Shown here one piece after another: positions 1 through 64,000 of a stretch of DNA of 64,000 nucleotides (position 1 is the first letter of the stretch; the number at the start of each line of letters is the position of its first letter). Source of the stretch: an archaeon GW2011_AR18 (GTDB lineage: Archaea; Nanobdellota; Nanobdellia; SCGC-AAA011-G17; GW2011-AR18); NCBI GenBank assembly GCA_000806155.1, contig JWKX01000006.1, positions 4,446 through 68,445 on the forward strand, given 5' to 3'. The position numbers were made by a program, and so were the translations under genes. The notes beneath the pieces were generated by a model. That model made no database searches, had not been told where the DNA came from, and saw only the letters and a program-made list of their open reading frames with translations.

Positions 1-78
1 GTATTAATAATTATAAAATTCCTCTTAAAGGTTTAGGTATTGGTAAACAGCTTCATTATCTTAAGGAGAAAACTAAAA

Positions 79-705
79 ATGTCTGATTGTAATAGTATTC
101 ATCAATTGTTTAATTCTTTTAAAAGATTTAATTTTCCTTTTGATAGTAATGATATTCCTTTTAATGGTATTTACATTATTTTTGAAAAAGGTGAAATTTC
201 TCATGGTGTTGATAGGATTGTCAGGATTGGTACTCATACTGGTAATAATCAGTTAAGATCTAGATTATTTCAGCATTTTATTAATGAGAATAAGGATAGG
301 AGTATTTTCAGGAAAAATATTGGTAGAGCTTTACTTAACCATGATAGAGATGATTTTCTTAAATTTTGGGAATTAGACTTGACTACTAGGATTGCTAAAG
401 ATAAATATTCTGATAAAATTGATTTTTCTAAACAGAAAGTTATTGAAAAAAACGTTTCTAAATATATTCAGGATAATTTTAGTTTTGTTGTATTGAAGAT
501 TGATGATAAGGATTCTCGTTTAATATTAGAATCTAAGATCATTTCAACTGTTTCTTTATGTAATGTTTGTAAACCTTCAGATATATGGCTTGGTCTTTTT
601 TCTACTAAAGAAAAGATACGTAATAGTGGTCTTTGGTTAGTTAATGAACTTTACAAATCTCCTTTAGAAGATAAAGATTTTTTAGAATTAAAAAAATTAA
701 TTTAG
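79..705 (+). CDS. GIY-YIG-like nuclease domain protein
   Basis: Motif NGIYIIF...VRIGTH...R...N resembles GIY-YIG. The ATG at 79 follows AAGGAG. The track ORF starts at an upstream TTG (40). Confidence 0.4.
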   Translation: MSDCNSIHQLFNSFKRFNFPFDSNDIPFNGIYIIFEKGEISHGVDRIVRIGTHTGNNQLRSRLFQHFINENKDRSIFRKNIGRALLNHDRDDFLKFWELDLTTRIAKDKYSDKIDFSKQKVIEKNVSKYIQDNFSFVVLKIDDKDSRLILESKIISTVSLCNVCKPSDIWLGLFSTKEKIRNSGLWLVNELYKSPLEDKDFLELKKLI

Positions 706-762
706 TTTGCCTTTAGTAACTTATTTAAACTCTCTTGCCTTTATTTTTTTGAGGTATAAAAG

Positions 763-2808
763 ATGGCTTTCTACAAATCTTATTCTAATGCTATGGATTC
801 TCCATCTAGGTTGAAGACTCGTTTTTCTGCTCTCGGTTCTCCTACATCTCCTATGGTTGCTAAACAATTGGAAGAATTTGGTAAAAGTCTTAATCAGGGT
901 GTTCGTAATGTTGAGATTGGTACTATTCAGGCTGAAAAATTTGATTTTATTCCTAAGGAACATTTTGATGAAATTCGTAGGTTAGCTAAACTTACTGACT
1001 CTAATGTTTCTGTTCATGCTCCTTTACTTGATCTTGCTGGTTTTCCTACTCAGGGTGAGGGTGGTGCTTGGTCTGATGAGAAAAGAAAATCTACTGAATC
1101 TCAGGTGTTTTCTATTCTTGAAAGGACTCATATGTTGAGTAAGAGTGATAAGGAAAAAGGTATTATTGATCAGATTCCTGTTGTATTCCATGCTGGTCAT
1201 ACTTTCTCTCAGGAATATGAGAAAGGTTTGAAGAAAGTTAAGCTTGATGAACATGGTAATCAGATGTTTGAGAAGTATGCTGATGGCAGACCTAATTATG
1301 ATAAGCCTGTTATGATTGATTCTGATATTCGTGTTCTTGCTGCTGTTAATCGTGACACTGGTCAAGTTAGGCCTATTAATTATGAAGAAAAAGAACAGAT
1401 TGGTGGCAGGAAAATTATTTATGATCCTTTTTACAGGCTTAAGGTTCAGAATTCTACTGAATGGGATCAGGAAAAGCTTAAGCTTCTTGATTTCCAAAAA
1501 CAGGTTGAGGATATTAAGGAAAAATTAAGTATTAAGATTAAACAGAATGAGGCTATTATCAAGTCTGGTTTGATTAATGATGAGTCTTATGTTAATACTT
1601 TCAGGATGAATAATCTTGATATTTCTAGGATGCAGAATCATATTAGTGAGATTAATGTTAGTCTTCACTCAGGTTATCATGAAATTTATGGTAAGTTTAA
1701 CAAGTTTGCTGAGCCTAAGAAGCAGGAAGAATTTAAAGATGCTAGGGAAAAATTGAACAAGGAATATAATGAAATTCAGACTAAACTTATAACTCCTCTT
1801 ATGATTCAGCAACGTAAGTTAGAAGAAGAGTATGCAAAGAATCCTGATGATCCTCAGAAAGTTTTTGATTATCAGAATGCAGCATCTAAACTTATTGAGG
1901 CTCAGGCTGAACAGGCTAAGGCTATTGTTAACAAATTATATGAGCTTCCTGATCCTAATTTGTGGGTTCCTGTCAAGGATTTTGCTATTGAGAAAACTAC
2001 TGAGACTGTTTCTAATTCTCTTGCTAAACTTTATATGAAACTAAAGAAAGAGGGTAAAGAAAAAGAAACTCCTTTTATTACTCTTGAGAATTTCTTTGTC
2101 AATGCTCCTATGTCTCGTGCTGATGATTTAAGGCTGGCTGTTGAGGAAAGTAGGAGGCTTCTTGCTGAAAAATTAGTTAAGGAGGGTGTTAATAAAAAAG
2201 AAGCTGAGAATGCCGCTAACTCTCTTGTCTCTGCTACTTGGGATACTGGTCATATTAATAATCTTAGGAAAGCTGGTTGGGAAGGTGAAGAATTAAAAAA
2301 AGAAGTTATTGAAGAGACTAAAAAAATTGCTGATCTAGTTCGTCATGTTCATATTACTGATAATTTTGGTTTTTTTGATTCTCATCTTCCTCCTGGTATG
2401 GGTAATGTTCCTATGAAGGAGATTATGGAAGAATTAGAAAAGAAATGGGCTGATCTTGAGAGAAAAGGTATTATTAAACCAGGTCAGCACCCTCGTAGTA
2501 TTGTTGAGGCTGGTGGTTTTGTTGCTGAGATTGGTCCGAACCCTACTGTATCTGTTTTAGAATTTTTTGGCAGTCCTTTATACAATGATACAGTTCAAGG
2601 TGGTCCTTATTGGGGTGGCGGTGGAGGAGCTCCTATTCCTGTTGAACGTCGTGTAGGTTTTAGTTACTCTCCATATAGAGAAGGTTTTGTTGAATTCCCT
2701 CAGCAGCACTTTAACATGTATGGTTCTAGTTTCACTACTTTGCCTAAATCTGTTGGTGGACAAGTTGGTGGAGATGCTTCTAGGTTTAGTGGAACTCCTA
2801 ATCAATGA
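763..2808 (+). CDS. Xylose-isomerase-like TIM-barrel (EndoIV-like) protein with a long K/E-rich coiled-coil insertion and a Gly-rich C-terminal tail
   Basis: VHAPLLDLAGFP and VVFHAGH resemble Nfo HAPYLINL and FHPGSH. HVHITDNFGFFDSHLPPGMGNV resembles HLNDS...DRHEHIGKGHIG. About 300 aa of coiled-coil lies between them. The tail is GGPYWGGGGGAP. Confidence 0.35.
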   Translation: MAFYKSYSNAMDSPSRLKTRFSALGSPTSPMVAKQLEEFGKSLNQGVRNVEIGTIQAEKFDFIPKEHFDEIRRLAKLTDSNVSVHAPLLDLAGFPTQGEGGAWSDEKRKSTESQVFSILERTHMLSKSDKEKGIIDQIPVVFHAGHTFSQEYEKGLKKVKLDEHGNQMFEKYADGRPNYDKPVMIDSDIRVLAAVNRDTGQVRPINYEEKEQIGGRKIIYDPFYRLKVQNSTEWDQEKLKLLDFQKQVEDIKEKLSIKIKQNEAIIKSGLINDESYVNTFRMNNLDISRMQNHISEINVSLHSGYHEIYGKFNKFAEPKKQEEFKDAREKLNKEYNEIQTKLITPLMIQQRKLEEEYAKNPDDPQKVFDYQNAASKLIEAQAEQAKAIVNKLYELPDPNLWVPVKDFAIEKTTETVSNSLAKLYMKLKKEGKEKETPFITLENFFVNAPMSRADDLRLAVEESRRLLAEKLVKEGVNKKEAENAANSLVSATWDTGHINNLRKAGWEGEELKKEVIEETKKIADLVRHVHITDNFGFFDSHLPPGMGNVPMKEIMEELEKKWADLERKGIIKPGQHPRSIVEAGGFVAEIGPNPTVSVLEFFGSPLYNDTVQGGPYWGGGGGAPIPVERRVGFSYSPYREGFVEFPQQHFNMYGSSFTTLPKSVGGQVGGDASRFSGTPNQ

Positions 2809-3033
2809 TTAAGAAATAATTTCTAATTTTATTGGCAGACTAATTTTTAGATTCTTATCTATTCTTTTCTTGAAGCTCATTATTGCTATTCCTGTGACTT
2901 TTCCTGTTTTTTCATCTATTATCTCTGATATTCCATCTGCTACATCCTTGAAATATCCTTTTTTATATTCTCCTATATTTATTTCTAGATAATCTGCTTC
3001 ATCATCATAGTATAAGTTCATGTTTCCTTTCAT
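2809..3033 (-). CDS. DUF2283 family protein
   Basis: YDxEADYLEI...GKVTGIAI is typical of DUF2283. The ATG overlaps the stop of the upstream RelE-like ORF (ATGA). Confidence 0.55.
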   Translation of the reverse strand: MKGNMNLYYDDEADYLEINIGEYKKGYFKDVADGISEIIDEKTGKVTGIAIMSFKKRIDKNLKISLPIKLEIIS

Positions 3034-3326
3034 AGTTCGTATCTTGTTCTTAATGAGTGTAATCTTTTTCTGTATTCCTTATAAGCATCATCATGTTTGT
3101 CTATTACTAATAACCAAATCTCTTTTTCTTTTATAAAATATACAAGTCTTATATTATCATTTATTGGTTATCTATAACAATTTTCTCCACCTGATAGATG
3201 CTCCATTCTTAAAGGGTTTTGTTTGATCTTATTTTTCTTTTTATAGAATATTTCTAACTCTTTATTATTTAATTTATCTAAATCTCTAAAAAAATCAGGA
3301 TGTTCTTTTATTATCCATTCACTCAA
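3030..3326 (-). pseudogene. RelE/ParE-like toxin gene with in-frame TAA (TTG start)
   Basis: Translation LSEWIIKEHPDFFRDLDKL...GGENCYR*PINDNIRLVYFIKEKEIWLLVIDKHDDAYKEYRKR has the RelE/ParE architecture. An internal TAA lies at 3168-3170. Confidence 0.45.
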
Positions 3327-3380
3327 CTTTTATTCCTCTTTTTTTAAGATAAGAGTCTAAATCCTTTTCTGTTTTTCCTT

Positions 3381-3515
3381 CTATTTTTTTGTTTCTATAT
3401 CATTTATTCTTTGTTTAACTTTAGTGTTCAATGCTATTTCCATATCTTCTAATAATGTTTCTACATCTGCTAGAATTTTGCTAAAAATCTCTTTTGGTAT
3501 AGTTACAGTTTCCAT
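3381..3515 (-). CDS. Small ORF (44 aa), putative antitoxin partner
   Basis: METVTIPKEIFSKILADVETLLEDMEIALNTKVKQRINDIETKK lies just upstream of the RelE-like ORF. It is below the track size cutoff. Confidence 0.3.
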   Translation of the reverse strand: METVTIPKEIFSKILADVETLLEDMEIALNTKVKQRINDIETKK

Positions 3516-3600
3516 AATATTAAGTTGGATTAATTATTTATATATGTTACGGTAGTTTTATCCGAAAATATTAAATACTATATGCATATTATTATGACTA

Positions 3601-4470
3601 ATGAAATCTAAAAAAGTGGTGTCTTCTAGTAATTCTAAAGATAAACCTGTTAATATTAAAAAATTTAATTCTGATGTTGAGATTGCTCATGATTTTGCTT
3701 TCAAATGTTATAAGAAATTTAAAGATGTTGTTAAGGCTATTGCCATGTTTGGTTCATCGACTAAGAATCTTTCAACTCCTAAATCTGATATTGATATTAT
3801 AATTATTATTGATGACTGTACTGTTGATTGGGATGATGAGTTAGTTGCTTGGTATCGTGAAGAGTTAGCTAAACTTTTAGCTTCTGAAAAATATCCTAAG
3901 GAACTTCATATCAATACTGTCACTCTTACTGCTTTCTGGGAAGAATTAAGAGCAGGTGAACCTTTGATTATTAATGTTTTAAGATATGGTGAACCTTTAG
4001 TTGATGTTGGTGGTTTCTTTGATCCTTTGAAAGTTTTATTAGCTAAAGGAAGGATCAGACCTAGTGCTGAAGCTATCTTTACTACTATGGAACGTTCTGG
4101 TGCTCATCTTGGACGTGCTAATGCTCATTTGTTGAATAGTGTTGAATCTTTTTATTGGGGTATGGTTGATGCTGCTCACGCTGCTTTGATGTCTGCTAAT
4201 GTTGTCCCTCCATCTCCTGAGAATATTTCTGAATTATTGGAAGAAACTTTTGTTAAAAAACGTTTATTGAATAAAGAATATCTTGAATTTTTTAATGATG
4301 TTCGTAAGACTGCTAAGGAAGTTCTTCATGGTGATATTGTCAGGGTTTCTGGTAAAAAGTTGGAAGAATTACAAAGTAAGTCTGATGATTTTGTTCATGA
4401 ACTTGTTGAATTAGCTAAGGTATTGATTAAGGATCAGAAGATTATTAAAGTAAATTATAAAGAATTTTAA
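3601..4470 (+). CDS. Nucleotidyltransferase (Pol-beta-type, MNT) fused to C-terminal HEPN-like domain
   Basis: GSSTKNLSTPKSDIDIIIII is the GS..x..DxD NTase motif. The C-terminal half is helical and HEPN-like. Confidence 0.55.
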   Translation: MKSKKVVSSSNSKDKPVNIKKFNSDVEIAHDFAFKCYKKFKDVVKAIAMFGSSTKNLSTPKSDIDIIIIIDDCTVDWDDELVAWYREELAKLLASEKYPKELHINTVTLTAFWEELRAGEPLIINVLRYGEPLVDVGGFFDPLKVLLAKGRIRPSAEAIFTTMERSGAHLGRANAHLLNSVESFYWGMVDAAHAALMSANVVPPSPENISELLEETFVKKRLLNKEYLEFFNDVRKTAKEVLHGDIVRVSGKKLEELQSKSDDFVHELVELAKVLIKDQKIIKVNYKEF

Positions 4471-4479
4471 AAAATAAAT

Positions 4480-5235
4480 TTATTTCTTTTTCTCTTTAGC
4501 AGCTTCTTCAGCCTTTTGTTTGTTAATGTCTTGCTGCGCATTATATGCACCAATCATTGTCATCATAGAGACTGCTTTTCCATACTTTGAAGAGTCTACT
4601 GCTTGATCTATTTCAGCATATAGTGTCTCTCCTTTTTCTTCTAATGAGTGACGTGCTTTAGCATATTGGATTTCAGCTATTCTTTCTATTACTTTCTTTC
4701 TGTTTCCTGCAAATGCAGTTCCGGTATATAATCTATCTATTTGTAAATCTACTTTTTCAACAGTATCTACATAATCTTTAACTAATCCTTCAGCTGTATC
4801 TAAATTACCTGCAGATGTTAACTTTTTTACTTGGTCTAACAATCTTATTCCTGTAATTATTCCAGCTAGTTCCTTGCTTGGGTTCTCTATTTTTACATCT
4901 GGAGATTTTATCATCTCTGCATAATATAGAGGTTTTGCTTCAGCTAATTGTGGCATGTAAAATACTTTAGCCTCTTTTAGTGTTTCATCTTCTATTGAGG
5001 TGTTTAGCGTGTCGTAAGCTTGTGCTCTCTTTGTTCTTACGAACTTTCTAACCATAACATCATCTATTGTTAATAGTCTTTCATCATTGTATACTTCTTC
5101 TGAGGCAATTTTTTCTCTAAAATCTGGATTTGATAATTGTGTTTTGCTTTCTTCTAAAATTCCGTTATTTGCTTGTGCATTTCTTATTAATGCTTCTAGA
5201 TTATCCGATAATTTGAATTCTTGTGTTTTTGCCAT
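4480..5235 (-). CDS. Hypothetical coiled-coil protein
   Basis: ORF of 251 aa, helical and charged. No motif recognised. Confidence 0.4.
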   Translation of the reverse strand: MAKTQEFKLSDNLEALIRNAQANNGILEESKTQLSNPDFREKIASEEVYNDERLLTIDDVMVRKFVRTKRAQAYDTLNTSIEDETLKEAKVFYMPQLAEAKPLYYAEMIKSPDVKIENPSKELAGIITGIRLLDQVKKLTSAGNLDTAEGLVKDYVDTVEKVDLQIDRLYTGTAFAGNRKKVIERIAEIQYAKARHSLEEKGETLYAEIDQAVDSSKYGKAVSMMTMIGAYNAQQDINKQKAEEAAKEKKK

Positions 5236-5369
5236 TTTAGTCTTTTTTTCCTCTGTATTTACTTAATCTTCAAAGTTTATAAACCTTTCCATTTGTAGTA
5301 ACTTAATAGTGACAAACATAAAACCTCAATAAAATGCCATTATAAGCCGTATAAAGCAATATTATAAAA

Positions 5370-5779
5370 TAGATAGGTAAAGAATAAGCCGCCTTTTGTC
5401 AAAACCAAACAGGAAATGATGCTTTTTGAAGCTTTAATCTCCTGCGATGTTTTGTCTTAATATTCTACTAAGCGCATGTAACAAACAACTTATGGCTTTT
5501 TACAGCTTTTGTATATTCATTTCTGCTTGCACCGATCGGGTCTGCTCGTTTAATCGTTTCCTTTACCTCAAACGTTCAGCTGGTTATCTCAGTCCTGTCG
5601 CCAGAACCTTCTCAGCTTCATTACTAAATAAAGGTCGTGTCGTTTCTAAACAGTCTCCTTCCATTACTGAAACTCTATTCCTAGAGCAATCTTTTTTATT
5701 GGTGGGCGGACTTTCCTCACAAAACCAGTTAGTGTCTTTAGTTTTATCTTCAGACTCTCATTGGTTTGCGTTTATTAAG
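5370..5779 (-). ncRNA. rnpB: RNase P RNA
   Basis: Minus-strand GAGGAAAGUCCGCCCACC (CR-I/P4 5' strand) and GACAAAAGGCGGCUUAUUC (CR-IV/P4 3' strand). There is a compensatory GCC/GGC change in P4, and P1 pairs AGGUAAGG with CUUUACCU. Confidence 0.75.
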
Positions 5780-5840
5780 TACCTTACCTTATATATTTTA
5801 TAGTCTCAACATTTATAAGATTATTTATTATAAGTAATGT

Positions 5841-6230
5841 ATGAAAGGTAAAGCTTACGCACTATTTGATTGTCCTAAGGATATTGATGATATTAAAACA
5901 GAAGTTTTCTCTATTAGAAGAATTATTGAAACACCTTCTTACTTGGAAGTTTTAATTTTTTCTAGGAAAGATTTTGTTTCTGGTCCTGTACTATCCTCTA
6001 TTGCTGAAAAGTTAGGTTTTCCTTATGTTGCTGAAGTAGCTTTTCCTCTTCATAGTAATAAAGATGCTGCTGATGAATTGGCTAGTATGCTTAACCAAGC
6101 TTCTAATTCTCCTCTGTATGATAATCCTGAAGATTTTAGAGGTGAGATAATTTACAGGGATATTCCTTCTTGGATTAAATGTTTATTAAAAAATGAGAAA
6201 GGATATTTAGGTTATGTTTTCCATGAATGA
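5841..6230 (+). CDS. Hypothetical protein
   Basis: ORF of 129 aa with host-like T-ending codons. Confidence 0.4.
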   Translation: MKGKAYALFDCPKDIDDIKTEVFSIRRIIETPSYLEVLIFSRKDFVSGPVLSSIAEKLGFPYVAEVAFPLHSNKDAADELASMLNQASNSPLYDNPEDFRGEIIYRDIPSWIKCLLKNEKGYLGYVFHE

Positions 6231-6232
6231 TA

Positions 6233-6721
6233 TCATAAGTTTCTTCTAATATTTACTAATGCTTCACTTACTAATTTTTCATACATCTTGAAATCCCTAT
6301 AATCTTCAACTCTTAATACTGGATCATCTCTTCCCATTAATATCCTTGTATCTGGTGTTACTAGCATTGCCATATAATCCAGATTCTCTCTTAATTTAGC
6401 TTCCATTGTAGTAGCATCACCTTGTGAAAAATTCCAGCTATACTTTTCTCCATAAGTTCTAACTGTTTCTTCTGTATGTGTATGTACATCTATTGATTTA
6501 TAATCTGGGAATTCTCTGAAAAAAGTATTTAATATTTCATCTTCTCTTCTATCTGTTTCAACACCTCCCTCATTTCCAGATCCAGTTCCAAATAATGTTT
6601 CTACTAAACATAAATTGCCTTGTTGTCTGTAAAGTAAAGATCCGCTAAATTCATCACTTAATGAAGTCAGTCTGTATAATGTATCTGCTATTTCATTTGG
6701 TAATATTACTATTCTTTTCAT
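6233..6721 (-). CDS. Hypothetical protein
   Basis: ORF of 162 aa. The HTHT...SQGD motif is only weakly JAMM-like, so no call is made. Confidence 0.4.
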   Translation of the reverse strand: MKRIVILPNEIADTLYRLTSLSDEFSGSLLYRQQGNLCLVETLFGTGSGNEGGVETDRREDEILNTFFREFPDYKSIDVHTHTEETVRTYGEKYSWNFSQGDATTMEAKLRENLDYMAMLVTPDTRILMGRDDPVLRVEDYRDFKMYEKLVSEALVNIRRNL

Positions 6722-6778
6722 TGTTGTGCAACTTTATACATTTTTATTTTTTTTATATATTTTAAATTTGTTAATTAT

Positions 6779-7327
6779 TTACTTTAATAATTTTGTAATA
6801 TCGTCACTTTTTGTTAATTCTTTAAATCTCTCAAATGCTATTCTTTGATGATTAAATTGTGCATCTAAATCTGGATTTACTGAATATGGAATTTTTATTG
6901 TATTTTTTCCGTATATTACTATTTCATTTGTATCTGTATCTAGTATAGCAATTCTTCTTATTCCTGATTGTTTAAATTCAAGATCTTTTGATTTTAGATA
7001 CTCTTCAACCTTTATTGGATCAAAATCTCTTGTCAGACTAATGTTTATTAGACTAATCATTCTTGCCATAACATCAACCGGATCATCTCTTGTTATTCTT
7101 ACTGCAGATTCTCCATTAACTCTTTTTATTAAATCTGAATAAACATTTTCTTGAAACCCATTCATTGGGTATTTACAATCTATTAATACTTCAGATGGAT
7201 CTTTCAATTGACCATTAAAATTGAAATTTACATTATCTAATCTTTCATATGCTTGTAATGTTTCATCCATTACTCTTAATGCATCTGTTGGTGATGTTAT
7301 CCCATTGAATAATTGTATAACTGCCAT
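6779..7327 (-). CDS. Hypothetical protein
   Basis: ORF of 182 aa. Confidence 0.4.
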   Translation of the reverse strand: MAVIQLFNGITSPTDALRVMDETLQAYERLDNVNFNFNGQLKDPSEVLIDCKYPMNGFQENVYSDLIKRVNGESAVRITRDDPVDVMARMISLINISLTRDFDPIKVEEYLKSKDLEFKQSGIRRIAILDTDTNEIVIYGKNTIKIPYSVNPDLDAQFNHQRIAFERFKELTKSDDITKLLK

Positions 7328-7444
7328 GTTTTATTGGTAATAAAAGAATTTATAAGGCTTTCTAATTAATAACTACTATTAAGTAATAATAGAATTAATC
7401 TATCTACTAATTAACTTTATAAATCATTCTTCCCGAATATATAC

Positions 7445-7963
7445 ATGGTAATCTATTCAGATACAGTAATTAAAATCATTACATCTTTCCTTATACTTAT
7501 CTTAGGTTTAGTATTAGCTAATGTTTTGAGTAATATATTAAGAAAAGTATTGAAGGAAGCTGAAATAAATAAAATATTGGCTAAACAGTTCAAGATTAAG
7601 ATTTCAGTTGAAAATTACCTTGTTAATATTTTCAAATATCTGATTTACTTCGCTGCAGCTATTACTGTCCTTAACCAGTTAGGAATTCCTACTTTTATCC
7701 TTAGGATTATTTTCTTGGTCATAGTCATTATAGTGATAGTGTTTATTGTATTGGCTTTCAAAGACTGGATACCTAACTTAGTCTCTGGTTTCTATATTTA
7801 TAAAACACAAAAGATAAAAACAGGAGATACAATTATCATGAATGGGTTGACTGGTAAGGTTAAGAGGATTAATCTTATTGAGACTAAGATCATTACTAAA
7901 AACAATGAAGTTATTTTCATCCCTAATTCAAATATAACAAAATACGAGATAGTGAAAAAATAA
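7445..7963 (+). CDS. Small mechanosensitive channel (MscS-like)
   Basis: TM helices followed by GDTIIMNGLTGKVKRINLIETKIITKNNEVIFIPNSNI, the MscS beta-domain signature. Confidence 0.6.
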   Translation: MVIYSDTVIKIITSFLILILGLVLANVLSNILRKVLKEAEINKILAKQFKIKISVENYLVNIFKYLIYFAAAITVLNQLGIPTFILRIIFLVIVIIVIVFIVLAFKDWIPNLVSGFYIYKTQKIKTGDTIIMNGLTGKVKRINLIETKIITKNNEVIFIPNSNITKYEIVKK

Positions 7964-8144
7964 AATGGTAAAAGCTAAGACTAAGAATATTATTAAATTG
8001 AAAGAGGATGTTATTGAAAAGATTACTAAGATTAAGGGCGTTTCTGAGACTAGTTGTATGATTGTAGCTGATGAAGATTAAGTTATTGTATAACATAAAT
8101 TTATGTAGCTCTATAACATATCAGAACTTATATCATATACTTTC

Positions 8145-8879
8145 CTATTGAATTTTATATAATTCTAATACTTCTTCTTCCATGAAATGTAATTTTCCAG
8201 GTATTATTATACATTGAGGATAAACATTAATTTCTATGTCTAATAATTCATTTATTTTTCCATATTTTATTATTTGTTCTTCAGTTCCTAAAGCTGCACA
8301 TATTACAACTTTATTATTAGGGCTTATTTTTCCTTGACTATTTTCTAATAAATATTTTAATCCCTCTTTGTAATTTATATATTTGTTTTCTTTTGGATTT
8401 AAATCTAGTAAGAATAATGTATGCATCTCTTTATTGTTTTCATATATCTCTATTGGTGTTTTTACATTTCTATAGTGGTATGGTATTGATGCTGTTTTCC
8501 CGAATTTATACAAACTAAGTCCTGTATCTCCTATTGCTGTTAATATTGATGTATTGTGTATTATTCTTGTTTTTATTCCCTGTTTTACAGCTCTTAAGTA
8601 TAAGTCTGTATGTGTTGTCGCACTGAATACATCCCCTTTCACTAATAATGCAACATTTTTTTCATTAGCATTTTTCAATATTTCCTCTCCACTTTCTACT
8701 AATTCTCTGTCTGCTAATATTATCTTTTTTCCAGTTAGTTTTTCTAAGTCTTCTATTTTGAACATTAATTTTGATGTATAATTCTCTAAGTAAACTACAT
8801 CGCAAGAACGCACACTCTCTAGTCCATTTATGCTTATATCTTTCTCATTTCCTAATCCTATTCCTATTATGTATAGCAT
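8145..8879 (-). CDS. dphB: Diphthine synthase
   Basis: MLYIIGIGLGNEKDISINGLESVRSCDVVYLENYTS matches the Dph5/DphB N-terminus. Confidence 0.85.
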   Translation of the reverse strand: MLYIIGIGLGNEKDISINGLESVRSCDVVYLENYTSKLMFKIEDLEKLTGKKIILADRELVESGEEILKNANEKNVALLVKGDVFSATTHTDLYLRAVKQGIKTRIIHNTSILTAIGDTGLSLYKFGKTASIPYHYRNVKTPIEIYENNKEMHTLFLLDLNPKENKYINYKEGLKYLLENSQGKISPNNKVVICAALGTEEQIIKYGKINELLDIEINVYPQCIIIPGKLHFMEEEVLELYKIQ

Positions 8880-8937
8880 GTTCTTGTTATTTGAGGAAAA
8901 TTTATAAAACTACTTGTAGATAACAATAATATTTATA

Positions 8938-9366
8938 ATGAGTATATCTCTTTGTGATACTATGCCAGATGATATTGCAACTCTTGTCAGGATAGATTTT
9001 AAAAATTTCAAACTTTCTAGACTTCAAGATGGATCATATAATGAGTTGTATATGACTCGAGAACAGCATAGAATTCTTATTAATGTTTTAGCAGAATCTA
9101 AGCCTGATATTGATAAGCTTATTGTTTTATATTCAGAACCTGATCAATCAGATATGGAGATGATGGGTGTAAAAAGAGAAGAAGTTGGTTATCGTTCTAT
9201 AGAGGTCATGGTTAAAATTGATAAAATAACTAATTTACCTTCAGATTGGACATATAACTTAATATTTCTAACAAAAGAAGAAGATGGTAATCCTGGTATG
9301 GCATTTGGTGACACTTTTTATACTCGTGATGAAGTAAAAAATCTTACTGCTTCAAATAAAAAATAA
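8938..9366 (+). CDS. Hypothetical protein
   Basis: ORF of 142 aa. Confidence 0.35.
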   Translation: MSISLCDTMPDDIATLVRIDFKNFKLSRLQDGSYNELYMTREQHRILINVLAESKPDIDKLIVLYSEPDQSDMEMMGVKREEVGYRSIEVMVKIDKITNLPSDWTYNLIFLTKEEDGNPGMAFGDTFYTRDEVKNLTASNKK

Positions 9367-9368
9367 TT

Positions 9369-9815
9369 CTAAAACTTATATATTTTCATTGCTGTTATGC
9401 TTGTCAATGCTCCTGCACTTATCATTGATATATCCTGCTTGAATATTAATAATAAAAGAGTAATCAAAAATAGTCCTGCACTATAAATTATTTTTTTATT
9501 ATGATTCATTCCAGTATAAGCTAATCCATATACAAATATGAATATTGCATGCAAAAACCTTAATCCTCCATCTAAAATATTGGTAATTGATATTCCTAGA
9601 TAGAAGTATTCCTCTTTAAATATTATTCCTGTTATTATCCCTATTATAAATAATATTATATTAAAGTTTACAGATAATAATCCTATTATAACTATTAATG
9701 ATATTATCTCTATGATTTTAAAATATTTTTGTCCTGATTTTAATTCCTCTTTTGTACGCTCTTTTATTATATACCCTATTGCTAATGCTAGTATTGATAT
9801 TATATATTCATACAT
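9369..9815 (-). CDS. Hypothetical membrane protein
   Basis: Multiple hydrophobic segments. Confidence 0.35.
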   Translation of the reverse strand: MYEYIISILALAIGYIIKERTKEELKSGQKYFKIIEIISLIVIIGLLSVNFNIILFIIGIITGIIFKEEYFYLGISITNILDGGLRFLHAIFIFVYGLAYTGMNHNKKIIYSAGLFLITLLLLIFKQDISMISAGALTSITAMKIYKF

Positions 9816-9849
9816 TTAGAAATAGAAATGAATAAAGTTGTATAAAAGT

Positions 9850-11016
9850 TTATCTAGACATGAAAGCCCTATTGTCTATGTCACTTTTATATAATCTTAA
9901 TCTATTATTTTCTGGATTGTACTTTAATACAACTTGTGTATATGTCTGTCTTCTACGCTGTCCATCCATTTGGTCATCTGTTACACGCCAGCTTAATACA
10001 AATTTTCCATATGATAAATCTAATCCTGCATGTACATTCTGTTCTGGTCCTGCTGTTGGTCCCTCTATATATAATCCTACTGCTCCAGGTCCTACCTTTG
10101 TTCCTATTCCAAATCTTGGTTGTAATGCATAGCTGTTTGGTTGTACTCTTCTTAATACATCTACAGTTTTTCTATTACTTGTCTGTTCTGCTAGACTATC
10201 TAAAGATCCAGGTTTATTTGCTAATACATCGCTGCTGTCAAATCTTAAACGTGTTCCTATATCCATATATATGTCATTTCCTGGATTATTTAATTCTAAC
10301 ATTAATCCCATAGCTGTATCTTTTTCTTTTCCATAATCTGTATTTCCTACTTTTCTATGCTGTATTCTTGATATCATTCCAAAGTCTACTGCTAATTCTG
10401 GTGATAATCTTAGATTAGCGCCTAATTCTCCCTCTCCACCTAAGGCATATATATCAGATCTTGGCATTGTTTCTAGTACCCACTTGCTTCCATTTGTATA
10501 TACTAGACCTAATCCTGCTCTTGCTTTTAATATGTCATTTATGTTTAAATGTACTAATGCTCCAGGCCTGTATGTCATCTTTCTCTCGCCTGCATCTTCG
10601 AATACTCCTGAATTTAATCTTCCATGTTGTCCTGCTATTTCTGTATATATGTCTGCTCCTAAATCTTTTCCCCCAAATACATTATCTACTCTAAGATAAA
10701 TATCTCCTCTCCATTCATCAAATTCTGTCAATTTTTCTTTTGCTGCTGATAATCTTGTATGTGTATCATATGTTCCTAATATTTCAATACTTCCAATCCT
10801 TATTCTATCTTCAGTTGAAGATATTGGTTCTGGTGACGCACTTGGTAATGGTGTTGGTAAGGGTTCAGGAATTATATCCTCTCTAACTGTTTCAGTATAT
10901 TCAGCTGGATCTGGTGTTGCAACTGATTCACTATCTAATGCAAATGCCTCTTTTGGTGCTGTTAAATTTCCTAATGCTGTTAATGCAAAAGCAGCAGTTA
11001 TCAATAATTTTTTCAT
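9850..11016 (-). CDS. Secreted protein with Pro/Thr-rich linker
   Basis: Signal peptide MKKLLITAAFALTALGNLTAPKEAFA after AAGGAG. Linker PEPLPTPLPSASPEP. G/A/R/D-rich composition unlike the host proteome. Confidence 0.5.
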   Translation of the reverse strand: MKKLLITAAFALTALGNLTAPKEAFALDSESVATPDPAEYTETVREDIIPEPLPTPLPSASPEPISSTEDRIRIGSIEILGTYDTHTRLSAAKEKLTEFDEWRGDIYLRVDNVFGGKDLGADIYTEIAGQHGRLNSGVFEDAGERKMTYRPGALVHLNINDILKARAGLGLVYTNGSKWVLETMPRSDIYALGGEGELGANLRLSPELAVDFGMISRIQHRKVGNTDYGKEKDTAMGLMLELNNPGNDIYMDIGTRLRFDSSDVLANKPGSLDSLAEQTSNRKTVDVLRRVQPNSYALQPRFGIGTKVGPGAVGLYIEGPTAGPEQNVHAGLDLSYGKFVLSWRVTDDQMDGQRRRQTYTQVVLKYNPENNRLRLYKSDIDNRAFMSR

Positions 11017-11041
11017 TTTATTATTTCTCCTTAATATATTT

Positions 11042-12139
11042 TTATATGCTTGATTGAACACGGAAAGATAGTGTATTATTTCTACATCCAGCTAATTTAC
11101 TGTCTAGAGTTTTTGCTTCAAATTCCTCTCTCATTCCATCTCTTAGATTTTCAGGCAGTTCTGGGTGAGAATATCTGACTTCTACATTTTCTATTTTCCC
11201 GAGAGCTCCTATATCATATCTTAATTTCAATACAACACCTTTGTATTCCTTTAGTTCTGGATGTCTTCTAATTATGTCTCTTGCTTCAGCTCCTACTGCT
11301 GCTGCATATCCAGGATCATTACATATATCTGCTTTTTCCTGTATAGTTCTATACAATGTAGTACATGCTGCTTCAGTTGGTGGTACAGGTATAGTATTTG
11401 GCTTGCATTTTTTTGGATTTTGTGGTTGGTAATCTGGTGTAGTTACCCCTCTTCGTACTAATTCACTTACAGCTTGATTAAGATCTTCTAAAGCAGTCTG
11501 ATATTGAGTATTATTTGGATCTTCTCTTAATCCTGCTTCTAATTCTGCTCTTAGAGTTTTTACTCCTCTTCTTCCAATATCAAAACCCTCTCCTACACCG
11601 ATAAGGTAATTTTTAAAAATTTGTGCACGTAAATTATACAAAATTTGGCTATCTCTTGATCCTTTGATATCAGGTCCATTTTGACCTATAGGTTGATATG
11701 CTGATGTTAATGGTAGATATCCATCTCTTATTTTTTTTAATCTATTTTCACTCTCTCCATTAGCATCTGTAACTGTGATTACTTTCCATTCTGGGACATC
11801 ATCTTGTAATAATGTATGATATGCGTCTCTTACGATTCTTGCTCTATTTACTACTGTTGTTTCCCACTCTAATAAAGCTCCTCTTCTTCCATGTTCTCTT
11901 ATGTTTTGATATCCGTTTACGCATGAATCTGGTCCTGTAGCTATTAATCCTAACATTCCTATTCCTGCTGCTGTATAAATTCCATATTTTATTGGTCTAA
12001 GGTTCTTATTTGCCCAACGTGAAGCTTTAGGGTTGTTGACTATATGTCTGATTCTTTTTGTTAATGGTAATTTTAGTGGTGTTCCTGCCATTTGTGTTTT
12101 CCCTTGTTTACTATTTAATTCATTATCATCAAAACCCAT
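11042..12139 (-). CDS. Membrane-anchored hypothetical protein
   Basis: Single TM (YGIYTAAGIGMLGLIATG). R/G/A-rich composition. Cotranscribed with 9850-11016. Confidence 0.45.
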   Translation of the reverse strand: MGFDDNELNSKQGKTQMAGTPLKLPLTKRIRHIVNNPKASRWANKNLRPIKYGIYTAAGIGMLGLIATGPDSCVNGYQNIREHGRRGALLEWETTVVNRARIVRDAYHTLLQDDVPEWKVITVTDANGESENRLKKIRDGYLPLTSAYQPIGQNGPDIKGSRDSQILYNLRAQIFKNYLIGVGEGFDIGRRGVKTLRAELEAGLREDPNNTQYQTALEDLNQAVSELVRRGVTTPDYQPQNPKKCKPNTIPVPPTEAACTTLYRTIQEKADICNDPGYAAAVGAEARDIIRRHPELKEYKGVVLKLRYDIGALGKIENVEVRYSHPELPENLRDGMREEFEAKTLDSKLAGCRNNTLSFRVQSSI

Positions 12140-12261
12140 GTTTTTCCTTCTCCATTACAACACTTGTTGTCTATTATGTGGTAGTTACACTTATATAAAT
12201 CTTTTGTTAAGCCTAATATACCTATTTTTATATTTAAAATCTTCTATATAGAATATATGTT

Positions 12262-13734
12262 CTAATAACTTTTAGCAAAATTCACATAATAAATAGCTTT
12301 CTTACTACATTTGAAACAGTTTTTCAATTCTTTTTTCTGTTCAAAAGGAATATTTAATGCCTTAACACCAGCATATTTTTTCTTTATACTCTCTTCACAC
12401 TCAGGATTGCCACACCATTGTACTTGTACTATTTTTTTATTAATATTTTTCTCAAATTCTTTTTCATTATCAACTATTATAACATTATTATCTAAGAATT
12501 CTTTTGCTTTTATATACAGATTCTTTTGTATTTCATCTAATGTTTTCTCAACTATTCTGTCTATATCATCTAAGTTTACAGATCTTTTTTCTCCAGTATC
12601 TCTTCTTACTATTACAGCCTGGTTTTTCTCTAAATCTCTTGGTCCTAATTCTATTCTTATTGGTAATCCTTTCATCTCATAATTATTAAATTTATTTCCT
12701 GGTTTAATATCATCTCTATCATCAAGTATTGGATTATATTTTTCTAATTGTTTTTTTAATATTTTTGTCCTTCCTATTACTCTTTCCTTATCTTTTTCCA
12801 TTAATATTGGTATTATTACAACTTTGTTCATTGCAACTTTAGGAGGTAATACTAATCCTTTATTATCAGAGTGTATCATTATCATTATTCCTATAGACCT
12901 TGTTGTGAACCCCCAGGAGTTTTGGTATACATATTTTGTTTTTTCATCCTTATCTATGAATTTTATATCAAATGCTTTAGAAAAATTCTGTCCTAGACAA
13001 TGTGATGTTGCTGCCTGTATTGCTTTTCCATTTGGTAATAATGTCTCTATGCTGTATGTAATGTCTGCTCCTGCAAATTTTTCTGAATCAGTCTTTGTCC
13101 CTTTTATTACTGGAACTGCTAATAATTCTTCATATGTTTTTGCATAATCTTCTAGCATTTCTAATGCATGTTCTTCTGATTCTTTTTGTGTTGCAAATAC
13201 TGTATGTCCTTCTTGCCATAGAAATTCTCTTGTTCTTAGGAATGGAATACTGTGCTTAAACTCCCACCTGACCACGTTCGCCCATTGGTTTGTTAATAAT
13301 GGTAAGTCTCTATAACTTCTTATCCATTTTTTAAAAGTATCATACATTATTGTCTCAGAGGTAGGTCTTATTGCTAATCTCTCATTTAATTTACTATCTC
13401 CAGCTTCAGTAACCCATGCAACTTCAGGACTGAATCCTTCTACATGTTTTGATTCTTTTTTTAATAGGTTTTCAGGTATTAATAATGGGAAATATACATT
13501 CTGCACTCCTTTTTCTTTTATTTTCTTATCTAGGAATTGTGTTATTGATTCCCATATTGCATATGATGTCGGTCTTAAAATTATGCATCCTGATACTGGA
13601 CTGTATTCTATTAATTCAGCTTTTTCAATTAGTTGTATATACCATTCAGAGAAATTCTCCTCCTTTTTTGCTCTTATTCCTTCTGGCATTGAAGTTTTAG
13701 TGATTAAATTGTTTATAATTCTTGCTAATAGCAA
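12262..13734 (-). CDS. proS: Prolyl-tRNA synthetase (archaeal/eukaryotic type)
   Basis: EWYIQLIEKAELIEY.PVSGCIILRP and the class II motifs. Start may be the internal M at MPEG. Confidence 0.9.
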   Translation of the reverse strand: MLLARIINNLITKTSMPEGIRAKKEENFSEWYIQLIEKAELIEYSPVSGCIILRPTSYAIWESITQFLDKKIKEKGVQNVYFPLLIPENLLKKESKHVEGFSPEVAWVTEAGDSKLNERLAIRPTSETIMYDTFKKWIRSYRDLPLLTNQWANVVRWEFKHSIPFLRTREFLWQEGHTVFATQKESEEHALEMLEDYAKTYEELLAVPVIKGTKTDSEKFAGADITYSIETLLPNGKAIQAATSHCLGQNFSKAFDIKFIDKDEKTKYVYQNSWGFTTRSIGIMIMIHSDNKGLVLPPKVAMNKVVIIPILMEKDKERVIGRTKILKKQLEKYNPILDDRDDIKPGNKFNNYEMKGLPIRIELGPRDLEKNQAVIVRRDTGEKRSVNLDDIDRIVEKTLDEIQKNLYIKAKEFLDNNVIIVDNEKEFEKNINKKIVQVQWCGNPECEESIKKKYAGVKALNIPFEQKKELKNCFKCSKKAIYYVNFAKSY

Positions 13735-13811
13735 AATTTTAGTTGATTGAAAAAATTAAGTGAGATAAATACAAAATATTTATATAGTTTAAAATTCTTT
13801 TTACTCATAGA

Positions 13812-14495
13812 TTGAAAAATGGTGGCTTTAAACAGGGGTGTGGCTTGATGTACGAGGAAAATACTCTTGTGCATAATATTCTTAAATCTAATAATCCTGT
13901 TTTCGCTTTTGATTTTGATTCTAAAATAGTTTTCTGGAATAATGGTTCTGAATTATTGTTTAATTATGAAAAAGATGAAGTTATTGGTAAAGAGATTCCT
14001 TTCATGACTTCTGGTTCTAAATATGAATTTGATTTTGTTATCTCTAGGATTAAGGAAGGCAAATGTATTAATTTTAAGACTCAGAAAAGATCTAAGAATA
14101 ATGAAATATTAGACTTGGTTTTTTTTGCTAGTCCTTTATATAATGATTCTGAAGTTTCTGGTGTTCTTGTTAATGTTCATGATTTTGCTTCCATTAAGAA
14201 TTTGGCTTACATTCCTTTAGAGAATACTTATTGTTTGTTGAAAGATCAGAAAAGGACTTTTATTCAGATTAGGAAATTGATTTTAGCCTCTTTAGTTGGT
14301 GGTAAAAAAACTATTAATCAGATTTCTTTAGATGCTGGTGTTAATTGGCGTACTGTTGAGAAACATTTAACATTTTTGATAGGTAAGAAATATGTTGCTG
14401 AGATTTTTAGTTCAGAATATGTAAGGATCTTCGAATTAACTTCTTTTGGTACTAATTTTATTAAGAAAGTTGAAGTTGAAGAATTGGTAGAGTAA
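13812..14495 (+). CDS. PAS-domain plus winged-HTH transcriptional regulator
   Basis: PAS-like KIVFWNNGSELLFNYEKDEVIGKEI. C-terminal wHTH INQISLDAGVNWRTVEKHL. Confidence 0.5.
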   Translation: MKNGGFKQGCGLMYEENTLVHNILKSNNPVFAFDFDSKIVFWNNGSELLFNYEKDEVIGKEIPFMTSGSKYEFDFVISRIKEGKCINFKTQKRSKNNEILDLVFFASPLYNDSEVSGVLVNVHDFASIKNLAYIPLENTYCLLKDQKRTFIQIRKLILASLVGGKKTINQISLDAGVNWRTVEKHLTFLIGKKYVAEIFSSEYVRIFELTSFGTNFIKKVEVEELVE

Positions 14496-14534
14496 CTTTC
14501 AGTTGAATTAAAAATATAAAAAATAATCTGCTTC

Positions 14535-14654
14535 TTAAGTTCTCATAATATTCTTTCCGACAGTTCTATTTCTTATCTTTCCTGTGCCGCCTGGAACTTT
14601 TGATGCTCTTATTTTAGCTGCATTCATTCTTCCGCCTCTGCTTTTCTTTGCCAT
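14535..14654 (-). CDS. Small basic protein (39 aa), possibly a ribosomal eS30-like protein
   Basis: GGAGGAAACAAAATG SD. MAKKSRGGRMNAAKIRASKVPGGTGKIRNRTVGKNIMRT. Not in the track (under 60 aa). Confidence 0.3.
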   Translation of the reverse strand: MAKKSRGGRMNAAKIRASKVPGGTGKIRNRTVGKNIMRT

Positions 14655-14694
14655 TTTGTTTCCTCCAAGTAATTTTTAAATTAAAGAATATAAA

Positions 14695-14883
14695 TTAAGC
14701 TTTTTTTATTACATGCGCTATTACAGATATTACAAATAGTATGACGAATATTACTGCTAGAACTTTTGCTATTGTAAATGAATATCCAGATATTATTCCA
14801 AATCCAAATATTCCAGTAACTATAGCCACTATTAAGAATATTATTGCCCAATACAATAATCCAGATAATCCTTTTTTATTCAT
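14695..14883 (-). CDS. DUF1328/UPF0391 small membrane protein
   Basis: YWAIIFLIVAIVTGIFGFGIISG matches UPF0391. Confidence 0.5.
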   Translation of the reverse strand: MNKKGLSGLLYWAIIFLIVAIVTGIFGFGIISGYSFTIAKVLAVIFVILFVISVIAHVIKKA

Positions 14884-15232
14884 AATATTAATATGTTGAT
14901 TATTCTATATATTGGTATGCTATATAGTATATTTTTGACTAGAATTTTTTTTCATAGGTTTTATAAAATTTTAGAACTATTAATTCTATACTGTTTTGTA
15001 ATTTTTTAGATTTTACTTCCTGATTCAATAATGATATTTGTTGTGCTAATTCTAAATTTATCTTAGTATATCCTTTAGAAAATATAGTGATTTTAATACT
15101 AACCTCTTCTAAAGTGTCTTTAAGACTCATATTAAATTTGTAATTCCTATCTTTTTAAATTGTATGCAAATAGTTTTAGTTCTAGAAAGATTTATAAACC
15201 AAAATATATTTTTTATTATATTGAAAGTGGTG

Positions 15233-15769
15233 ATGATGGTTAAAGATATATTATCTGAAGTAGATGGTGATGACATTTTCTTGTTAGCTAATAATAAAAA
15301 AGTTTCAAGCATCAAAGAGTTATATGTTTTACTTCAAAGATTAGATGATAAGATTTTTTATTTCCATGTTAATGAAGAAAAGAATGATTTCTATAACTGG
15401 GTTCGTGATGTTTATCAAGATAAGAAATTAGCTGATGATCTTTTATGGTGTACTAATAAGGAATCTATGATTTTCTGTTTAAAATCTCGTATTGAAGAAG
15501 CTGAGAGAGCTAGTTTATTTAATCTTCTTCCTAGTATTGAAGTTCAGAATACTAAGTCTAAGAAACAGCAGACTAGTACACCTCTAAATACTATGATTGA
15601 TATTGATCAGTTAAGGAAGAAATCTGAAGAAAAATTAGTTAAACAGCAGAAATTATCTAAGTTTAGCAATATAAAAGAAAGGTTTAATAAGCTTCAGGCT
15701 AAGAAAATTAGAAAGGAATCTAGTGTTGATGACACTTTGCAAAAAATTAGAGGGGTGTATGGACTTTGA
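15233..15769 (+). CDS. Hypothetical protein (operon partner of MinD/ParA-like ATPase)
   Basis: ATG after GGTG. Its stop overlaps the TTG start of the next gene (TTGA). Confidence 0.4.
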   Translation: MMVKDILSEVDGDDIFLLANNKKVSSIKELYVLLQRLDDKIFYFHVNEEKNDFYNWVRDVYQDKKLADDLLWCTNKESMIFCLKSRIEEAERASLFNLLPSIEVQNTKSKKQQTSTPLNTMIDIDQLRKKSEEKLVKQQKLSKFSNIKERFNKLQAKKIRKESSVDDTLQKIRGVYGL

Positions 15770-16584
15770 ATAAGAAAATTGGTAAAGTTTTAGGTTTGAT
15801 TTCAATTAAGGGTGGTGTTGGCAAGACTACTAGTGTGTTGAATATTGCTTCATCTCTATCTAATGATTATAATAAGAAAGTTGTTGTTGTAGATGCTAAT
15901 TTCTCCTCTCCTAATGTTGCTTTGCATCTTGGTAGTGTTGATCATAAGAATCATTTGCATCATGTGTTGAATGATGAGGTTCATATTGGTGAATCTTTAT
16001 ATGATTCTGGTTTTGGTTTCCATTTTGTTCCAAGTTCTTTAGTTCATGTGAAAACTAATTTCAGCAAATTGAAAGATACTGTTAAGATTTTAAAGAAACA
16101 TTATGATTATGTATTGATTGATTCCTCTCCTAGTCTTAATAATGAATTAGCAGCTGCTATTAATGCTTCTGATGAGTTATATGTTGTCTCTACCCCTGAT
16201 ATTCCAACTTTAAGCACTACATTAAGAGCTATTAAGTTAGCTAAAGGTAATGGTATGCATGTTAAAGGTTTGATTCTTAACAAGATGAGACATAAGAATT
16301 ATGAGATTAAACCAGCTGATATGGAAAGATTAGCAGGTGTTCCTGTTGTTGGTATTGTTAATAATGATATTAAAGTTTCTGAAGCTCTTTCTGAACTTAA
16401 ACCAGTTGTTCTTCATAGTCCTCATGCTAAATCTTCTTTGAACTATAAACAATTGGCTGCTTATCTTTCTGGTGAGGAATATTCTCATCCGGGTAAGATT
16501 AAACTAGCTATGTCTAGATTAAAGGATGATTATCAAAACTTTAAGAAACATGATTTCAAGAATGGTTTCATGTATTATAAATAA
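15766..16584 (+). CDS. MinD/ParA family P-loop ATPase
   Basis: Deviant Walker A KGGVGKTT. TTG start. Confidence 0.8.
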   Translation: MNKKIGKVLGLISIKGGVGKTTSVLNIASSLSNDYNKKVVVVDANFSSPNVALHLGSVDHKNHLHHVLNDEVHIGESLYDSGFGFHFVPSSLVHVKTNFSKLKDTVKILKKHYDYVLIDSSPSLNNELAAAINASDELYVVSTPDIPTLSTTLRAIKLAKGNGMHVKGLILNKMRHKNYEIKPADMERLAGVPVVGIVNNDIKVSEALSELKPVVLHSPHAKSSLNYKQLAAYLSGEEYSHPGKIKLAMSRLKDDYQNFKKHDFKNGFMYYK

Positions 16585-16833
16585 TTAGATTTCCCCAAAA
16601 ACTTTGAATCTTGCTCTGTATCTCTGTCCTAATTGTTTGAATTCGTCATCTAGTTCCTTGCTTGTTTTTCCTAAGATTATATAATTCATATGGATTCTTT
16701 TTGTTGTATTATAATATTTTTTTGCTGAAACATATTCTCCTTTTGAGATATAATCATGTGTTTTGTCTATTGTCCATAATAGTATGTCTAGAGCCTCGAG
16801 TTTATTATTTTTTACCCTATCTATTAATTCCAT
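16585..16833 (-). CDS. Hypothetical protein
   Basis: ORF of 82 aa, preceded by an overlapping 47-aa membrane ORF (TAATG). Confidence 0.3.
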   Translation of the reverse strand: MELIDRVKNNKLEALDILLWTIDKTHDYISKGEYVSAKKYYNTTKRIHMNYIILGKTSKELDDEFKQLGQRYRARFKVFGEI

Positions 16834-17013
16834 TATTGCACCTTTTTTAACATTAGATACATTATCTGTACTATGAGTATGCTTGCTAGTAGATTTTCTG
16901 CTGTGAATCCGTATAATGCTAAGAATATAAATAATCCTAATACAAAAAATAAGAAGAATACTTTGCTTTTTTCCATATAGATATTTAAGAGATAAGATTA
17001 TTAAATCTAACTT

Positions 17014-17580
17014 TTACAATCTATTCTGCAATTCTAAACTTAAAGCTAGATCTTCTAGTTTATTCAAGTTCCATTTTATTGCATCTGATTTTTTCCTTAA
17101 TTCCCCGTTTCTTAGATCAAATCTCAAGAATTCTCCATATATCTCTTCTACTACTTGTTTTATCTTTATTACTTTATCAAAATGTTTTGCTATTGATTCA
17201 TGTACTGCTTTTCTTCCTAATTCTCCTGTTAAATCAGCTAATCCTGATAGATAATCTTCAACTACAACTCCTAATTCCTTCGCACTTGGTAGTTTATCAT
17301 TCTTTACTAGTTCATAGAATGTTACTGCTTCTACATATTCCTGGAATGCTACCGAGCTTATTCCTGTATCATAATTTTTTGTCCTGTCTAATAATTTTAT
17401 CTTGTTTTTTATATCTTTTAATAGTTTTTCAGCATTAGTTATATCATTTCTATGTATTGAATATATTATCTGTTTTGATAATGTTATTATCTCTCTTGAG
17501 TTTGTTATTGTCTCCTCTCTTCTTACCTCAAAGTCTTTCAGTTCTTTTCTCATTGATTCAAAATCTTTCTTATTTATCAT
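17014..17580 (-). CDS. Translin family protein
   Basis: DYLSGLADLTGELGR matches translin DYLLGVADLTGELMR. Confidence 0.7.
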   Translation of the reverse strand: MINKKDFESMRKELKDFEVRREETITNSREIITLSKQIIYSIHRNDITNAEKLLKDIKNKIKLLDRTKNYDTGISSVAFQEYVEAVTFYELVKNDKLPSAKELGVVVEDYLSGLADLTGELGRKAVHESIAKHFDKVIKIKQVVEEIYGEFLRFDLRNGELRKKSDAIKWNLNKLEDLALSLELQNRL

Positions 17581-17619
17581 AGAAATCTATATACTAGAGA
17601 ATATATTTAAATCTTTGTG

Positions 17620-17841
17620 TCAGGTTACTATTATCCTATAATCCTCTCCAGGTATTCTTTCAGAATCTCTTGCAGCATCTGATAATGGTTTTAATATTTC
17701 AGCCCATTTAAGGTATCCCTGTGTAAACTTTATTGAGTCTTCTTCTGTATATCCTAGTCTTTCTATACACATTTCATAAGTTTGTTTCACATTAAATCTT
17801 AAATTTTCACTAACAGAAGCTAATAATTCATCAATAGTCAT
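17620..17841 (-). CDS. Small hypothetical protein (paralog A)
   Basis: MTIDELLASVSENL. Paralogous to the next ORF. Confidence 0.35.
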   Translation of the reverse strand: MTIDELLASVSENLRFNVKQTYEMCIERLGYTEEDSIKFTQGYLKWAEILKPLSDAARDSERIPGEDYRIIVT

Positions 17842-17883
17842 ATAAGAATTTTATTTTTATAATATAAATATCTTTTGGATAAT

Positions 17884-18102
17884 TTAATCATATATTTGAT
17901 TAATTGTAATGGCATAATCTGCAGCTGTTAGTCTTGTGCAATTTCTTGCTTCCATACTATCATTATATATTCTTGCAATAAAATCTACATGTCTTAAAGT
18001 CATTTCTTGATCAAATGAGTTTTTTCTTGCAAATTCTAAAGCCTCTCTAACTGCTGTAACTAAATTATTGTCATCAGAACTTAATAATTCATCAATATTC
18101 AT
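17884..18102 (-). CDS. Small hypothetical protein (paralog B)
   Basis: MNIDELLSSDDNNL. Confidence 0.35.
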   Translation of the reverse strand: MNIDELLSSDDNNLVTAVREALEFARKNSFDQEMTLRHVDFIARIYNDSMEARNCTRLTAADYAITINQIYD

Positions 18103-18152
18103 GTATTAAAATTTATTTTTAGAGTATATATAGTTTTCTTATAACTTATTCT

Positions 18153-18845
18153 TTAACGTTTAATTCCAGTTATCTCTTTTACTAATCCTAGATAATCTTT
18201 CTTCTGTATCCTGCTTATTATTCCATTTACTTTATCTAATACCCCATTTAGTAAGTGTGTTGTCAGATCATTGATGTTAGTATGTATCTCCATTTTTTCT
18301 ACTTCCTTGTGTATGTTTCCTTCATATTCTTTATTCTTGTCAGGATTGAATATCTCATCATAATATATTATTCTTGTTAACTTTGTATCTAATGCTTTTA
18401 TTGTCTCTTTATCCTCTTCTAGTTCTTTTATTAAGTTCTTTATATCTTCATTTTCTTTCTTCTCATTTACCCATTTGAAATTCTCTAATAAATAATCATG
18501 GTATCTTTGTTCTACATGTGCTATTAAGTTTTTTAATTCTAGTGAATGTTGTGTTATTACTTTTATCTTTCCTGTTATTGATTTTATTATCTGTTTTTGC
18601 ATCTCTTTTTTATCCATTAGATTAGAATATTTGTTTATGTCCTGCATTAATCCTTTTAAATATGAACTTATTGCCTCAGCCTCGCTTCTTATTTTATCTA
18701 ATGCTAAACTCTCAATATCTAAATCTATAGAATCTAATCTTTCATTTATCTCTTTATCAACACTAGGTAACAGTTCTTTTTCTTCTTCTTTTGGTAATTC
18801 TACTTTTACCTCTTTTTTTCCAAATAAACTATTCCAAAATCCCAT
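18153..18845 (-). CDS. Hypothetical coiled-coil protein
   Basis: ORF of 230 aa, K/E-rich. Confidence 0.4.
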   Translation of the reverse strand: MGFWNSLFGKKEVKVELPKEEEKELLPSVDKEINERLDSIDLDIESLALDKIRSEAEAISSYLKGLMQDINKYSNLMDKKEMQKQIIKSITGKIKVITQHSLELKNLIAHVEQRYHDYLLENFKWVNEKKENEDIKNLIKELEEDKETIKALDTKLTRIIYYDEIFNPDKNKEYEGNIHKEVEKMEIHTNINDLTTHLLNGVLDKVNGIISRIQKKDYLGLVKEITGIKR

Positions 18846-18945
18846 ATTTTATTAATTTAGTAAGTGTTTTTATAGGTTTCTATAGATTCTAATCTGCAAA
18901 CATTTATATAATTAAAATTTTATAATATTTATTGAGGTGAAATAA

Positions 18946-19836
18946 TTGAATATTGGTTTTATTGGTCTTGGTCGTATGGGTTATAATATGGTTATTAATC
19001 TTTTAGATCATAATCATAAAGTTGTTGTATATAACAGAAGTCCTGATCCTACTTTAAAAATTCAAAAATTTGGTGCTGTACCATCTTATAATATCTATGA
19101 ACTAATTAGTAAATTGCCTAAAAAGAAAGTTATCTGGATTATGGTTACTTCTTCTGCTGTTGATAAGATTATTCATGATTTGATTCCTTTCTTGAATAAA
19201 GGTGATATTATCATTGATGGTGGTAATTCTTATTTTAAAGATTCTATTAATAGATTTAATAAATTAAAGAAGTTAGGTGTTCATTTTGTTGATGTTGGTG
19301 TTTCTGGTGGTATTGAAGGTGCAAGAAATGGTGCTTGCTTGATGGTTGGCGGAGAAAAGAAAATATATGAATCACTTAAGCCTATTTTCAGATCTTTATC
19401 AGCTAAAGATGGATTTTCTTATGTAGGTAATACTGGTTCTGGTCATTTTGTTAAGATGATTCATAATGGTATTGAATATGGTATGATGGCTTCTATTGCT
19501 GAAGGTTTTGAAACTCTTTATAAAAATCAGAAATATTTTAATTTGAATCTTAAGGATATCTCTAAAGTTTATTCTAATGGTAGTATTATTGAATCTAGAT
19601 TAATGTCATGGTTAAATAATGCTTTATCAGAAGACTCAGCTCTTAAATCTATCAAAGGTATTGTCCCTGAAGGTGAGACAGAATTTGAAATGAGTAATCT
19701 AACTAAACTTTCTTATATGCCTATTTTAGAGAGAGCTATTATTGAAAGAGTTAATTCTAGGAAAAAAGAAAATTTCAGAAGTAAGATTATTGCTGTTTTA
19801 AGAAATAAGTTTGGTGGTCATAAATTAAAAGACTAA
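18946..19836 (+). CDS. gnd: 6-phosphogluconate dehydrogenase (decarboxylating), short form
   Basis: MNIGFIGLGRMGYNMVINLL Rossmann N-terminus. About 296 aa, YqeC/Gnd-like. Confidence 0.8.
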   Translation: MNIGFIGLGRMGYNMVINLLDHNHKVVVYNRSPDPTLKIQKFGAVPSYNIYELISKLPKKKVIWIMVTSSAVDKIIHDLIPFLNKGDIIIDGGNSYFKDSINRFNKLKKLGVHFVDVGVSGGIEGARNGACLMVGGEKKIYESLKPIFRSLSAKDGFSYVGNTGSGHFVKMIHNGIEYGMMASIAEGFETLYKNQKYFNLNLKDISKVYSNGSIIESRLMSWLNNALSEDSALKSIKGIVPEGETEFEMSNLTKLSYMPILERAIIERVNSRKKENFRSKIIAVLRNKFGGHKLKD

Positions 19837-21245
19837 ACTCCATTCTTGAACCATTCTCTTCCATCTTTTCTTATTAGTTCATCTGCTTCTTTTGGTCCAT
19901 TACTATTTTGTTTATATTCATATAATTTTTTCATATTTAACAATTTATCAACTACTTTCCATGATTCTTTTGTCTCTTCCCAGCTTGTAAAATTGCTTAG
20001 ATCTCCTTCTGATGCTTCACTAAATAATTTTTCATATGCCTCTATTGTATTATATCCGAATATATTTTTATAACTGAATTTTAGATCTACTTTTTGTGTA
20101 TCTAGTTTTAGTCCTGGTTTTTTTGTATTGAATCTGATATTTATATCACTCTCAGGTTGTATGTGTATTACTATCTCATTTGATTTTAATGGCAATCTCT
20201 TATCTGTAAAGCATCTTATATCTTTAAATTTTATATAGACATAAGCCTCTTTTCTCTCTAATTTTTTTCCTGTTCTTAGATAAAACGGAACTCCTTTCCA
20301 TCTTTTATTATTGATATTTAATTTTAAAGCTGCAAATGTTGGTGTTATTGAATTTTTATCTACATTTAGTTCTTTCTTATAATTTTCATACTGTCCTAAT
20401 ACTATATTTTTTTCTAATTCTTTCTTATCTATTGCTTTTATTATCTCTAGTTTCTCTCTTCTTATTGATTCTGCTTCTAATTTTCCAGGACAATCTATTG
20501 TCATTAATGTTAATATCTGCATTAGATGATTCTGTATCATATCTCTTATTATTCCTGAATTATCATAATAATTTCCACGATTCTCTACTCCTAAACTTTC
20601 AGAGACTATTATCTGTGCATAATCTATATATTTGTTGTTCCATATTGGATCAAATATTGTATTTGTAAATCTGAATAATAGTATATTAGAGACAGTCTCT
20701 TTTCCTAGGTAATGGTCTATTCTGTATATCTGTTCCTCTCTGAATGATCTTGTTATTAACTCATTTAATTTAGTAGCAGTTTTTATATCATATCCGAATG
20801 GTTTTTCTATTATTAATCTTTTATATCCGTCTTTTTCTTCTCCTAGTCTGTTTTTCTTTATTGAATTTATTATATGTTCATAATTTTCTGGCATTGTTGC
20901 CATGTAATATAATCTATTATGTTTTATTTTATGTTTATTTTCTAATTCTTCTAGATATTTTTTTAATCCACTCATTCCTTTTTCATCATTGAAATCTGTC
21001 TTGTAATAGTATATTTTATTTTTTAGTTCATTCCATGTTTTCTGGTCAAAGTCTTTTAAGTTTGTATTAATGAATTCATATAGATATTTTATAAATTTTT
21101 CATTATTCCATTCTTTTCTTCCTATACATACTATTAAATAATTTTGTAAATGTTTTTCTTTTAATAAGTTATATAATGCAGGTATTAATCTTCTCTTTGT
21201 CAGATCTCCTGTCGCCCCGAATATTACTAAGTTAAAATTTTCCAT
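19833..21245 (-). CDS. zwf: Glucose-6-phosphate 1-dehydrogenase
   Basis: FGATGDLTKRRLIPALYNL and RIDHYLGKE motifs. Confidence 0.9.
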   Translation of the reverse strand: MENFNLVIFGATGDLTKRRLIPALYNLLKEKHLQNYLIVCIGRKEWNNEKFIKYLYEFINTNLKDFDQKTWNELKNKIYYYKTDFNDEKGMSGLKKYLEELENKHKIKHNRLYYMATMPENYEHIINSIKKNRLGEEKDGYKRLIIEKPFGYDIKTATKLNELITRSFREEQIYRIDHYLGKETVSNILLFRFTNTIFDPIWNNKYIDYAQIIVSESLGVENRGNYYDNSGIIRDMIQNHLMQILTLMTIDCPGKLEAESIRREKLEIIKAIDKKELEKNIVLGQYENYKKELNVDKNSITPTFAALKLNINNKRWKGVPFYLRTGKKLERKEAYVYIKFKDIRCFTDKRLPLKSNEIVIHIQPESDINIRFNTKKPGLKLDTQKVDLKFSYKNIFGYNTIEAYEKLFSEASEGDLSNFTSWEETKESWKVVDKLLNMKKLYEYKQNSNGPKEADELIRKDGREWFKNGV

Positions 21246-22549
21246 TATAAGTATTTTTTTGTCTCTGTTTTATATTCTTCCACATTTGGCTGGTCAAATG
21301 GATTTACATTCATCAAATGCCCTAAGAACATAATCTCCATCATTTTCATCTGCAATAATTGTCCTATGCAATACTCTATTTTTTTTGGTAATATTATCTC
21401 CATATATGGTAATTGTCTATTTAAATAAGTCTTCTCTACCCCTTGTATTATTGCATTCATTATAAATGCCATTTCTTTATTATATAATTTAGGTAAAACA
21501 TCTACTTCATTCTCTTTTATTTCAACATGGTTCTTGAATTCATTTACTATTACAAATGTTGTTAATTTATCATTCAATCCACCTAGATATAATTGCACCA
21601 TTGAGTGTAAGTCTGTTGTCCCTATTGATGTTATTGGTGTTATCCCATTACTTATGCTTTTTCCTTGCAGATCTTTTTCTTTTCCTAGGCTTTCAGCTGT
21701 TAATTGTCTGTACCATCTTCCTATTGACTCTAGGTCATTAGCAAATAAGAATGTGTTATGTATTGTTTTTTGTTTTTTATAATTATTATATATTATTAAT
21801 GCTGATAATGCTGCGGGATTTGTGAATATATCTTTACTCAAGCAAGTTTCTATCATTTTTCTTGCTCCATCTAATAATTGGTCTATGTCTATTCCTATTA
21901 CTGCTAATGGAAACAATCCAACAGAACTGAATACAGAATATCTTCCTCCAACTTTTGCTGGTATCTCTAATAATTCATATCCCTCTCTCTCTCCTAGTTC
22001 CCATAATTTAGAATTCTTATCTGTTGTTATTACTATTGAATCTTTATAATTTTTTAAATTTTCTTTTAAATAATCTATTAATACACTAAAATTTGCTATT
22101 GTCTCTGTTGTTGTTCCTGATTTTGATATGCAGTTAATTACTACTTTTTTCTTATTTTTGACTTCTCTCTCTATTATTGTTTTTATATCAGTTAAATAAT
22201 CTGGATCTACGGTCTCTAAATATAATATTTTTACTTTATCTTCAGATGTTTGATTATATAACTTTCCTAGTAATGCTTCCTGTACTGATAATGTACCTAG
22301 ATTAGAACCTCCTATTCCTATGACGATTATATAGCTTGCTTTTGTATACTTTCTTGCTAGTTTTCTTATCTTTATTATATTTTTTCTGTCAAATGGTAGA
22401 TTTATTGAACTGAAACTTGAATCATAATCATCATCTTTAGATGCTCCTATCATATAATCTATGGTTTTACTGACTACTTCAGAGTCTCTTGCCATGTCAA
22501 ACTTTGTTACACCACAAGTGTTTTCATATCTAAAAATTAGTTCATTCAT
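21245..22549 (-). CDS. pgi: Glucose-6-phosphate isomerase
   Basis: IIVIGIGGSNLG PGI signature. Overlaps zwf (TAATG) and tal (ATGA). Confidence 0.8.
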   Translation of the reverse strand: MNELIFRYENTCGVTKFDMARDSEVVSKTIDYMIGASKDDDYDSSFSSINLPFDRKNIIKIRKLARKYTKASYIIVIGIGGSNLGTLSVQEALLGKLYNQTSEDKVKILYLETVDPDYLTDIKTIIEREVKNKKKVVINCISKSGTTTETIANFSVLIDYLKENLKNYKDSIVITTDKNSKLWELGEREGYELLEIPAKVGGRYSVFSSVGLFPLAVIGIDIDQLLDGARKMIETCLSKDIFTNPAALSALIIYNNYKKQKTIHNTFLFANDLESIGRWYRQLTAESLGKEKDLQGKSISNGITPITSIGTTDLHSMVQLYLGGLNDKLTTFVIVNEFKNHVEIKENEVDVLPKLYNKEMAFIMNAIIQGVEKTYLNRQLPYMEIILPKKIEYCIGQLLQMKMMEIMFLGHLMNVNPFDQPNVEEYKTETKKYL

Positions 22550-23211
22550 TTTATTTTGAATTTTGTTTTTTTCCAGTCATCTAAGAATTTATTTATTCCA
22601 ACATCTGTTAGTTCATGTCTGAATAGTTTCTCAAATACTGAATATGGTATTGTGCATGCGTCTGCTCCTAGTAGTGCTGCCTCCATTACATGATGTGGTC
22701 CTCTTATACTTGCTACTAGTATTTGTGTTTTCATTCCATAGTTTGTATATATTTTTTTTATTTGTTCTATTAGTCTCATTCCATCTTCGTTCTGGTCATC
22801 TAATCTTCCTACGAATGGGCTTATGAAGTATGCTCCTGCTTTTGCTGCCATTAATGCCTGTGTTGGTGAGAAACATAATGTTACATTTACTCTTATTCCT
22901 CTTTTTGTTAATTCTTTACAGGCTATTAATCCATCCTGTGTTACTGGAACTTTTACTACCACATGTTTTGATAAGCTAGCTAGTTTAATTCCCTCTTCTA
23001 TCATTGTTTTTGCATCTAAGCTTGCTACTTCAAAGTTTACTACATCCATTGGTTTTGTAAAAATACTTAGGATATCATGTGTTAATTTTTCAAATGATGG
23101 ATATCCCTCTATTGAAGCTAAAGTTGGGTTTGTTGTAACTCCATCAATTAAATTTGTCGCATATGCTTTTTTTAAATCATTTAAATTTGCTGAATCTAAG
23201 AATATCTTCAT
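22546..23211 (-). CDS. tal: Transaldolase (Tal/FSA short type)
   Basis: MKIFLDSANLNDLKKAYATNLIDGVTTNPTL. Confidence 0.85.
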   Translation of the reverse strand: MKIFLDSANLNDLKKAYATNLIDGVTTNPTLASIEGYPSFEKLTHDILSIFTKPMDVVNFEVASLDAKTMIEEGIKLASLSKHVVVKVPVTQDGLIACKELTKRGIRVNVTLCFSPTQALMAAKAGAYFISPFVGRLDDQNEDGMRLIEQIKKIYTNYGMKTQILVASIRGPHHVMEAALLGADACTIPYSVFEKLFRHELTDVGINKFLDDWKKTKFKIK

Positions 23212-23493
23212 TATTTCACCTCTATTTATATTATTACTTAGAACCTTATTGTATTTAAAGTTTATTGATTATTTTGGCATTCCACAAATCTTGCATTTCT
23301 TATGGAAAAACTAGGAGCAAGTAGTTACAAAAAATAAGGTTATGTAAAATGATAAAAGATATTTATAAGGGTTAATGATGCAAAATAGTACACAACATCG
23401 TAGATATACAGTTATGCTCAATAATTTTTAGTGGCGAAATTAATACGAGAGAGACAATTCTATTCAATACGATTAAATATTAATTACAGAAAG

Positions 23494-23501
23494 TTTAAAT
23501 A
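23494..23501 (+). promoter_or_regulatory. Putative TATA box (TTTAAATA) for the DGQHR gene, leaderless spacing
   Basis: About 28 nt upstream of the ATG at 23525. Preceded by purine-rich AGAAAG. Confidence 0.25.
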
Positions 23502-23524
23502 TTGTAGTAAGTATTTATTATTTA

Positions 23525-25570
23525 ATGGATCAAGTAGAACAAAATACATCAAAAAAAAGGAGAGCAATAGATTTTGAAAAATCAATTATGAATTTTTTGA
23601 CTAAATTAGAATTTGAAGATGTTGATGGTGCCAAAGATTCATTTAAAATTAATGGAATTCAAGTAGATGTATGTGGTGGACATGAAAATACACTCTTAAT
23701 TATTGAATGCAAACATAAGGACAAAAAGAAGGTCCAAGGAGAAGATAGTATAAGAAATTATATTAAAACCTTACGAGGTGATATTCATATACTCGAGAAA
23801 GGATTTAAATCTCATCCAATTTATTCAAAGTATGAAAAATTCAAATACATAATATGTACAAAAAATTATAATATAAGAAAAGTAGATTTTGATTTTGCTA
23901 ATCAAGAGCCTCATGTTCATTTATGCAATGAAGATTTTATAAATTATTATGAAGAATTGTATCAATGTATTGGAAAATATGCAAAATATGACATGCTTGG
24001 CGAATTATGGATTAAACCAGAACAAGATGTACCAATTTTGGTGCCTGCTTTTTTGGTTACTTTTGGGCAATCTAAAATGTATAATTTTGTCATTGATCCA
24101 AAAGTACTATTAGAAGTTGCATATGTTGCAAGAAGAACCTCTAGGAGAGAAAGAAATTATCAACGAATGATAAATAAAAAGAGGATTGAATCCATTGCAC
24201 AATATATTAATGATGATAATATACTTCCTAACAATATAATTATTTCTATTAATAAAGTTAAATTTCATCCAAAAAATTCAAAATATAATCCAATTGAATT
24301 TCCCGCACTTAATATGAGCTATGGAATTTTAGAATTTCCAAATGATTATAAGAGTTGTTGGATAATTGATGGTCAACATAGACTTTATGCATTTATGAAA
24401 ACTAATAAGGAAAAATATTTCAATATGCCTGTAACTGCGTTTGAAAATCTTTCAAATGAGGAACAATGTAAATTCTTTTTAGACATAAATAAGAATCAAA
24501 AACCAGTTCCTAGTGATTTAGTTTGGGATCTAAATGGTGATATGTTAGATACCCAAACAGATGGAATAATTTCTAGAACTGTAAAAAAACTTAATAATAG
24601 TGGACCTTTATATCATATGATATACTATCCTTCATTAGGTGTGAAGACTGCTCTTCTTAAAATTTCAGGAATATGTATCAGCATTAAAAGATCAAAATTG
24701 GCAGAAACTAACACTATAAGCAAAACTGCTAATCCCTTGTATCATAAGGACTCTGATAAAACTGAAACTGCCTTATCAAATGCGTTAATTGACTATTTTG
24801 ATTTAATAAAATTGGAATTCGAAGAAAATTGGAAATTAGAAGATAAAGGGTTTATTTTAACCGATGGGGGCATGAGTGTATTTATTTATCTTTTTGAAAA
24901 AATTTTACAAAGAATTACTCTAAAAGGAAAATCACCAACAAAAGAGGAGTATAAAAAATACATATTACCTTTAAAAAAATTATTTGAGTCTGATTATTCT
25001 AGTAAAGAAGAATTAAAGAAATTGAGAGGAAGAACTTCTGGTGAAGGTCCTAAACATGATTTATTGATCGAATTTATTATTTTTATTAAAAATGAAATCA
25101 ATGATCAATTATTTGGTGGAGATATTGAAATTATTGATGAAAATTCATTTTCAGAATTAGAGAGCAATTTAAAGGAGTTAATTAATACAGTTTTATTGAA
25201 AAATATTGGTGATAATTGGTTTGAAGATTTAAAAAGCATGGATAAAGAAATGTATTCCATTGCATTAAAACATCATGAGAATCATGGTTTAAAAGACAAA
25301 AATAAAGTATATAAACAATTAACTCTTGGTAATTGTAGATCTATTATTGAGCATAAAACATATGTTGATTATTTTAAACCGTTATTTACAAAAAACGAGT
25401 ATTTTTATGATTGGAAGGAATTTGAAGGTTCATTATCACAAATTGTGCGTATGAGAAATACTCAAAAAAGTCATGATGTAGGTGTAACCAAAAAATTACA
25501 TGATGATAACATTCTAAAATTAAATTTAGATAAATTGTCTAAATGCTTAAAAGAGATAGATATAAAATAA
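23525..25570 (+). CDS. Multidomain defence-like protein: PD-(D/E)xK-like nuclease N-term, DGQHR (DndB-like) domain, C-terminal HEPN-like domain
   Basis: D48...E61-C-K63 (QVDVCGGHENTLLIIECKH). WIIDGQHRLYAF at aa 282-286 with YQRMINKKRIESIAQYI and FENLSNEEQCKFFLDINKNQKPV. C-terminal SQIVRMRNTQKSH (R-x5-H). A-ending codons on the + strand run against local bias. Confidence 0.75.
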   Translation: MDQVEQNTSKKRRAIDFEKSIMNFLTKLEFEDVDGAKDSFKINGIQVDVCGGHENTLLIIECKHKDKKKVQGEDSIRNYIKTLRGDIHILEKGFKSHPIYSKYEKFKYIICTKNYNIRKVDFDFANQEPHVHLCNEDFINYYEELYQCIGKYAKYDMLGELWIKPEQDVPILVPAFLVTFGQSKMYNFVIDPKVLLEVAYVARRTSRRERNYQRMINKKRIESIAQYINDDNILPNNIIISINKVKFHPKNSKYNPIEFPALNMSYGILEFPNDYKSCWIIDGQHRLYAFMKTNKEKYFNMPVTAFENLSNEEQCKFFLDINKNQKPVPSDLVWDLNGDMLDTQTDGIISRTVKKLNNSGPLYHMIYYPSLGVKTALLKISGICISIKRSKLAETNTISKTANPLYHKDSDKTETALSNALIDYFDLIKLEFEENWKLEDKGFILTDGGMSVFIYLFEKILQRITLKGKSPTKEEYKKYILPLKKLFESDYSSKEELKKLRGRTSGEGPKHDLLIEFIIFIKNEINDQLFGGDIEIIDENSFSELESNLKELINTVLLKNIGDNWFEDLKSMDKEMYSIALKHHENHGLKDKNKVYKQLTLGNCRSIIEHKTYVDYFKPLFTKNEYFYDWKEFEGSLSQIVRMRNTQKSHDVGVTKKLHDDNILKLNLDKLSKCLKEIDIK

Positions 25571-25711
25571 TTTTTAATAACTACTAATATATTGAATAGA
25601 ATTGTCTCCTCTGAAGTTATATTAGATTGCTCACGATGCTCGCTTGATGAACGGCGCCACTAAAAATTACTCCTCCGCTCGAGCCGAGAACATAACAGTC
25701 GTTAAATCCAA

Positions 25712-25748
25712 TCGAGAATGAGGCATAATTTAGTTAAAGGGCAATTTC
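25712..25748. repeat. Left arm of imperfect inverted repeat flanking the serpin unit
   Basis: TCGAGAATGAG...AAGGGCAATTTC. Reverse complement of 27887-27948. Confidence 0.4.
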
Positions 25749-25844
25749 TAAAAAATTAAAGGAGTCGCCTTACTAATGATAACAAACTTCAACTCAATTT
25801 GAAGTCAAGAATATATTTAAATAGTAAAACTTATATCTTATTAT

Positions 25845-26042
25845 ATGGACAAAAAACATATTTCAATTCCATCAATTTTAATCATTATAGTTTCATTAAG
25901 TATAATTCTATCTGGATGTAATACGGAATATGAAACTCCATCACCAGATGAGCCCATCATAATTCCAGATGAACCAATCACACAAGCAAAAACAGAAGGA
26001 ATGTCCAATATTGTAGATGCAAATAACGAATTTGCTGTCAAA
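25845..26042 (+). pseudogene. Serpin gene 5' fragment (lipoprotein signal plus helix A), truncated by IS insertion
   Basis: Lipobox LSGC. ...ANNEFAVK then reads into the IS end. Continues in frame at 26740 (LNYYNKIKDSEENVFFSPYSISSALAM). Confidence 0.55.
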
Positions 26043-26739
26043 TGCTCGCTGACACCACCGGTGCTACACCGGATGGCTTGCTCGCCTGTTGGCTCGGTCA
26101 GCTCGCGTAGTTAAGTAAACTCATTTGTTTTTTGTCTTCTCTTTTCCCGTATTTTTGGTTTCTTATGTAACTGATTATTCTTTTCATGTCTTTCGGACTT
26201 TCTAAGTAATAGCTTGTATTCCACAAACCGCTATTCCAAAAGTATTGTTTTTTTATTTTTGGGAATTTTTGTAATAATTTTTTTGCTGTATATCCTTTTA
26301 GCATTTTTGCAACTTGAGGTCTACTGTACAATCCGATGTCAACAAGCATGTGAACATGGTTGTTGTCGAATCCTAGTTCGCTTATTTCTATATCGTATTT
26401 TCCGCATGCTTGTTGGAATAATTTTTCACAATAATTTCTTATTTGTTTGTCGTCAAATATTTTGTGGCAGTATTTTATTTTGAACATTCCGTGCATCCAA
26501 GCTTCTCCAACACAGGAACTATGTCTAGGTATCTCATTTTTCATTTTTTGTTTCCTGATGCAAAGGTTTATTAGAAAGAATATAGTTTACACTATTGCGT
26601 TGTCTTTCTAGTAGCATAGCATCAATGCTAACGCTACTATTTTATTTTTTTAAGAACAAAAACCTAACTATTTTTTTATAACTTTTACTACCACCAGTCA
26701 GCTCACTGCGGTTCGCTTATAGACTGGTGGAATTAACGA
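26043..26739 (-). mobile_element. IS200-family insertion sequence (IS200/IS605 group, tnpA only)
   Basis: 697 bp. Y1/HuH TnpA. Subterminal hairpin CCACCAGTC...GACTGGTGG at 26701-26740. GC-rich palindromic end at 26043-26110. Precisely interrupts the serpin ORF. Confidence 0.7.
26098..26544 (-). CDS. tnpA: IS200/IS605 family transposase TnpA (Y1 HuH)
   Basis: HVHMLV HuH motif. C-terminal QYFWNSGLWNTSYYLES...ISYIRNQ. Confidence 0.8.
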   Translation of the reverse strand: MKNEIPRHSSCVGEAWMHGMFKIKYCHKIFDDKQIRNYCEKLFQQACGKYDIEISELGFDNNHVHMLVDIGLYSRPQVAKMLKGYTAKKLLQKFPKIKKQYFWNSGLWNTSYYLESPKDMKRIISYIRNQKYGKREDKKQMSLLNYAS

Positions 26740-27831
26740 TTAAATTATTATAATAAAATCAAAGATAGTGAAGAAAATGTTTTCTTTTCCCCATATAGTA
26801 TCTCTTCTGCTTTAGCAATGACTTATGAAGGTGCAAAAGGTCAAACCGCAGAAGAAATTCAGTCATTATTCTATCTTCCAGAGGATGATGAATTAAGAAG
26901 AACATCCTTTGAAGAAACTAATGATGAAATCAATAAAAAAGACAAAGAATATTCACTCCATGTAGCTAATGCTTTATGGGCTCAGAAAGATTTTGAATTT
27001 AGAAAAGATTATTTTGATTTAGTAGAAAAATATTATGGCGGCTCAGCCACAAATCTTGATTTTTACAAAGACCCAGAATCATCAAGATTAGTTATAAATG
27101 ATTGGGTTGAAGAAAAAACAAATGATAAAATCAAAGATTTAATACCTCATGGTGCCATCAAAAAGATAACAAGATTAGTTCTTACAAATGCCATCTACTT
27201 TAAGGGAACATGGATTACACAATTCGATGAAGAGCAAACAAAAGATGAAGATTTTAAAGTCGGTTTTGGTAAAACTGTTAAAGTTCCTTTGATGAGCATA
27301 AAGGAAAATACATTTAATTATGCTGAAACAGATGATTTGCAAATTTTAGAACTAGATTATGAGGGAGATGAATTATCTATGCTTTTCTTGCTCCCAGATA
27401 ATATGAATTCTCTAGAGAAATCATTAACAACTGAAAAATTAGCTGAATGGAAGGATATGCTGAGAGAAAGAAGAGTCGACATTTACATACCTAAATTCAA
27501 ATTTGAAACAAAATATTTCATGGCGCAAGACCTTGTAAATATGGGAATGCCTACTGCATTTTCTGACAATGCTGACTTTACAGGCATGGAAGATAAACCC
27601 GATGAAGATCTGAAAATAGATCAAGTGATACATCAAGCATTTGTTGAAGTAAATGAAGAAGGCACTGAAGCCGCTGCTGCAACTGCTGTTATAATGGTAG
27701 GGATAACATCTGTAGGACACGCGCCAAAAATACCTATATTTAGAGCAGACCATCCATTCATATTTATAATTCAGCAAAAAGAAACTGGAAATATACTATT
27801 CTTAGGAAAAGTTAATGATCCAAATAAATAA
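26740..27831 (+). CDS. Serpin (inhibitory), body of gene lacking its native start because of IS insertion
   Basis: FFSPYSISSALAMTYEGAKG. RCL hinge EEGTEAAAATAV. C-terminal FRADHPFIFII. First in-frame ATG at 26818. Confidence 0.8.
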   Translation, partial: LNYYNKIKDSEENVFFSPYSISSALAMTYEGAKGQTAEEIQSLFYLPEDDELRRTSFEETNDEINKKDKEYSLHVANALWAQKDFEFRKDYFDLVEKYYGGSATNLDFYKDPESSRLVINDWVEEKTNDKIKDLIPHGAIKKITRLVLTNAIYFKGTWITQFDEEQTKDEDFKVGFGKTVKVPLMSIKENTFNYAETDDLQILELDYEGDELSMLFLLPDNMNSLEKSLTTEKLAEWKDMLRERRVDIYIPKFKFETKYFMAQDLVNMGMPTAFSDNADFTGMEDKPDEDLKIDQVIHQAFVEVNEEGTEAAAATAVIMVGITSVGHAPKIPIFRADHPFIFIIQQKETGNILFLGKVNDPNK

Positions 27832-27886
27832 TAAAACGGCTACCCCCTACTGTTTTATTTTGAAGAGCCTTTGGCTTAGATAAACA

Positions 27887-27948
27887 GAAATTGCCCTTAA
27901 TGATTTTAATGGATTGCCCTTCGGACTTTAAGACGGACTCATTCTCGA
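27887..27948. repeat. Right arm of imperfect inverted repeat flanking the serpin unit
   Basis: GAAATTGCCCTT...CTCATTCTCGA, same order and inverted relative to the left arm. Confidence 0.4.
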
Positions 27949-28107
27949 ATTTTCGGTCGAAATTTTACTCCACTTCGTAGGTAAAAGGATTTAACAGGAA
28001 TTACACACAATTTTACTGCTGTAAAACTTTTTGTTTTATTTTTTAATAAATTTTTCTTTAGAAATTAAATCCATTAGATGGAGTGTATAACATTTATTAT
28101 CTGTAAT

Positions 28108-28119
28108 TCCAGAGGTCAC
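28108..28119. repeat. 12-bp inverted repeat TCCAGAGGTCAC (partner at 29364-29375) flanking the amidohydrolase gene
   Basis: Perfect 12-mer inverted match in GC-rich intergenic spacers on both sides of 28127-29326. Confidence 0.3.
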
Positions 28120-28126
28120 AATCGGG

Positions 28127-29326
28127 TTATTCTGAAAGTAGTCTTTCTGCATTTTTATAGGCAAACTTCTCTTGCACGATAGGATCGAGTCTGTCAATAA
28201 ATACACGGGTATAATTATTCAAAGCCAATGCAACCTCAGGATCTTTATCCCAAATAGTTGGACCGCCTCTATCTGTACCCCATAGCACTTGATCTGGATG
28301 TCTTTCAATAAACCCTTTCCACATGGGAAGATCGATCTCAAGTAAAGCTTCATAATCTGCAAAATTTTCTAAAAATTTCTCTTTGCTTCTGCCAAGTTCT
28401 AATAACCAATCTCCCCCATAAAGTTCATTCACTGTATAATAAATATTTGGATTATTGTAAAGTAATTCTTCTATAAGAACTAAAACTTTTTCATCATGAG
28501 ATATACCTGCTTGAGTCTCACTGATATTAAACAAATTGCCCCCATGGAAAACAAAAGTAATATTAGGATTTGCTCTGGCAACATTTTCATAAGCTTCTTT
28601 TTGCCCCTGACCAAGGTGAAAATATACAATTAATTTATGCATCTTAATCACTGGATAAATTTCCATCAATATTGTAGAATTTGGTGAAAGTGGTGGAGAA
28701 TTAGGATTTCCATATAAACCTATTTCACCATAACCTTTGAATAATCCAAGTTCCAAATTTAACATCATTTCCAGTTCTTCTGCAGATACTGTAGCTTCAA
28801 CATTGCCTGGTGGATTTATAAATGGAACAAAAAGATCAGAATATTTTTCTAAAGTCATCTTAACTACGTCCACAGATTCCTGCACTATGGGCTCAGCCAC
28901 AGGAAAGAAACCCCACACTTGTTTAGTCCCTTCAACATTGATCATACAAACCCACTCTTCCATGCTGCGTTTTATTCCTAAATTATCCCCTGTATAATAA
29001 TCATCAGGAAATCCTGGCACACCCCCTGGTAAGTTCTGTAAATGAATGTGCGTATCTATCATTGAGCCCTTATAATAACCATCCGGCAAACTACTTGGAT
29101 CACGAGGTTCAGCACAATCAACTATTTCAAATGCTTTAGCAAATACTCTCTTCCAGTGGAGTTCTTCTACAGATAATTCTTCATCTTTGTCATATACTTC
29201 TACATCATCTGTTAAAGAATCTTCAGATCTCTCAGCAAGACCAGGCTGCTGTTGAGCACAACCACTAATAAAGATAACTAAAATGATAGATAATAGTAAT
29301 GTCAAATAACCTCTTTTTGACTTCAT
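28127..29326 (-). CDS. Amidohydrolase-family metal-dependent hydrolase, lipoprotein
   Basis: Signal plus lipobox ISGC. IDTHIHL metal-binding motif of the TIM-barrel amidohydrolase superfamily. Confidence 0.6.
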   Translation of the reverse strand: MKSKRGYLTLLLSIILVIFISGCAQQQPGLAERSEDSLTDDVEVYDKDEELSVEELHWKRVFAKAFEIVDCAEPRDPSSLPDGYYKGSMIDTHIHLQNLPGGVPGFPDDYYTGDNLGIKRSMEEWVCMINVEGTKQVWGFFPVAEPIVQESVDVVKMTLEKYSDLFVPFINPPGNVEATVSAEELEMMLNLELGLFKGYGEIGLYGNPNSPPLSPNSTILMEIYPVIKMHKLIVYFHLGQGQKEAYENVARANPNITFVFHGGNLFNISETQAGISHDEKVLVLIEELLYNNPNIYYTVNELYGGDWLLELGRSKEKFLENFADYEALLEIDLPMWKGFIERHPDQVLWGTDRGGPTIWDKDPEVALALNNYTRVFIDRLDPIVQEKFAYKNAERLLSE

Positions 29327-29363
29327 GGTATAAAATACATTATTGTTCTATAAAAATTCTTCG

Positions 29364-29375
29364 GTGACCTCTGGA
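29364..29375. repeat. Right copy of 12-bp inverted repeat (GTGACCTCTGGA)
   Basis: Reverse complement of 28108-28119. Lies between the amidohydrolase start and the tkt stop. Confidence 0.3.
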
Positions 29376-29397
29376 GCTCTCCTTCGGCTTCGCCTCA

Positions 29398-31248
29398 TTA
29401 GTTAGTTATCATTGAATAGTTTAATTTTAATATTCTTTTTACTGCTCTTATTATTGACTTATCATTTATTCCTTCTATTTCCATTAATTTTTCTTTTGTT
29501 CCTGAATGTGGCATCTCTCTTACACATAAATGTTCAAATTCTATATTATTTCCTGCACTTGCAGCCATTATCATCTCTCCAATTCCACCTTCTTTATAAT
29601 GATCTTCTACTATTACTACTTTGTTTCCTGATTTCTTCACTAATTCTATAAATCTTTTTGTATTGAATGGTTTTATACAATAACAATCTACTATTACAGT
29701 TTCTACATCATCCTGGCTTAATCTCTCAGCTGCTTTTATTGCTTCATGTACTGTTATTCCTGCTCCGACTATTACTGCTTTATCATTTTTTGATTGTTTT
29801 AATATTTTAAACTCTCCTAACTCAAATACCTCTCTATTATTATAGAGTACAGGTGTTTTTGGTCTTGTTGTTCTTATATATTTGATTCCTGATATATTTG
29901 ATGCTAGTAATGTTAGTTTTTCTGTTGATACTGCATCGCTTGGATATAATACTATACTTCTTGGTAATGCTCTGAATATTGCTATATCTTCTAATCCCAT
30001 TTGTGATGGTCCATCCTCTCCTATTGATGATCCTGCATGACTTCCTACTATTGTTAAATTTGCATTTGATATTGATGCCATTCTTATCTGATCATGTGCT
30101 CTTGATAAAAAACATGCAAAACTTGACGCAAACACATTATATCCTTTAACGCTCATTCCTAATGCCATGCTTATCATGTTCTGTTCTGCTATGTATGCTT
30201 CTACAAACCTGTTTGGATATGCTTTCTTTAGATCTTCAGCATGTGTTGAGTTTCCTACCTCTGCATCTGTTGCAACTATTAATGAATTATTTTTAGCTAG
30301 TTTTACTAGTGCTTTCCCATATGCCTCTCTTGTTGCTATATTATCATTTAGTTTATATTCTGGATTTGTATAATTATCATTCATTTTTATTTTATATCTG
30401 ATTTTTTTTGGTGTTTTTATTTTAAAATTTGGCATTTCTGGATTTTTTAATTCTTTTAGTGCTTTTTCTAATTCATGTTCTGTTAGTGCTTTCCCATGCC
30501 ATCCCTCTTTATCTTCTAGGAATGATACTCCCTTTCCTTTTAGTGTTTTAGCAATAATGACTGTTGGTCTTCTGTCTTTTCTTGCATTTCCTAATGATTT
30601 TTGTATTTGTTCAATATTATGTCCATCTATTACTACTGCATTCCATCCAAATCCTTCGAATCTTTTTTTATAAGCTTGTGTATCATGTCCTAGTAATGTC
30701 TCTCCACGTTGTCCTAGCCTGTTTACATCTATTATTGCACATAAGTTGTTTAGTTTGTAATGTGAAGCAATTTCTAGAGCCTCGTATACTGATCCTTCTG
30801 CACATTCTGAATCTCCTAGTAATACATATGTTCTGCATTTTCTTTTCTGCATTTTTGATGCTATTGCTATTCCTACTCCAACTCCTAATCCCTGTCCTAG
30901 TGATCCTGTTGCTACCTTGATCCATTTTAGTTGTGTAGGTAACGGATGTCCCTCTAATGGTGATCCATAACTTCTTAATGTGTTTAAATTATAGTCTATG
31001 CATCCTGATCTTGCTAATACTGAATATAATATTGGTGCTGCATGGCCTTTTGATAATATTAACTCATCATTATCTGGGTTTAATGCATTTTTTGTGTCAT
31101 ATGACATTTCGCTAAAGAATAATACACTTAATATTTCAGCAGATGATAAGCATGTTGTTGGATGTCCAGATGTAGCAGTTGTAGTCATTTTAAGAACATC
31201 TCTTCTTAGAATTGTTGCTATATCCTTTAATGCTTGTGTATTCACCAT
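29398..31248 (-). CDS. tkt: Transketolase
   Basis: 616 aa. N-terminal TATSGHPTTCLSSAEI. ThDP-binding architecture. Confidence 0.9.
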   Translation of the reverse strand: MVNTQALKDIATILRRDVLKMTTTATSGHPTTCLSSAEILSVLFFSEMSYDTKNALNPDNDELILSKGHAAPILYSVLARSGCIDYNLNTLRSYGSPLEGHPLPTQLKWIKVATGSLGQGLGVGVGIAIASKMQKRKCRTYVLLGDSECAEGSVYEALEIASHYKLNNLCAIIDVNRLGQRGETLLGHDTQAYKKRFEGFGWNAVVIDGHNIEQIQKSLGNARKDRRPTVIIAKTLKGKGVSFLEDKEGWHGKALTEHELEKALKELKNPEMPNFKIKTPKKIRYKIKMNDNYTNPEYKLNDNIATREAYGKALVKLAKNNSLIVATDAEVGNSTHAEDLKKAYPNRFVEAYIAEQNMISMALGMSVKGYNVFASSFACFLSRAHDQIRMASISNANLTIVGSHAGSSIGEDGPSQMGLEDIAIFRALPRSIVLYPSDAVSTEKLTLLASNISGIKYIRTTRPKTPVLYNNREVFELGEFKILKQSKNDKAVIVGAGITVHEAIKAAERLSQDDVETVIVDCYCIKPFNTKRFIELVKKSGNKVVIVEDHYKEGGIGEMIMAASAGNNIEFEHLCVREMPHSGTKEKLMEIEGINDKSIIRAVKRILKLNYSMITN

Positions 31249-31595
31249 CTTTTACTATTATTAGATAGGTTTTTATATTTAAAGTTATATGTTAAATTAT
31301 GTTTGGTGATTTACAACCTTCTTACTCTGAATGTTTAAGCAATAGTCTTACTGATCTTAGTTACTTGTTAACTATTGTGGTAATTTTAATTATAATCTAT
31401 TTTGTTTTATCAATAATCTCTTTTATTTATTATAAAAATAAGAAGAATTAATCATTATTTCAATGTTTAATTTGTATTTAAGTTTTTAGATTCTAGAAAA
31501 TTTTTAATCTCTTAGGATATTTGATTTTTTCACAAACACAAAGTTTATATACTTAGTATATATGTTATGTATATGTAAGATTGAGGTAAACAAAA

Positions 31596-31835
31596 ATGGT
31601 ACAAGCAATGATAGAAATTCCCGAACAAGCAAATCAAATATTAAACATAGTGAAAGCTAGATATAATTTAAAGACAAAAAGTGAAGCAATAGCTAAAATA
31701 GTTATAGATTATGGTGGAAACATTCTAGAGCCTGAATTAAGACCTGAATATTTAGAAAAACTTCAAAAAATAGAAAAAGAAAAGGGAATTAGTTTCAAGA
31801 GTATATCAGAATTAAGAAAAATCATAGAAGGCTAA
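31596..31835 (+). CDS. DUF2683-like small protein, putative antitoxin
   Basis: MVQAMIEIPEQANQILNIVKARYNLKTKSEAIAKIV. Immediately upstream of a RelE-like ORF. Confidence 0.5.
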   Translation: MVQAMIEIPEQANQILNIVKARYNLKTKSEAIAKIVIDYGGNILEPELRPEYLEKLQKIEKEKGISFKSISELRKIIEG

Positions 31836-31836
31836 A

Positions 31837-32109
31837 ATGTATGATTACGAAATAATGCCTGACTTACAAAGAATTCTTAACAGATTATTCAAAAAAGATA
31901 AAAACTATTATGAGCAGGTTATGAATAAGATTGAGGAAATAATTAATTCAGCAGAAGTAGAGCATTACAAAAACCTAAGGTATGATTTAAGTGATTATAA
32001 AAGAGTTCATATTGGACATTTTGTTCTCGTTTTTAAATTTGAAAAAGCAATCAACATGATTAAGTTTGTAGATTTTGATCATCATGATGTTATTTATAAG
32101 AAAAAATAG
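31837..32109 (+). CDS. RelE/ParE-family toxin
   Basis: YKRVHIGHFVLVFKFE...FDHHDVIYKKK. Confidence 0.65.
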   Translation: MYDYEIMPDLQRILNRLFKKDKNYYEQVMNKIEEIINSAEVEHYKNLRYDLSDYKRVHIGHFVLVFKFEKAINMIKFVDFDHHDVIYKKK

Positions 32110-32140
32110 AATTAACATATTTACAATTCTAATTTATGTA

Positions 32141-32764
32141 TCACTTAATGCAGATTTTTATTTTTCTTAGATTTTCTTTTATATCTTTAGAATCTTTCAG
32201 ATAACTTCCTATTGCAAATAAGTTTGCTCCTGCTTTTTTACATAACTTTAGTGTTTCTGGATTTATATGTCCGTCTACTTCTATATCTTTTTTATAATCC
32301 ATTCTTAACATTTTTATCTTTTCTAATGTTTCTTCTAAAAATTCTGCTCCGTATTGCCCTGGATGTACTGTTAATATCAATACTCTATCTAATTGTTTCA
32401 AATAGGGCATTATATGCATTATTGATGTTTCTGGGTTTAGTGCAAATCCTATTTTCTTATGTTTTGATTTTACAAATTTTATTAGTTTTTCAGGATTTTT
32501 CACTTTCTCATAATTTGCGATTATTATTTTATAGTCTTTATAGTGTTTTTTTGTCCATTCTTCTGGATTATTTACCATTAAATGTGCTTCATATGTATAT
32601 TTTTTATCTAATTTTAATTTATAATTATTTGATGTATTTTTTACAAATTTCCCATCCATTATATCTACTTGGTAGTGTTTGAAGTATTTTGAATATTTTT
32701 TTATTATTTCATCAAATTCTTTCTGATTTTTTGATATTATTGTGGGTATTATCTGTGTTTTCAT
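32141..32764 (-). CDS. rpe: Ribulose-phosphate 3-epimerase
   Basis: QVDIMDGKFVKN motif. About 207 aa. Confidence 0.85.
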   Translation of the reverse strand: MKTQIIPTIISKNQKEFDEIIKKYSKYFKHYQVDIMDGKFVKNTSNNYKLKLDKKYTYEAHLMVNNPEEWTKKHYKDYKIIIANYEKVKNPEKLIKFVKSKHKKIGFALNPETSIMHIMPYLKQLDRVLILTVHPGQYGAEFLEETLEKIKMLRMDYKKDIEVDGHINPETLKLCKKAGANLFAIGSYLKDSKDIKENLRKIKICIK

Positions 32765-32811
32765 TTTTCTCGTGTTTTATTTTTATAACAACTGTCTTTT
32801 TTATAATACAC

Positions 32812-33252
32812 TCATTTCTCCAGTCTCTTTATCTGGTTTATTCTTCTTTTGTACTTATTTTTTGTCTTTAGTTTAGTTTCTATGAATGTTTTTATCATTT
32901 TCTTTGCTGTTTCTAGTTTTGTTGTTCCCTGTAAGCATATTATATTTGCATCATCATCACTTCTAGAAAGTTTCGCATCTTTAACATTCTCACATAATGC
33001 TGCTCTTATTCCTTTTACTTTATTTGCAGCTATTGATATTCCCTGTCCTGATCCGCATATTAATATTCCAAAACTTTTTCCTTCACTTACAGCTAATCCT
33101 ACTCTTGTTGCATATATTGGGTAATCGTCATTTTTATCATATATTGTATTCCCTAAGTCTATTACATCATATTTTTTTTCTAAATGTTCTAATAATTGAT
33201 TCTTCAACTTAAATCCTCTATGATCTGCTCCGATATATACTCTTTTTTTCAT
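32812..33252 (-). CDS. rpiB: Ribose-5-phosphate isomerase B
   Basis: MKKRVYIGADHRGFKLKNQLLEHL...DLG RpiB/LacAB signature. Confidence 0.85.
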   Translation of the reverse strand: MKKRVYIGADHRGFKLKNQLLEHLEKKYDVIDLGNTIYDKNDDYPIYATRVGLAVSEGKSFGILICGSGQGISIAANKVKGIRAALCENVKDAKLSRSDDDANIICLQGTTKLETAKKMIKTFIETKLKTKNKYKRRINQIKRLEK

Positions 33253-33800
33253 CTTAATGCCTCTTTTATTAACTCTGGAAATTCTTCTGTTTTCATATCT
33301 TCAAGTGTATAATGTCCCTTGCCTTTTAATTCTATAATCTTTCCCTCTAATGCTTTATGGAACATTTTCAAGCTTTCTTTACCCTCATCATCTTCATTAT
33401 CTGCAGTAAACATGATTATCTCTTTAACTCTGGATTTTATTGTATTATCAATCTTATATTCATAAAATTCATTTCTTAGATTATCATCTTCAGTAGCTAT
33501 TTTCCATGGTGCTACTAATATTAATTTTTTTATTTTAATCTTATTCTCACTTAACCATCTGACTAAAAATGAGCAACCACAGCTATGTCCTATTAATATT
33601 GTATTCTCGTTTACTTCATATCTCTCAAATTCATCTCTGAAGTTTTCATATACTGGTTTCCAGCATTTAGGCATTAATGGTGTCTCAGTTTTAATTTCAT
33701 TTGATATAAGTTGTTTTTTTGTCCATTGTATCCAATGCTTAGAGTAGGTTTTATCATTCTTATCATCAGCACATCCATGTATTATAAGACAGTTTTTCAT
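33249..33800 (-). CDS. RBBP9/YdeN-like alpha/beta serine hydrolase
   Basis: LIIHG...GHSCG (GxSxG)...LVAP. Overlaps the rpiB start (ATGA). Confidence 0.55.
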   Translation of the reverse strand: MKNCLIIHGCADDKNDKTYSKHWIQWTKKQLISNEIKTETPLMPKCWKPVYENFRDEFERYEVNENTILIGHSCGCSFLVRWLSENKIKIKKLILVAPWKIATEDDNLRNEFYEYKIDNTIKSRVKEIIMFTADNEDDEGKESLKMFHKALEGKIIELKGKGHYTLEDMKTEEFPELIKEALR

Positions 33801-33818
33801 TTTTTCCTCTTTAGTTGT

Positions 33819-34682
33819 CTATCTTGTTATTTGCTTATAACTCTTTTTATTTACTGTTAAGGTTATATCAGCCCCTAATACTAATAAAGCAGTTATCCAT
33901 AATATCCACTCATTTTCTATTTTCATTGTCATTAATCCATAGAATGCATAGATATGGAATGGTATTCTTATCAGATGTATCAAATAATCATTTCTATTTT
34001 TTGTTTTTCTTTTCTCTGATCCTAGAGTTCCTACTATTATGAACAGAACTATTAATCCTAATAATAGATATAATTCTGTAAACTTAGTTAATCTGAATAT
34101 TTTTTCTATAAAATCTACTAAATAGAACAAAAATAAGAATATTAGATAAGAAATTACTGGTATTGTATAATAGATTAGTTCATTTTTACTATTTTTTTCT
34201 TGTAAATATCTGAAAACATAGCAAAATACAAAAGCTACTAGTAGCCATCCGATGAAATTGTTTGCTGGAACTCCAAAAAATCCTTCTGTTAATGAATATT
34301 GGTTCCAATACCATAGTTTTTCTCTTATTGCTATCACATCAACACTTAAATCTATTGATAAAACTAAAATAGCGTCGATGAATGGTTTATATTTATTTTT
34401 TATATTTAGCTTGTCAGTTATCAGCATTGCACTTAATATAATCATTCCCCATGATAATATCACAAATAATGGTGTATCAAATGCATAAAACATGAAATTT
34501 GTATTGTAAAAGTATCCTCCAACTTCATTTTTTGATAGATATATGTTGAAATTTTCAAATATTATTGCAAAAATTGTTGCTAAACTTAATATTTTTACTC
34601 TGTATCTGTCTTTTCTTATCAAAAATAATATTAAAAAATATAGAATTATTATAAAAACTTCGATTACTAAAAAATTTTTCAT
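33819..34682 (-). CDS. Polytopic membrane protein (hypothetical)
   Basis: About 8 TM segments. Confidence 0.4.
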   Translation of the reverse strand: MKNFLVIEVFIIILYFLILFLIRKDRYRVKILSLATIFAIIFENFNIYLSKNEVGGYFYNTNFMFYAFDTPLFVILSWGMIILSAMLITDKLNIKNKYKPFIDAILVLSIDLSVDVIAIREKLWYWNQYSLTEGFFGVPANNFIGWLLVAFVFCYVFRYLQEKNSKNELIYYTIPVISYLIFLFLFYLVDFIEKIFRLTKFTELYLLLGLIVLFIIVGTLGSEKRKTKNRNDYLIHLIRIPFHIYAFYGLMTMKIENEWILWITALLVLGADITLTVNKKSYKQITR

Positions 34683-34830
34683 TGTTATTCTACGGATTTT
34701 CCTTTTATTTAATATTTTCTAATTTTTTTCCGTCGGGTTTGTAAAATTTTTTCTTTGAAAATAAAAAGATATTTAAATAACTTCATGTACCATTATATAT
34801 AATTAAAAATAGATAAACAAAAACACAAAA

Positions 34831-35829
34831 ATGAACATAGTATATTTGCATTGTCCTGAAGAAATTGAAAAGGACATCGATGGAATTTCAGTAACAGAGA
34901 AAGGAATCTACACTGCTGATAAGTATTTGATAGATAGACTAAGATCATCTGGTCATAATGTTGATTTAGTTGAATTTTCTGAAAACTTCGTTGATGATAT
35001 CAAAAAAATCAATCCTGAATTCATCTTTAATGGTATTGATACCTTCGATGGTGTTGAGATCAATGATAGGATATTGAAACAGATAGAGTCAACTGGTATT
35101 CCTTTTAGTGGTTGTAATTCAGATGTTATGAAATTGTTGACTGACAAGACTGTTGCTAAGGAATTTTTCAAGAAATGTAATGCTAGAACTGCTGATTATC
35201 AAATTTTTACTAAAGTTGACACAAAACTTAACTCTAATCTAGCATTTCCTTTAATTCTTAAACCAGTTGAGACTGATTCATCTGTTGGTGTTGATGAAGA
35301 CTCAGTTGTGAATAATGAAGCTGAATTATATAAGAAATTAGAGGAAACTCTTCCTAAATATGGTAATATGTTCGCTGAAGAATATATTAATGGCAGAGAA
35401 TTCTGTGTTCCTGTTATTTTTAGTCATGGTTATGCTGAAATTTTCCCTATTTTAGAGATTGATTTCACTGAACATTTTGAAGATAAACCTAAGATATTGT
35501 CTTACAAAGCTAAATGGAGCAAGAATACTAATGCTTTCAAGAATACTTATTCAAGGGTCCAGGAAATAGAACCTGAAGTTTCATCAAAAATTAAGGAAAT
35601 TGTTAATAAGATAGTATCTAAATTCCCTGGAACTGGTTATTGTTCTGTTGATATTAGATACGACGATAGTCCTTGTGTTCTTGAGGTTAATCCTAACTGT
35701 TACTTAGCTGTTGAATCTGACTTTATCAAATCAGCTAAGGCTGCAGGTCTTACTTCAAATGAATTTATGGATAAATTAGTCTCTTTGAATAGGATGATTA
35801 AGGCTGAAGTTCAGCATATTGAGAATTAA
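34831..35829 (+). CDS. ATP-grasp enzyme, D-Ala-D-Ala ligase-like
   Basis: ATP-grasp layout: KPVETDSSVGV, EEYINGREF, CSVDIRYD...VLEVNPN. Confidence 0.6.
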   Translation: MNIVYLHCPEEIEKDIDGISVTEKGIYTADKYLIDRLRSSGHNVDLVEFSENFVDDIKKINPEFIFNGIDTFDGVEINDRILKQIESTGIPFSGCNSDVMKLLTDKTVAKEFFKKCNARTADYQIFTKVDTKLNSNLAFPLILKPVETDSSVGVDEDSVVNNEAELYKKLEETLPKYGNMFAEEYINGREFCVPVIFSHGYAEIFPILEIDFTEHFEDKPKILSYKAKWSKNTNAFKNTYSRVQEIEPEVSSKIKEIVNKIVSKFPGTGYCSVDIRYDDSPCVLEVNPNCYLAVESDFIKSAKAAGLTSNEFMDKLVSLNRMIKAEVQHIEN

Positions 35830-35892
35830 TTCTTACCTCTACATTTTAAGTAAAATAACAAAATATATAAACTTGTAGAGGTAAATAAATTC

Positions 35893-36777
35893 ATGGTTAT
35901 ATTAAAAACTAAGGCTATTAATGGAGAAAGATACTACTATTTAGAACATTCTTATAGAGAAAACAATAAAGTCAATAAAAAAGAGGTATATCTAGGTAAG
36001 AATATTCCAGATAACATTGAAGACCTAAAAAAAGAGTTCATTGATCAGGTTTACAAAGAAAAATGGCATTCTATAATAGAAAAAATAAAGTCTAATTACT
36101 CTAAACAACTGAAAGATATGCCTGTTTCTATCAAAGAGAGAAATACTGAGTCTTTTATGGTAAAGTTTACTTATGACACTCAAAGAATTGAAGGTTCTAC
36201 ACTTTCCTTGAAAGATACTGCAAATTTATTAGAGAGAGGCATTACTCCAAGTAATAAACCTATTAATGATATTAAAGAAGCTGAAGCTCATAAGAAAGTT
36301 TTCTATGATATGATTAAATGCAAAAAAGAATTATCTTTAACATTAATCTTATATTGGCACAAGGTATTATTTGAAGATACTAAGAAAGATATTGCTGGAA
36401 TGCTAAGGAAACATCAGGTTGTTATTTCAGGAAGCAAATTCATGCCTCCATCTCCAGTTGAAGTTTATCTATTAATAACTGAGTTCTTTAAATGGTATTC
36501 TAATAATAAAAAAAAGATTCATCCAGTTGAATTAGCATCTTTAGTTCATTTGAAGTTTGTTACTATTCATCCATTTGGTGATGGTAATGGAAGGATTTCA
36601 AGATTAATGATGAATTATGTATTAAATTGTAATAAATTCCCTATGTTAGACATTCCATATGAGAATAGGAATAGTTACTATAATGCTTTAGAAAGATCAC
36701 AGACTAAAAAGTCAGACAATATATTCATTCAATGGTTCATTAAGAATTATATTAAAGAGAATAAGAGATATAATTAA
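35893..36777 (+). CDS. Fic/DOC family protein
   Basis: Fic motif HPFGDGNGRISR. Confidence 0.85.
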   Translation: MVILKTKAINGERYYYLEHSYRENNKVNKKEVYLGKNIPDNIEDLKKEFIDQVYKEKWHSIIEKIKSNYSKQLKDMPVSIKERNTESFMVKFTYDTQRIEGSTLSLKDTANLLERGITPSNKPINDIKEAEAHKKVFYDMIKCKKELSLTLILYWHKVLFEDTKKDIAGMLRKHQVVISGSKFMPPSPVEVYLLITEFFKWYSNNKKKIHPVELASLVHLKFVTIHPFGDGNGRISRLMMNYVLNCNKFPMLDIPYENRNSYYNALERSQTKKSDNIFIQWFIKNYIKENKRYN

Positions 36778-37085
36778 TCTTTAACTTTTTCTTCAAGTTT
36801 TGCTGTTGGAGGATAATCTGAAGTTATTACTACATCAAATTTTCCTGAATCTAAGTTTTGTTTTACTTTAGCCAAACTTTCTTGAATATCATCTCTTCCA
36901 ACTACACAATTAGTTCTATAAGTATTATTATTGAGTTTTATTGTTAATTCATATTTATCTTCTACGTATGATTCTTCTCTGAAATATATTTTTACTTTTG
37001 TCGGGTTATATATCACACTTACATCAATAGAACTTTCCTCTACAATAACATCATCAACTATCCTTGGTGTTCTTATATGATCCAT
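36774..37085 (-). CDS. Hypothetical protein
   Basis: ORF of 103 aa. Confidence 0.35.
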   Translation of the reverse strand: MDHIRTPRIVDDVIVEESSIDVSVIYNPTKVKIYFREESYVEDKYELTIKLNNNTYRTNCVVGRDDIQESLAKVKQNLDSGKFDVVITSDYPPTAKLEEKVKD

Positions 37086-37110
37086 GATATTTTATATTAT
37101 TAATAGTATA

Positions 37111-39024
37111 TTAACTCTTCCTTAACACATCTTCTACATAAGCTCTTGTTATCTCTGCTATGCTTAAACAACTAGATACATTCCCTATAGCATTATACGG
37201 ATTTTTTCCCTCATACATTTCAGATAGTGTTCCTATTCCATTATTCTTTAGATTATTCTTGACTATTTTCATGATTTTTTCTTCCATTTCTACTATTGCT
37301 TTCATTGTATTTTCATGTAATCTCATATATGCTGTTACATAGAATCCCAATAAATATCCCCATACTACCCCATTATAATATGTTTTTTTGTTCTCTTTCT
37401 CAATTTTTCCTATGAATCTATGATCTTTGTAGCTTAATGTCCTTAATCCAACAGGAGTTAGTAGTTCTTCCGTTACTTTTTTTAACACATGATACTCTCT
37501 GTTCCTCTCTAATATCCTGAATGGTAATCCTAATACTATTATCTGATTAGGTCTTACGCTTATATCATTATTTTTATCTGTGATTACATCATATAAGCAT
37601 TTTTCATGTCTGTTCCAGAATTTTTTATTGAATGATTCTTTTACCTGTTCTGCTAATCTATAATACTTTAATGTCGTATCCCCTATTTTTAGGCTGAAAA
37701 AGTCCATTATTCTTAGTGCATTGTACCATAATGCATTTACCTCTACTGCTTTTCCCTTTCTTATTGTTGAATTTGAATCCATCCATGTCATTGGTTCTAT
37801 GTTATTTACATTCAATAATCCATCTAAGTCTACTTTTATCCCATGGTCTGTTCCATAATAATAGTAATGTATCACATCTCTCATTTTTTCCCATAATTGT
37901 TCTTTTATAAAATTTAGATTGTTTGTATATTGATAATATTTATAGACTGAATATATGAACCATAAACTTGCATCTGCTGAATTATTTTCTATTAATCCAT
38001 TTTTCTTTATATTTATCGGTACTAATCCATTTACCATATTATCTGAATAGTATTTCAGTATTTTTTGTGCATCTTCAAATCTTGAAGTAACTAAACATAA
38101 TCCACTTAAAGCAATAAGTGCTTCTCTCCCATTTTCTCTTCCTTCAGGATAATTTGATGCAATTTTCAGATTTCCATGATCTATTTTTAAGAAACTATTA
38201 GATGATTGTATTAAATATGGTAATAAGTAATCTGCTTTTATATTGTTATATTCATATGTCCCTCTTATTATTGATTTTATTCTGTCTGCCTCATGTATGA
38301 AGAAGTTTTCATAATATCTCTCATTTGTTGAATACAGATTATTGAATGTCTCATATGCTTTTTTTTCACTGTCTGCTGTACATATTATGTTTATCTTATT
38401 TAATCCTTTTCTTATATTATACTCAAAATATCCGGGATTATAGACTAATTCTTTTACATTGTAATAATCCTCTTCACTATACTCTATTGCGTCAAATGCA
38501 CTATCTTCTTTATATTCTGCTTTATCACTTCCAATTATTATTGCTGATTTTATGTTTATTGGTTTTATTACTACAGTATTCCTGTTTGCTATTTGTTTGT
38601 AATCATTTAATTCATTGCTTATCTTATCACTCTCTCTTGAGTTTACATATGGTTTTATCCGTATTTTACATTCTTTGTTTGAATATATCTTATAAGAGAT
38701 TATTACTGTATTATGCAAATGTGGCATTACTATTGATTTTATTATCTCTATCCCTTCATGTTTTAAATTAATTGTCGGATAGATATTTAGTAAGAAGCTC
38801 TCTATCTCAGGTTTTACTAGTTTATTGTCTATTATTAGTTCTTCATTGATTTGTGATAAGAATAAGTATTTTTTATTATTTATCTCAGTTATCAATAATC
38901 CTTGATGTTTTTTTACATTATTGCATGATATTGTTGTATTTGCATATCCTCCAAGAGAATTTGTCAATATCCACTCTGCACTTCTTGCTTTTTCCTCACA
39001 CTCTTTTTTACTGAATACTAGCAT
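37111..39024 (-). CDS. Archaeal-type glycogen debranching enzyme (GDE_N plus amylo-alpha-1,6-glucosidase)
   Basis: N-terminal WILTNSLGGYA...HQGLL matches GDE_N. Large (alpha/alpha)6-like C-domain. Confidence 0.65.
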   Translation of the reverse strand: MLVFSKKECEEKARSAEWILTNSLGGYANTTISCNNVKKHQGLLITEINNKKYLFLSQINEELIIDNKLVKPEIESFLLNIYPTINLKHEGIEIIKSIVMPHLHNTVIISYKIYSNKECKIRIKPYVNSRESDKISNELNDYKQIANRNTVVIKPINIKSAIIIGSDKAEYKEDSAFDAIEYSEEDYYNVKELVYNPGYFEYNIRKGLNKINIICTADSEKKAYETFNNLYSTNERYYENFFIHEADRIKSIIRGTYEYNNIKADYLLPYLIQSSNSFLKIDHGNLKIASNYPEGRENGREALIALSGLCLVTSRFEDAQKILKYYSDNMVNGLVPINIKKNGLIENNSADASLWFIYSVYKYYQYTNNLNFIKEQLWEKMRDVIHYYYYGTDHGIKVDLDGLLNVNNIEPMTWMDSNSTIRKGKAVEVNALWYNALRIMDFFSLKIGDTTLKYYRLAEQVKESFNKKFWNRHEKCLYDVITDKNNDISVRPNQIIVLGLPFRILERNREYHVLKKVTEELLTPVGLRTLSYKDHRFIGKIEKENKKTYYNGVVWGYLLGFYVTAYMRLHENTMKAIVEMEEKIMKIVKNNLKNNGIGTLSEMYEGKNPYNAIGNVSSCLSIAEITRAYVEDVLRKS

Positions 39025-39104
39025 AAGAAAATATATTATAGAATTGGTATTTTAATGTTTCTTATGTAAAAAGGTTTAATAACAAGTTTATAATTTTATA
39101 ATTA

Positions 39105-39362
39105 ATGACTAATAAAATTAAGGAATTATTCTTAAATACTCCTGAAAAGTATTGGTTCATTATATTTGGTTATCATATTCATAAATCATTTTGGGGCGTA
39201 TTATTTATTATTCTAGGTATAATAGTCTTTAATTTATTCTCTAAATTTTTTGGCATTGTATTATTAATATTAGGACTTCTTATTACAACATTATCGATTT
39301 GTGGTCATATTTATACTAATAATAAACCATACTTTAAATTGTGGGATAAGTATAATAAATAA
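39105..39362 (+). CDS. Small membrane protein
   Basis: Two TM helices. Confidence 0.3.
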   Translation: MTNKIKELFLNTPEKYWFIIFGYHIHKSFWGVLFIILGIIVFNLFSKFFGIVLLILGLLITTLSICGHIYTNNKPYFKLWDKYNK

Positions 39363-39515
39363 TTAAAATATAATTCTCTTAAAATCTTCCCCATTTCCTA
39401 TGAGTGCAACTGGTGTTTTTAATCTTTCTTCTAAAACTCTTTTCAGTCTTGAAACTTCTGAAGGTAAATCTTTCATAAATACTATATCATGAGTATTCTC
39501 CATAGAGCCAAATCT

Positions 39516-40826
39516 CTAATAATCATACCCTACACATTCACTTAATATTGTATTATCTCTTGGGAATCTATGCAATACTTCATCACCTTTAAGGTATGTT
39601 CCTGCAACTTCTATATCTACACCATCAAAAACATCTGTTTTAGTTAAAGCTATAACATTATCATTTCCACCATTAACACCAATAGCATATGCTAATGATA
39701 ATAGATCTAAATGTCCTACATCTCTTGGTCTTCCAGTTACTGTCCCAAATTCTCCAGCTCTTTCTCTTAATATTTTAGCTTTTTCTTCATCTTTTATCTT
39801 TGTAGGGAATGGTCCATGTCCGACTCTTGTCATTAATGCTTTTACTACATTTACTGTTAAATCAATTCTTGGAATTCCTGCATTTGCTGCTATTCCCATT
39901 GCTGTAGCTCTGCTTGAAGTTGTATAGGGTTTTAATCCGTGGACTATATCTAATAATGCTGATTGGTTTCCAGATATTAGTATTCCATCTCCATTATATT
40001 TTGTATCAATAATGAATTCTTTCACATCGTCTATTCTTCCAACTAATCTATCTTTTACACTATTTTTATAATGTTCTGCTATTGCATTAAAGTCAAAACT
40101 GTTTCCTCTTAGACTATATCTAAGATCTATTCCTTTTTTTGTATCTTCATATATTTTTTGTGCAAATCCGCTTAAACTATATCCTATAGTTCTCATTTTC
40201 GGGTTATTTAATCTTGAAATTTTATCATTAAGTATAAGTGTAGGTTCTATTGAAGCTCTTTCTAATCTTTCTGCTAGATCTTCATATCCTATGCCTCCCA
40301 TAGTTACTAAGTCGCTTCTTCTGCTTATTGCCTCTATTCCAGGACCCATTCCTCTTCCTGTAGACCCTATCCCATCTCTTCCTTTTTCACTCTCTCTTGC
40401 TCTATCTAACATTATATCCCAAGGATTTACTATAGAACAATCTCTGTCTATTAATAATACATCATTTTCACTATATGGAAATCCTCTTCTTCTTAGATCA
40501 TCTGATTCTCTTGCTAGAACATCTAAGTCGCACATTAATTGTCCTGTTAATATATGATACCTTTTCCCATCTCTAACTGTTGCTACAGATGATGCTGGCA
40601 ATAATATTGTTGGTGGTATTAATTGTGATCTATGTCTATATCCATCAATTACTGCTGTTGCTCCTGTTCCAGAACCTCCGCTTGATCTTAGGTTTATTCC
40701 ATAAAATTGTGATATCCACAACTCTATTTTTCCTTTTCCCTCATCTCCGAATTGTGCTCCAGCTACTACAACATATTGTTTGTCTTTAAGGAAATCAGGT
40801 CTGGTTTCTAGAATACGATAATTCAT
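39516..40826 (-). CDS. purA: Adenylosuccinate synthetase
   Basis: GAQFGDEGKGK P-loop. GSTGRGMGP. EFGTVTGRPRD. Confidence 0.85.
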   Translation of the reverse strand: MNYRILETRPDFLKDKQYVVVAGAQFGDEGKGKIELWISQFYGINLRSSGGSGTGATAVIDGYRHRSQLIPPTILLPASSVATVRDGKRYHILTGQLMCDLDVLARESDDLRRRGFPYSENDVLLIDRDCSIVNPWDIMLDRARESEKGRDGIGSTGRGMGPGIEAISRRSDLVTMGGIGYEDLAERLERASIEPTLILNDKISRLNNPKMRTIGYSLSGFAQKIYEDTKKGIDLRYSLRGNSFDFNAIAEHYKNSVKDRLVGRIDDVKEFIIDTKYNGDGILISGNQSALLDIVHGLKPYTTSSRATAMGIAANAGIPRIDLTVNVVKALMTRVGHGPFPTKIKDEEKAKILRERAGEFGTVTGRPRDVGHLDLLSLAYAIGVNGGNDNVIALTKTDVFDGVDIEVAGTYLKGDEVLHRFPRDNTILSECVGYDY

Positions 40827-40909
40827 AATACTCTCATTTCGTGTCTTCTTTTTAAGTATTATTATCCTTTAGAATATTAATTCAATTTTTTATATAAAAT
40901 CTTAAATAT

Positions 40910-41560
40910 ATGGCTTATCTTATTACTTGTATGATTGTTATTGATGTAGAGACCACAGGTATTTATTTTCATAAGCACTCTCTTCTTAGTATTGGTGCAG
41001 TTGATCTTCTTAATCCTTCCAATCAGTTCTATATTGAATGTTATATGTGGGATGGAGCTGAAATTTATGATGGTGATGGTAGTGAAGGTCACACTAACGC
41101 TTTGGATATTAATGGTTTCACTTTAGAGCAGATTAATGACATGTCTAAACCTTCAGTTGGTGAGGCTGTTAAAAAATTTATTGAATGGACAGACACATGC
41201 AAAAGTAAAGTTATGTTTGGTCTTAATCCAATGTTTGATCTTAAATTTTTGGAATATTCATGTTTAAGATTTAATATTAAGTGGGATATGGGTTATAGGG
41301 GTGTTGATTTATACACTCTTGTTTTTGCTCACATGATAAATAGGAATATTATGCCAGAGAAAATAACCGGTACTGCCTGTCTTAATTATGTTGGTTTGCC
41401 TCAGGAACCTAAACCTCATAATGCATTAAATGGTGCTAAGTACGAAGCTGAGGCTTTCTCTAGATTATTATATGGTAAAAATCTATTAGATGAATTCAGA
41501 CAATACAATATTCCTGGGTATTTATTAAAATTATCTGAAGAAAAATTAATTCGAGAATGA
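40910..41560 (+). CDS. DEDDh 3'-5' exonuclease (DnaQ-like)
   Basis: Exo I VIDVETTG. Exo III H..NAL..A. Confidence 0.7.
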   Translation: MAYLITCMIVIDVETTGIYFHKHSLLSIGAVDLLNPSNQFYIECYMWDGAEIYDGDGSEGHTNALDINGFTLEQINDMSKPSVGEAVKKFIEWTDTCKSKVMFGLNPMFDLKFLEYSCLRFNIKWDMGYRGVDLYTLVFAHMINRNIMPEKITGTACLNYVGLPQEPKPHNALNGAKYEAEAFSRLLYGKNLLDEFRQYNIPGYLLKLSEEKLIRE

Positions 41561-41670
41561 GTTAATTTCAAGAATTTCTAAATTTAACAATTGATTTCTA
41601 TTAACAAAAACAAAAAATTATTTAAATAAGTTCTGTTGTCATGATGAATCTAGTGAAAAAAAGGTGAAAA

Positions 41671-42012
41671 ATGTATAAAGAAAAGATAAGATGGTATGAT
41701 TCAAGACTTGTGAAGACTTTTGCAACAGTAAGTTTAGCAGCTTCCCTATATCTGATTGCTGATAATAATGGTTACAGTAAAGGATATAATGATGCTATAA
41801 ATGATACTGCCATACAGGTAGGTAATATTCAATATGCAATCAAGGAGTTAAATCTAAGGGTTGATAAGAGGGTAGAGCAGTTACGTGATGAGATTACTAA
41901 GAATGTTGATTCCAGGGTAGACGCTGATAATGATGGTGTACTAAGTGCTTGCGAGATTCATAGTGTTGAATGTATTGATAAGGTTGTAAGGAAGAATTCT
42001 AAAGGTGGTTAG
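41671..42012 (+). CDS. Hypothetical protein
   Basis: ORF of 113 aa. Confidence 0.3.
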   Translation: MYKEKIRWYDSRLVKTFATVSLAASLYLIADNNGYSKGYNDAINDTAIQVGNIQYAIKELNLRVDKRVEQLRDEITKNVDSRVDADNDGVLSACEIHSVECIDKVVRKNSKGG

Positions 42013-42247
42013 ATGTATTTATGCTTATACAGTTGAGAAATTGTACGATAATTATATTGTCTATTTTCCTGATGTTAATGGTTGTGAAGCTATAATCCCT
42101 TCAAAATTTGATATTTTAGGTGTAGCCAGTACAATTTTAGGGGATCATTTAAGTTACTTATTGAAGAGTAATACTCAGATTCCAAATCCTAAATATAAGC
42201 CAAGACCTAAAACTTTAGATAATATTGTTGATATTACATTTGATTAA
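42005..42247 (+). CDS. HicB-like (UPF0150) antitoxin-like protein, orphan
   Basis: YAYTVEKLYDNYIVYFPDVNGCEA matches the HicB N-domain. No HicA is visible. Confidence 0.4.
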   Translation: MVRCIYAYTVEKLYDNYIVYFPDVNGCEAIIPSKFDILGVASTILGDHLSYLLKSNTQIPNPKYKPRPKTLDNIVDITFD

Positions 42248-42898
42248 TTATTTAAAGACCTCTCCTGTCTCTTCGCTCCAGAATAATAGATCTATCTCTT
42301 CAGGTTTTATCTCTATCTCTTTGCAGAACTCTAACATCTTAGATTCTATGTCCATGTAATGTTTTTTTGTTAATGGGTTTGGCACTTCCTCTATTACTCC
42401 ATGTTTCTGTAAATTCTTTAGTATATGTCTATCTAATATTGTTACTACTTCATACATTCCTATGTTTCTCATAAAATGCCCAGACTCTTTTAGTCCCATT
42501 CCATTTACATTCTCTACTAGCCAGTTTCTTAATTTTAGATGATCATTATTGAATTCTTTTATTTTATCTTTTATTTTTATCTCCCCATTTTTTGTGAACA
42601 TCTCTCTTGCCTGCATTAGATATCTTGCTTTATTATTGTTAAACCTGACTCCTATTAAGTAATCTTTTACCTCATTTTCTGTTCCTGTATATAATAATCC
42701 TGTCTTTACTAGGTTTTGTATTGCTGCATCACATAATTTTGCTTTAGATTGTGGTGTTAATAGACAAAAACATAATTCTGCAAATATTCTTTTCTCATCT
42801 TCATCAAATACTTTCTTGAAATAGTCTAATCTTTTTTGTATTATTGGTTTTCTCTCAGAATATCCTTTTTTTAAGTAATCAATCTCTTTTAATTGCAT
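42248..42898 (-). CDS. ogg: N-glycosylase/DNA lyase (archaeal Ogg2-type, HhH-GPD)
   Basis: ELCFCLLTPQSKA...MGLKESGHFMRNIG...ILDRHIL. Confidence 0.75.
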   Translation of the reverse strand: MQLKEIDYLKKGYSERKPIIQKRLDYFKKVFDEDEKRIFAELCFCLLTPQSKAKLCDAAIQNLVKTGLLYTGTENEVKDYLIGVRFNNNKARYLMQAREMFTKNGEIKIKDKIKEFNNDHLKLRNWLVENVNGMGLKESGHFMRNIGMYEVVTILDRHILKNLQKHGVIEEVPNPLTKKHYMDIESKMLEFCKEIEIKPEEIDLLFWSEETGEVFK

Positions 42899-42991
42899 AA
42901 TATAAAGTTCTATATTGGATTTATATAATTTTGGATGCCATTAATAGTGTATATACGTTTCTTTTTTAAACGCTTAAAGCAATTATAGTTT

Positions 42992-43531
42992 ATGGCAACT
43001 AAAAAATCAAGAAGAAATCCTAATACAAGACGTATGAAAAAATCCACTAAATCAAATAGAGGTTTTAAACAAATAGCATTATTCACAATTTTAAGAGATG
43101 ATAATAAAAAATTAAAAGATATTATGGATAATATTCTCAATAATTCAGATGATAGTGAAATAATGAGTGAATCATTTATACAGCTTAAAGAAGAATTAAA
43201 AATTCACTCAAGAGCTGAGGAAGCCTCTGTTTACCAGCCTATGAAAGCTAATGATGATACTCGTTTTCTTAGTATTCATGCACATGAGGAAAACGCTCTA
43301 GTAGATCATCTTATTGCCGAATTAGGGAATATGAATATAGATGACGAATTATGGATGGCTAAGTTCCTGATTCTTAAACAAGAGATAGAACAACATATTG
43401 AACATGAAGAGTCTGAGATTTTTAATAAACTAAAAAATGACTTCTCTATAGAAGAGCTTGATATGATGGCTGAGAATATGATTACATTAAAAAAAGAAGA
43501 AATGGAAAATACTTTTATTGATTCAATTTAA
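42992..43531 (+). CDS. Hemerythrin HHE cation-binding domain protein
   Basis: Repeated H...EE...H...E helices (IHSRAEEASVY, HAHEENALVDH, EQHIEHEESEIF). Confidence 0.5.
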   Translation: MATKKSRRNPNTRRMKKSTKSNRGFKQIALFTILRDDNKKLKDIMDNILNNSDDSEIMSESFIQLKEELKIHSRAEEASVYQPMKANDDTRFLSIHAHEENALVDHLIAELGNMNIDDELWMAKFLILKQEIEQHIEHEESEIFNKLKNDFSIEELDMMAENMITLKKEEMENTFIDSI

Positions 43532-43572
43532 TTTTCCATTAGATTTTTATATTAAGTATGTGAGGTAAATAT

Positions 43573-43851
43573 ATGGTTTACTTATTAGTTAAGCATAAAA
43601 TTAAAGATTATTCTAAGTTTAAGAAAGCTTTTCTTAATAATCTTGATGTTGTTAAAGATAATGGTTCTCAAGGCGGTTATATTATGAGAAATAGTGATGA
43701 TAAGAATGAAGTATTTGTTCTTTTAAGATGGAAAGATATGGATAGTTTTAAGAAATTTTCAGAATCTAAAGATACTAGATTAAAATCTCCTAAAGAGGGT
43801 ACTGTTTCTAATGTCGAAGCCTGGTTTTTTGATGATGTTGAAGAATTCTGA
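43573..43851 (+). CDS. Small ABM/Dabb-like protein
   Basis: 92 aa with the ferredoxin-like ABM pattern. Weak call. Confidence 0.3.
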   Translation: MVYLLVKHKIKDYSKFKKAFLNNLDVVKDNGSQGGYIMRNSDDKNEVFVLLRWKDMDSFKKFSESKDTRLKSPKEGTVSNVEAWFFDDVEEF

Positions 43852-43902
43852 TTTATGTTTTAATTTCTTAAGCTTTAAATATCACAATTATCATATCTTC
43901 TT

Positions 43903-44493
43903 ATGGCTATTAGTAAAAAGGAGATTAAAAGGAAATTATTTCATGTTTTTAATGGTGTTATTACCTCAACTTTAATCTATTTTGATATTTTAAACTGGTT
44001 TATTTTATTATTAATTGTAATATTAGGTATTATTCTATCTTTTATTGCTAAAAATTATCATATTCAACATCTAGCATTTTTCTTAAAACATCTTGATAGG
44101 GATCATGATATTAGGAATTTTCCAGGTAAAGGCGCTATTACTTTTATGTTTGGTTGTTTTATTGCAGTATTATTTTTTAGCAAAGATATAGCTATTGCTT
44201 CTATTTTAATTATGGCTTTTGGTGATGCAGTAAGTTCTATTGTTAGTAAATCTTTTGGTAGGTTGAAGCATCCTCTAAACAGTTTCAAGAAATTAGAAGG
44301 CACTTTATTGGCTATTTTAATATCTTTTTTTATAGCATCTTTTTTCGTCTCTTATGCAGAAGCTTTATTCGCAAGTATTATAGGAATGATTGTAGAAAGT
44401 ATTTATTTCCATAATAAGAACTTTTTTGTTGATGATAATATTTTGATTCCTTTATTTTCTGGATTGACAATTTTTCTATTAAGGCTCATCTAA
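43903..44493 (+). CDS. CTP-dependent polyprenol/dolichol kinase-like membrane protein (CTP_transf_1 family)
   Basis: FGDAVSSIVSKSFGRLKHPLNSFKKLEGTL matches the cytidylyltransferase/dolichol kinase signature. Confidence 0.55.
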   Translation: MAISKKEIKRKLFHVFNGVITSTLIYFDILNWFILLLIVILGIILSFIAKNYHIQHLAFFLKHLDRDHDIRNFPGKGAITFMFGCFIAVLFFSKDIAIASILIMAFGDAVSSIVSKSFGRLKHPLNSFKKLEGTLLAILISFFIASFFVSYAEALFASIIGMIVESIYFHNKNFFVDDNILIPLFSGLTIFLLRLI

Positions 44494-47400
44494 AGCTTGT
44501 TATTGGTCTTGTTATTGGCACATATCTTAAGTGTGGTGGTACTTTGCTTAATTCCTCTTTTTTCTTATACCTATAGTATTCATATGAGATGATTATTATC
44601 AATAATATTATCAATAATAAAAGGCTTAATGTATCTATTACTGGTAATTTAAAGTCTATTGTAGGTACTAACTTTAGTTTTCCACCATTCTTTAATTTAA
44701 TATCCAATTTAGGAACATTTATTCCATATGATGCATTTATGAATGTTAATCCAATCTCTGCAGCTCCCTGTGAGGAGTTTATATTCAAAGCAAATATTCC
44801 TCCTTTATCAGTTACCCTGAAATTTACCTCTCCGTGTGGTGTCTGTATTATTCCCTCTGTTTTTCCAGTATCACTTTCAATAATTTTTAGCGGTGGTTGA
44901 TTATCTATCACAGTAAGTTTGGGTTCTCCTCCTGACCCTCCTGACCCGCCATTATTTGTAGAAGAACCTGTACTTCCTCCTGTTGGTGGTGTTACTGGAA
45001 CTGGACTATTATCTACAGTTCTTATTGGAGTGTTCCCTATATTGTTGGCTTTATCAGTGACATTGATTCCATATTTGAAGAGTATAGTCTCTGTTAGAGG
45101 TTTTGATATTGAAGTATTTGAATGTCTATCATACATTGTATAAACTGTTGAATTTGTTAATCCTGTAAGATTATAGATATTATAGGTTATATTTGCAGTA
45201 TTTGTTTCAATGATATCTAGACCAATTGCAATTATATTATCAACCTCAAGATCAGGTGTAGTTGTCAAGTTGAATGATACAACTGGTGCTGTCCTATCTA
45301 ATGTTATAGTTCTAGTCTCAGTTGTATTTTTGTTATTAGCAAGGTCTATTACTGTGACATTATAATTATATATTCCTTCGGTTAATCCTAAAAAGTTTCC
45401 GTCTGTTAATGTAGTAAAATTGATAGTATTATTTGCTGACGAATTTGTCATATAGAATAATGTACTATTCACAACACCTGTGCCATTCATTAATAAGTAA
45501 GTGCTATTATCAGGATTTGTCTCTATTATTGTAGTATTAATAAATATCCAGTTTCTGTTTACATAGGTATTGTTTATTTCTGTGGGGTATGTAAATATTA
45601 TATTTGGCTGAACACTATCATTTATTGTTGTATATGTTGTAAAGCTCGATACCACAACGCTGAATTTTTTTAAGTCTGCAGTAAAATTCTTCTGACTGCA
45701 CCTGTCATAACGGCAGATTATAAAATTATCATTATCATTAATGTCATACAATGGTATCCCATTATCCCCTGTTACATTATAGAATGTTAATCTTGAAGAC
45801 ATATTTAATTTTGGTATTAATGTAGAGTTTACTTTGACAAAATTAGGGCTTATGTTTATGGCAGCAGATATATTAGTCAGATAAGATAGGTTTGAGAGGA
45901 AGTCTATCCTTGCAATATTTCTTCTCTCTATGCTTAAGTTAAAGCTATTATTTACTTTATATATTGTTAATGAATCATTGAATATATTTTCATATATTAT
46001 TTCTAGATAATAATCGCTTGTATTTATTTTTGTTGTTGACCAATTAAGATTTGTGATATTGAAACTTATATTTGATGATATCCTTATTTCATCTCCTCCT
46101 CTGAATGTGATATTTTCAAAAGTGAATGAGCTATTTGCAAACGGTTTAAATTTGGAATCATTAACAAAATGGCTTGCATTGAATTCAAATGCTTCTATTA
46201 TTGTTGCAATATTATTTCTTATATCTATTGCTATGAATGTTCCAGGTTCTGCCCTTGAATATGAGGTATCACTCTCTCCTCCGCTGACATTTGATTTAAG
46301 AAAATTCATTGTTGTATAATTATAATATACTGCTATTCTTCCCCCTCCACCTCCAGATGAATCTGGGGAATTATCTCTAATATCACCCCCTTTTGCGCTT
46401 AAGTTTCCTGTTCCTGTTAGGTTGTATGTGTATAGAAGTATTGATCCTCCAGAACCTGCACCTCCAGCATCAGCTCCTCCTGCCTTGCTTGGTCCCATTC
46501 CATCAGCAGAAACAACACCATCTAATGTTAATTTGTTTGAAATATTTAAAAAAATAGTTCCTCCTCCAACACCTACACCATTTGCTGGACTGCCACCTGT
46601 TCCACTTCCCAAGTCCTTAGGTTCTAGTGGGTTTCCATAAGTTTTAGCACTTGTGGATCCACCAAGTCCACCATAGCTTGCTCCTGTTCTTCCTGATGAG
46701 TTCCCTATTCCAAATGGTCCAGAATATCCTTTTCCTGTAGAATTAAGCCATGAATTGATATCTAAAGAGAAGTTTCTTATTGTGAAATTTATATTTCCAT
46801 AGACCTTGCTGTTTTCAATGATAAAATCTATTCCATTATTATCTAAATTTATTATGCTAAAATTAAATAAATTATTATTAGTCATTAAAAGATTGCTTGA
46901 TGTATTTATTGTAGCATTTGTTAGTGAGCATTCTGTTTTGAATCCTGATAGGAACTTGCTCATGTTTCCGTTTCCTATCTCTGAAATTGTGACACTATGT
47001 GTATAGTTTGCTCTGCAGTTAAAATATGATTGTCCGTCGAATATGAAGTTGTTGTCAACTCTTATTATATCACTATTATCTAAACTTGTATTTGCTGATA
47101 CGAATGTTATATTGCTATAAATAGCAAGAGTATTACTTTGTCCTGCAACTCCAAGTTTAGAGAAATTGAGTGTTGTATGATTATAATATACTGCTATTCT
47201 TCCCCCTCCTGAATTTCCATTTCTGCTTGGTCCCCCTCTTGCGCTTAAGTTTCCTGTTCCTGTTAAGTTATATGAATATAGAAGTATTGATCCTCCAGAA
47301 CCACCTCCATAATCAACTGCTGCAGCTATACCATTCGCTCCATCTGCAATTAATTGGCTATCTAAAATAATTTTATTTGTTGCATTTATATAAATGGATC

Positions 47401-47827
47401 CACCTCCATTCCCTCCCTTATTTCCACCTGAACTTGATCCTCCACTTCCCAAATCTGTAGGTTTTAATGGATCTCCATATGCTAGACCTAAATATGCACT
47501 AATGTATCCTCCTCTTCCTCCATAACTTCCACCAGAACCTGTATATGTTGCCCCTCCTGTTCCACTTCCTGTAAGTGTACCTCCAGAATATCCTTTTCCT
47601 GTTGCATTTATTACTGAACCATCATTTATTGTTATATTTCTTATTGTGAAGTTTATGTTTGATGTTATTCTCGAATTTATTATTTCTATATCAACACTTG
47701 AATTATCAAAGTTTAATATGCTGAAGTTTAGTAAATTATTATTAGAGATGATTATATTGCTTGATGTATTTATTGTAGCATTTGTTAGTGGACATTCTGT
47801 TTTGAATCCTGATAGGAACTTGCTCAT
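44486..47827 (-). CDS. Very large repetitive surface (glyco)protein, C-terminal part with TM anchor
   Basis: Modules GKGYSG...GGSILLYSYNLTGTGNLSARGG...GGGRIAVYYNHTTLNFS. Many N-x-S/T sequons. C-terminal TM LLLLIILLIIII plus basic tail. Starts at an internal Met of a repeat module. Confidence 0.7.
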   Translation of the reverse strand: MSKFLSGFKTECPLTNATINTSSNIIISNNNLLNFSILNFDNSSVDIEIINSRITSNINFTIRNITINDGSVINATGKGYSGGTLTGSGTGGATYTGSGGSYGGRGGYISAYLGLAYGDPLKPTDLGSGGSSSGGNKGGNGGGSIYINATNKIILDSQLIADGANGIAAAVDYGGGSGGSILLYSYNLTGTGNLSARGGPSRNGNSGGGRIAVYYNHTTLNFSKLGVAGQSNTLAIYSNITFVSANTSLDNSDIIRVDNNFIFDGQSYFNCRANYTHSVTISEIGNGNMSKFLSGFKTECSLTNATINTSSNLLMTNNNLFNFSIINLDNNGIDFIIENSKVYGNINFTIRNFSLDINSWLNSTGKGYSGPFGIGNSSGRTGASYGGLGGSTSAKTYGNPLEPKDLGSGTGGSPANGVGVGGGTIFLNISNKLTLDGVVSADGMGPSKAGGADAGGAGSGGSILLYTYNLTGTGNLSAKGGDIRDNSPDSSGGGGGRIAVYYNYTTMNFLKSNVSGGESDTSYSRAEPGTFIAIDIRNNIATIIEAFEFNASHFVNDSKFKPFANSSFTFENITFRGGDEIRISSNISFNITNLNWSTTKINTSDYYLEIIYENIFNDSLTIYKVNNSFNLSIERRNIARIDFLSNLSYLTNISAAINISPNFVKVNSTLIPKLNMSSRLTFYNVTGDNGIPLYDINDNDNFIICRYDRCSQKNFTADLKKFSVVVSSFTTYTTINDSVQPNIIFTYPTEINNTYVNRNWIFINTTIIETNPDNSTYLLMNGTGVVNSTLFYMTNSSANNTINFTTLTDGNFLGLTEGIYNYNVTVIDLANNKNTTETRTITLDRTAPVVSFNLTTTPDLEVDNIIAIGLDIIETNTANITYNIYNLTGLTNSTVYTMYDRHSNTSISKPLTETILFKYGINVTDKANNIGNTPIRTVDNSPVPVTPPTGGSTGSSTNNGGSGGSGGEPKLTVIDNQPPLKIIESDTGKTEGIIQTPHGEVNFRVTDKGGIFALNINSSQGAAEIGLTFINASYGINVPKLDIKLKNGGKLKLVPTIDFKLPVIDTLSLLLLIILLIIIISYEYYRYKKKEELSKVPPHLRYVPITRPITSFR

Positions 47828-49350
47828 GTTTCCGTTTCCTATATCTGAAATTGTGAACTGCCTTGTAAGATTTGATTTACAGTATATGTATGATTGTCCG
47901 TCGAATATGAAGTTGTTGTCAACTCTTATTATATCACTATTATCTAAACTTGTATTTGCTGATACGAATGTTATATTGCTATAAATATGTTTTTGTTCCT
48001 TCAGCAGTTGATCTTGAGAAATTGAGTGTTGTATGATTATAATATACTGCTATTCTTCCACCACTAGATACAATATTAAATCCTGGTCCTCCAATGGCTG
48101 ATATGTTTCCTGTTCCTGTTAAGTTATATGAATATAGAAGTATTGATCCTCCAGAACCCCCTCCAGACCCTCCTAATCCTCCAAAAGATTCTGTTCCATC
48201 GCTTTTAAGCATTCCATTAAGTATTAAATTATTTGTTGCATTTATATAAATGAATCCTCCTCCTGTTCCCCCTCTTGTTGATCCAGATCCAGATCCTCCG
48301 CTTCCCAAAGCTGTAGGTTTTAATGGATTGCCATAAACATTTATATCGTTTGTATGTGTAGCTGACATTCCTCTTCCACCATAGCTTGCTCCTGTTCCCC
48401 CTCTTATCGGTCCTCCTGGACCCAATCCGCTTGCTATACCCCCAGAATATCCTTTCCCAGAAGAGTTGATCCATGATAGTGTATCTATTGTTATATTTCT
48501 TATTGTGAAGTTTATGTTTGATGTTATTCTCGAATTTATTATTTCTATATCAACACTTGAATTATCAAAGTTTAATATGCTGAAATTTAGTAAGTTATTA
48601 TTAGAGATGATTATATTGCTAGAAGTATTTATCGTAACATTTGTCATTCCACACTCATTCTTAAAATTAGATAGGTAAGAACTTATATTTCCTGTTTCTA
48701 TCTCAGATACTGTAATCTGTTTGCTTATGTTTGTTCTACAGTTAAAATATGATTGTCCATCAAAGTAAAACCTATTATCTATTTTTATTATGTCATTGTT
48801 ATCTATTGTTGTGTTTGCTGATACGAATGTTATATTGCTGAATGAACTCAATGTTACACTGCTGTTCCAGTTCCATGCATATATTGTAGCATTATTATAT
48901 ATCTGATTGACAGCAATAAAAGTTCCTGTGCTTCCTTGGAATCCTGCATCATCTTTGGAACCTTCAGCAGTTGATCTTGAGAAATTGAGTGTTGTATGAT
49001 TATAATATACTGCTATTCTTCCACCACCACCTCCGCCGCCGCTGCTTGATGCACTTTTACCCCCTCTTGCGCTTAAGTTTCCTGTTCCTGTTAAGTTATA
49101 TGTGTATAGAAGTATTGATCCTCCAGAACCTGCTCCTAGATTACTGCCGGATATTGTATTATTTCCATTTGCTATTACAGCACCATTTAATATGAAGTTT
49201 TGTGTTACATTTATTAATATTGAACCACCGCCTCCAGCACCGCTTGTTGTTCCAGATCCAGATCCCCCGCTTCCTAGGTCTGTTGGTCTTAATGGATCTC
49301 CATATACATTTCCTATATTCGTTTCCTGAGCTGCACCACCTCTTCCTCCA
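46300..49350. repeat. Near-identical tandem repeats of about 830 bp within the surface-protein gene(s)
   Basis: Antisense shadow ORFs at 46806, 47646 and 48466 share identical peptides. 46960-47215, 47821-48060 and 48835-49060 are almost identical. Confidence 0.6.
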
Positions 49351-49706
49351 TAACTTCCACCAGCACGCCTGCTTATTCCTGCTCCAGGTCCAGTTGCTGT
49401 ACTAGAACTTCCTATATAACCAAATCCTGTAGCATTAATTTCTCCTCCATATTCTACTGAGAGGTTTCCAAGTGTAATGTTTATTGATGATATTATTGCA
49501 CCATTCTGCACTAATAATTTTCCCCCAGATTTTATTGTAATATTATAACACACAGTATTTCCTGTAATTATCTGTCTGTCTGTAATAACCCATATTCCAT
49601 CTGTTGTATCTCCAGGACAACTGGGAAAATCTGCACTCACATTTTTTTGTAGAAGTAAAAATAGGATTATTACACTAACTATGATCATGTACTCTTTTTT
49701 TAACAT
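47979..49706 (-). CDS. Repetitive surface protein, N-terminal part with signal peptide (probably the same gene as 44486-47827, disrupted)
   Basis: Signal MLKKEYMIIVSVIILFLLLQKNVSA. Same module family. Ends STAEGTKTYL* at a repeat junction lacking about 100 nt present in sister repeats. Confidence 0.7.
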   Translation of the reverse strand: MLKKEYMIIVSVIILFLLLQKNVSADFPSCPGDTTDGIWVITDRQIITGNTVCYNITIKSGGKLLVQNGAIISSINITLGNLSVEYGGEINATGFGYIGSSSTATGPGAGISRRAGGSYGGRGGAAQETNIGNVYGDPLRPTDLGSGGSGSGTTSGAGGGGSILINVTQNFILNGAVIANGNNTISGSNLGAGSGGSILLYTYNLTGTGNLSARGGKSASSSGGGGGGGRIAVYYNHTTLNFSRSTAEGSKDDAGFQGSTGTFIAVNQIYNNATIYAWNWNSSVTLSSFSNITFVSANTTIDNNDIIKIDNRFYFDGQSYFNCRTNISKQITVSEIETGNISSYLSNFKNECGMTNVTINTSSNIIISNNNLLNFSILNFDNSSVDIEIINSRITSNINFTIRNITIDTLSWINSSGKGYSGGIASGLGPGGPIRGGTGASYGGRGMSATHTNDINVYGNPLKPTALGSGGSGSGSTRGGTGGGFIYINATNNLILNGMLKSDGTESFGGLGGSGGGSGGSILLYSYNLTGTGNISAIGGPGFNIVSSGGRIAVYYNHTTLNFSRSTAEGTKTYL

Positions 49707-49794
49707 TTTCTCAAGTTTATAGTATTTTTTTATATTAAAAATCTATCTATTTTTTTCCATAAATATTTATTAATAGTCTATATAAAATTAAATC

Positions 49795-51300
49795 ATGGTT
49801 TTAACATGTCTTGATGATATTATTAAGGAACAAGATGATTCTTTTGATGCAGATTCTAAATACATAAAACTTTCTTTGCAAAAGCTATTTTACTCATTGA
49901 CAGGAAATTATGATGAGCTGATAAAAGTAAAAAAGAAATTAATAGGTCTAAGTGAGAATGTTGGTGATGAGATAGAACGCATTTTATCTTTGGGTGATTC
50001 TTATTATAATTCTGATAAAAAACATGCTTATCAATGTTACAGGAAAGCTTTCTCTCTTTTTGAAGAGAACTTCTCTGATCTTAGGAATAATAATGAATTA
50101 AGCTTTTTTGGCAATATTAAATATTTTTATTTATTAGGAAAGGCTTATTTAAGAAAAGATTATTTAAGAAAAATTGTTGATAGTGAAAAGGATTTCATTA
50201 ATTTAGCATTGCTTAATGGAATTGATAAGGATATTAAAAATTCAGGATTTGGCGATGGTGGTCTGCATGTTAAAGATTCATTTACTTTTTCTTATTTTAT
50301 AGGAAGATTGCATGATATTTATGGTAATAAAGAGTTAGGTAAAAGAAAAAAATTGGAAGCTGCAAAAAAAGCTTTAGAAAATAATCCTGTTAATGATATT
50401 GCTGGAAATAAGAATGCTGTTTTTACTGTTGAAGATAATTTTTTAGGTTCTGAGATTATCTATAAAAACCAGTCCTCTGAAGGTTTATCTAGAGAAATTT
50501 CTATGGCTGAGCAGATAGGCTCTATTATCTCTTCCAGGAATGATTGTTCTACTATTAAGCCTATTGGTGAAATTGAACATGATAAAAAAAAATATTATAT
50601 TATGGAGCAGGCTTCTGGTTCTACTTTAGATCAAAGAATTAATTCAGGTGATGTCTCTGTTGATGATTTCTGCAGGATTGCTGATGTTCTTGGTTTATTG
50701 CATGCAAGAGTTAAAGGGGATTTTGTTGAACGTGATGTTGCTGTTAATATTAAAGAGAGGATTTCAAGGATCTGCTCTTCTGGTTTTGTTGATGCATTGA
50801 TGTATAGTATTGAACCAGCAATTTCTAGTCTAGAGGACATAATTAGGGTTTATAACAAGGATGCTCACTCTAGAAATTTTAAATTAGATGAATTAAATAG
50901 GGTAGTAATTCTTGATACTGAAGGTGAACGTAAAGCCCCTATTGTTTTTGATGATACAAATCTTTTAGATCAGCATTTATTCTTGGATTATGAACAGAAA
51001 AGAGAGATTATGAGAAGACATTGGGATAGTTTCAATGAAAATTCTGATGTCAAGATTATTGATTATGATAAATACGAATTAGCTTATCTTAATTCCTCTA
51101 TTCTTAGAGCTTTAGAAATATATGAACAGGCTGTAAGGATTAATAATCATTTTATTAAGGATTCAACTATGACTAATGCTATTACCTCTCTTAGGATTAT
51201 TGAAGAAAAATTCCCTGACTATTATGAAAAATATGCTGATAATTACAAAATTCTTTCTGAATCTTTACATCATCTTGCTAAAACATCATTTAATAGGTGA
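49795..51300 (+). CDS. Kinase-like (APH/ChoK-fold phosphotransferase) domain protein
   Basis: KDAHSRNFKLD...VVILDTEGERKAPIVFD resembles the catalytic loop plus DFE-like motif. Weak call. Confidence 0.35.
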   Translation: MVLTCLDDIIKEQDDSFDADSKYIKLSLQKLFYSLTGNYDELIKVKKKLIGLSENVGDEIERILSLGDSYYNSDKKHAYQCYRKAFSLFEENFSDLRNNNELSFFGNIKYFYLLGKAYLRKDYLRKIVDSEKDFINLALLNGIDKDIKNSGFGDGGLHVKDSFTFSYFIGRLHDIYGNKELGKRKKLEAAKKALENNPVNDIAGNKNAVFTVEDNFLGSEIIYKNQSSEGLSREISMAEQIGSIISSRNDCSTIKPIGEIEHDKKKYYIMEQASGSTLDQRINSGDVSVDDFCRIADVLGLLHARVKGDFVERDVAVNIKERISRICSSGFVDALMYSIEPAISSLEDIIRVYNKDAHSRNFKLDELNRVVILDTEGERKAPIVFDDTNLLDQHLFLDYEQKREIMRRHWDSFNENSDVKIIDYDKYELAYLNSSILRALEIYEQAVRINNHFIKDSTMTNAITSLRIIEEKFPDYYEKYADNYKILSESLHHLAKTSFNR

Positions 51301-51361
51301 ATAGAGTTTATTTAAGGCTAAACAAAAAACTTTTAAATAGATTCTTCCACTCAGTTGAAAA

Positions 51362-51652
51362 ATGGATGTGAAAATTAGTTTTAACACAGAAAAAGAGTCT
51401 ATTGATGATCTTAAGAAATTGATTTCTGCTTTACAGGATTTAGTTAATAAGAGAGAAAAAGCTTCAGTTAATAATATATATACAAATAATTCAAAACCTC
51501 AGCCTGTTCAAATGCCTAAGATAGAAAATGTTCAACAATCACCTCCTAGACAATCTAATTCTTCTGAAACTAGTGCTGGTGGCGGCAGATTGACTCCTTA
51601 TATTGATATGTCTGATACTATGTCTAGATTATTCTCTGGTGGTAAAGTTTAA
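51362..51652 (+). CDS. Hypothetical protein
   Basis: ORF of 96 aa. Confidence 0.3.
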   Translation: MDVKISFNTEKESIDDLKKLISALQDLVNKREKASVNNIYTNNSKPQPVQMPKIENVQQSPPRQSNSSETSAGGGRLTPYIDMSDTMSRLFSGGKV

Positions 51653-51699
51653 CTAGATTAATTTTAAATGCAATTTTTCTTAGATTAATTTAATAATTA

Positions 51700-52065
51700 T
51701 TATAATACAGCATCACTATCTCCAGAACTGTAATATTCTAAAGTTCTATCATTTAAGTCAGTTGATGATGCATTTGTTCCTACAAGCATCTCTTTTTCTT
51801 GTCTTCCTAATATATGATCTAAAGCCTCAGTATCTAACATTTCTCTATTATTTGATACATCAACTATCTCTCTTATTGTATGAAATAATAATCTTTGATT
51901 AGTTGTATTATTTTTATAGATAATTTTATATCCATTAAGGTTTCCACTTTTTAATAATATTTCACCTTCATTATCACTAAATCCAAAAATATGCTTATAT
52001 TTTCTATCACCGTTAACAACACTCTCCTTCTCTAGAACATATACAATAATATCGTATTGTTGCAT
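51700..52065 (-). CDS. Hypothetical protein
   Basis: ORF of 121 aa. Confidence 0.3.
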   Translation of the reverse strand: MQQYDIIVYVLEKESVVNGDRKYKHIFGFSDNEGEILLKSGNLNGYKIIYKNNTTNQRLLFHTIREIVDVSNNREMLDTEALDHILGRQEKEMLVGTNASSTDLNDRTLEYYSSGDSDAVL

Positions 52066-52176
52066 ATTTATTAATGAACATTCTTGCTTATAAAATTATA
52101 TGTTCACTTGTTGATAGGATTATTTTAATTTATAGCTTTAATTACCTTTAAAAATCTTTAGGTTTTATCATCTATT

Positions 52177-52818
52177 ATGGTATTAGATAAAAATCTTATA
52201 GAGGAGATTAAACAAGAATGTGAAGTTGGTTCATTTTTTGATAATCCTGATCATTTGAAAAGATATGGTGTAGGAGAGAAGTTAGGTATAGATATTGATA
52301 GGATTGTAGAAATTTATTGTTTATGCGCTCCTTTTTATGATCATCGTCCTGCAGGTTCATCTTTCAATCCATTTTTTCCACAGATATTTAGAAGGATTAT
52401 ATCAGGTGATGATAGGATGTTAAATTTAGAAAGGAATTCTATGGTTATTTTTCATTACAGACTTAATACAAGAAAGGTTCAAAAAAGAATCAAAAAGTCT
52501 TCAAAAATAACTAAATATTTTAAGGGTTATGATGAAAGTTCTTACACTAAAAGGTTCCGGCAGTTTGGTGAAGCATCAGTCATATATCAAAAGCATATAG
52601 CAACTAGTAGGTACAATGATGCGGAACTTCCATTAATAGTTGGACCTATTGATCTCATGCAGAAAGTAATGGATTCAATAAAAAGTAGTCCTGAGTACAT
52701 TATTGAATTTGAAAATTCTGTTCATCCATTAAAAGAAGATACGTCAAAAGCAAATATTAAAAAAGTTGATATTTACGACCTTTTACAGAAACCTAAATAT
52801 GTTCACTTCGATCTATAG
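52177..52818 (+). CDS. Hypothetical protein
   Basis: ORF of 213 aa. Confidence 0.3.
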   Translation: MVLDKNLIEEIKQECEVGSFFDNPDHLKRYGVGEKLGIDIDRIVEIYCLCAPFYDHRPAGSSFNPFFPQIFRRIISGDDRMLNLERNSMVIFHYRLNTRKVQKRIKKSSKITKYFKGYDESSYTKRFRQFGEASVIYQKHIATSRYNDAELPLIVGPIDLMQKVMDSIKSSPEYIIEFENSVHPLKEDTSKANIKKVDIYDLLQKPKYVHFDL

Positions 52819-52839
52819 TCTTATATAAAAGAAAATAAT

Positions 52840-55269
52840 TTACCTTAATCTTATTGTCTCTAAGTTTTTAGGTGCTACTGTCTCTACTCTGTTCTGTTGA
52901 TATATTACTGAAGCTAATTCTATACATCTTGAATAATCTCCGTGTATTGTTATGAATTTTTTAGGTTTTGGTTCCATATTTCTTACCCATGCTGTTAATT
53001 GCTTGAAATTTGAATGTCCGGAAAATCCAGATAGTGTATATATCGGCAGATTTATTTTTATTGTCTCCATTCTTTTAGATCCGCCATATGTGAATGTTAA
53101 TTCTTTCTCTCCATCTTGTAATCTTCTTCCTATGCTTCCTACTCCCTGATATGATGTTAATACTACACAATTTTTTGGATTCTCTGCAAATGCTTTTAAA
53201 TATTCTAATGATGGTCCTCCTTGTAGCATTCCTGATGTTGCCATTACTATATATGGTCCCTTTCCCTCTTTGATTTCTGTCATCTCTTTCTGTGATATTA
53301 CTTTCTTGAATATTGGACTTAGGAATGGATTATGATCACGTTGGAATATCCCTTTCTTTACTCTGTTGCTTAAGAAGTCAGGATATGCTGTATGTAATGC
53401 AGTTACATCCCATACCATTCCTTGCACATATATCGGCATTTCTGGTATCTTCTTTTCCACCATTGCTCTCTCTAATATTAACATGCACTCTTGTGATCTT
53501 CCTACCCCTAATACAGGCATCAATATTTTTCCTCCAGCTAGTGCTGTCTCATTTATTATTCTTATTAATTCATCCTCGCTCTCTTTTCTTGATGGACTAT
53601 TATCTGCTTTTGTTCCGTATGTTGATTCCATCATTACTGATTCTACTCTTGGGAATTTATCTATTGCAGAACTTAATAAATTTGATGTCTCATAATTGAA
53701 ATCCCCTGTATACAAAAAGTTATGTGCTCCGTTTCCTATATGTAAATGCACCATTGCACTTCCTAGATTATGTCCTGCATTATATAATGTCAATCTCATA
53801 TCAGGAGTTATGTCTGAAACCTCTTCATAGTCTAGGCATATTGTATGCTTTACCATTTCTTTTACATCTCCAGTATCATACAATGGATCATTTCCTTCTT
53901 TCATTGCTATATCACTCATATCTAGACATAATAATGCTGCTACATCTCTTGTCGGTGCTGTGCAATAAACAGGCCCTCTATATCCCATTTTATAGAGATA
54001 AGGTAAAGTGCCGCAATTATGTACTAATATTCCATTTGCAATAAAGTTACTATTATTCGCGACTTTTATATCTACAAGATATTCATATGGATTGTCATAA
54101 ACTTCTATTTCACTAATTTTATAATACGACAAGTCCATATTTTCAAAAAAGCTTTTTCTTTCATGAGTTTCATTAAGTCCTAATATTTCTAAATTTTTAT
54201 TTATCACCTGACATGTTATGGTATTATTTATTTCATCTAATGAAATATTATTTATTGGGATTATCATTCCAACTTTAAGGTCTTTAGCCTCTAATTCCTT
54301 GATTTCCATGTTTTCAATTACAAAGAATTTATGGTTTGGCGAAGCTTCTATGGTATTATAAGGTGTTTTGATATTTATTATTTTTTTATGTGTATATGTT
54401 CTTACTTTTTCTAAACATTCATTTATCTCTTTTTTTCCTGTTTTCAAGTTTATTGTCAATATTTTATCACCTCTATCAATATTATCTATGGGTTTTAATA
54501 TCCCATTTTCCAATTCAACAAGTGTGTCTGCAGGTAAGCAATGGTCTATGTGCGGATGACTTAATATTACTGCATCTAATTCCTGTATATTGAATTCTGG
54601 TACATCTAGATATGGAAAAGCATACTCTCTTGGTGCTGCTACATTAAATCCGCAGTCTAGCATTACTGTTGATTCTGGTGTCTGTATTAGGAAACAGCTT
54701 CTTCCTACTTCCCTTGCAGAACCTAGACATGTCATTCTTACCCATTCATCTCTTTTTGTCTTTGTCCATCCTTCATAGATTCTCTTTCCTACTTTATGTA
54801 AAAATTTTCTTCTGTATTCTGAATTATCATATAATACCTGTCTTATGTTCTCTAATAATTGTGATCTTATTGGTGGTATTCTTCTTACTATAGGTGTCCA
54901 TAATGTCTGGTTTTTTATCTCTTTTAATATCTCTCCCCCTTTTCCTATTGCTATTCCTGGTTTTTCAGCCTCTATTATTACTCTTGACCTGAATGTATCG
55001 AATATTATCTCTGTCTCTCCTGCATCTGCAGGTATTGTTTTCTTGATTAATTCTTTTGTATCTTCTATATCTTTTACTATTGAAGGATCTGCTCTTAACT
55101 CAACTCTTTTTTTTATATTCTCTACTATAGTTTTTATAACACCTTGATTGTCTAGTAAGAATTTCTTGTTCTTTGTATAAAGGACTATGTTTGCGCCCTC
55201 AAATACTGCTTCTGTTATATTCGCATCTTGCGGCAAATACTTGTTTACTTCATCAATTATCTTTACCAT
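52840..55269 (-). CDS. aCPSF1 (KH-domain/beta-CASP metallo-beta-lactamase RNase), intein-containing
   Basis: N-terminal KH region (GIAIGKGGEIL), MBL and beta-CASP domains. HxHxDH motif LSHPHIDH is interrupted before CG. Confidence 0.9.
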   Translation of the reverse strand: MVKIIDEVNKYLPQDANITEAVFEGANIVLYTKNKKFLLDNQGVIKTIVENIKKRVELRADPSIVKDIEDTKELIKKTIPADAGETEIIFDTFRSRVIIEAEKPGIAIGKGGEILKEIKNQTLWTPIVRRIPPIRSQLLENIRQVLYDNSEYRRKFLHKVGKRIYEGWTKTKRDEWVRMTCLGSAREVGRSCFLIQTPESTVMLDCGFNVAAPREYAFPYLDVPEFNIQELDAVILSHPHIDHCLPADTLVELENGILKPIDNIDRGDKILTINLKTGKKEINECLEKVRTYTHKKIINIKTPYNTIEASPNHKFFVIENMEIKELEAKDLKVGMIIPINNISLDEINNTITCQVINKNLEILGLNETHERKSFFENMDLSYYKISEIEVYDNPYEYLVDIKVANNSNFIANGILVHNCGTLPYLYKMGYRGPVYCTAPTRDVAALLCLDMSDIAMKEGNDPLYDTGDVKEMVKHTICLDYEEVSDITPDMRLTLYNAGHNLGSAMVHLHIGNGAHNFLYTGDFNYETSNLLSSAIDKFPRVESVMMESTYGTKADNSPSRKESEDELIRIINETALAGGKILMPVLGVGRSQECMLILERAMVEKKIPEMPIYVQGMVWDVTALHTAYPDFLSNRVKKGIFQRDHNPFLSPIFKKVISQKEMTEIKEGKGPYIVMATSGMLQGGPSLEYLKAFAENPKNCVVLTSYQGVGSIGRRLQDGEKELTFTYGGSKRMETIKINLPIYTLSGFSGHSNFKQLTAWVRNMEPKPKKFITIHGDYSRCIELASVIYQQNRVETVAPKNLETIRLR
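54016..54540 (-). other. Mini-intein (175 aa, Hint domain only) inside aCPSF1
   Basis: CLPADTLVEL (block A). NTIEASPNH (block B T..H). NSNFIANGILVHN followed by extein C (blocks F/G). Flanked by HIDH | CGTLPYLY. Confidence 0.8.
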
Positions 55270-55299
55270 TGTTTTAATATAAGAAAATAAAATCTATAT

Positions 55300-55980
55300 C
55301 TATGCTACAAATTTATTATCTAATTGTTTTGAAAATACTCTCTTAGTTCCTTCCTTTGTTATAGTTATAACATCCATGCCTGCTCCTGATGCTGTATCTC
55401 TCTGCATTGAAGCTGATACTGCTTTTATAGCTAATTTAACTCCATCATCTATTGATAATTCTTCTTTATAATTTGCTTCTAATACTCCTGTTGCGAATAA
55501 CATTCCTGATCCATCTGTCACATAATCATCGAATTTTGTCAGTGATCCGTCCATTCCCATTTCATATAAATAGAATCCTTCATGATCTTTTCCACCTAAT
55601 AAGAATCCTGTTATCCCTTGTATTGTTGAATATTTTCTTACATTAGCATATACTAAGTTTGCTAGCATATTTGCTACCTCTTTTACTCTTAGTTTTTTTC
55701 CTTTTTTTAATTCATCTAATCTTATCTGTGCTTTGATTAATCTTGTTATTAATTGTACATCTGAAACTAATCCTGCTACTGTCATTGCTAGATCATCTGT
55801 TAATATTATTGCTTTTTCAAATTTCTTGCTGGAAACTATTTGCCCACCTAATGTCATTTTTCTGTCTGCAGCTAATACTATTCCTTCTTTGCATACCATG
55901 CCTAGAGTTGTTGTTCCAGTTGTCTTTAACATTGATTTGTCAAACATTTTCTTATCACTTACCTCTTCAAGAATATTCAT
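55300..55980 (-). CDS. psmB: Proteasome subunit beta
   Basis: TTTLGMVCKEGIVLAADRKMTLG with propeptide. 226 aa. Confidence 0.9.
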   Translation of the reverse strand: MNILEEVSDKKMFDKSMLKTTGTTTLGMVCKEGIVLAADRKMTLGGQIVSSKKFEKAIILTDDLAMTVAGLVSDVQLITRLIKAQIRLDELKKGKKLRVKEVANMLANLVYANVRKYSTIQGITGFLLGGKDHEGFYLYEMGMDGSLTKFDDYVTDGSGMLFATGVLEANYKEELSIDDGVKLAIKAVSASMQRDTASGAGMDVITITKEGTKRVFSKQLDNKFVA

Positions 55981-56026
55981 CTTTAATATTTAAGTTGCGG
56001 AGAACTTTATAAATGTTTTGGTTAAC

Positions 56027-56437
56027 TTATTTTGCTAATGATGTCCTCTTTCCTATTGTATCATTAGAAGCATAAATTTCTTCATATGTAGTTAATGGTT
56101 CATCTCTTTCGTTTTTAACTTGTATTCTTTCATAGTTATGGAATCTTAATCTCTCATCTTGAGGATCTAAATTATCAGTTCTGTGTCCTACATAACCCAT
56201 TGCCTCACCCATATGTCTCGCAAGTTTTCCATTTACATTAGCTAATACTAATTCACTTCTATCCCCTGATTGATAAACCCATAAATATCTCTCACCATTA
56301 ACAACTCCTTTTTCTTGAAAATACATTACTGCAACTATAAATACTGATAAACTATTATCCATTGAGATATTATTTCTCTCAATAAAGTCACTTAATTCAT
56401 CACTTCTTACAAGAAATTTATCCTCTATTTTTTCCAT
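56027..56437 (-). CDS. Hypothetical protein
   Basis: ORF of 136 aa. Confidence 0.3.
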   Translation of the reverse strand: MEKIEDKFLVRSDELSDFIERNNISMDNSLSVFIVAVMYFQEKGVVNGERYLWVYQSGDRSELVLANVNGKLARHMGEAMGYVGHRTDNLDPQDERLRFHNYERIQVKNERDEPLTTYEEIYASNDTIGKRTSLAK

Positions 56438-56493
56438 ATAGAATATAGTAATAATTCCTCATATTTATACTTTATTACAGTAGATTAAAATTA

Positions 56494-56814
56494 TTAAAAT
56501 CTATCAAAAGTGATCTTATAAGGCTTAGTTCCATCTTCTTGTGGTGTTACAGTTAGTTCATCACCCTGTACTAAGTCAGCAATACTTTTTTTATTTTCAG
56601 GCAATATTATAACACCATGGTCTCCTGATGATTCTTCATTTGAACTAAAGTATATTCTTAGACTTTGAGGTGTATAACCCAATAAATGATATTGATTATC
56701 TTTTAAACGCCCAACACTAAATCTATTACACTCTCTCTCTTCAGTATTTGATTGTGAAGAAAAATATCCATGAAACTCATGCCATCCATTTCCTTTCAAA
56801 TTAGGATTTACCAT
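56494..56814 (-). CDS. Hypothetical protein
   Basis: ORF of 106 aa. Confidence 0.3.
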   Translation of the reverse strand: MVNPNLKGNGWHEFHGYFSSQSNTEERECNRFSVGRLKDNQYHLLGYTPQSLRIYFSSNEESSGDHGVIILPENKKSIADLVQGDELTVTPQEDGTKPYKITFDRF

Positions 56815-56929
56815 AAATTTTAATTATATCTTTAATATAAAAAGTTTATTGCAATGTATTACTCTAATCATGAACATCATATTTCAATAGTATAGTAAAC
56901 TTTATAATTAATATAACAATTTTAATATT

Positions 56930-58705
56930 ATGCAAAAAAAGGTGTATAAGGAATCTTTCTGGAATCTTAAAGATTTATTGGAATCTCACGAAGGTAAGGA
57001 ATTTGATGTTGTTCTTGCTGATTTAGAAAAGAAAGTTAAAAAAGTTGAATCTTATAAAAATGTATTAAATAATGATATTAGTTCTGATAAAGTTTTAGAG
57101 ATAATTAAAGATATTGAAGAAGTTGAAAAACTTTGTTCGAAAATTTATGCTTATGCCTACATGTGGTTTTCTACAGACACAAAATCTCAGGAAGCCAGAG
57201 CTTTACAAAATAAAATTAGCCAGTTAGTAGCAGATGTCTCTAATAGAATAATGTTTTTTAGTTTATGGTTCAAACAATTGGATGATAAGAATGCTGATAG
57301 AATAATTAAAGGATCAAATGAATACAAATATTATTTTGAAAAATTGAGGTTGCAAAAGCCTCACACTCTATCTGAGAATGAAGAAAAAATAATAAATATT
57401 AAAGATACTACTGGTAATTCTATTCTTAATAATCTATATAATATTATAACAACTAGTTTCATGTTCGATTTTGTTATTGACGGTAAAGTTAAAAGAATTA
57501 ATTTTAGTGAATTATCTAAATATGTTAGAAGCACTAAAGCTGAGGATAGAAAACAAGCTTATGATCTTTTAATGAATGAATATGAGAAAAATAAGGACAC
57601 TTTAGGTGAAATCTATAAGGCTATTGTTACTGACTGGAAAAATGAGTCTATTAAATTAAGAAAACATAATTCTTATATCTCACCTAGAAATTTAGGCAAT
57701 GATATCAGTGATAAAGCAGTTGAATGTATGCTTAATTCTGTTAAGAAAAACACTAAAGTTTTTCACAGATATTTCAAACTGAAAGCAAAATTATTAGGAA
57801 TGAAAAGATTATCTCGTTATGATGTTTATGCTCCTATTTTTGGTATTGAAAAAGATATTAGTTATAATGAAGCTGTTAATATGGTTCTTGAATCTTATAA
57901 TGAGTTTTCTCCTGAAATGTCATCCATGGCTAAAAAGATTATTGATTATGAACACGTTCACTCAATTACTTCTGATGTTAAGAAAGGTGGTGCTTATTGT
58001 AATGATATTCATCCAGGTATAGTCCCATATGTTTTTGTTAATTTTACAGGTAAGGATAGGGATGTTAGCACTTTGGCTCATGAGTTAGGTCACGGTGTTC
58101 ATGATTTATTAACACATAATCATTCAAGTCTTTTAGCTCATCCTCCATTGATTTTAGCAGAAACTGCTTCTGTTTTTGGAGAGATGATTCTTTCAGACAA
58201 AGTTTTAGAAAAAGAGAAAGATAAAATAAATAAACAAGCATTAATTGCTTCAAAACTTGATGATATTTATGCTACTATTATAAGACAGACTTTTTTTGTT
58301 ATTTTTGAGATGGAAGCTCATAAAGCTATTGATGATGGTGCAACTATTGATAAAGTATGCGATATTTATTTAGCTAATTTAAAAGAAATGTTTGGTGATT
58401 CAATTGATGTTACTGATAACTTTAAAATTGAGTGGGCTTATATCCCTCACATTTTTGCAACTCCTTTCTATTGTTATGCTTATAGTTTCGGTAATTTACT
58501 AACTCTGGCTTTATATCAGATGTACAAGAAGGAAGGCAAATCTTTTGTTCCTAAATATCTTAAATTCTTATCTTATGGTGGTTCTAAGAAACCTTCTGAG
58601 ATTTGTAAAGAATTAGATATAGACCTTGAATCTGAAAAGTTTTGGGATCAGGGTTTTGTTGTTATTAATGATATGATTGATGAACTTGAAGGGTTGACTA
58701 ATTAA
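56930..58705 (+). CDS. pepF: Oligoendopeptidase F (M3B family)
   Basis: HELGHGVH zinc motif. About 590 aa. Confidence 0.85.
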   Translation: MQKKVYKESFWNLKDLLESHEGKEFDVVLADLEKKVKKVESYKNVLNNDISSDKVLEIIKDIEEVEKLCSKIYAYAYMWFSTDTKSQEARALQNKISQLVADVSNRIMFFSLWFKQLDDKNADRIIKGSNEYKYYFEKLRLQKPHTLSENEEKIINIKDTTGNSILNNLYNIITTSFMFDFVIDGKVKRINFSELSKYVRSTKAEDRKQAYDLLMNEYEKNKDTLGEIYKAIVTDWKNESIKLRKHNSYISPRNLGNDISDKAVECMLNSVKKNTKVFHRYFKLKAKLLGMKRLSRYDVYAPIFGIEKDISYNEAVNMVLESYNEFSPEMSSMAKKIIDYEHVHSITSDVKKGGAYCNDIHPGIVPYVFVNFTGKDRDVSTLAHELGHGVHDLLTHNHSSLLAHPPLILAETASVFGEMILSDKVLEKEKDKINKQALIASKLDDIYATIIRQTFFVIFEMEAHKAIDDGATIDKVCDIYLANLKEMFGDSIDVTDNFKIEWAYIPHIFATPFYCYAYSFGNLLTLALYQMYKKEGKSFVPKYLKFLSYGGSKKPSEICKELDIDLESEKFWDQGFVVINDMIDELEGLTN

Positions 58706-58706
58706 G

Positions 58707-59378
58707 ATGTTAAAACTATTAAGAGATGGTGATGTAATTAATTTTATTGGCCATAATTTAGATGGTACTAATAGGATGATTACAGTTTTTGAAGAGTTGG
58801 ATAAATTGGATATCACCCCTCTAATTCATGAATTATCAGAACTTTTTAAAAAATTAGTTATTTTTACTAGAGAGAAAAGATTTTTAGGAATTAAAAGTTT
58901 AGAAAATAATTTTATTAATAAATCTGAAGATTTTAGAGATAAATATGGTAGAAGTGGTATTGCTATTCGTTTTAACAATGATATTTATAATAAAATTGCT
59001 AGATTCAATGATAGAAATATAAAAAGCATATTATTAGTGCTTAGAAATAATATGTTAGTTCCTTTTGCTGACAAAGACTTAACACGTTCCTTTAAAAGTG
59101 ATAGGATTTTAGTAAAAAATATTCATTTAAGTGACAATAAAAGAGCAGTTGAAGTTGAAAGGAATAGATTATGTCGTGAATTAGCTGTTGTGTTTACAAC
59201 TGCAATGAAAGTTTATATATTCTCAAGACAGCAAGAATTAGTTGATTCTTCTGTTAATGCTTTAGAAAGCCCTGATCTTGATAAGTTTGTATTTGGAAGT
59301 TTAGACGAAAGAAAACAACTATTTGAGAATTATATAGATAGGATGATTTTAACAACAATGAGTGTATTACATCTTTAA
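58707..59378 (+). CDS. Hypothetical protein
   Basis: ORF of 223 aa. Confidence 0.3.
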   Translation: MLKLLRDGDVINFIGHNLDGTNRMITVFEELDKLDITPLIHELSELFKKLVIFTREKRFLGIKSLENNFINKSEDFRDKYGRSGIAIRFNNDIYNKIARFNDRNIKSILLVLRNNMLVPFADKDLTRSFKSDRILVKNIHLSDNKRAVEVERNRLCRELAVVFTTAMKVYIFSRQQELVDSSVNALESPDLDKFVFGSLDERKQLFENYIDRMILTTMSVLHL

Positions 59379-60542
59379 TATTTTTATTTTCTTTACTCTT
59401 GTTTTCACTTCTTCATCTTTTATTATTTTCTTGATATATTCTTCTAATTTATTATTCTTATTGATTAACATTACATATGCTTTTCCTTTTTCTGTTTTAT
59501 ACTTTCCATATTTTTTCTTGAAATTCTCTAATCCTTCTTTCATTGTTATTGGCGGCCCATAATGTTTTTTGTATTTTGGTAGTTTCTTATTTTTTATATT
59601 AAAATATACTTTTCCTTTTTCTTTGAATTCAAATTCTGTATTTTTTATCTCATATCCTTCATTTTTTAATTTATGTTCAATATATTCATGTACTTTCAAT
59701 ATTTTTGTTCCTGCTACATCTCTTGATCCTTCTAATGGTTCAGCTTCTATTATTAAGTTATATTTTTTCTCGTTTATTTTTTGTTCTTTGAAATATTTTA
59801 ATGATTTATTTTTATTAAAGTCTTTGCAGGTTTTTATGAATAAGTTTAATTTTTCTTCTGATAATGATGCTGTTGCATTTCTTTTTGGATTTACTGGATC
59901 TATTAAAACTAAAGGAAAGTGTTGTTCTGAATAAAATTCATTTTTTCCAAAGTTTATCAGCATATTTTCTCTCCATTTGGAAACATTTTTTACCATATTT
60001 AAGAATGATCCGTAATGGTAGATTAATATCTCTAATACATACCCATGTAATCCTTTGATAAAAGTCTCAGCTCCATAGAATTTATTTGCTTTAGAAAATT
60101 GTTTTGCTATCCTTACATCATCTTTCATCTTATCTGACAGATTTTTATTCACCCATTCTACATGTAATGGACTTATATCTGTTATATTTTTAGCTTCTAT
60201 TGAACTTTTTATTTTTAATACTGGTATTACCTCAAATATTATTTTCTCGAATTCTATTATGAAATAATCTCTTGATCCATGTATTCTCTGGTATTTTCTA
60301 AAAGTTTTTTTTATTGCTGTTTCTAATTTATCTGATATTTTTTCTTCATTTGGATATTGTACAAATATATCTAGATCATGTTGTCCTCTTAACCATGTTC
60401 CTTTTGCAAAACTTCCTCCGACAACTATTTTTCCTTCTTTCAGATTATCATTTAATGATCTTAGGAATATTGCAACTTTAGAATTTAGTTCCTCTTCCTC
60501 TTTTTTTGTAGGTTTTATCTCTTTTAATATGCTTTCAAACAT
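59367..60542 (-). CDS. cca: CCA-adding enzyme (class I archaeal tRNA nucleotidyltransferase)
   Basis: VVGGSFAKGTWLRGQHDLDIFV NTase motif. About 390 aa. Confidence 0.75.
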   Translation of the reverse strand: MFESILKEIKPTKKEEEELNSKVAIFLRSLNDNLKEGKIVVGGSFAKGTWLRGQHDLDIFVQYPNEEKISDKLETAIKKTFRKYQRIHGSRDYFIIEFEKIIFEVIPVLKIKSSIEAKNITDISPLHVEWVNKNLSDKMKDDVRIAKQFSKANKFYGAETFIKGLHGYVLEILIYHYGSFLNMVKNVSKWRENMLINFGKNEFYSEQHFPLVLIDPVNPKRNATASLSEEKLNLFIKTCKDFNKNKSLKYFKEQKINEKKYNLIIEAEPLEGSRDVAGTKILKVHEYIEHKLKNEGYEIKNTEFEFKEKGKVYFNIKNKKLPKYKKHYGPPITMKEGLENFKKKYGKYKTEKGKAYVMLINKNNKLEEYIKKIIKDEEVKTRVKKIKILKM

Positions 60543-60581
60543 TATAATTATTCTCTTCTACTCAGTTATAAGTTTTTCTTA

Positions 60582-61181
60582 TTATAATCTTGATATTAAT
60601 ATTGTTTCTCTGTTTGTTCCAGGATAGTTTCTTGCTTTTTCCATAGTTTCTATAAGTATATTCATGTTTTTTTCAGGATAATTTGGTCCGGGATTATGAC
60701 TATAGATATATTTTTCATCATATCCTGTTATTACAACAAAGTGTCCTTGATATCCATCTTTTTTGCATAATACATTCCAATTTATTAGGCTTATAATTAC
60801 TTTATTTTTATTTAATGTATCTTTTAGTTCTTTTAGTGTAAATTCTTTTTCTTTTATTTTTACTCCTGTTTTTTTAGCCTTTTTTCTTATTTCTTTTTCT
60901 TGATTCATATATTCTCCATATTTTTCTAAGAACTCTTTTTTATCAGTTTCATTCATCTCTTCTCCAGTTTTATAATAGAACTCTACATTTAGTCCATATT
61001 CTCTCAATGCTTTTGCTAATCCAATTGTCATTGTTCCATATTCTTGATGTTTTATTGATTTTATAGAAATTTCTTCTATATCAAATTCTTTTTCTGGATA
61101 ATAAAATTTTAAAACCATTAAAGCACAATCTTGAGCACAATAATATTTCTTTCCAGGATAGAATGGAACATCTAATATCAT
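60582..61181 (-). CDS. Papain-like C39-like cysteine peptidase family protein
   Basis: YYCAQDCALMVL (Cys) and HFVVITGYD (His) pattern. Confidence 0.4.
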   Translation of the reverse strand: MILDVPFYPGKKYYCAQDCALMVLKFYYPEKEFDIEEISIKSIKHQEYGTMTIGLAKALREYGLNVEFYYKTGEEMNETDKKEFLEKYGEYMNQEKEIRKKAKKTGVKIKEKEFTLKELKDTLNKNKVIISLINWNVLCKKDGYQGHFVVITGYDEKYIYSHNPGPNYPEKNMNILIETMEKARNYPGTNRETILISRL

Positions 61182-61242
61182 ACAAAAAATAAAGTTATTT
61201 AATATAAAAGTTTATCTGACATAATTAGATCTGATATTCCTT

Positions 61243-61518
61243 TCATCTTCCAGAAAACCATAATTGTAAAATGTCATAATAGAAGTTATCAGTAAGAGTT
61301 GTTGAGGGTTCATATTTCTCTTTAACAATTTCAATTTTATCAACTGGTAAATATAGTGTTGATCTCCTAGAACTTAGTGGCACTTCTTGATATAGTATTT
61401 CTTCATCATTCAACCATCTTAAGATGTCTCTTTGGTCACGAGCTTCAGGTGTATTAACATTTTCACTCCATAAATTACTATATTTAACCATTCCTTCTAG
61501 TTTTGCTTGTGAATCCAT
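61243..61518 (-). CDS. Hypothetical protein
   Basis: ORF of 91 aa. Confidence 0.3.
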   Translation of the reverse strand: MDSQAKLEGMVKYSNLWSENVNTPEARDQRDILRWLNDEEILYQEVPLSSRRSTLYLPVDKIEIVKEKYEPSTTLTDNFYYDILQLWFSGR

Positions 61519-61569
61519 AAATTATTTACGAAAAATAGGTTTATAAGTATTATTATAATTAAAAATATA

Positions 61570-62587
61570 ATGAAAAACTTGATATGCCTCGGCATCGAAA
61601 GTACTGCACTTTAATAGCAGAGATACATTCGGTGTCGGTATTGTTGATAGTGAGAAGAATATCCTTGGAGATATAAGATATAATTACACAACCACTAAAG
61701 GTGGAATAATTCCTATTGAAGCTGCTAAAGCTCATTCTTCTAATAAAGAAAGAGTTCTTCAAGAAGCTTTAGATCAGGCTAAATTAAAACTCGAAGATAT
61801 TGATTTTATTGCCTTCTCTATGGGTCCAGGTTTAAGTCCATCGCTGATTATCGGTAAAGATTTCGCTAAAGAGTTAGCATTAAGATATAATAAGCCTTTA
61901 GTTGCTGTTAATCATCTTGCTGGTCATTTGGAAGAAGGTAAATTTTTCACTCCTTCTAAAGATCCTGTTTATGTTTTTGTCTCTGGTGCTAATACTCAGA
62001 TTATTGCTCATGAGGGTAATAAGTTCAGAATTTTTGGTGAAGCTCTATCTGTAGGTTTAGGTAATGCTTTGGATAAGTTTGGTAGGGAAGTTGGTTTAGG
62101 TTTTCCAGCAGGTCCTAAGATCGAAGCTCTAGCTAAGAATGGTAAATATATTGAGCTTCCTTATAATGTTAAAGGTATGGATGTTGAATTCTCTGGTATT
62201 GTTACTCATTGTATTAATTTATTTAAGAAAGGTATTCCAGTTGAGGATCTTTGTTATTCTTTACAAGAAACTGGTTTTGCTATGCTTATTGAAGTTACAG
62301 AACGCGCATTAGCTCATACAGGTAAGAATGAAGCACTTTTAATTGGTGGTGTATCAGCTAACCAAAGATTTGTTGAAATGTTAAATTCTATGTGTTCTGA
62401 ACGTGGTGCTAAAGCTTTTGCCTGTCCTTTGAAATATAGTATGGATAATGGTGTTCAGATTGCTATTGCTGGTTTACTTCAATTCAAATATGATTACAAT
62501 GTTTTTAAAGATAAAGAAATTAATGAAGTTGATATTGATCCTAACTGGAGGATTGATGAAGTTGAGACTCCATGGATTAAGAAATAA
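61570..62587 (+). CDS. kae1: Kae1/TsaD t6A synthesis protein with apparent +1 frameshift near codon 14
   Basis: MKNLICLGIESTAL then TAA. Dropping one T of CTTT at 61609-61612 restores NSRDTFGVGIVD...AFSMGPGLSPSL. The track ORF begins only at internal M (61820). Confidence 0.75.
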
Positions 62588-62617
62588 GGTTTTAAAGTTT
62601 TCTAATACATTAATTAT

Positions 62618-63067
62618 ATGAAAATATCAACAGAAAATTATGCACGTTGGAGATTTGTTCTACCATTGATAATGGCAACAACAGCTAGCACAACTTATGG
62701 TGTTGAATCATATAGAAGGTATGAAAAGGCGTCTAGAACAATAGAAATAGCTACACAGGCATTAGATGATGTAATTGAAGTGATTAATAACCAAAGGAAA
62801 ATATTAACTGAACTACAGTCCAGTGCTAATATTTGTGTGCAGGGGTTTAATAATTGCAATGAGATAGTATATAGTAGTAAGGAAACAATAGATATCATGA
62901 ATCGTTCATATGATGCATTGAATTCAAGATTTACCACTTGCAATAATAGAAACAGAAATCTGGTTGATTTAGTTAAAAATTACGTAGTACCAGTTTTAAA
63001 TGAATGCATGGAAGAAAATAACAGAGATAATGTAGCAATAGAAATTCCAAAAGTTAAAAAAATATGA
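62618..63067 (+). CDS. Hypothetical protein
   Basis: ORF of 149 aa. Confidence 0.3.
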   Translation: MKISTENYARWRFVLPLIMATTASTTYGVESYRRYEKASRTIEIATQALDDVIEVINNQRKILTELQSSANICVQGFNNCNEIVYSSKETIDIMNRSYDALNSRFTTCNNRNRNLVDLVKNYVVPVLNECMEENNRDNVAIEIPKVKKI

Positions 63068-63257
63068 TATTTCTCAATATATTCTTTCTGCTCTAACTTT
63101 TCTAAACTTATATTTATAAAATCTTCTTATCAATCTTATCTTAGTAAAGTATTGTATTTTTGCAATAAATCTTTATAAATAGTCTTGTTTTCCTTATATT
63201 TGGAAAGAGGGGTGAGAGGCCTCTAAATTTATATATCTTATACTTCTTTATTTTTGT

Positions 63258-64000
63258 ATGGCTAAGAACTTCTGGTTTGTTGTAGATCGCGTAATTAAGG
63301 AATCTGATATTATCATTGAGGTGATTGATGCTCGTTTTATTGAAGAAACTAGGAATAAGGAATTAGAACGTAAAGTTAAGAGAGCTAATAAGAGATTGAT
63401 TCATGCTATTAACAAATCTGATTTGATTAAGGATTTTGTTGATGATATTGCTCTTCCTTTCAAGAATTTTGTTTTCATATCAGCTAAGGAGAATTTAGGA
63501 ACTTCTAGATTGAGAAGTATGATTAAGGATTTATGCAAGAAAAGACCTTTGAATGTTGGTGTTGTTGGTTATCCTAATACTGGTAAGTCATCTTTAATTA
63601 ATACTTTAAAACAAAAAAGAGCTGCTGGTACTAGTTCTACTCCTGGTTTTACTAAAGGTATGCAGAAAATCAAAGTCTCTGAAGGTATTTATCTAATAGA
63701 TACTCCAGGTGTTATCCATTACAGGTTAGAGGATGAAGCACATCAGGCTATCATTAATACTAAGGATGTTAATAAGATTAAGGATCCTGAAGCTGTTGCT
63801 TTGAGGATTATCGATAAGATTGTTGCTGAAGATCAAAAAATTTTAGAAGATTTTTATAATATTAAATGTAAATCTCTTCACGAAGATACTTTACGTGAAA
63901 TAGCTTTAAGATTTAACTGGTTATTGAAAGGTGGTGAACCTAATATTGATATGACAGCTAGAAGGATTATCAATGATTGGCAAAGAGGAAAACTTATTAT
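63258..64000 (+). CDS. Circularly permuted GTPase (YlqF/RbgA/Nug1-like ribosome biogenesis GTPase), 3'-truncated by window end
   Basis: G4 NKSD precedes G1 GYPNTGKSS and G3 DTPG. The ORF runs off the window. Confidence 0.7.
   Translation, partial: MAKNFWFVVDRVIKESDIIIEVIDARFIEETRNKELERKVKRANKRLIHAINKSDLIKDFVDDIALPFKNFVFISAKENLGTSRLRSMIKDLCKKRPLNVGVVGYPNTGKSSLINTLKQKRAAGTSSTPGFTKGMQKIKVSEGIYLIDTPGVIHYRLEDEAHQAIINTKDVNKIKDPEAVALRIIDKIVAEDQKILEDFYNIKCKSLHEDTLREIALRFNWLLKGGEPNIDMTARRIINDWQRGKLI

Follow-up and report, generated by a model that had tools for sequence, protein, structure and literature searches.

Positions 23264-29397 (6134 bp) of the 64,000-nucleotide stretch of DNA analyzed here (the window) very likely represent a lineage-specific island, a mosaic of three foreign single-gene modules in which one gene, encoding a serpin, was later inactivated by an insertion sequence (IS). 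The island lies between the transketolase (tkt) and transaldolase (tal) genes and has no counterpart in the closest relatives, which hold alternative inserts at this site, and its genes do not match the composition of the host genes. The three cargo genes, for a DGQHR protein, the serpin, and an amidohydrolase, are unrelated accessory genes, and except for the inverted repeat that brackets each of them the island is an ordinary foreign one. The window derives from a tiny groundwater archaeon of the DPANN group, Woesearchaeota "GW2011_AR18" from the Rifle aquifer, as identified by an archaeal RNase P RNA, the DPANN affiliation of the sequences related to tkt, and the designation "archaeon GW2011_AR18".

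The tkt-tal site and its composition

Pfam searches placed tkt at 29398-31248, tal at 22546-23211 (TAL_FSA, 6.5e-57; 94-95% amino acid identity to the related loci L019 and L122), pgi at 21245-22549, and zwf at 19833-21245, all on the minus strand. tal is the first gene of tal-pgi-zwf and the left core flank of the site, and tkt is its right core flank. The 6186 bp from the tal ATG to the tkt stop codon contain genes with Pfam matches for a DndB/DGQHR protein (23525-25570, plus strand; 681 aa), an IS200 Y1 transposase (tnpA; 26098-26544, minus strand; 148 aa), a serpin (open reading frame at 26818-27831, plus strand), and an Amidohydro_2 protein (28127-29326, minus strand; 399 aa; 1.2e-10). 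This gene content and its coordinates bear out the block of ∼6 kb of accessory genes that a first-pass annotation had placed between tkt and tal.

In the closest other genomes, whose flanking genes are ∼87-89% identical in nucleotide sequence to the window, DNA homology broke on the right side at the tkt stop codon (29398/29399, against both L019 and L122) and on the left side at 23263 (L019) or 23226 (L122), i.e., 15-52 nt upstream of the tal ATG. The inserts between these breakpoints measured 0.42 kb in L019 and 2.4 kb in L122 and differed in content. The L019 locus (tkt 90% identical in amino acids) had a tkt-tal gap of 466 bp with a 117-aa ORF, and the 2.4-kb gap of L122 (tkt 90%, tal 95%) held YidD-like, Zn-ribbon, 244-aa, and LAGLIDADG genes. 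The more distant L020 (70%) had a spacer of 102 bp, and L022 (65%) had a 619-bp gap with an ORF of ∼180 aa; a small gene of its own was present in the gap in four of five relatives. When the adjacency of tkt and tal without the island was checked, as proposed with the first-pass annotation, the two genes were neighbors in L019, L020, L022, and L122, and none of the DGQHR, serpin, or amidohydrolase genes was located at the site. The island was found in all same-population contigs spanning the site; among ∼48 contigs, no variant of the GW2011_AR18 species lacking the island or with the site filled only in part was seen. The homology breakpoints, the differing inserts, and the 102-bp spacer indicate that the site is hypervariable and that 23264-29397 fills it in a lineage-specific manner.

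The native region upstream of tal (23212-23263, minus strand) has been retained. These 52 nt are conserved with L019 and include a TATA-like box (TTTAAATA) and a GAGGTGA motif, with which tal probably keeps its own promoter. Because of this conserved region and the gap genes in four of the five relatives, tkt and tal probably do not belong to one operon; of the classic operon of tkt, tal, pgi, and zwf that had been proposed, the proximity of tkt and tal held in the relatives, and the single transcription unit probably does not.

The host genes (n = 60) exhibited a mean plus-strand AT3 skew of -0.307 (SD 0.15), independent of orientation, compared to values of -0.04 for the DGQHR gene, +0.08 for the serpin gene, and +0.10 for the amidohydrolase gene (binomial p of 1e-12 to 1e-14 for cargo versus pooled host wobble skew). 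The same contrast was observed at four-fold degenerate sites, and tnpA displayed the host-like bias. The cargo thus lacks the wobble-position strand bias of the host, confirming the earlier suggestion that it has not equilibrated to the local bias. The plus-strand island genes (DGQHR and serpin) are A/T-balanced at wobble positions rather than A-ending as had been stated, and the minus-strand amidohydrolase gene likewise deviates from the host bias. The accompanying statement that every other plus-strand gene is T-ending applies generally, with three exceptions (35893-36777, 42992-43531, and 62618-63067). Among 125 sliding windows, the strand-specific 4-mer distance peaked at the DGQHR gene (z = 3.0), and the half with the serpin and amidohydrolase genes showed only a mild deviation in such windows. 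The hotspot inserts of L122 and L019 also had skews near zero, versus ±0.3 to 0.55 for their core genes. Both tests proposed against the reading as a foreign island were carried out and neither refuted it; the reading is supported.

Flexible genomic islands, which occupy integration hotspots between core genes and may be of the replacement or additive type, are familiar from bacteria and haloarchaea. The tkt-tal island resembles them in its content that varies among close relatives, its fixed position bounded by core genes, its atypical cargo composition, its accessory and defense-type genes, and its IS. It differs in having no tRNA, integrase, or att repeats, in its DPANN host, in its compositional signal (a missing strong strand-fixed wobble A/T bias instead of GC content), and in the bracketing inverted repeat of every cargo gene.

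The cargo genes and the IS200-type element

The serpin gene is split by an IS200-type element of 703 bp (26037-26739, minus strand) with tnpA only. The 5′ part of the gene (25845-26036, plus strand) covers the signal sequence of a lipoprotein (MDKKH...LSGC) and the beginning of the serpin fold, and the 3′ part (26740-27831, plus strand) matches the Pfam Serpin profile (1.3e-107) from profile position 36. In-frame joining of the two parts restores a lipoprotein serpin of 427 aa whose hinge reads EEGTEAAAATA. The boundaries of the element are exact: uninterrupted alleles (P0121 and P0361) read ...NNEFA|LNYYNK... at the IS position, the serpin minus six IS-derived bases is 100% identical to P0121, and the empty site is present in the locus L137, where 26036 is joined to 26740. 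The tnpA product is a Y1 (HUH) transposase (Pfam Y1_Tnp, 1.2e-23; NCBIfam transpos_IS200, 84.2 bits with a cut-off of 55). Like members of the IS200 group of the IS200/IS605 family, the element has this transposase as its sole gene, possesses subterminal hairpins (z of -2.4 and -4.0 versus shuffles) with neither terminal inverted repeats nor target duplication, and is inserted 3′ of a fixed pentanucleotide, its 5′ flanks in three different contexts each ending in TTTAA. It is an archaeal (DPANN) copy with nothing unusual for the group. The IS200-family element listed previously is therefore present, but as an insertion within the serpin gene and not as a separate island gene.

The LSGC lipobox of the serpin and the ISGC lipobox of the amidohydrolase, both reported by the first-pass annotation, are the sole lipobox-type signals among the window ORFs. 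The amidohydrolase (28127-29326) is an Amidohydro_2-family lipoprotein (signal ...ISGC) with its best match (88% amino acid and 91.8% nucleotide identity) on a Rifle contig, L114, that carries T4SS-like genes. It is 83% identical in amino acids to copies in L108 and L113, the latter adjoining integrase, methylase, and RT genes. Homology to the other copies is confined to the coding sequence and stops short of repeat C, described below.

The product of 23525-25570 is a stand-alone DGQHR (ParB/DndB-like) protein with an N-terminal PD-(D/E)xK nuclease-like domain. PADLOC matched it to DpdB (1.3e-30), and profile searches returned Hjc (1.7e-4) at the N-terminus and HEPN_Swt1 (0.024). The AF2 model (pLDDT of 85) provided weak matches to the PD-(D/E)xK and ParB-N folds. 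The C-terminus forms a helical domain in which the motif R644-x5-H650 is conserved (a candidate HEPN). Fusions of DGQHR proteins (COG1479/DUF262-like, ParB-superfamily) with nuclease and HEPN domains have been described (Makarova et al. 2013, PMC3632139), and the island protein resembles these fusions in combining a PD-(D/E)xK-like domain with a helical domain bearing an Rx5H motif. Like DndB/DpdB and other family members, it exceeds the family cut-off in its DGQHR domain (TIGR03187, 148.6 bits with a cut-off of 58.85). Its homologs (≤60% identity; scattered in WOR-3, Parcubacteria, Woesearchaeota, and Thermoproteota) occupy defense-type neighborhoods with TA, methylase, EVE, and AAA_15 genes, as is seen for the family. 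Unlike DndB/DpdB, the gene stands alone without dnd or dpd partners, and the DpdB and DndB equivalog scores are far under their cut-offs. We predict that the protein functions as a defense or abortive-infection nuclease.

Bracketing inverted repeats

Each cargo gene is flanked by an inverted repeat, and the three genes take ranks 1-3 in this property among 67 genes (shuffle tests, p = 0.004, 0.006, and 0.03). Repeat A, the top flanking inverted repeat, has its left arm at 23422-23469 (blocks TAATTTTTAGTGGCG and GAGACAATTCTATTCAATA with a 14-nt spacer) and its right arm at 25590-25669 (both blocks again, here 46 nt apart), with perfect inverted matches of 15 and 19 nt. The left arm of repeat B (25701-25749; blocks GTTAAATCC, TCGAGAATGAG, and AAGGGCAATTTCT) has inverted matches to the right arm at 27886-27995, which is followed by 7 nt (AGGAATT) up to 28002. 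Repeat C, a 12-nt perfect inverted match (rank 2 of 67; p = 0.03), consists of a downstream arm just past the amidohydrolase stop codon (28108-28119; TCCAGAGGTCAC) and an arm upstream of the gene (29364-29375; GTGACCTCTGGA). Direct-orientation repeats and non-neighbor flank pairs were not significant in the shuffle tests, and bracketing repeats in relatives and homolog loci showed no excess over background. The repeat motifs were absent elsewhere in the window, in the relative and homolog loci compared, and in IMG/VR.

The serpin module, which extends from the outer tip of repeat B (25701) to 28002, was found in a second context. Its copy in L137 (90% nucleotide identity) is homologous over exactly 25701-28002, has unrelated flanks, and retains five collinear inverted-repeat blocks; a second context was seen for this module only. 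In mobile insertion cassettes (MICs), such as MIC231 of Bacillus cereus, IS-type terminal inverted repeats enclose passenger genes, and mobilization occurs in trans. The island modules are similar in that inverted repeats enclose a single passenger gene but no transposase, and in that the serpin unit occurs in two contexts with its ends at the repeat tips. They differ from MICs in having no target-site duplication or known cognate IS, and in arms that are long, multi-block, unequal (49 versus 110 nt), and dissimilar among the three modules. No integrase, tRNA, att-like direct repeat, or target-site duplication was detected at the three repeat pairs or the island ends, nor was a cognate transposase with matching ends found. 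A recombinase or transposase acting in trans may use the repeats as ends, and the modules may have arrived one at a time.

Assembly of the island

It is possible, if somewhat doubtful, that the island was assembled in a related strain and entered whole by homologous recombination at the tkt/tal flanks, comparable to a replacement flexible island, with no stepwise insertion at this site. Such an event fits the breakpoints located exactly at conserved gene edges in all three comparisons (window/L019, window/L122, and L122/L019), the lack of an integrase or att site, and the three mutually exclusive inserts in three related genomes. It leaves unexplained the per-gene inverted repeats and the recurrence of the serpin module alone with repeat-delimited ends, and no donor with the same block was found. 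Block replacement is compatible with a mosaic of modules and would shift only the place of assembly.

We consider it unlikely that the bracketing repeats are functional parts of the genes, serving in mRNA 5′/3′ UTR pairing or whole-gene inversion, rather than mobility ends. The arms are situated 8-52 nt past stop codons and 40-145 nt ahead of start codons, a UTR-like spacing, persist in the serpin copy of L137, where they are longer still, and, if used for inversion, would also yield a time-averaged strand bias of zero. However, the upstream arm is separated from the ATG by TATA-like boxes and is thus probably left out of the transcript; the termination of L137 homology at the repeat tips is not expected from UTR pairing; and the arms of the window copy have decayed relative to L137 with no compensating changes. 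A single orientation in all contigs speaks against inversion, and the L122 and L019 inserts have zero skew without a bracketing repeat.

An integron-like cassette array (CALIN, an attC cluster without integrase) is highly improbable. CALINs are known from archaea, including Nanoarchaeota (Ghaly et al. 2022, PMC9668308), and the island shares with them single-gene modules arranged in tandem in the genome of a DPANN organism, GC-richer spacers between the modules, and probable mobilization in trans; in addition, the serpin module starts with GTTAAAT (fitting GTTRRRY) and ends with ATTTAAC (fitting RYYYAAC). Yet no R″...R′ pair 45-160 nt apart occurs on either strand of the island, Rfam yielded no match at E ≤ 1, no IntI gene is present, the genes vary in orientation and have promoter-like regions of their own, the repeats flank each gene instead of following it, and the palindrome would have been cut at its apex, not its base. 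The GC-rich spacers, previously called palindromic, fold worse than shuffles (z of +0.4 to +2.4), and the only real hairpins among the spacers and ends tested are the two IS ends. The spacers were rejected as attC sites because the defining attC hairpin is absent.

Nothing specific beyond the small number of available relatives favors an ancestral segment with differential loss or an assembly chimera, and both can be given scarcely any weight in view of the wobble bias that differs from 60 host genes, the presence of other genes rather than scars at the site in relatives, the cargo homologs in unrelated contexts, and the recovery of the same arrangement in independent JGI, ENA, and NCBI assemblies of several samples.

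The preferred reading remains a mosaic built from three independent modules of one gene each, rather than a self-mobile element, that would fill a hypervariable, selectively neutral gap from the tkt stop codon to the tal promoter. Each module has its own upstream AT-rich promoter-like region along with its bracketing repeat. Other organisms would have supplied the modules, and the donors were most likely co-occurring DPANN members and not a distant lineage. The transfer would have been recent enough for the modules to lack the strand-fixed wobble A/T bias of the host. Later, a resident IS200-type element would have moved to a position 3′ of TTTAA within the serpin gene, inactivating the serpin in the GW2011_AR18 population.

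Variability of the gap between tkt and tal

The genes that flank the island belong to a near-complete pentose-phosphate set of a DPANN archaeon gathered in one neighborhood (window 18946-33252), consisting of a short 6PGD-like gene (18946-19836, plus strand), zwf-pgi-tal (19833-23211, minus strand), tkt (29398-31248, minus strand), and rpe and rpiB upstream of tkt. Pfam matched the gene assignments of the first-pass annotation, including those of the island: a DndB/DGQHR protein (23525-25570, plus strand), an IS200 Y1 transposase (26098-26544, minus strand), a serpin (26818-27831, plus strand), and an Amidohydro_2 protein (28127-29326, minus strand). The window is AT-rich (GC ∼29%), has no tRNA gene in its 64 kb, and is marked as archaeal by an RNase P RNA at 5373-5745 on the minus strand (RF00373, 100 bits). 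The closest tkt relatives were found in MAGs of Woesearchaeota, Pacearchaeota, and Nanoarchaeota; the nearest ones outside DPANN were bacterial (Acidobacteriota, Aminicenantes), with ∼50% identity. Exact-protein look-ups placed the source population in Rifle aquifer groundwater, and the serpin is listed at NCBI as "archaeon GW2011_AR18". A literature search on AR18, DPANN serpins, and DPANN hotspots found nothing.

The proposal that a foreign island had come to lie between tkt and tal agrees with the arrangement in four relatives, where the two genes are neighbors and the island is absent. The tkt to tal start distance is 466 bp in L019, which among the collected genomes is the nearest that belongs to another species (tkt identity of 90% for amino acids and ∼87% for nucleotides), 102 bp in L020 (tkt 70%), 619 bp in L022 (65%), and 2.4 kb in the metagenome contig L122 (tkt 90%, tal 95%). 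DNA homology of the window with L019 ended at 29399, in the tkt stop codon, and started again at 23263; with L122 it ended at 29398 and started again at 23226, and a comparison of L122 with L019 gave the same two breakpoints. The gap is filled by a 6134-bp island in the window, an opposite-strand ORF of 117 aa in L019, genes for YidD-like, Zn-ribbon, and 244-aa proteins plus a free-standing LAGLIDADG endonuclease in L122, and a ∼180-aa ORF in L022. These different fillings, together with the breakpoints, indicate that tkt and tal are ancestral neighbors separated by a hypervariable site, where the island is specific to one lineage. Every same-population contig spanning the locus carried it, and no empty-site variant of the AR18 species was seen among those contigs. 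The strain variant L002 differed from the window by scaffold Ns and indels and was thus uninformative.

The island probably does not cut a tkt-tal operon. A conserved stretch of 52 nt precedes tal and includes a GAGGTGA motif as well as a TATA-like box, which suggests that tal retains its own promoter and that the island would split no operon.

Small intergenic insertions seem frequent in the AR18/L019 lineage. Three small ORFs lie between tkt and rpe in the window (31299-32109), with different genes at that place in L019 (8009-9868), and in L019 ∼2.8 kb with three ORFs (16996-19760) separates the 6PGD-like gene from the core gene that follows, a distance of ∼100 bp in the window. The LAGLIDADG_2 homing endonuclease gene of L122 (2880-3764) is situated directly upstream of tal with a 4-nt overlap; a homing nuclease cutting near the gap could partially explain its turnover.

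Composition and identity of the cargo genes

Plus-strand host genes are T-ending and minus-strand host genes are A-ending at third codon positions, such that the plus strand is T-rich in both orientations. For 60 host genes, the plus-strand A/T skew at wobble positions (AT3 skew) had a mean of −0.307 (sd 0.15), versus −0.04 for the DGQHR gene, +0.08 for the serpin, and +0.10 for the amidohydrolase (binomial p of 1e-12 to 1e-14; four-fold degenerate sites agreed). The codon bias of the cargo is thus not equilibrated with that of the host, as the first-pass annotation had held. The core genes of L019, L122, and L108 (a contig with an amidohydrolase homolog) shared the host bias, the inserts in the tkt-tal gaps of L019 and L122 were near zero, and many potential donor contigs had no strand bias at all. 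From the inserts and the unbiased donors, we conclude that near-zero skew marks recent arrivals in this lineage. Frequent gene inversion does not account for it, as the repeat-less L122 and L019 inserts were also near zero and all contigs showed one orientation. Readings of the island as an ancestral segment lost by relatives or as an assembly artefact were rejected in view of a wobble bias unlike that of the host and of its presence in contigs of the same population. Of 125 sliding windows, the one over the DGQHR gene had the largest strand-specific 4-mer distance (z = 3.0), and the distance was mildly raised over the serpin and amidohydrolase. Substitutions in the latter two genes relative to their nearest homologs had no trend toward the host bias, a comparison that lacks an outgroup and is uninformative on amelioration.

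The wobble A/T bias itself is strand-fixed, with gene-level AT3 skews of ∼±0.3 to 0.55 in the window (1-64000) and in L019, L122, and L108. Its sign is unchanged across all 64 kb and conserved in related genomes, and there is no parallel G/C strand asymmetry (G3 exceeds C3 in both gene orientations). The bias looks replication-linked rather than transcription-linked. Other genes with near-zero skew, at 35893-36777, 42992-43531, 51700-52065, 56027-56814, and 62618-63067 and including one Fic-domain gene, are candidates for further recent acquisitions. Two large minus-strand ORFs of 1113 and 575 aa (44486-49706), made of ∼860-nt tandem repeats in three to four copies with 60 to 96% identity, had intermediate skews (+0.15 to +0.19).

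The DGQHR protein matched TIGR03187 with 148.6 bits (cut-off of 58.85), and D282, G283, Q284, H285, and R286 were invariant in 36 sequences. PADLOC gave a DpdB match (1.3e-30), and the equivalog scores lay far under the cut-offs (DpdB, 103 versus 300 bits; DndB, 35 versus 328; DGQHR_dnd_1, 87 versus 450). No dnd or dpd partner genes adjoin it, its neighbors being tal and the serpin, and its homologs are also solitary. The N-terminal 170 residues gave a weak match to Hjc-type PD-(D/E)xK nucleases, as did those of 11 of the 36 family members. For an AF2 model (pLDDT of 85), PD-(D/E)xK domains (AF1548, Card1/Cdn1, Hjc, McrC) and a ParB N-domain were matched with high probability but low E. The C-terminal region is helical, and conservation of its R644 and H650 is 90% or more; the HEPN_Swt1 profile matched it weakly, in 4 of 36 members (E = 0.024-0.07), and no HEPN structure was among the top Foldseek matches of the full-length model. 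Proteins of such architecture are among those noted by Makarova et al. 2013 (PMC3632139). A PDB sequence search with the protein found nothing. Full-length homologs, at most 60% identical, occur in WOR-3, Parcubacteria, Woesearchaeota, and Thermoproteota, where they adjoin methylase/EVE, AAA_15, ParE/Phd, and DUF4145 genes; phage and plasmid collections held relatives of only ∼25% identity.

The called serpin ORF (337 aa) begins at profile position 36 and has no signal peptide. The ORF at 25845 supplies its absent 5′ part, including the signal MDKKH...LSGC, and joining the two restores a full-length serpin of 427 aa with the hinge EEGTEAAAATA. The gene is split by the IS, and the full serpin fold is accordingly not intact in the window. 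Uninterrupted serpins were recovered as P0121 (100% identical, assembled from run SRR3989344) and P0361, encoded on contig L137, which carries a second copy. L137 aligned without gaps to 25701-26036 and 26740-28002, so the insertion corresponds to exactly 26037-26739 (703 bp) with no duplicated bases. The transposase is of the Y1 HUH type (PF01797, 1.2e-23; NF033573, 84.2 bits with a cut-off of 55), and its gene has a host-like AT3 skew of −0.41. Both IS ends form hairpins that were significant versus shuffles (z of −2.4 and −4.0), terminal inverted repeats are absent, and TTTAA precedes the left end in three contexts (window, L104, and L004). In the latter two contigs (L104 1-890, L004 1-100), the IS is joined to other left flanks, such as a Polbeta nucleotidyltransferase gene, and its right side runs into the 5′ part of the serpin gene; such junctions were probably induced by the repeat during assembly, and they show that the IS is multi-copy. 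The element is a typical member of the IS200 group, has inserted at three or more sites in the population, and inactivated the serpin here. A 62%-identical serpin in another MAG (L136 3872-5666; GCA_053531455.1) lies amid PIN/RHH and ParE genes with a Y1_Tnp (IS200-type) gene immediately downstream. No serpin-module DNA was detected in phage and plasmid collections.

The best homologs of the amidohydrolase were 79 to 88% identical. The highest nucleotide identity (91.8%) was with the Rifle contig L114, where the homolog adjoins a DNA methylase gene and TrbC/TraC/TraG-like genes (1917-3125 and 4741-11335) and has a GC3 of 0.25 versus ∼0.41 for its neighbors; the gene thus appears foreign there as well. 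Identity was 85.7% to L108, where the gene is beside polysaccharide genes, and to L113, where it is beside integrase, methylase, and RT genes. Two units that resemble each other, GGGACGTTAGTAAAATGCTGAACGCCC and GGGGACGTTAGCAAGTTGTTAAACGCC, lie in a GC-rich stretch ∼60 to 150 nt downstream of the gene in both of these contigs and may be structured repeats. Other DPANN genomes have tandem amidohydrolase paralogues in ordinary contexts. The only lipobox signals in the whole window were the two of the cargo.

Inverted repeats bracketing each cargo gene

Each cargo gene is enclosed by its own pair of inverted exact blocks: repeat A (15 + 19 nt, 23422-23469 with 25590-25669) around the DGQHR gene, repeat B (9 + 11 + 13 nt, 25701-25749 with 27886-27995) around the serpin, and repeat C (12 nt, 28108-28119 with 29364-29375) around the amidohydrolase. 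These were scored by exact-block counts with shuffles and a window-wide control, which replaced a lenient gapped flank alignment that gave noise. Shuffle p values were 0.004, 0.006, and 0.03 for A, B, and C, and neither direct orientation nor non-adjacent flank pairs gave significance. When all 67 genes were ranked by their best flanking inverted repeat, the cargo genes took ranks 1 to 3, with information scores of 10.7, 8.2, and 7.8 versus at most 5.7 for the others; the chance probability of that outcome is ∼1 in 48,000. Homolog loci and relatives were at background, and bracketing as a trait of these gene families or of the lineage was therefore rejected. The "GC-rich palindromic spacers" of the first-pass annotation came down to palindromes at the IS ends. 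The intergenic spacers folded worse than shuffles (z of +0.4 to +2.4) and had no Rfam match at E ≤ 1.

The L137 serpin copy (90% identical) is informative about repeat B. Homology, spanning 25701-28002, starts exactly at the outer tip of B-left (GTTAAATCC) and stops 7 nt beyond the tip of B-right (GGATTTAAC+AGGAATT); five collinear inverted-repeat blocks are kept, and the flanks are unrelated to the window. These boundaries at the repeat tips identify the serpin unit as a discrete, repeat-delimited module in two contexts. The amidohydrolase homology is limited to the CDS and does not reach repeat C. No target-site duplication was found at the three repeat pairs of the window or at the L137 copy. 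The repeat motifs did not recur elsewhere in the window or in IMG/VR, and among the compared loci they matched the same population only; neither a cognate transposase nor a further copy turned up in these searches. A looser motif pattern returned chance matches only. The 12-nt motif TCGGCTTCGCCT, common to the L137 flank and window 29384-29395, is marginal (∼0.1 expected by chance).

Relation to known mobile elements and meaning

The island is mostly made up of familiar kinds: a genomic island occupying a hotspot among core genes, an inserted IS200 element, and a predicted nuclease of the DGQHR type that stands alone. It agrees with hotspot islands in its lineage-specific presence and deviant composition but differs in having no integrase, tRNA, or att repeats: no att-type direct repeats occur at its borders, and the sole mobility gene is the IS200 tnpA. 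The IS resembles the IS200 group of IS200/IS605 in its Y1 HUH transposase, subterminal hairpins, lack of duplication, and fixed TTTAA target. The DGQHR protein differs from DndB/DpdB systems by its scores below the equivalog cut-offs and its lack of dnd/dpd neighbors. These kinds do not account for the long inverted repeats that bracket every cargo gene separately, are unrelated to one another, and have no duplications.

An integron (CALIN) reading, in which an R″...R′ imperfect hairpin of ∼55 to 140 nt would follow each cassette, was rejected: there were no R″(RYYYAAC)/R′(GTTRRRY) pairs 45 to 160 nt apart on either strand, no local spacer hairpins or Rfam matches at that E value, and no integron integrase among the island ORFs. 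Mobile insertion cassettes (MICs) offer another comparison. All three modules have a passenger between inverted repeats with no transposase of the module inside, the tnpA in the serpin module belonging to a later, unrelated IS. The MIC trait of occurring in two contexts with ends at the repeat tips applies to the serpin module, whereas amidohydrolase homology stops in the CDS; target-site duplication is lacking in the island. The repeat-bracketed modules resemble MICs but seem to lack two defining features of that class. The breakpoints would also fit a less likely route, in which the whole block entered by homologous recombination via tkt and tal.

Taken together, the results provide good support for the island as a lineage-specific, compositionally foreign mosaic at a neutral hotspot bounded by tkt and the promoter of tal, one cargo gene of which was later struck by a resident IS. 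Whether the repeats are the ends of single-gene cassettes that were mobilized in trans and landed successively is about evenly balanced for the serpin module, and such an origin is less probable for all three. Unlikely, in our estimation, is the broader proposal that the modules represent an undescribed archaeal mobile gene cassette, in which a single gene with its own promoter, enclosed by long multi-block inverted repeats and free of transposase and target duplication, would be moved in trans and accumulate at neutral DPANN intergenic gaps. Such movement might depend on a tyrosine recombinase that tolerates heterology or take a single-strand "panhandle" route.

In this lineage, the wobble A/T bias gives an easy way of detecting recent arrivals, which GC content would miss. 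The locus provides a base-pair-resolved case of accessory-function gain in streamlined, host-dependent DPANN archaea: a predicted defence nuclease and two surface lipoproteins were gained at a neutral gap amid core metabolic genes, a gap that has been refilled differently in each close relative. If the repeats are mobility ends, they would point to a vehicle of cassette type, distinct from integron cassettes and from classical transposons, by which co-occurring DPANN could exchange genes.

Follow-up and report, generated by a model that had tools for sequence, protein, structure and literature searches.

A gene for a protein with a DndB/DpdB-like DGQHR domain lies in a 64-kb stretch of archaeal DNA (the window, meaning the whole of the sequence that was analyzed) among whose 65 other ORFs searches detected neither dnd, dpd or ssp genes nor a DNA methyltransferase gene. 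The original prediction, made from the sequence alone, described the product as a fusion of a PD-(D/E)xK-like nuclease, a DGQHR domain and a HEPN-like motif, remarked that dnd, dpd and ssp genes were missing nearby, which holds across the 64 kb, and proposed a single-gene defence system. The locus raises the question of what such a protein does when no partner gene accompanies it. The most likely answer is an anti-virus enzyme of the restriction type that has no partner in this locus. More specifically, we regard it with moderate confidence as a stand-alone member of a widespread three-module family that combines a FokI/Mrr-like PD-(D/E)xK DNase, a DndB/DpdB-like DGQHR unit (NTPase and DNA-binding) and an AbiF/Swt1-like HEPN RNase, and that would be the nuclease arm of a restriction-modification-like defence.

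Table 1 Features of the gene and its flanks (window coordinates; aa numbering of the 681-aa protein).
Feature	Position	Strand	Details
Three-module REase-DGQHR-HEPN gene	23525..25570	+	Complete ORF, ATG start, 681 aa + stop codon
N-terminal PD-(D/E)xK (restriction-endonuclease fold) module	23558..24034	+	aa 12-170; motif E18 ... D48 ... E61-C62-K63
DGQHR unit (DndB/DpdB-like, ParB/Srx superfamily)	24041..25042	+	aa 173-506; ParB-like core, then helical domain
DGQHR-unit motifs	24368-24382 (DGQHR)		Q213-R214; D282-G-Q-H-R286; F318...N322
C-terminal HEPN module	25115..25567	+	aa 531-681; R644-N-x4-H650 motif (nt 25454-25474)
Inverted repeat, left arm	23408..23469	.	Imperfect; blocks of 12, 17 and 19 nt; 19-nt block GAGACAATTCTATTCAATA perfect
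Inverted repeat, right arm	25590..25700	.	Three blocks in the same order, broken by two GC-rich insertions of 16 and 32 nt
Possible archaeal TATA-like element TTTAAATA	23494..23501	+	~25 nt upstream of ATG, within the repeat-bounded segment; by sequence inspection
IS200-like Y1 transposase gene	26098-26544	-	Pfam Y1_Tnp, E=1.2e-23; context only, 0.5 kb from the family gene

The peptides on which the prediction was built were found where they were expected, QVDVCGGHENTLLIIECKH at residues 46-64, YQRMINKKRIESIAQYI at 212-228, WIIDGQHRLYAF at 279-290, FENLSNEEQCKFFLDINKNQKPV at 306-328 and LSQIVRMRNTQKSH at 637-650, as were the residues D48, E61, K63, R644 and H650. Judged by profile scores, the assignment of the central domain is statistically solid. 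TIGR03187 matches aa 179-448 with E=2.9e-43 (148.6 bits, cut-off 58.85), which places the protein in the DGQHR family, and Pfam DndB (PF14072) matches with E=1.9e-17 (63.8 bits), above its threshold of 29.1. The signature motifs of the family, namely a QR pair, the DGQHR pentapeptide and FxxxN (PMC4619093), are all found in the window protein. Alignment of the central ~330 aa takes in the entire DpdB/DndB unit, with QR, DGQHR and FxxxN invariant. The equivalog models score below their cut-offs: DpdB NF041060 covers aa 173-484 with 103.1 bits (cut-off 300), DndB TIGR03233 covers aa 209-504 with 34.9 bits (cut-off 328), and DGQHR_dnd_1, at 87 bits, is far below 450. The PADLOC model of DpdB covers aa 176-481.

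The two outer modules are marginal by single-sequence HMM, with Hjc matching the N-terminal one at E=0.0011 and HEPN_Swt1 the C-terminal one at E=0.074; unlike Swt1-type HEPN domains, the isolated C-terminal module stays under the gathering threshold of HEPN_Swt1 (PF18731; 17.5 bits against 27.5). Both assignments were confirmed by their recurrence in family members and by structure. Across members, the N-terminal module matched Hjc in 18 of 33, others matching Mrr_cat, Card1 or NERD, and the C-terminal module matched HEPN_Swt1 in 9 of 34, all below threshold, and RiboL-PSP-HEPN in 3. In the AF2 models (pLDDT 93.1 for the N-terminal and 90.4 for the C-terminal module), the former contains the alpha-beta-beta-beta-alpha-beta core of PD-(D/E)xK enzymes with its catalytic motif and helix-1 glutamate (E18, D48, E61-C-K63). 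The latter adopts a helical HEPN fold, its R644-NTQKS-H650 stretch being an Rx4-6H motif, and has AbiF as its nearest structural neighbour. Profile searches and models uphold a nuclease fold at the N-terminal end and a HEPN fold at the C-terminal end, and the three-module reading proved correct, each module being backed by structure.

This architecture is the norm in the family, as judged from alignments. More than 100 full-length homologs share 36-60% identity, and a full-length profile retrieved 798 cluster representatives at E<=1e-30 (clusters made at 50% identity, ~800 in the family). Nearly all of the best 150 of these 798 representatives align end to end, and relatives at 25-30% identity still have the N-terminal module and the C-terminal RN..H motif. 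The phyletic spread is patchy across Bacteria and Archaea, with members in DPANN-type archaea, CPR bacteria, Dehalococcoidia and methanogen or ANME relatives. In annotated phage and plasmid records, a search found distant relatives only, one of them a three-module protein of Novosphingobium aromaticivorans pNL1 (WP_011906619, locus L081).

The putative catalytic residues named in the prediction turned out to be conserved family-wide when scored over 194 full-length relatives. In the central unit, DGQHR, the QR pair and N322 are kept in 100%, the motif residues being present in 193-194 of 194. The acidic residues of the REase module are kept at E18 (95%), D48 (97%) and E/D61 (95%), and C62 in 97%. 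R644 is found in 184 of the 194 relatives (95%) and H650 in 190 (98%), the residue after the arginine being N in 85. The exception is K63, the lysine of the ExK motif, which is kept in only 55% of relatives and is T in 31%; because of this, DNA cleavage may not be universal in the family. The K or T state did not track with genomic context (methyltransferase, radical-SAM or none). A hypervariable target-recognition region was also sought in the family and none was found, though the partner methyltransferases differ in class.

The neighbourhoods of relatives bear on the role of the protein. A DNA methyltransferase gene lies within 2.5 kb of the family gene in about 26-27 of ~85 distinct loci (~30%), and these enzymes belong to three or four classes (C5, N6_N4, D12, Eco57I-like). 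The two genes often form an operon in which they overlap or are 0-25 bp apart: an N6_N4 gene overlaps the family gene by 10-39 bp in L019, L021, L024 and L029, and a D12 gene lies 0-25 bp downstream in nine loci. In L090, a C5 gene ends 35-56 bp upstream; in this and some other loci, the methyltransferase may already have a REase of its own, for which there is a separate candidate. Methyltransferases were the top neighbour families by Pfam and PADLOC in 46 homolog loci. Further neighbours of relatives are AbiE, ParE/Phd, AAA_15/21, HEPN, EVE, DpnI, BglII and Vsr. A defence role is plausible on this account, since the neighbours are mostly methyltransferases and other restriction, Abi or toxin-antitoxin genes. 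In the same 46 loci, dnd, dpd and ssp genes were not enriched and were not among the most frequent neighbour families, so that the homologs are not embedded in such operons; neither the window nor the homolog loci showed a TGT/DpdA-like neighbour.

Roughly half of the loci are without any modification gene. In a distant clade, the family gene is part of a four-gene cassette with radical-SAM, short-DGQHR and GHKL ATPase genes, which is carried by pNL1 and an Agrobacterium plasmid; an NCBIfam search left both the radical-SAM and the GHKL partner unnamed. Taken with the adjacent methyltransferases, this cassette makes the family look like a nuclease partner of modification modules, of which the window copy would be an orphan. 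The window copy is solitary, but a single-gene system, as proposed, is not a rule of the family. The classical Type II arrangement of a nuclease next to its cognate methyltransferase is missing from the 64 kb around the window copy and present in ~30% of relatives.

How such a protein might work is suggested by its better-studied counterparts. DpdB is a DNA-stimulated ATPase homodimer that has been modelled as a clamp, and SspE, a ParB-like NTPase with a fused nuclease, senses modification (PMC10164549). By analogy with DpdB, an ATPase or DNA-clamp role would be expected of the DGQHR unit (PMC10164549), and on the example of DpdB, ParB and SspE the protein would be a homodimer. Binding of an NTP at the DGQHR loop would close the dimer on double-stranded DNA. 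Dimerization would bring together two single-site REase domains, allowing the DNA to be cut, as FokI requires, and would also form a composite HEPN site, RNA cleavage providing a second layer of the abortive-infection type. HEPN RNases are dimers that act via R-phi-x3-H motifs (PMC12373285). The protein would in this way serve as the nuclease (restriction or effector) arm of a restriction-modification-like defence. The mark of self DNA in relatives presumably comes from the neighbouring methyltransferase or radical-SAM cassette. As no partner is found within 64 kb, the window copy would need a distant modification gene or a built-in gate that responds to NTP or to an invader cue, unless its target is modified foreign DNA. 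Several observations go against the reading as a nuclease arm: the solitary window copy and about half of the loci fit a classical Type II restriction enzyme poorly, no target-recognition region was seen, the window locus has a housekeeping setting, loci such as L090 have another candidate REase for the methyltransferase, and the ExK lysine is limited to 55% of relatives.

As another identity of the protein, which we judge rather unlikely, we considered a restriction enzyme that depends on modification (Type IV-like), comparable to GmrSD, BrxU and SspE. Its DGQHR unit would sense a modification of foreign DNA, or a self mark, and license the nucleases. Such an enzyme could do without a cognate methyltransferase, and this would account for the solitary window gene and for the solitary copies in roughly half of the loci. 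Consistent with this, the architecture parallels the ParB-like NTPase-nuclease enzymes SspE and GmrSD (PMC4619093, PMC10164549), and no variable target-recognition region is apparent. Furthermore, some relatives (P0023, P0030, P0081, P0108) carry an N-terminal HARE-HTH domain (PF05066), a domain described as recognizing modified DNA (PMC10853773), a gene for an EVE-domain protein adjoins a 60%-identical homolog, and DpnI genes occur near two members. Yet the overlapping or abutting operons with several methyltransferase classes suggest that methylation protects from cleavage instead of attracting it. In addition, a Pfam search of the 681-aa protein gave no match to DUF262 or DUF1524 at E<=1, and no modified-base-binding pocket was identified.

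If the HEPN domain were the only effector, the protein would be primarily an RNase of the abortive-infection or toxin type, and its REase-fold and DGQHR modules would sense DNA or nucleotide with no cutting of DNA. R644 and H650 form the best conserved catalytic pair outside the DGQHR motif, the ExK lysine is gone in 45% of relatives, AbiF is the closest structural match, and AbiE and toxin-antitoxin genes are among the neighbours. We nevertheless hold this explanation to be improbable, as the conservation of the three acidic residues and C62 of the REase module (95-97%) argues for a functional metal site. Moreover, BamHI is a PD-(D/E)xK enzyme that is active without the canonical lysine. A noncoding RNA regulates AbiF, which is a stand-alone toxin; in contrast, the HEPN domain studied here is, unlike AbiF and AbiD (Abi_2), the C-terminal part of a 681-aa predicted DNA-binding enzyme. 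No antitoxin-like partner was found, and an Rfam scan at the gathering threshold revealed neither an abiF-type RNA nor any other regulatory RNA close to the gene.

The gene had also been placed in a mobile, foreign island, and the immediate flanks give some reason to think of mobility. The gene and its putative promoter, in which TTTAAATA is a possible TATA-like element, lie between the arms of an inverted repeat of ~60-110 nt. The RNase P RNA indicates that the host is an archaeon. Each block of the repeat occurs in the 64-kb window at the two flanks only, ~0.1 chance matches being expected. The IS element that had been noted beside the gene is real and of the IS200 type. Several relatives have integrase and IS genes in their vicinity, including Y1 transposase genes in L005, L007, L020 and L032. 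These features, together with the patchy phyletic distribution, would fit a single-gene cassette of selfish or mobile character (for instance an addiction or homing-type nuclease between inverted repeats) that is kept more by its own mobility than by host defence. Such a cassette is very unlikely, because the repeat was not found flanking homologs at ~80 other loci, and is thus not a family feature, and because no target-site duplication was found for the repeat-bounded segment and no empty-site or inverted variant of it in six assemblies. Only five relatives, all distant, were present in 2.9 million viral contigs (IMG/VR).

The rest of the evidence is against an island. The gene has the codon usage of its surroundings (RSCU distance rank 5 of 38, GC 26.2%), and the codon and strand bias taken as a foreign sign merely reflects a plus-strand gene among minus-strand genes. 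Its neighbours are pentose-phosphate genes, i.e. a housekeeping neighbourhood and not a defence island. The layout of the locus and its orientation relative to the transaldolase gene are the same in six independent assemblies, among which five gene copies are 100% identical. The repeat is identical in five other assemblies of the organism; in the sixth, L106, a search for its right 19-nt block came up empty, and this assembly has a scaffold gap. A 467-aa match at 100% identity (P0001), considered as a truncated allele, was rejected, as the gene call of L106 is split at this gap and is an assembly artefact.

Finally, an ordinary DndB/DpdB-type accessory or regulator of a phosphorothioate or 7-deazaguanine pathway, with partner genes elsewhere in the genome, is suggested by the HMM likeness to DpdB, DGQHR_dnd_1 and DndB and by the label 'DNA sulfur modification protein DndB' that many members bear in their source annotation, but is extremely improbable given scores far under the equivalog cut-offs, the lack of dnd, dpd and ssp genes in the window and of their enrichment around 46 loci, and two extra nuclease modules with conserved catalytic residues that DndB and DpdB do not have.

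The nuclease-arm reading can be set beside systems already described. Compared with DndB and DpdB, only the window protein has an N-terminal REase and a C-terminal catalytic-type HEPN domain, and its family neighbours methyltransferases, not DndCDE or DpdA. The combination of a ParB-superfamily NTPase with a DGQ(Q/H)R loop and a nuclease in one polypeptide is known from SspE, GmrSD and BrxU (PMC4619093, PMC10164549). The family shares with these the design principle and the occurrence either alone or beside DNA-modification modules, but it belongs to the DGQHR subfamily whereas theirs is DUF262 with DGQQR, and it has PD-(D/E)xK and HEPN nucleases, one at each end, in place of a DUF1524 HNH. 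Unlike FokI, BspD6I and AF1548 (Mrr-like), it has no FokI-type recognition domain, its nuclease module is N-terminal, and the lysine is replaced in 45% of cases, mostly by T.

The claim that this is not a described system stands in part. Fusions of ParB/DGQHR-type domains with PD-(D/E)xK and HEPN nucleases, linked to restriction-modification, were catalogued computationally in 2013 (Makarova PMC3632139; Anantharaman PMC3710099), one entry reading 'Swt1-like HEPN fused to ParB, Saro_3948' (PMC3710099). These catalogues use the same domain vocabulary and predict a restriction-modification or Abi link; they list architectures in tables, with no family-level analysis. On the other hand, no biochemical or genetic characterization of any family member was found in the literature, and neither PADLOC nor NCBIfam was found to hold a dedicated model. 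To these catalogues the present analysis adds a description of the N-terminal REase module, the size of the family, its residue conservation and the methyltransferase and radical-SAM contexts.

A broader proposal can be made tentatively. The protein may be a self-contained enzyme in which a ParB-like, NTP-gated DGQHR clamp on DNA couples a FokI-like DNase and an AbiF-like HEPN RNase in one chain, thereby joining restriction and abortive infection. It might work with interchangeable modification modules (m5C, m4C/m6A or a radical-SAM-based mark) or, in this archaeon, alone, and the radical-SAM/short-DGQHR/GHKL cassette might be a new kind of modification partner. If this is true, REase plus HEPN would be a third nuclease combination among the ParB-like NTPase-nuclease defence enzymes GmrSD, BrxU and SspE, and a single polypeptide would compactly unite immunity at the DNA and the RNA level. 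As it pairs with several methyltransferase classes and with a radical-SAM cassette, the family would offer a tractable model for the re-wiring of a conserved effector to different self-marks. It also occurs in many uncultured lineages whose known defence systems are few, and its delineation corrects the frequent misannotation of its members as DndB.

The DGQHR gene encodes a protein of 681 aa. This open reading frame, all peptides quoted in the original prediction and the residues D48, E61, K63, R644 and H650 were found to be correctly assigned. In a profile search, the DGQHR domain model TIGR03187 matched aa 179-448 (E 2.9e-43). The DpdB, DndB and DGQHR_dnd_1 models gave weaker but long matches, which reached aa 484-506 and all scored far under the equivalog cut-offs. 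The DGQHR domain is defined by three motifs, QR, DGQHR and FxxxN (PMC4619093); all are present in the window protein and conserved in 193-194 of 194 relatives. From these matches and motifs, we concluded that the middle third is a complete DndB/DpdB-like unit, yet the orthologue of neither DndB nor DpdB.

With the query alone, the HMM matches of the N-terminal module (Hjc, E 0.0011) and of the C-terminal module (HEPN_Swt1, E 0.074) were marginal. When these modules were scanned separately in 33-34 diverse homologs, sub-threshold, consistent matches were obtained: Hjc (18/33), Mrr_cat (5), Card1_endonuc (3) and NERD (2) for the N module, families that we take to be of the PD-(D/E)xK nuclease type, and HEPN_Swt1 (9/34) and RiboL-PSP-HEPN (3) for the C module. 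The AlphaFold2 models of both modules were confident (pLDDT 93.1 for N and 90.4 for C); a sequence search detected no solved structure matching the protein. The two terminal assignments were thus confirmed by two independent lines of evidence and, together with the TIGR03187 match, establish the predicted order of PD-(D/E)xK, DGQHR and HEPN modules.

A word-indexed search returned 235 homologs, more than 100 of them full length at 36-60% identity, and when 1.84 billion cluster representatives were searched exhaustively with a profile, 798 matched at E<=1e-30. Of the best 150 of these, almost all aligned in one stretch, from profile position ~3 to ~675, and the three-module architecture is therefore the rule. 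Relatives are encoded by 407 stretches in GTDB species representatives, the hosts including WOR-3, Parcubacteria, Saccharibacteria, Dehalococcoidia, Omnitrophica, Planctomycetota, Proteobacteria, Woesearchaeota, Methanomethylicia, Thermoplasmata, Brockarchaeota, Micrarchaeota and Methanoperedens/ANME, besides other lineages. Such a patchy spread is what horizontally moving defence genes typically show. Only five multi-module relatives, distant ones, were present in 2.9 million viral contigs.

The N module and the C-terminal RN..H motif persist even in relatives at 25-30% identity. When 194 full-length relatives were aligned with MAFFT, the REase site was kept at E18 (184/194), D48 (189/194) and E/D61 (185/194), and the HEPN dyad at R644 (184/194) and H650 (190/194). 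This conservation implies strong constraint on the acidic triad in the REase site and on the HEPN dyad. The position of the ExK lysine is occupied by K in 106 of the 194, by T in 60 and by C, H or R in 18, and its K/T state did not track genomic context; the cysteine in the middle of this motif, C62, is kept more often (188/194) than the lysine. A second conserved cysteine, C384, is kept in 164/194. The window protein carries the full canonical set of REase and HEPN residues. No hypervariable region, as expected of a target-recognition domain, was visible in the family.

ORFs were called in 80 genome loci of relatives and the neighbour proteins clustered. The conserved clusters were those of three classes of DNA methyltransferase (MTase; D12 N6-adenine, N6_N4 and C5), of a radical-SAM-like protein and of a GHKL ATPase. 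MTase HMMs, together with checks for motifs, placed an MTase no further than 2.5 kb from the gene at about 26-27 of about 85 distinct loci; the short length of many contigs makes this number a minimum. Several of these pairs are tight two-gene operons: in four Dehalococcoidia an N6_N4 MTase runs 10-39 bp into the start of the gene, and at nine loci, from Methanoperedens/ANME to Bradyrhizobium, a D12 MTase lies 0-25 bp downstream. Within the window's own clade, homolog P0068 (45% identity) is preceded by an HTH-unknown-Vsr-C5 MTase series (gap about 35-56 bp), P0003 (54%) and an N6_N4 MTase are divergently oriented, a C5 MTase follows the Methanomethylicia copy, and P0002 (60%) is accompanied by an EVE protein and an Eco57I-like MTase 1 kb downstream. 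Genes of AbiE, ParE/Phd, AAA_15/21, HEPN or prophage-like type surround further close homologs. A blind census with Pfam and PADLOC, covering 136 neighbours <=2.2 kb from the gene at 46 loci, ranked MTases top (N6_N4 8, C5 4); next came DpnI, BglII, Vsr, integrases and IS110 transposases.

A distant clade, represented at 16 genome loci (L043-L079), on pNL1 of Novosphingobium aromaticivorans and on one Agrobacterium plasmid, has a conserved four-gene cassette. It encodes two DGQHR proteins, the long REase-DGQHR-HEPN one (~770 aa) and a short one (~335 aa), together with a radical-SAM protein (~540 aa) and a GHKL/HSP90-like ATPase (~510 aa). This four-gene cassette has no name in NCBIfam and may be an undescribed DNA-modification plus restriction system.

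The genome is very AT-rich (about 28% GC), and the archaeal RNase P RNA encoded in the window shows its source to be an archaeon. The DGQHR gene of the window follows genes for transaldolase, PGI, G6PD, 6PGDH and translin, and precedes those for an IS200-type Y1 transposase, a serpin, an amidohydrolase and transketolase. No ORF of the 64 kb has DNA-MTase motifs or resembles the MTases of the relatives' loci, and PADLOC finds no Dnd, Dpd or Ssp component there, as had been noted. The proposed foreign island did not hold up. The codon usage of the gene resembles that of the window as a whole (rank 5 of 38), its GC is 26%, and the change in skew, read earlier as codon bias against the strand bias, merely reflects a plus-strand gene amid minus-strand genes. 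Furthermore, the locus layout is the same in six independent assemblies, including NCBI GCA_013331775.1, and the gene is 100% identical in five, the sixth (L106) having a scaffold gap; the gene is therefore fixed in the chromosome and did not arrive recently. An apparent truncated allele of 467 aa (P0001, 100% identical) in L106 was rejected as an assembly artefact, a run of N splitting the gene call.

The gene and its putative promoter are bracketed by an inverted repeat of three colinear blocks (12, 17 and 19 nt, with perfect 15-nt and 19-nt cores), which are unique within the window (about 0.1 matches expected by chance). The repeat is conserved in five of the six assemblies, its right 19-nt block not being found in L106; none of the six showed an inverted variant of the segment, and the repeat was absent from about 80 homolog loci. 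It could form the termini of a cassette, stem from insertion into a palindromic element or delimit a segment able to invert. GC-rich GCTCGC-type segments flanking the Y1 gene (surrounding region 27% GC) may be IS ends or REP-like hairpins, and Y1 genes also occur near family members at L005, L007, L020 and L032.

Coordinates of features in the window and, where a locus is named, at loci of relatives
Feature	Position	Strand	Remark
DGQHR gene	23525-25570	+	
E61-C62-K63 codons	23705-23713		
Inverted repeat, left arm	about 23408-23469		imperfect
Inverted repeat, right arm	about 25590-25700		two GC-rich insertions
GC-rich segments	25620-25690; 26040-26100		
Y1 transposase gene, IS200-type	26098-26544	-	lone; 0.5 kb downstream of DGQHR gene
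Serpin	26818-27831	+	full-length
Fic-domain protein	35893-36777	+	
221-aa protein	40-705	+	
Archaeal RNase P RNA	5373-5745	-	Rfam RF00373, 100 bits
Split gene call	L106 2457-4522		
Cassette, N. aromaticivorans pNL1	L081 5695-12193		
Cassette, Agrobacterium plasmid	L082 5797-12501		
Homolog of 221-aa protein	L017 13188-13922		36% identical

A COG1479/DUF262/DGQHR ParB-like core, often fused to HNH, PD-(D/E)xK and HEPN nucleases and linked to R-M, has been catalogued (Makarova et al. 2013, PMC3632139), as has a ParB fusion within the Swt1-like HEPN group (Anantharaman et al. 2013, PMC3710099). As a category, the combination of domains is therefore not new. The claim that this is not a described system stands in another respect: we found no experimental study of the REase-DGQHR-HEPN family in the literature and no model specific to it in PADLOC or NCBIfam. 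Public annotations read 'DGQHR domain-containing protein' or, misleadingly, 'DndB'. In working principle, as read from sequence, the protein resembles the GmrSD/BrxU/SspE class (ParB-like NTPase plus nuclease), but, unlike its members, it has no DUF262 or DUF1524 domain and falls outside that class. The original observation was confirmed, and its interpretation was borne out in part.

To the observed folds, motifs, conservation and genomic associations we add a mechanism that we infer. Because FokI-type domains have one active site each, two of them are needed to cut both DNA strands. DpdB forms a homodimer whose ATPase activity is stimulated by DNA; it has been modelled as a clamp that encloses dsDNA under the control of ATP, and its DGQ(Q/H)R loop is the counterpart of the GxxR box with which ParB binds nucleotide (PMC10164549). 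In SspE, a ParB-like NTPase that senses modification is fused to a nuclease (PMC10164549). HEPN RNases are dimers with a composite R...H site (PMC12373285). Based on these properties, we propose that the protein may work as a homodimer with NTP-gated DNA loading. Nucleotide binding at the DGQHR unit would load the enzyme on DNA and license the paired REase domains, and the HEPN pair would cleave RNA as a second, abortive-infection-like layer. Where present, the adjacent MTase or radical-SAM cassette presumably marks self DNA.

The window copy, an orphan, would have to be controlled by a distant modification gene, by intrinsic gating or through specificity for modified foreign DNA. This last possibility is the main rival explanation, a Type IV-like restriction; the MTase-free window is consistent with it, and the MTases that overlap or abut the gene in relatives suggest instead that methylation protects DNA. 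The refuting outcome named in the original prediction, an ordinary DndB with homologs embedded in dnd, dpd or ssp operons, was ruled out, since Dnd, Dpd and Ssp genes were not enriched among the 136 neighbours at 46 loci.

ARAGORN found no tRNA genes in the 64-kb window. The serpin (Pfam E 1.3e-107) is flanked by the IS200 gene on one side and the amidohydrolase gene on the other. The Fic-domain protein has an intact HPFGDGNGR motif, and one window ORF matched PADLOC SoFic at 2.6e-29. The 221-aa protein, for which there is no Pfam family, matched the PADLOC phage-defence candidate PDC-M57B (E 1.3e-98), and its homolog at L017 is about 1.2 kb from the DGQHR-family gene of that locus. Any partner gene of the 221-aa protein may be located beyond the window's left edge.

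Follow-up and report, generated by a model that had tools for sequence, protein, structure and literature searches.

An IS200-group insertion sequence within a lipobox-bearing serpin gene of a groundwater DPANN archaeon

Introduction

How does a serpin gene come to lie in two pieces around a small transposase gene, and could the interruption be reversible? The locus is in a 64-kb stretch of DNA (the window, meaning the whole stretch that was analysed) from a groundwater DPANN archaeon, publicly named 'archaeon GW2011_AR18' and 'Candidatus Woesearchaeota archaeon'. Public records show three separate genes here: a 337-aa 'serpin B', the only part of the serpin that is called (from Met93, 26818-27831), an 89-aa hypothetical protein, and a transposase labelled 'hypothetical' or IS200/IS605. 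A preliminary description, made from the sequence, had instead placed here a split serpin with an intervening element encoding only TnpA, and had raised the idea of a reversible switch. Matches to PF00079 and PF01797 bear out the split gene and its intervening element. In the literature searched, no relevant paper links serpins with DPANN archaea, and none mentions GW2011_AR18 or SRR3989344.

IS200 of Salmonella and E. coli is about 0.7 kb long, and its sole gene is tnpA, encoding a Y1/HUH transposase of about 150 aa. In the IS200/IS605 family, each element has its own tetra- or pentanucleotide target, always goes in with its LE on the 3′ side of it, and leaves no target-site duplication; it enters single-stranded DNA and excises precisely (PMC5027513).

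The serpin gene

The gene is parted by one IS200-group element, as follows.

25845..26036, plus strand: serpin 5′ fragment, codons 1-64, with signal peptide, lipobox LSGC, Pro/Glu-rich linker and the first part of helix A (...ANNEFA)
26037..26739, minus strand: complete IS200-group insertion sequence of 703 bp, antisense to the serpin, with LE at 26739 and RE at 26037
26740..27831, plus strand: serpin 3′ fragment, codons 65-427 plus stop, containing the RCL hinge

Joined as in the preliminary description, the two serpin fragments give the contiguous alignment that had been predicted, a single unbroken match to Pfam Serpin PF00079 (profile positions 2-370 of 370, E 6.9e-121), and they align end to end with solved serpin structures (E 1e-80 for MENT and 8gxv). 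The signal peptide and lipobox already noted in the 5′ piece are indeed there: the signal region MDKKHISIPSILIIIVSLSIILSG-C25 fits the lipobox pattern of an n-region and a hydrophobic h-region followed by [LVI][ASTVI][GAS]-C, the Cys25 codon is at 25917-25919, and G24 and C25 are invariant in 12 aligned homologues.

Inhibitory serpins share the P17-P8 hinge consensus E-[EKR]-G-[TS]-x-A-A-A-x-T, which permits loop insertion. The RCL hinge of the window serpin, EEGTEAAAATAV, is encoded at 27655-27690, and its EEGTEAAAAT (residues 370-379, from 27655 onward) follows the inhibitory-type consensus, as the preliminary description had it. This hinge is nearly invariant across the 11 full-length serpins in our alignment and agrees with MENT and 8gxv. 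Canonical spacing would place P1 at Ile386 (27703). The product of the intact gene is a secreted, probably lipid-anchored protein of inhibitory type.

The inhibitory serpins closest in kind are prokaryotic and clade-B-like ones: MENT, SERPINB3/B4, the bacterial serpin 8gxv, and the archaeal Tk-serpin and Pnserpin. The full-length fold is common to the window serpin, MENT and 8gxv, and the hinge, GTEAAAATAV, is nearly identical. Serpins of archaea are known to inhibit proteases, and the hub prokaryotic serpins have been proposed to be intracellular (PMC8233489). The window serpin differs in its signal peptide, lipobox Cys and Pro/Glu-rich linker of about 35 residues, features that are conserved across DPANN and CPR-type homologues. 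Miropin, from Tannerella forsythia, is a bacterial serpin and a predicted lipoprotein. More than 8000 homologues were scored, and full-length relatives at 53-65% occur in many DPANN and CPR-type metagenome contigs; the earlier remark that archaea have serpins only sporadically does not hold for this clade. Conserved inverted blocks at 25700-25749 and 27886-27997 flank the gene, and with them the serpin may form a transferable cassette.

Boundaries of the insertion

We set the element boundaries from the empty-site allele P0001, the orthologue L010, and the divergence points in 18 LE and 16 RE flanks. P0001 is an intact serpin of 427 aa in the protein database that reads NEFA/LNYY at the junction (a slash marks the insertion point here and below). 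Joining 25845-26036 to 26740-27831 yields a translation 100% identical to it; the 3′ piece resumes in frame at 26740, as had been proposed. Insertion was at the boundary of serpin codons 64/65, with no base duplicated or lost. The junctions are as follows.

Occupied LE junction: ATAATTTAA/TCGTTAATTCC
Occupied RE junction: GCATTTGAC/AGCAAATTCG
Empty serpin site: GAATTTGCT/TTAAATTAT
Circle junction (RE-LE), expected form: GCATTTGAC/TCGTTAATT

The preliminary description had the right boundary, 26739, correct and the left one 6 nt off (26043 rather than 26037), making the element 697 instead of 703 bp; likewise its 5′ piece ending in ANNEFAVK stands as far as ANNEFA, but the residues VK (26037-26042) are encoded by the IS right end, not by the serpin. 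VK is assigned to the IS because four lines of evidence agree on the boundary: P0001; the 2-residue gap opposite VK in 11/11 aligned homologues, which disappears at the corrected junction; the DNA of L010, which reads TTTGCT/TTAGAT; and the RE flanks, the IS ending in ...GCATTTGAC in 16 different flanking contexts. The 697-bp span (26043-26739) was rejected on P0001, L010 and the homologue alignment. Either join keeps the frame; 697 and 703 are both 1 mod 3. A one-base shift to 26036-26738 (GCA-TTA) is compatible with the protein but was rejected, since all IS copies end in ...TTGAC and start with TCGTT, and L010 has GCT.

The transposase and the element ends

The features within and beside the element are these.

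26098..26544, minus strand: tnpA, encoding a 148-aa Y1/HUH transposase with HUH as H63-V-H65 and candidate catalytic Tyr126
26691..26730, minus strand: LE subterminal hairpin, 9-bp perfect stem CCACCAGTC/GACTGGTGG, 22-nt loop; it starts 10 nt in from the LE tip
26055..26076, minus strand: RE subterminal hairpin CCA(T)CCGGTG-TAG-CACCGGTGG, stem of 9 bp interrupted by a single bulged base, 18 nt from the RE tip ...GCGAGCATTTGAC
26740..26744, minus strand (IS top strand): target pentanucleotide 5′-TTTAA-3′, immediately 5′ of LE, in serpin codons Leu65-Asn66

tnpA is the only gene in the element; no other ORF has a family match, and there is no tnpB or iscB. The length of 703 bp fits the tnpA-only IS200 group, about 0.6-0.75 kb. 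The ORF matches PF01797 Y1_Tnp (E 1.2e-23), and TnpA scores 84.2 bits against NF033573 transpos_IS200 (cut-off 55). Solved bacterial and archaeal TnpAs are distant (E 1e-5 to 2e-8); the ISDra2 TnpA (2xm3/2fyx) aligns at E 2e-8 with HVH and the Tyr in register.

The single subterminal hairpin of the preliminary description is present, but hairpins lie at both ends. The two fold better than shuffles (z -4.0 and -2.9), and stem changes are compensatory in four sister lineages: the LE stem becomes CCACTGGTG/CACCAGTGG and CCACTGGTC/GACCAGTGG, while in the RE hairpin the bulge is C, G or absent and the loop-closing pair changes from G-C to C-G. There are no terminal inverted repeats, the tips TCGTTAATT... 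and ...CATTTGAC not being inverted copies of each other. No convincing IS608-style pairing of a guide with the cleavage site could be derived by eye at the element ends. An Rfam scan of 25500-28200, with E up to 1, gave no intron or ncRNA family match.

Of 18 distinct LE flanks, 17 have TTTAA next to LE and one has TTGAA, against a chance expectation for the target motif of about 0.005 per site. Among the 16 distinct RE flanks there is neither a common motif nor a target duplication, and the empty sites (P0001, L010 and window position 24970/24971) are without gain or loss of bases. The motif itself is frequent, at about 4 per kb in the genome and 9 in the serpin gene, both strands counted. 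The family transposes with a lagging-strand template bias; in the window, the directions indicated by GC skew and by AT skew are opposite.

Hairpins, the TTTAA target rule and the Y1/HUH TnpA thus confirm the IS200/IS605 assignment, end structures included. The element is like IS200 in its tnpA-only layout, subterminal hairpins, and lack of terminal inverted repeats and target duplication, and unlike it in its archaeal host and unrelated end sequences. With ISDra2 (Deinococcus radiodurans) and IS608 (Helicobacter pylori) it shares HUH and Tyr, a fixed short LE target and end hairpins; those elements have hairpins near both ends and LE targets TTGAT and TTAC, respectively (PMC5027513). Both carry tnpB, however, whereas the window element has none and targets TTTAA. 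That same motif, 5′-TTTAA, is LE-adjacent in Sulfolobus islandicus IS200/IS605 elements, where it is the TAM of SisTnpB1 (bioRxiv 10.1101/2023.03.06.531077). The likeness lies in the archaeal host and in TTTAA 5′ of LE; the Sulfolobus elements have tnpA plus tnpB in a thermophilic crenarchaeon, in contrast to tnpA only here.

Other copies and the distribution of alleles

The IS is multi-copy and polymorphic in the population. One further site is in the window itself, where it is empty.

24971..24975, minus strand: second TTTAA target, inside a DndB-like gene (23525-25570), insertion point 24970/24971

The empty site reads TTTTTTTAA/AGGTAA. In other samples an IS copy with 1/703 bases changed (99.86%) has its LE junction there; the LE flanks of contigs L012 and L013 match the window from 24971 onward (minus strand) at 100%. 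Copies that are identical or nearly so (>=99.86%) occur in further contexts, at least four on the LE side and one on the RE side. The 64-kb window holds no second IS copy, solo end or tnpA-less hairpin. An LE 26-mer had no match in GTDB representative genomes, nor did the IS match plasmids; relatives of the IS are mostly in Woesearchaeota genomes and also in other archaeal MAGs. The DndB-like ORF and another window ORF (763-2808) both encode 681 aa; they are unrelated, and the equal length is a coincidence.

The disrupted serpin allele has identical junctions in at least 9 loci from JGI and ENA assemblies, 24 contigs having been read. All assembled contigs found carry it, across many independent aquifer assemblies. 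Intact P0001 comes solely from a read-level protein assembly (SRC SRR3989344_1010684); no assembled contig encoding exactly P0001 is on record, and the empty-site 32-mer is absent from metagenome contigs. Contigs L007, L011 and L012 join a foreign LE flank to the serpin RE flank, perhaps as chimeras made by the assembler across the 703-bp repeat. No RE-LE circle junction was found in the loci examined. L005 was considered as a diverged strain sharing the insertion and set aside, its differences being scaffold Ns and indels and thus uninformative.

Discussion

The interrupted 5′ ORF reads 25 codons into the IS and then stops, giving an 89-aa product, and the separated 3′ piece has no start, signal peptide or helix A. 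From this reading frame we infer that the serpin gene is inactivated. The three annotated genes are one serpin pseudogene and one IS. Both the intact and the interrupted state occur in nature, as the 100%-identical intact allele shows, and P0001 could be the ancestral state rather than a revertant. We give a probability of roughly 0.9 to the reading that an autonomous IS200-group element of the IS200/IS605 family transposed into the serpin gene, as a recent and largely fixed loss-of-function insertion with a minority intact allele and no dedicated switch.

The steps of movement are taken from the established mechanism of the family. On the top strand, TnpA dimers would recognise both subterminal hairpins and cut 3′ of TTTAA (LE) and of TTGAC (RE); the element would then move as a single-stranded circle ('peel and paste'), and excision would restore the serpin exactly. 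By analogy with the family, seamless excision of this element is expected.

Such excision, precise by mechanism (PMC5027513), is what makes a reversible switch conceivable, in which the IS would toggle the serpin OFF and ON by insertion and seamless TnpA-mediated excision, leaving the population mixed for a surface protease inhibitor, much as in phase variation, with P0001 a revertant. Lacking tnpB, the element would have nothing to put it back once it had excised; an intact allele with a 100% identical protein is known, the serpin fragments are no more decayed than that allele, and the IS is polymorphic at the second, nearby site. The intact allele could equally well be ancestral and never inserted, however, and it was found in no assembled contig, while many samples and projects have yielded the disrupted one. 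Because TTTAA is so abundant, re-insertion at the same site is not favoured, and OFF to ON to OFF cycling at the serpin site lacks a mechanism. We regard the switch as unlikely.

Two other readings would deny that a mobile IS entered the gene. In one, metagenomic reads were mis-joined across a repeat, placing the IS in the serpin. Chimeric assembler paths through the IS do occur, as the mixed LE/RE flanks in L007, L011, L012, and L015 versus L016 indicate; yet both serpin junctions are identical in independent assemblies from different assemblers and projects (JGI, ENA, NCBI MAGs), and the two halves of the gene meet the IS exactly in register at a TTTAA, which no mis-join would yield, leaving an artefact next to no probability. 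In the other, tnpA would be a domesticated RayT (REP-associated tyrosine transposase) with REP-like hairpins; JGI labels one distant homologue 'REP element-mobilizing transposase RayT', and there is a weak match to NF047646 REP_Tyr_transpos. That match is 21.5 bits against a cut-off of 80, however, far from the score of the IS200 equivalog NF033573; the entire 703-bp unit, with its tnpA, is found again in different contexts, its ends unchanged, and tnpA-less hairpin or end copies are missing from the window. This reading is effectively refuted.

Insertion of an IS200-group element best accounts for the locus. The analysis defines the precise ends, hairpins and TTTAA target of one IS200-group lineage from uncultivated DPANN archaea, and the two insertions, in the serpin gene and at 24970/24971, are usable as strain markers in the aquifer time series. 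Beyond its value for annotation, for the element and for markers, the case is one of routine insertional inactivation, ordinary biology that opens no long-standing question. If the serpin were switched after all, mobile-element dynamics would be tuning, in a DPANN symbiont, a protease inhibitor that faces its host or partner.

The split serpin gene

Two plus-strand pieces of a serpin gene lie on either side of a minus-strand transposase ORF:

25845 (ATG), plus strand: serpin 5′ piece, encoding MDKKHISIPSILIIIVSLSIILSGC..., with basic n-region, hydrophobic core and the lipobox LSG-C25
26098-26544, minus strand: tnpA ORF, 148 aa, between the two serpin pieces; Y1_Tnp match, E 1.2e-23
26740 to the stop at 27831, plus strand: serpin 3′ piece, its frame opening LNYYNKIKDSEENVFFSPYSISSALAM...

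The 5′ ORF reads ...DANNEFA and then enters foreign sequence. The preliminary description had proposed a serpin gene split by a TnpA-coding element, and its in-silico join of the two pieces matches Pfam Serpin without a break (profile 2-370 of 370, E 6.9e-121); together with the Y1_Tnp match this makes the split real, far beyond chance. Protein search with the joined sequence retrieved an intact 427-aa allele (P0001) at 100% identity, whose junction reads ...NNEFA|LNYY..., without the 'VK' previously assigned to the serpin. Translation of 25845-26036 plus 26740-27831 yields exactly P0001, 'VK' is the sole insertion at the junction in an alignment with 11 homologues, and a 90%-identical orthologue (L010) has uninterrupted DNA, TTTGCT|TTAGAT, at the site. 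This sets the element at 26037-26739, a length of 703 bp. The right boundary and in-frame join first proposed stand, while the left boundary had been set 6 nt too far right, an error invisible from the sequence alone because both joins are in frame.

The transposase and the element ends

TnpA passes the NCBIfam IS200 equivalog model (84.2 bits, cut-off 55) and can be aligned to the solved TnpA structures of ISDra2, IS608 and Sulfolobus, where H63-V-H65 matches the HUH motif and Tyr126 the catalytic tyrosine. Identity as a REP-associated RayT was rejected, TnpA failing that model (21.5 bits, cut-off 80). Its close relatives in reference genomes are chiefly from Woesearchaeota and Nanoarchaeia MAGs, and remoter ones from Methanosarcinales and Thermoplasmata.

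In tnpA orientation the element starts TCGTTAATT-CCACCAGTC-(22 nt)-GACTGGTGG and ends CCA(T)CCGGTG-TAG-CACCGGTGG-TGTCAGCGAGCATTTGAC. Hairpins of 9 bp at its left end (LE) and its right end (RE) fold better than their shuffled versions (z -4.0 and -2.9), and there are no terminal inverted repeats at the element ends. We compared copies from contigs with identical TnpA and from sister lineages with 99%, 84%, 79%, 75% and 71% identical TnpA. Common to all are the tips TCGTTAATTCCAC... (TTGTTAATTCCAC in L120, a contig of the 71% lineage) and ...GCGAGCATTTGAC. The stems vary by compensatory changes, as CCACCAGTC/GACTGGTGG, CCACTGGTG/CACCAGTGG or CCACTGGTC/GACCAGTGG at LE and ...GGTG/CACC... or ...GGTC/GACC... 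at RE, and every compared stem is perfect or has a single bulge. TTTAA, which would occur at a fixed site of this genome by chance at ~0.005, is directly 5′ of LE in 17/18 distinct left flanks (TTGAA in the other); the 16 distinct right flanks have no common motif, and no duplication was found.

IS200/IS605 elements place their LE 3′ of a tetra- or pentanucleotide specific to the element, without duplication, and excise precisely via a single-stranded circle (PMC5027513). An LE-adjacent TTTAA, as in the window element, was already known for IS200/IS605 elements of Sulfolobus islandicus. Judged by its sequence, the element belongs to the IS200 group of IS200/IS605, all membership criteria that sequence can test pointing that way. 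The IS200-family, TnpA-only assignment of the preliminary description thus agrees with the equivalog score, hairpins, TTTAA target and lack of duplication, and the subterminal hairpin it had noted proved to be one of two.

Occupied and empty sites

Many independent assemblies (JGI, ENA and NCBI MAGs) contain exactly this interrupted locus with the same two junctions, which rules out an assembly artefact. Copies of this IS at 99.86% identity or more have other left flanks as well, in the public contigs L007 (where a Pol-beta-type nucleotidyltransferase gene adjoins it), L011 and L012/L013, and one other right flank, in L013. The L012/L013 left flank is the window from 24971 onward (minus strand) at 100% identity, which places an IS copy at a second site in some cells:

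24970|24971, within the DndB-like gene 23525-25570: second TTTAA insertion site; IS copy with 1 mismatch in 703 bases (99.86%)

In the window this site is empty, reading TTTTTTTAA|AGGTAA; L012 and L013, which carry its LE junction, come from other groundwater samples. The insertion at 24970|24971 is polymorphic within the population.

In L007, L011, L012, and L015 versus L016, left and right flanks belong to different IS copies; in several contigs the serpin RE flank goes with a foreign LE flank, and the NCBI Woesearchaeota MAG GCA_013331775.1 is among the mixed-flank sources. The order in L012 resembles a circle or a tandem: 25940 down to 24971 comes first, the IS next, and 26036 down to 25814 last. 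Such contigs are probably chimeric assembler paths through the 703-bp repeat, and for this reason IS copies were not counted from them.

The sole source of the intact allele is a read-level protein assembly (SRC SRR3989344_1010684); no assembled contig was found for it. By our reasoning an assembly of this type needs a spanning read to connect NNEFA with LNYY, since the translated reads from the IS junctions (...FAVKCSL... and ...*RLNYY...) have no overlap. Both alleles exist, and among assembled sequences the interrupted one dominates.

The serpin and its setting

Over its whole length, the restored serpin can be aligned to inhibitory serpins of solved structure (MENT, E 2e-80; bacterial serpin 8gxv, E 1e-79; SERPINB3/B4). 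Its reactive-loop hinge, earlier read as inhibitory, is indeed of that type (EEGTEAAAAT, residues 370-379), and by canonical spacing P1 would be Ile386. In 12 homologues, drawn from DPANN archaea and Patescibacteria-type bacteria, the lipobox Gly-Cys does not vary. Serpins had been called sporadic in archaea; hundreds of full-length relatives at 53-65% occur in groundwater and sediment metagenomes, so this is a common accessory protein of that guild rather than a rarity. The 64-kb window has no further serpin.

Three colinear blocks, GTTAAATCC, TCGAGAATGAG and AAGGGCAATTTCT, flank the serpin in inverted orientation (25700-25749 and 27886-27997). The first two are kept exactly on both sides of L010 and the third is slightly altered there (AGGCAATTTCT upstream, AAGGCAATTTCT downstream); similarity between window and L010 stops just beyond the outermost block on both sides. 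One possibility is that inverted repeats delimit a cassette holding the serpin, another that the blocks are sites of regulation. Aligned with gaps, the two intergenic regions score no higher than shuffles, and no similar flanking repeats were found at 27 more distant serpin loci. A hairpin 3′ of the serpin (27960-27990), within a ~170-nt conserved 3′ flank, is conserved in L010 (about 1680-1710) with one compensatory change, TTTTAC...GTAAAA in the window against TTTTCCCA...TGGGAAAA; Rfam gave nothing for its region at E up to 1.

Two further features bear on the setting:

5373-5745, minus strand: archaeal RNase P RNA, sole Rfam match at gathering threshold in the whole window
28127-29326, minus strand: Amidohydro_2 protein, serpin neighbour, with a lipobox-type signal at its N-terminus (MKSKRGYLTLLLSIILVIFISGC)

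The window (29% G+C) is archaeal, from the RNase P RNA and from public records naming its proteins 'archaeon GW2011_AR18' and 'Candidatus Woesearchaeota archaeon'; ARAGORN found 0 tRNA genes across the 64 kb. Pentose-phosphate genes (G6PD, PGI and transaldolase on one side, transketolase on the other) bracket the DndB-like, serpin and amidohydrolase genes (19833-31248), a trio resembling an accessory insertion into a metabolic cluster. Lipobox signals seem to be in repeated use within this DPANN genome.

Mechanism and consequence

The best explanation, to which we give a probability of about 90%, is that a tnpA-only IS with IS200/IS605-type single-stranded movement disrupts the serpin. The TTTAA-targeting IS sits seamlessly within the gene in antisense orientation; the 5′ ORF is cut to 89 aa by the insertion, and the 3′ remnant has no start codon or signal peptide. 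Following the family mechanism, TnpA would bind the top-strand hairpins and cleave after TTTAA at LE and after TTGAC at RE, the element would move as single-stranded DNA, and its excision would restore the serpin gene exactly; as the element has no tnpB, nothing would then re-install it. A reversible switch, as the preliminary description had suggested, is very improbable: with TTTAA occurring ~4 times per kb there is no mechanism for return to the same site. We regard the insertion, read as disruption by a mobile IS, as a loss of function essentially fixed in the sampled population, and as recent because the serpin pieces have not decayed in comparison with P0001. Target motif, architecture and gene disruption are all precedented, and the value of the finding is chiefly as an annotation correction and a strain marker.
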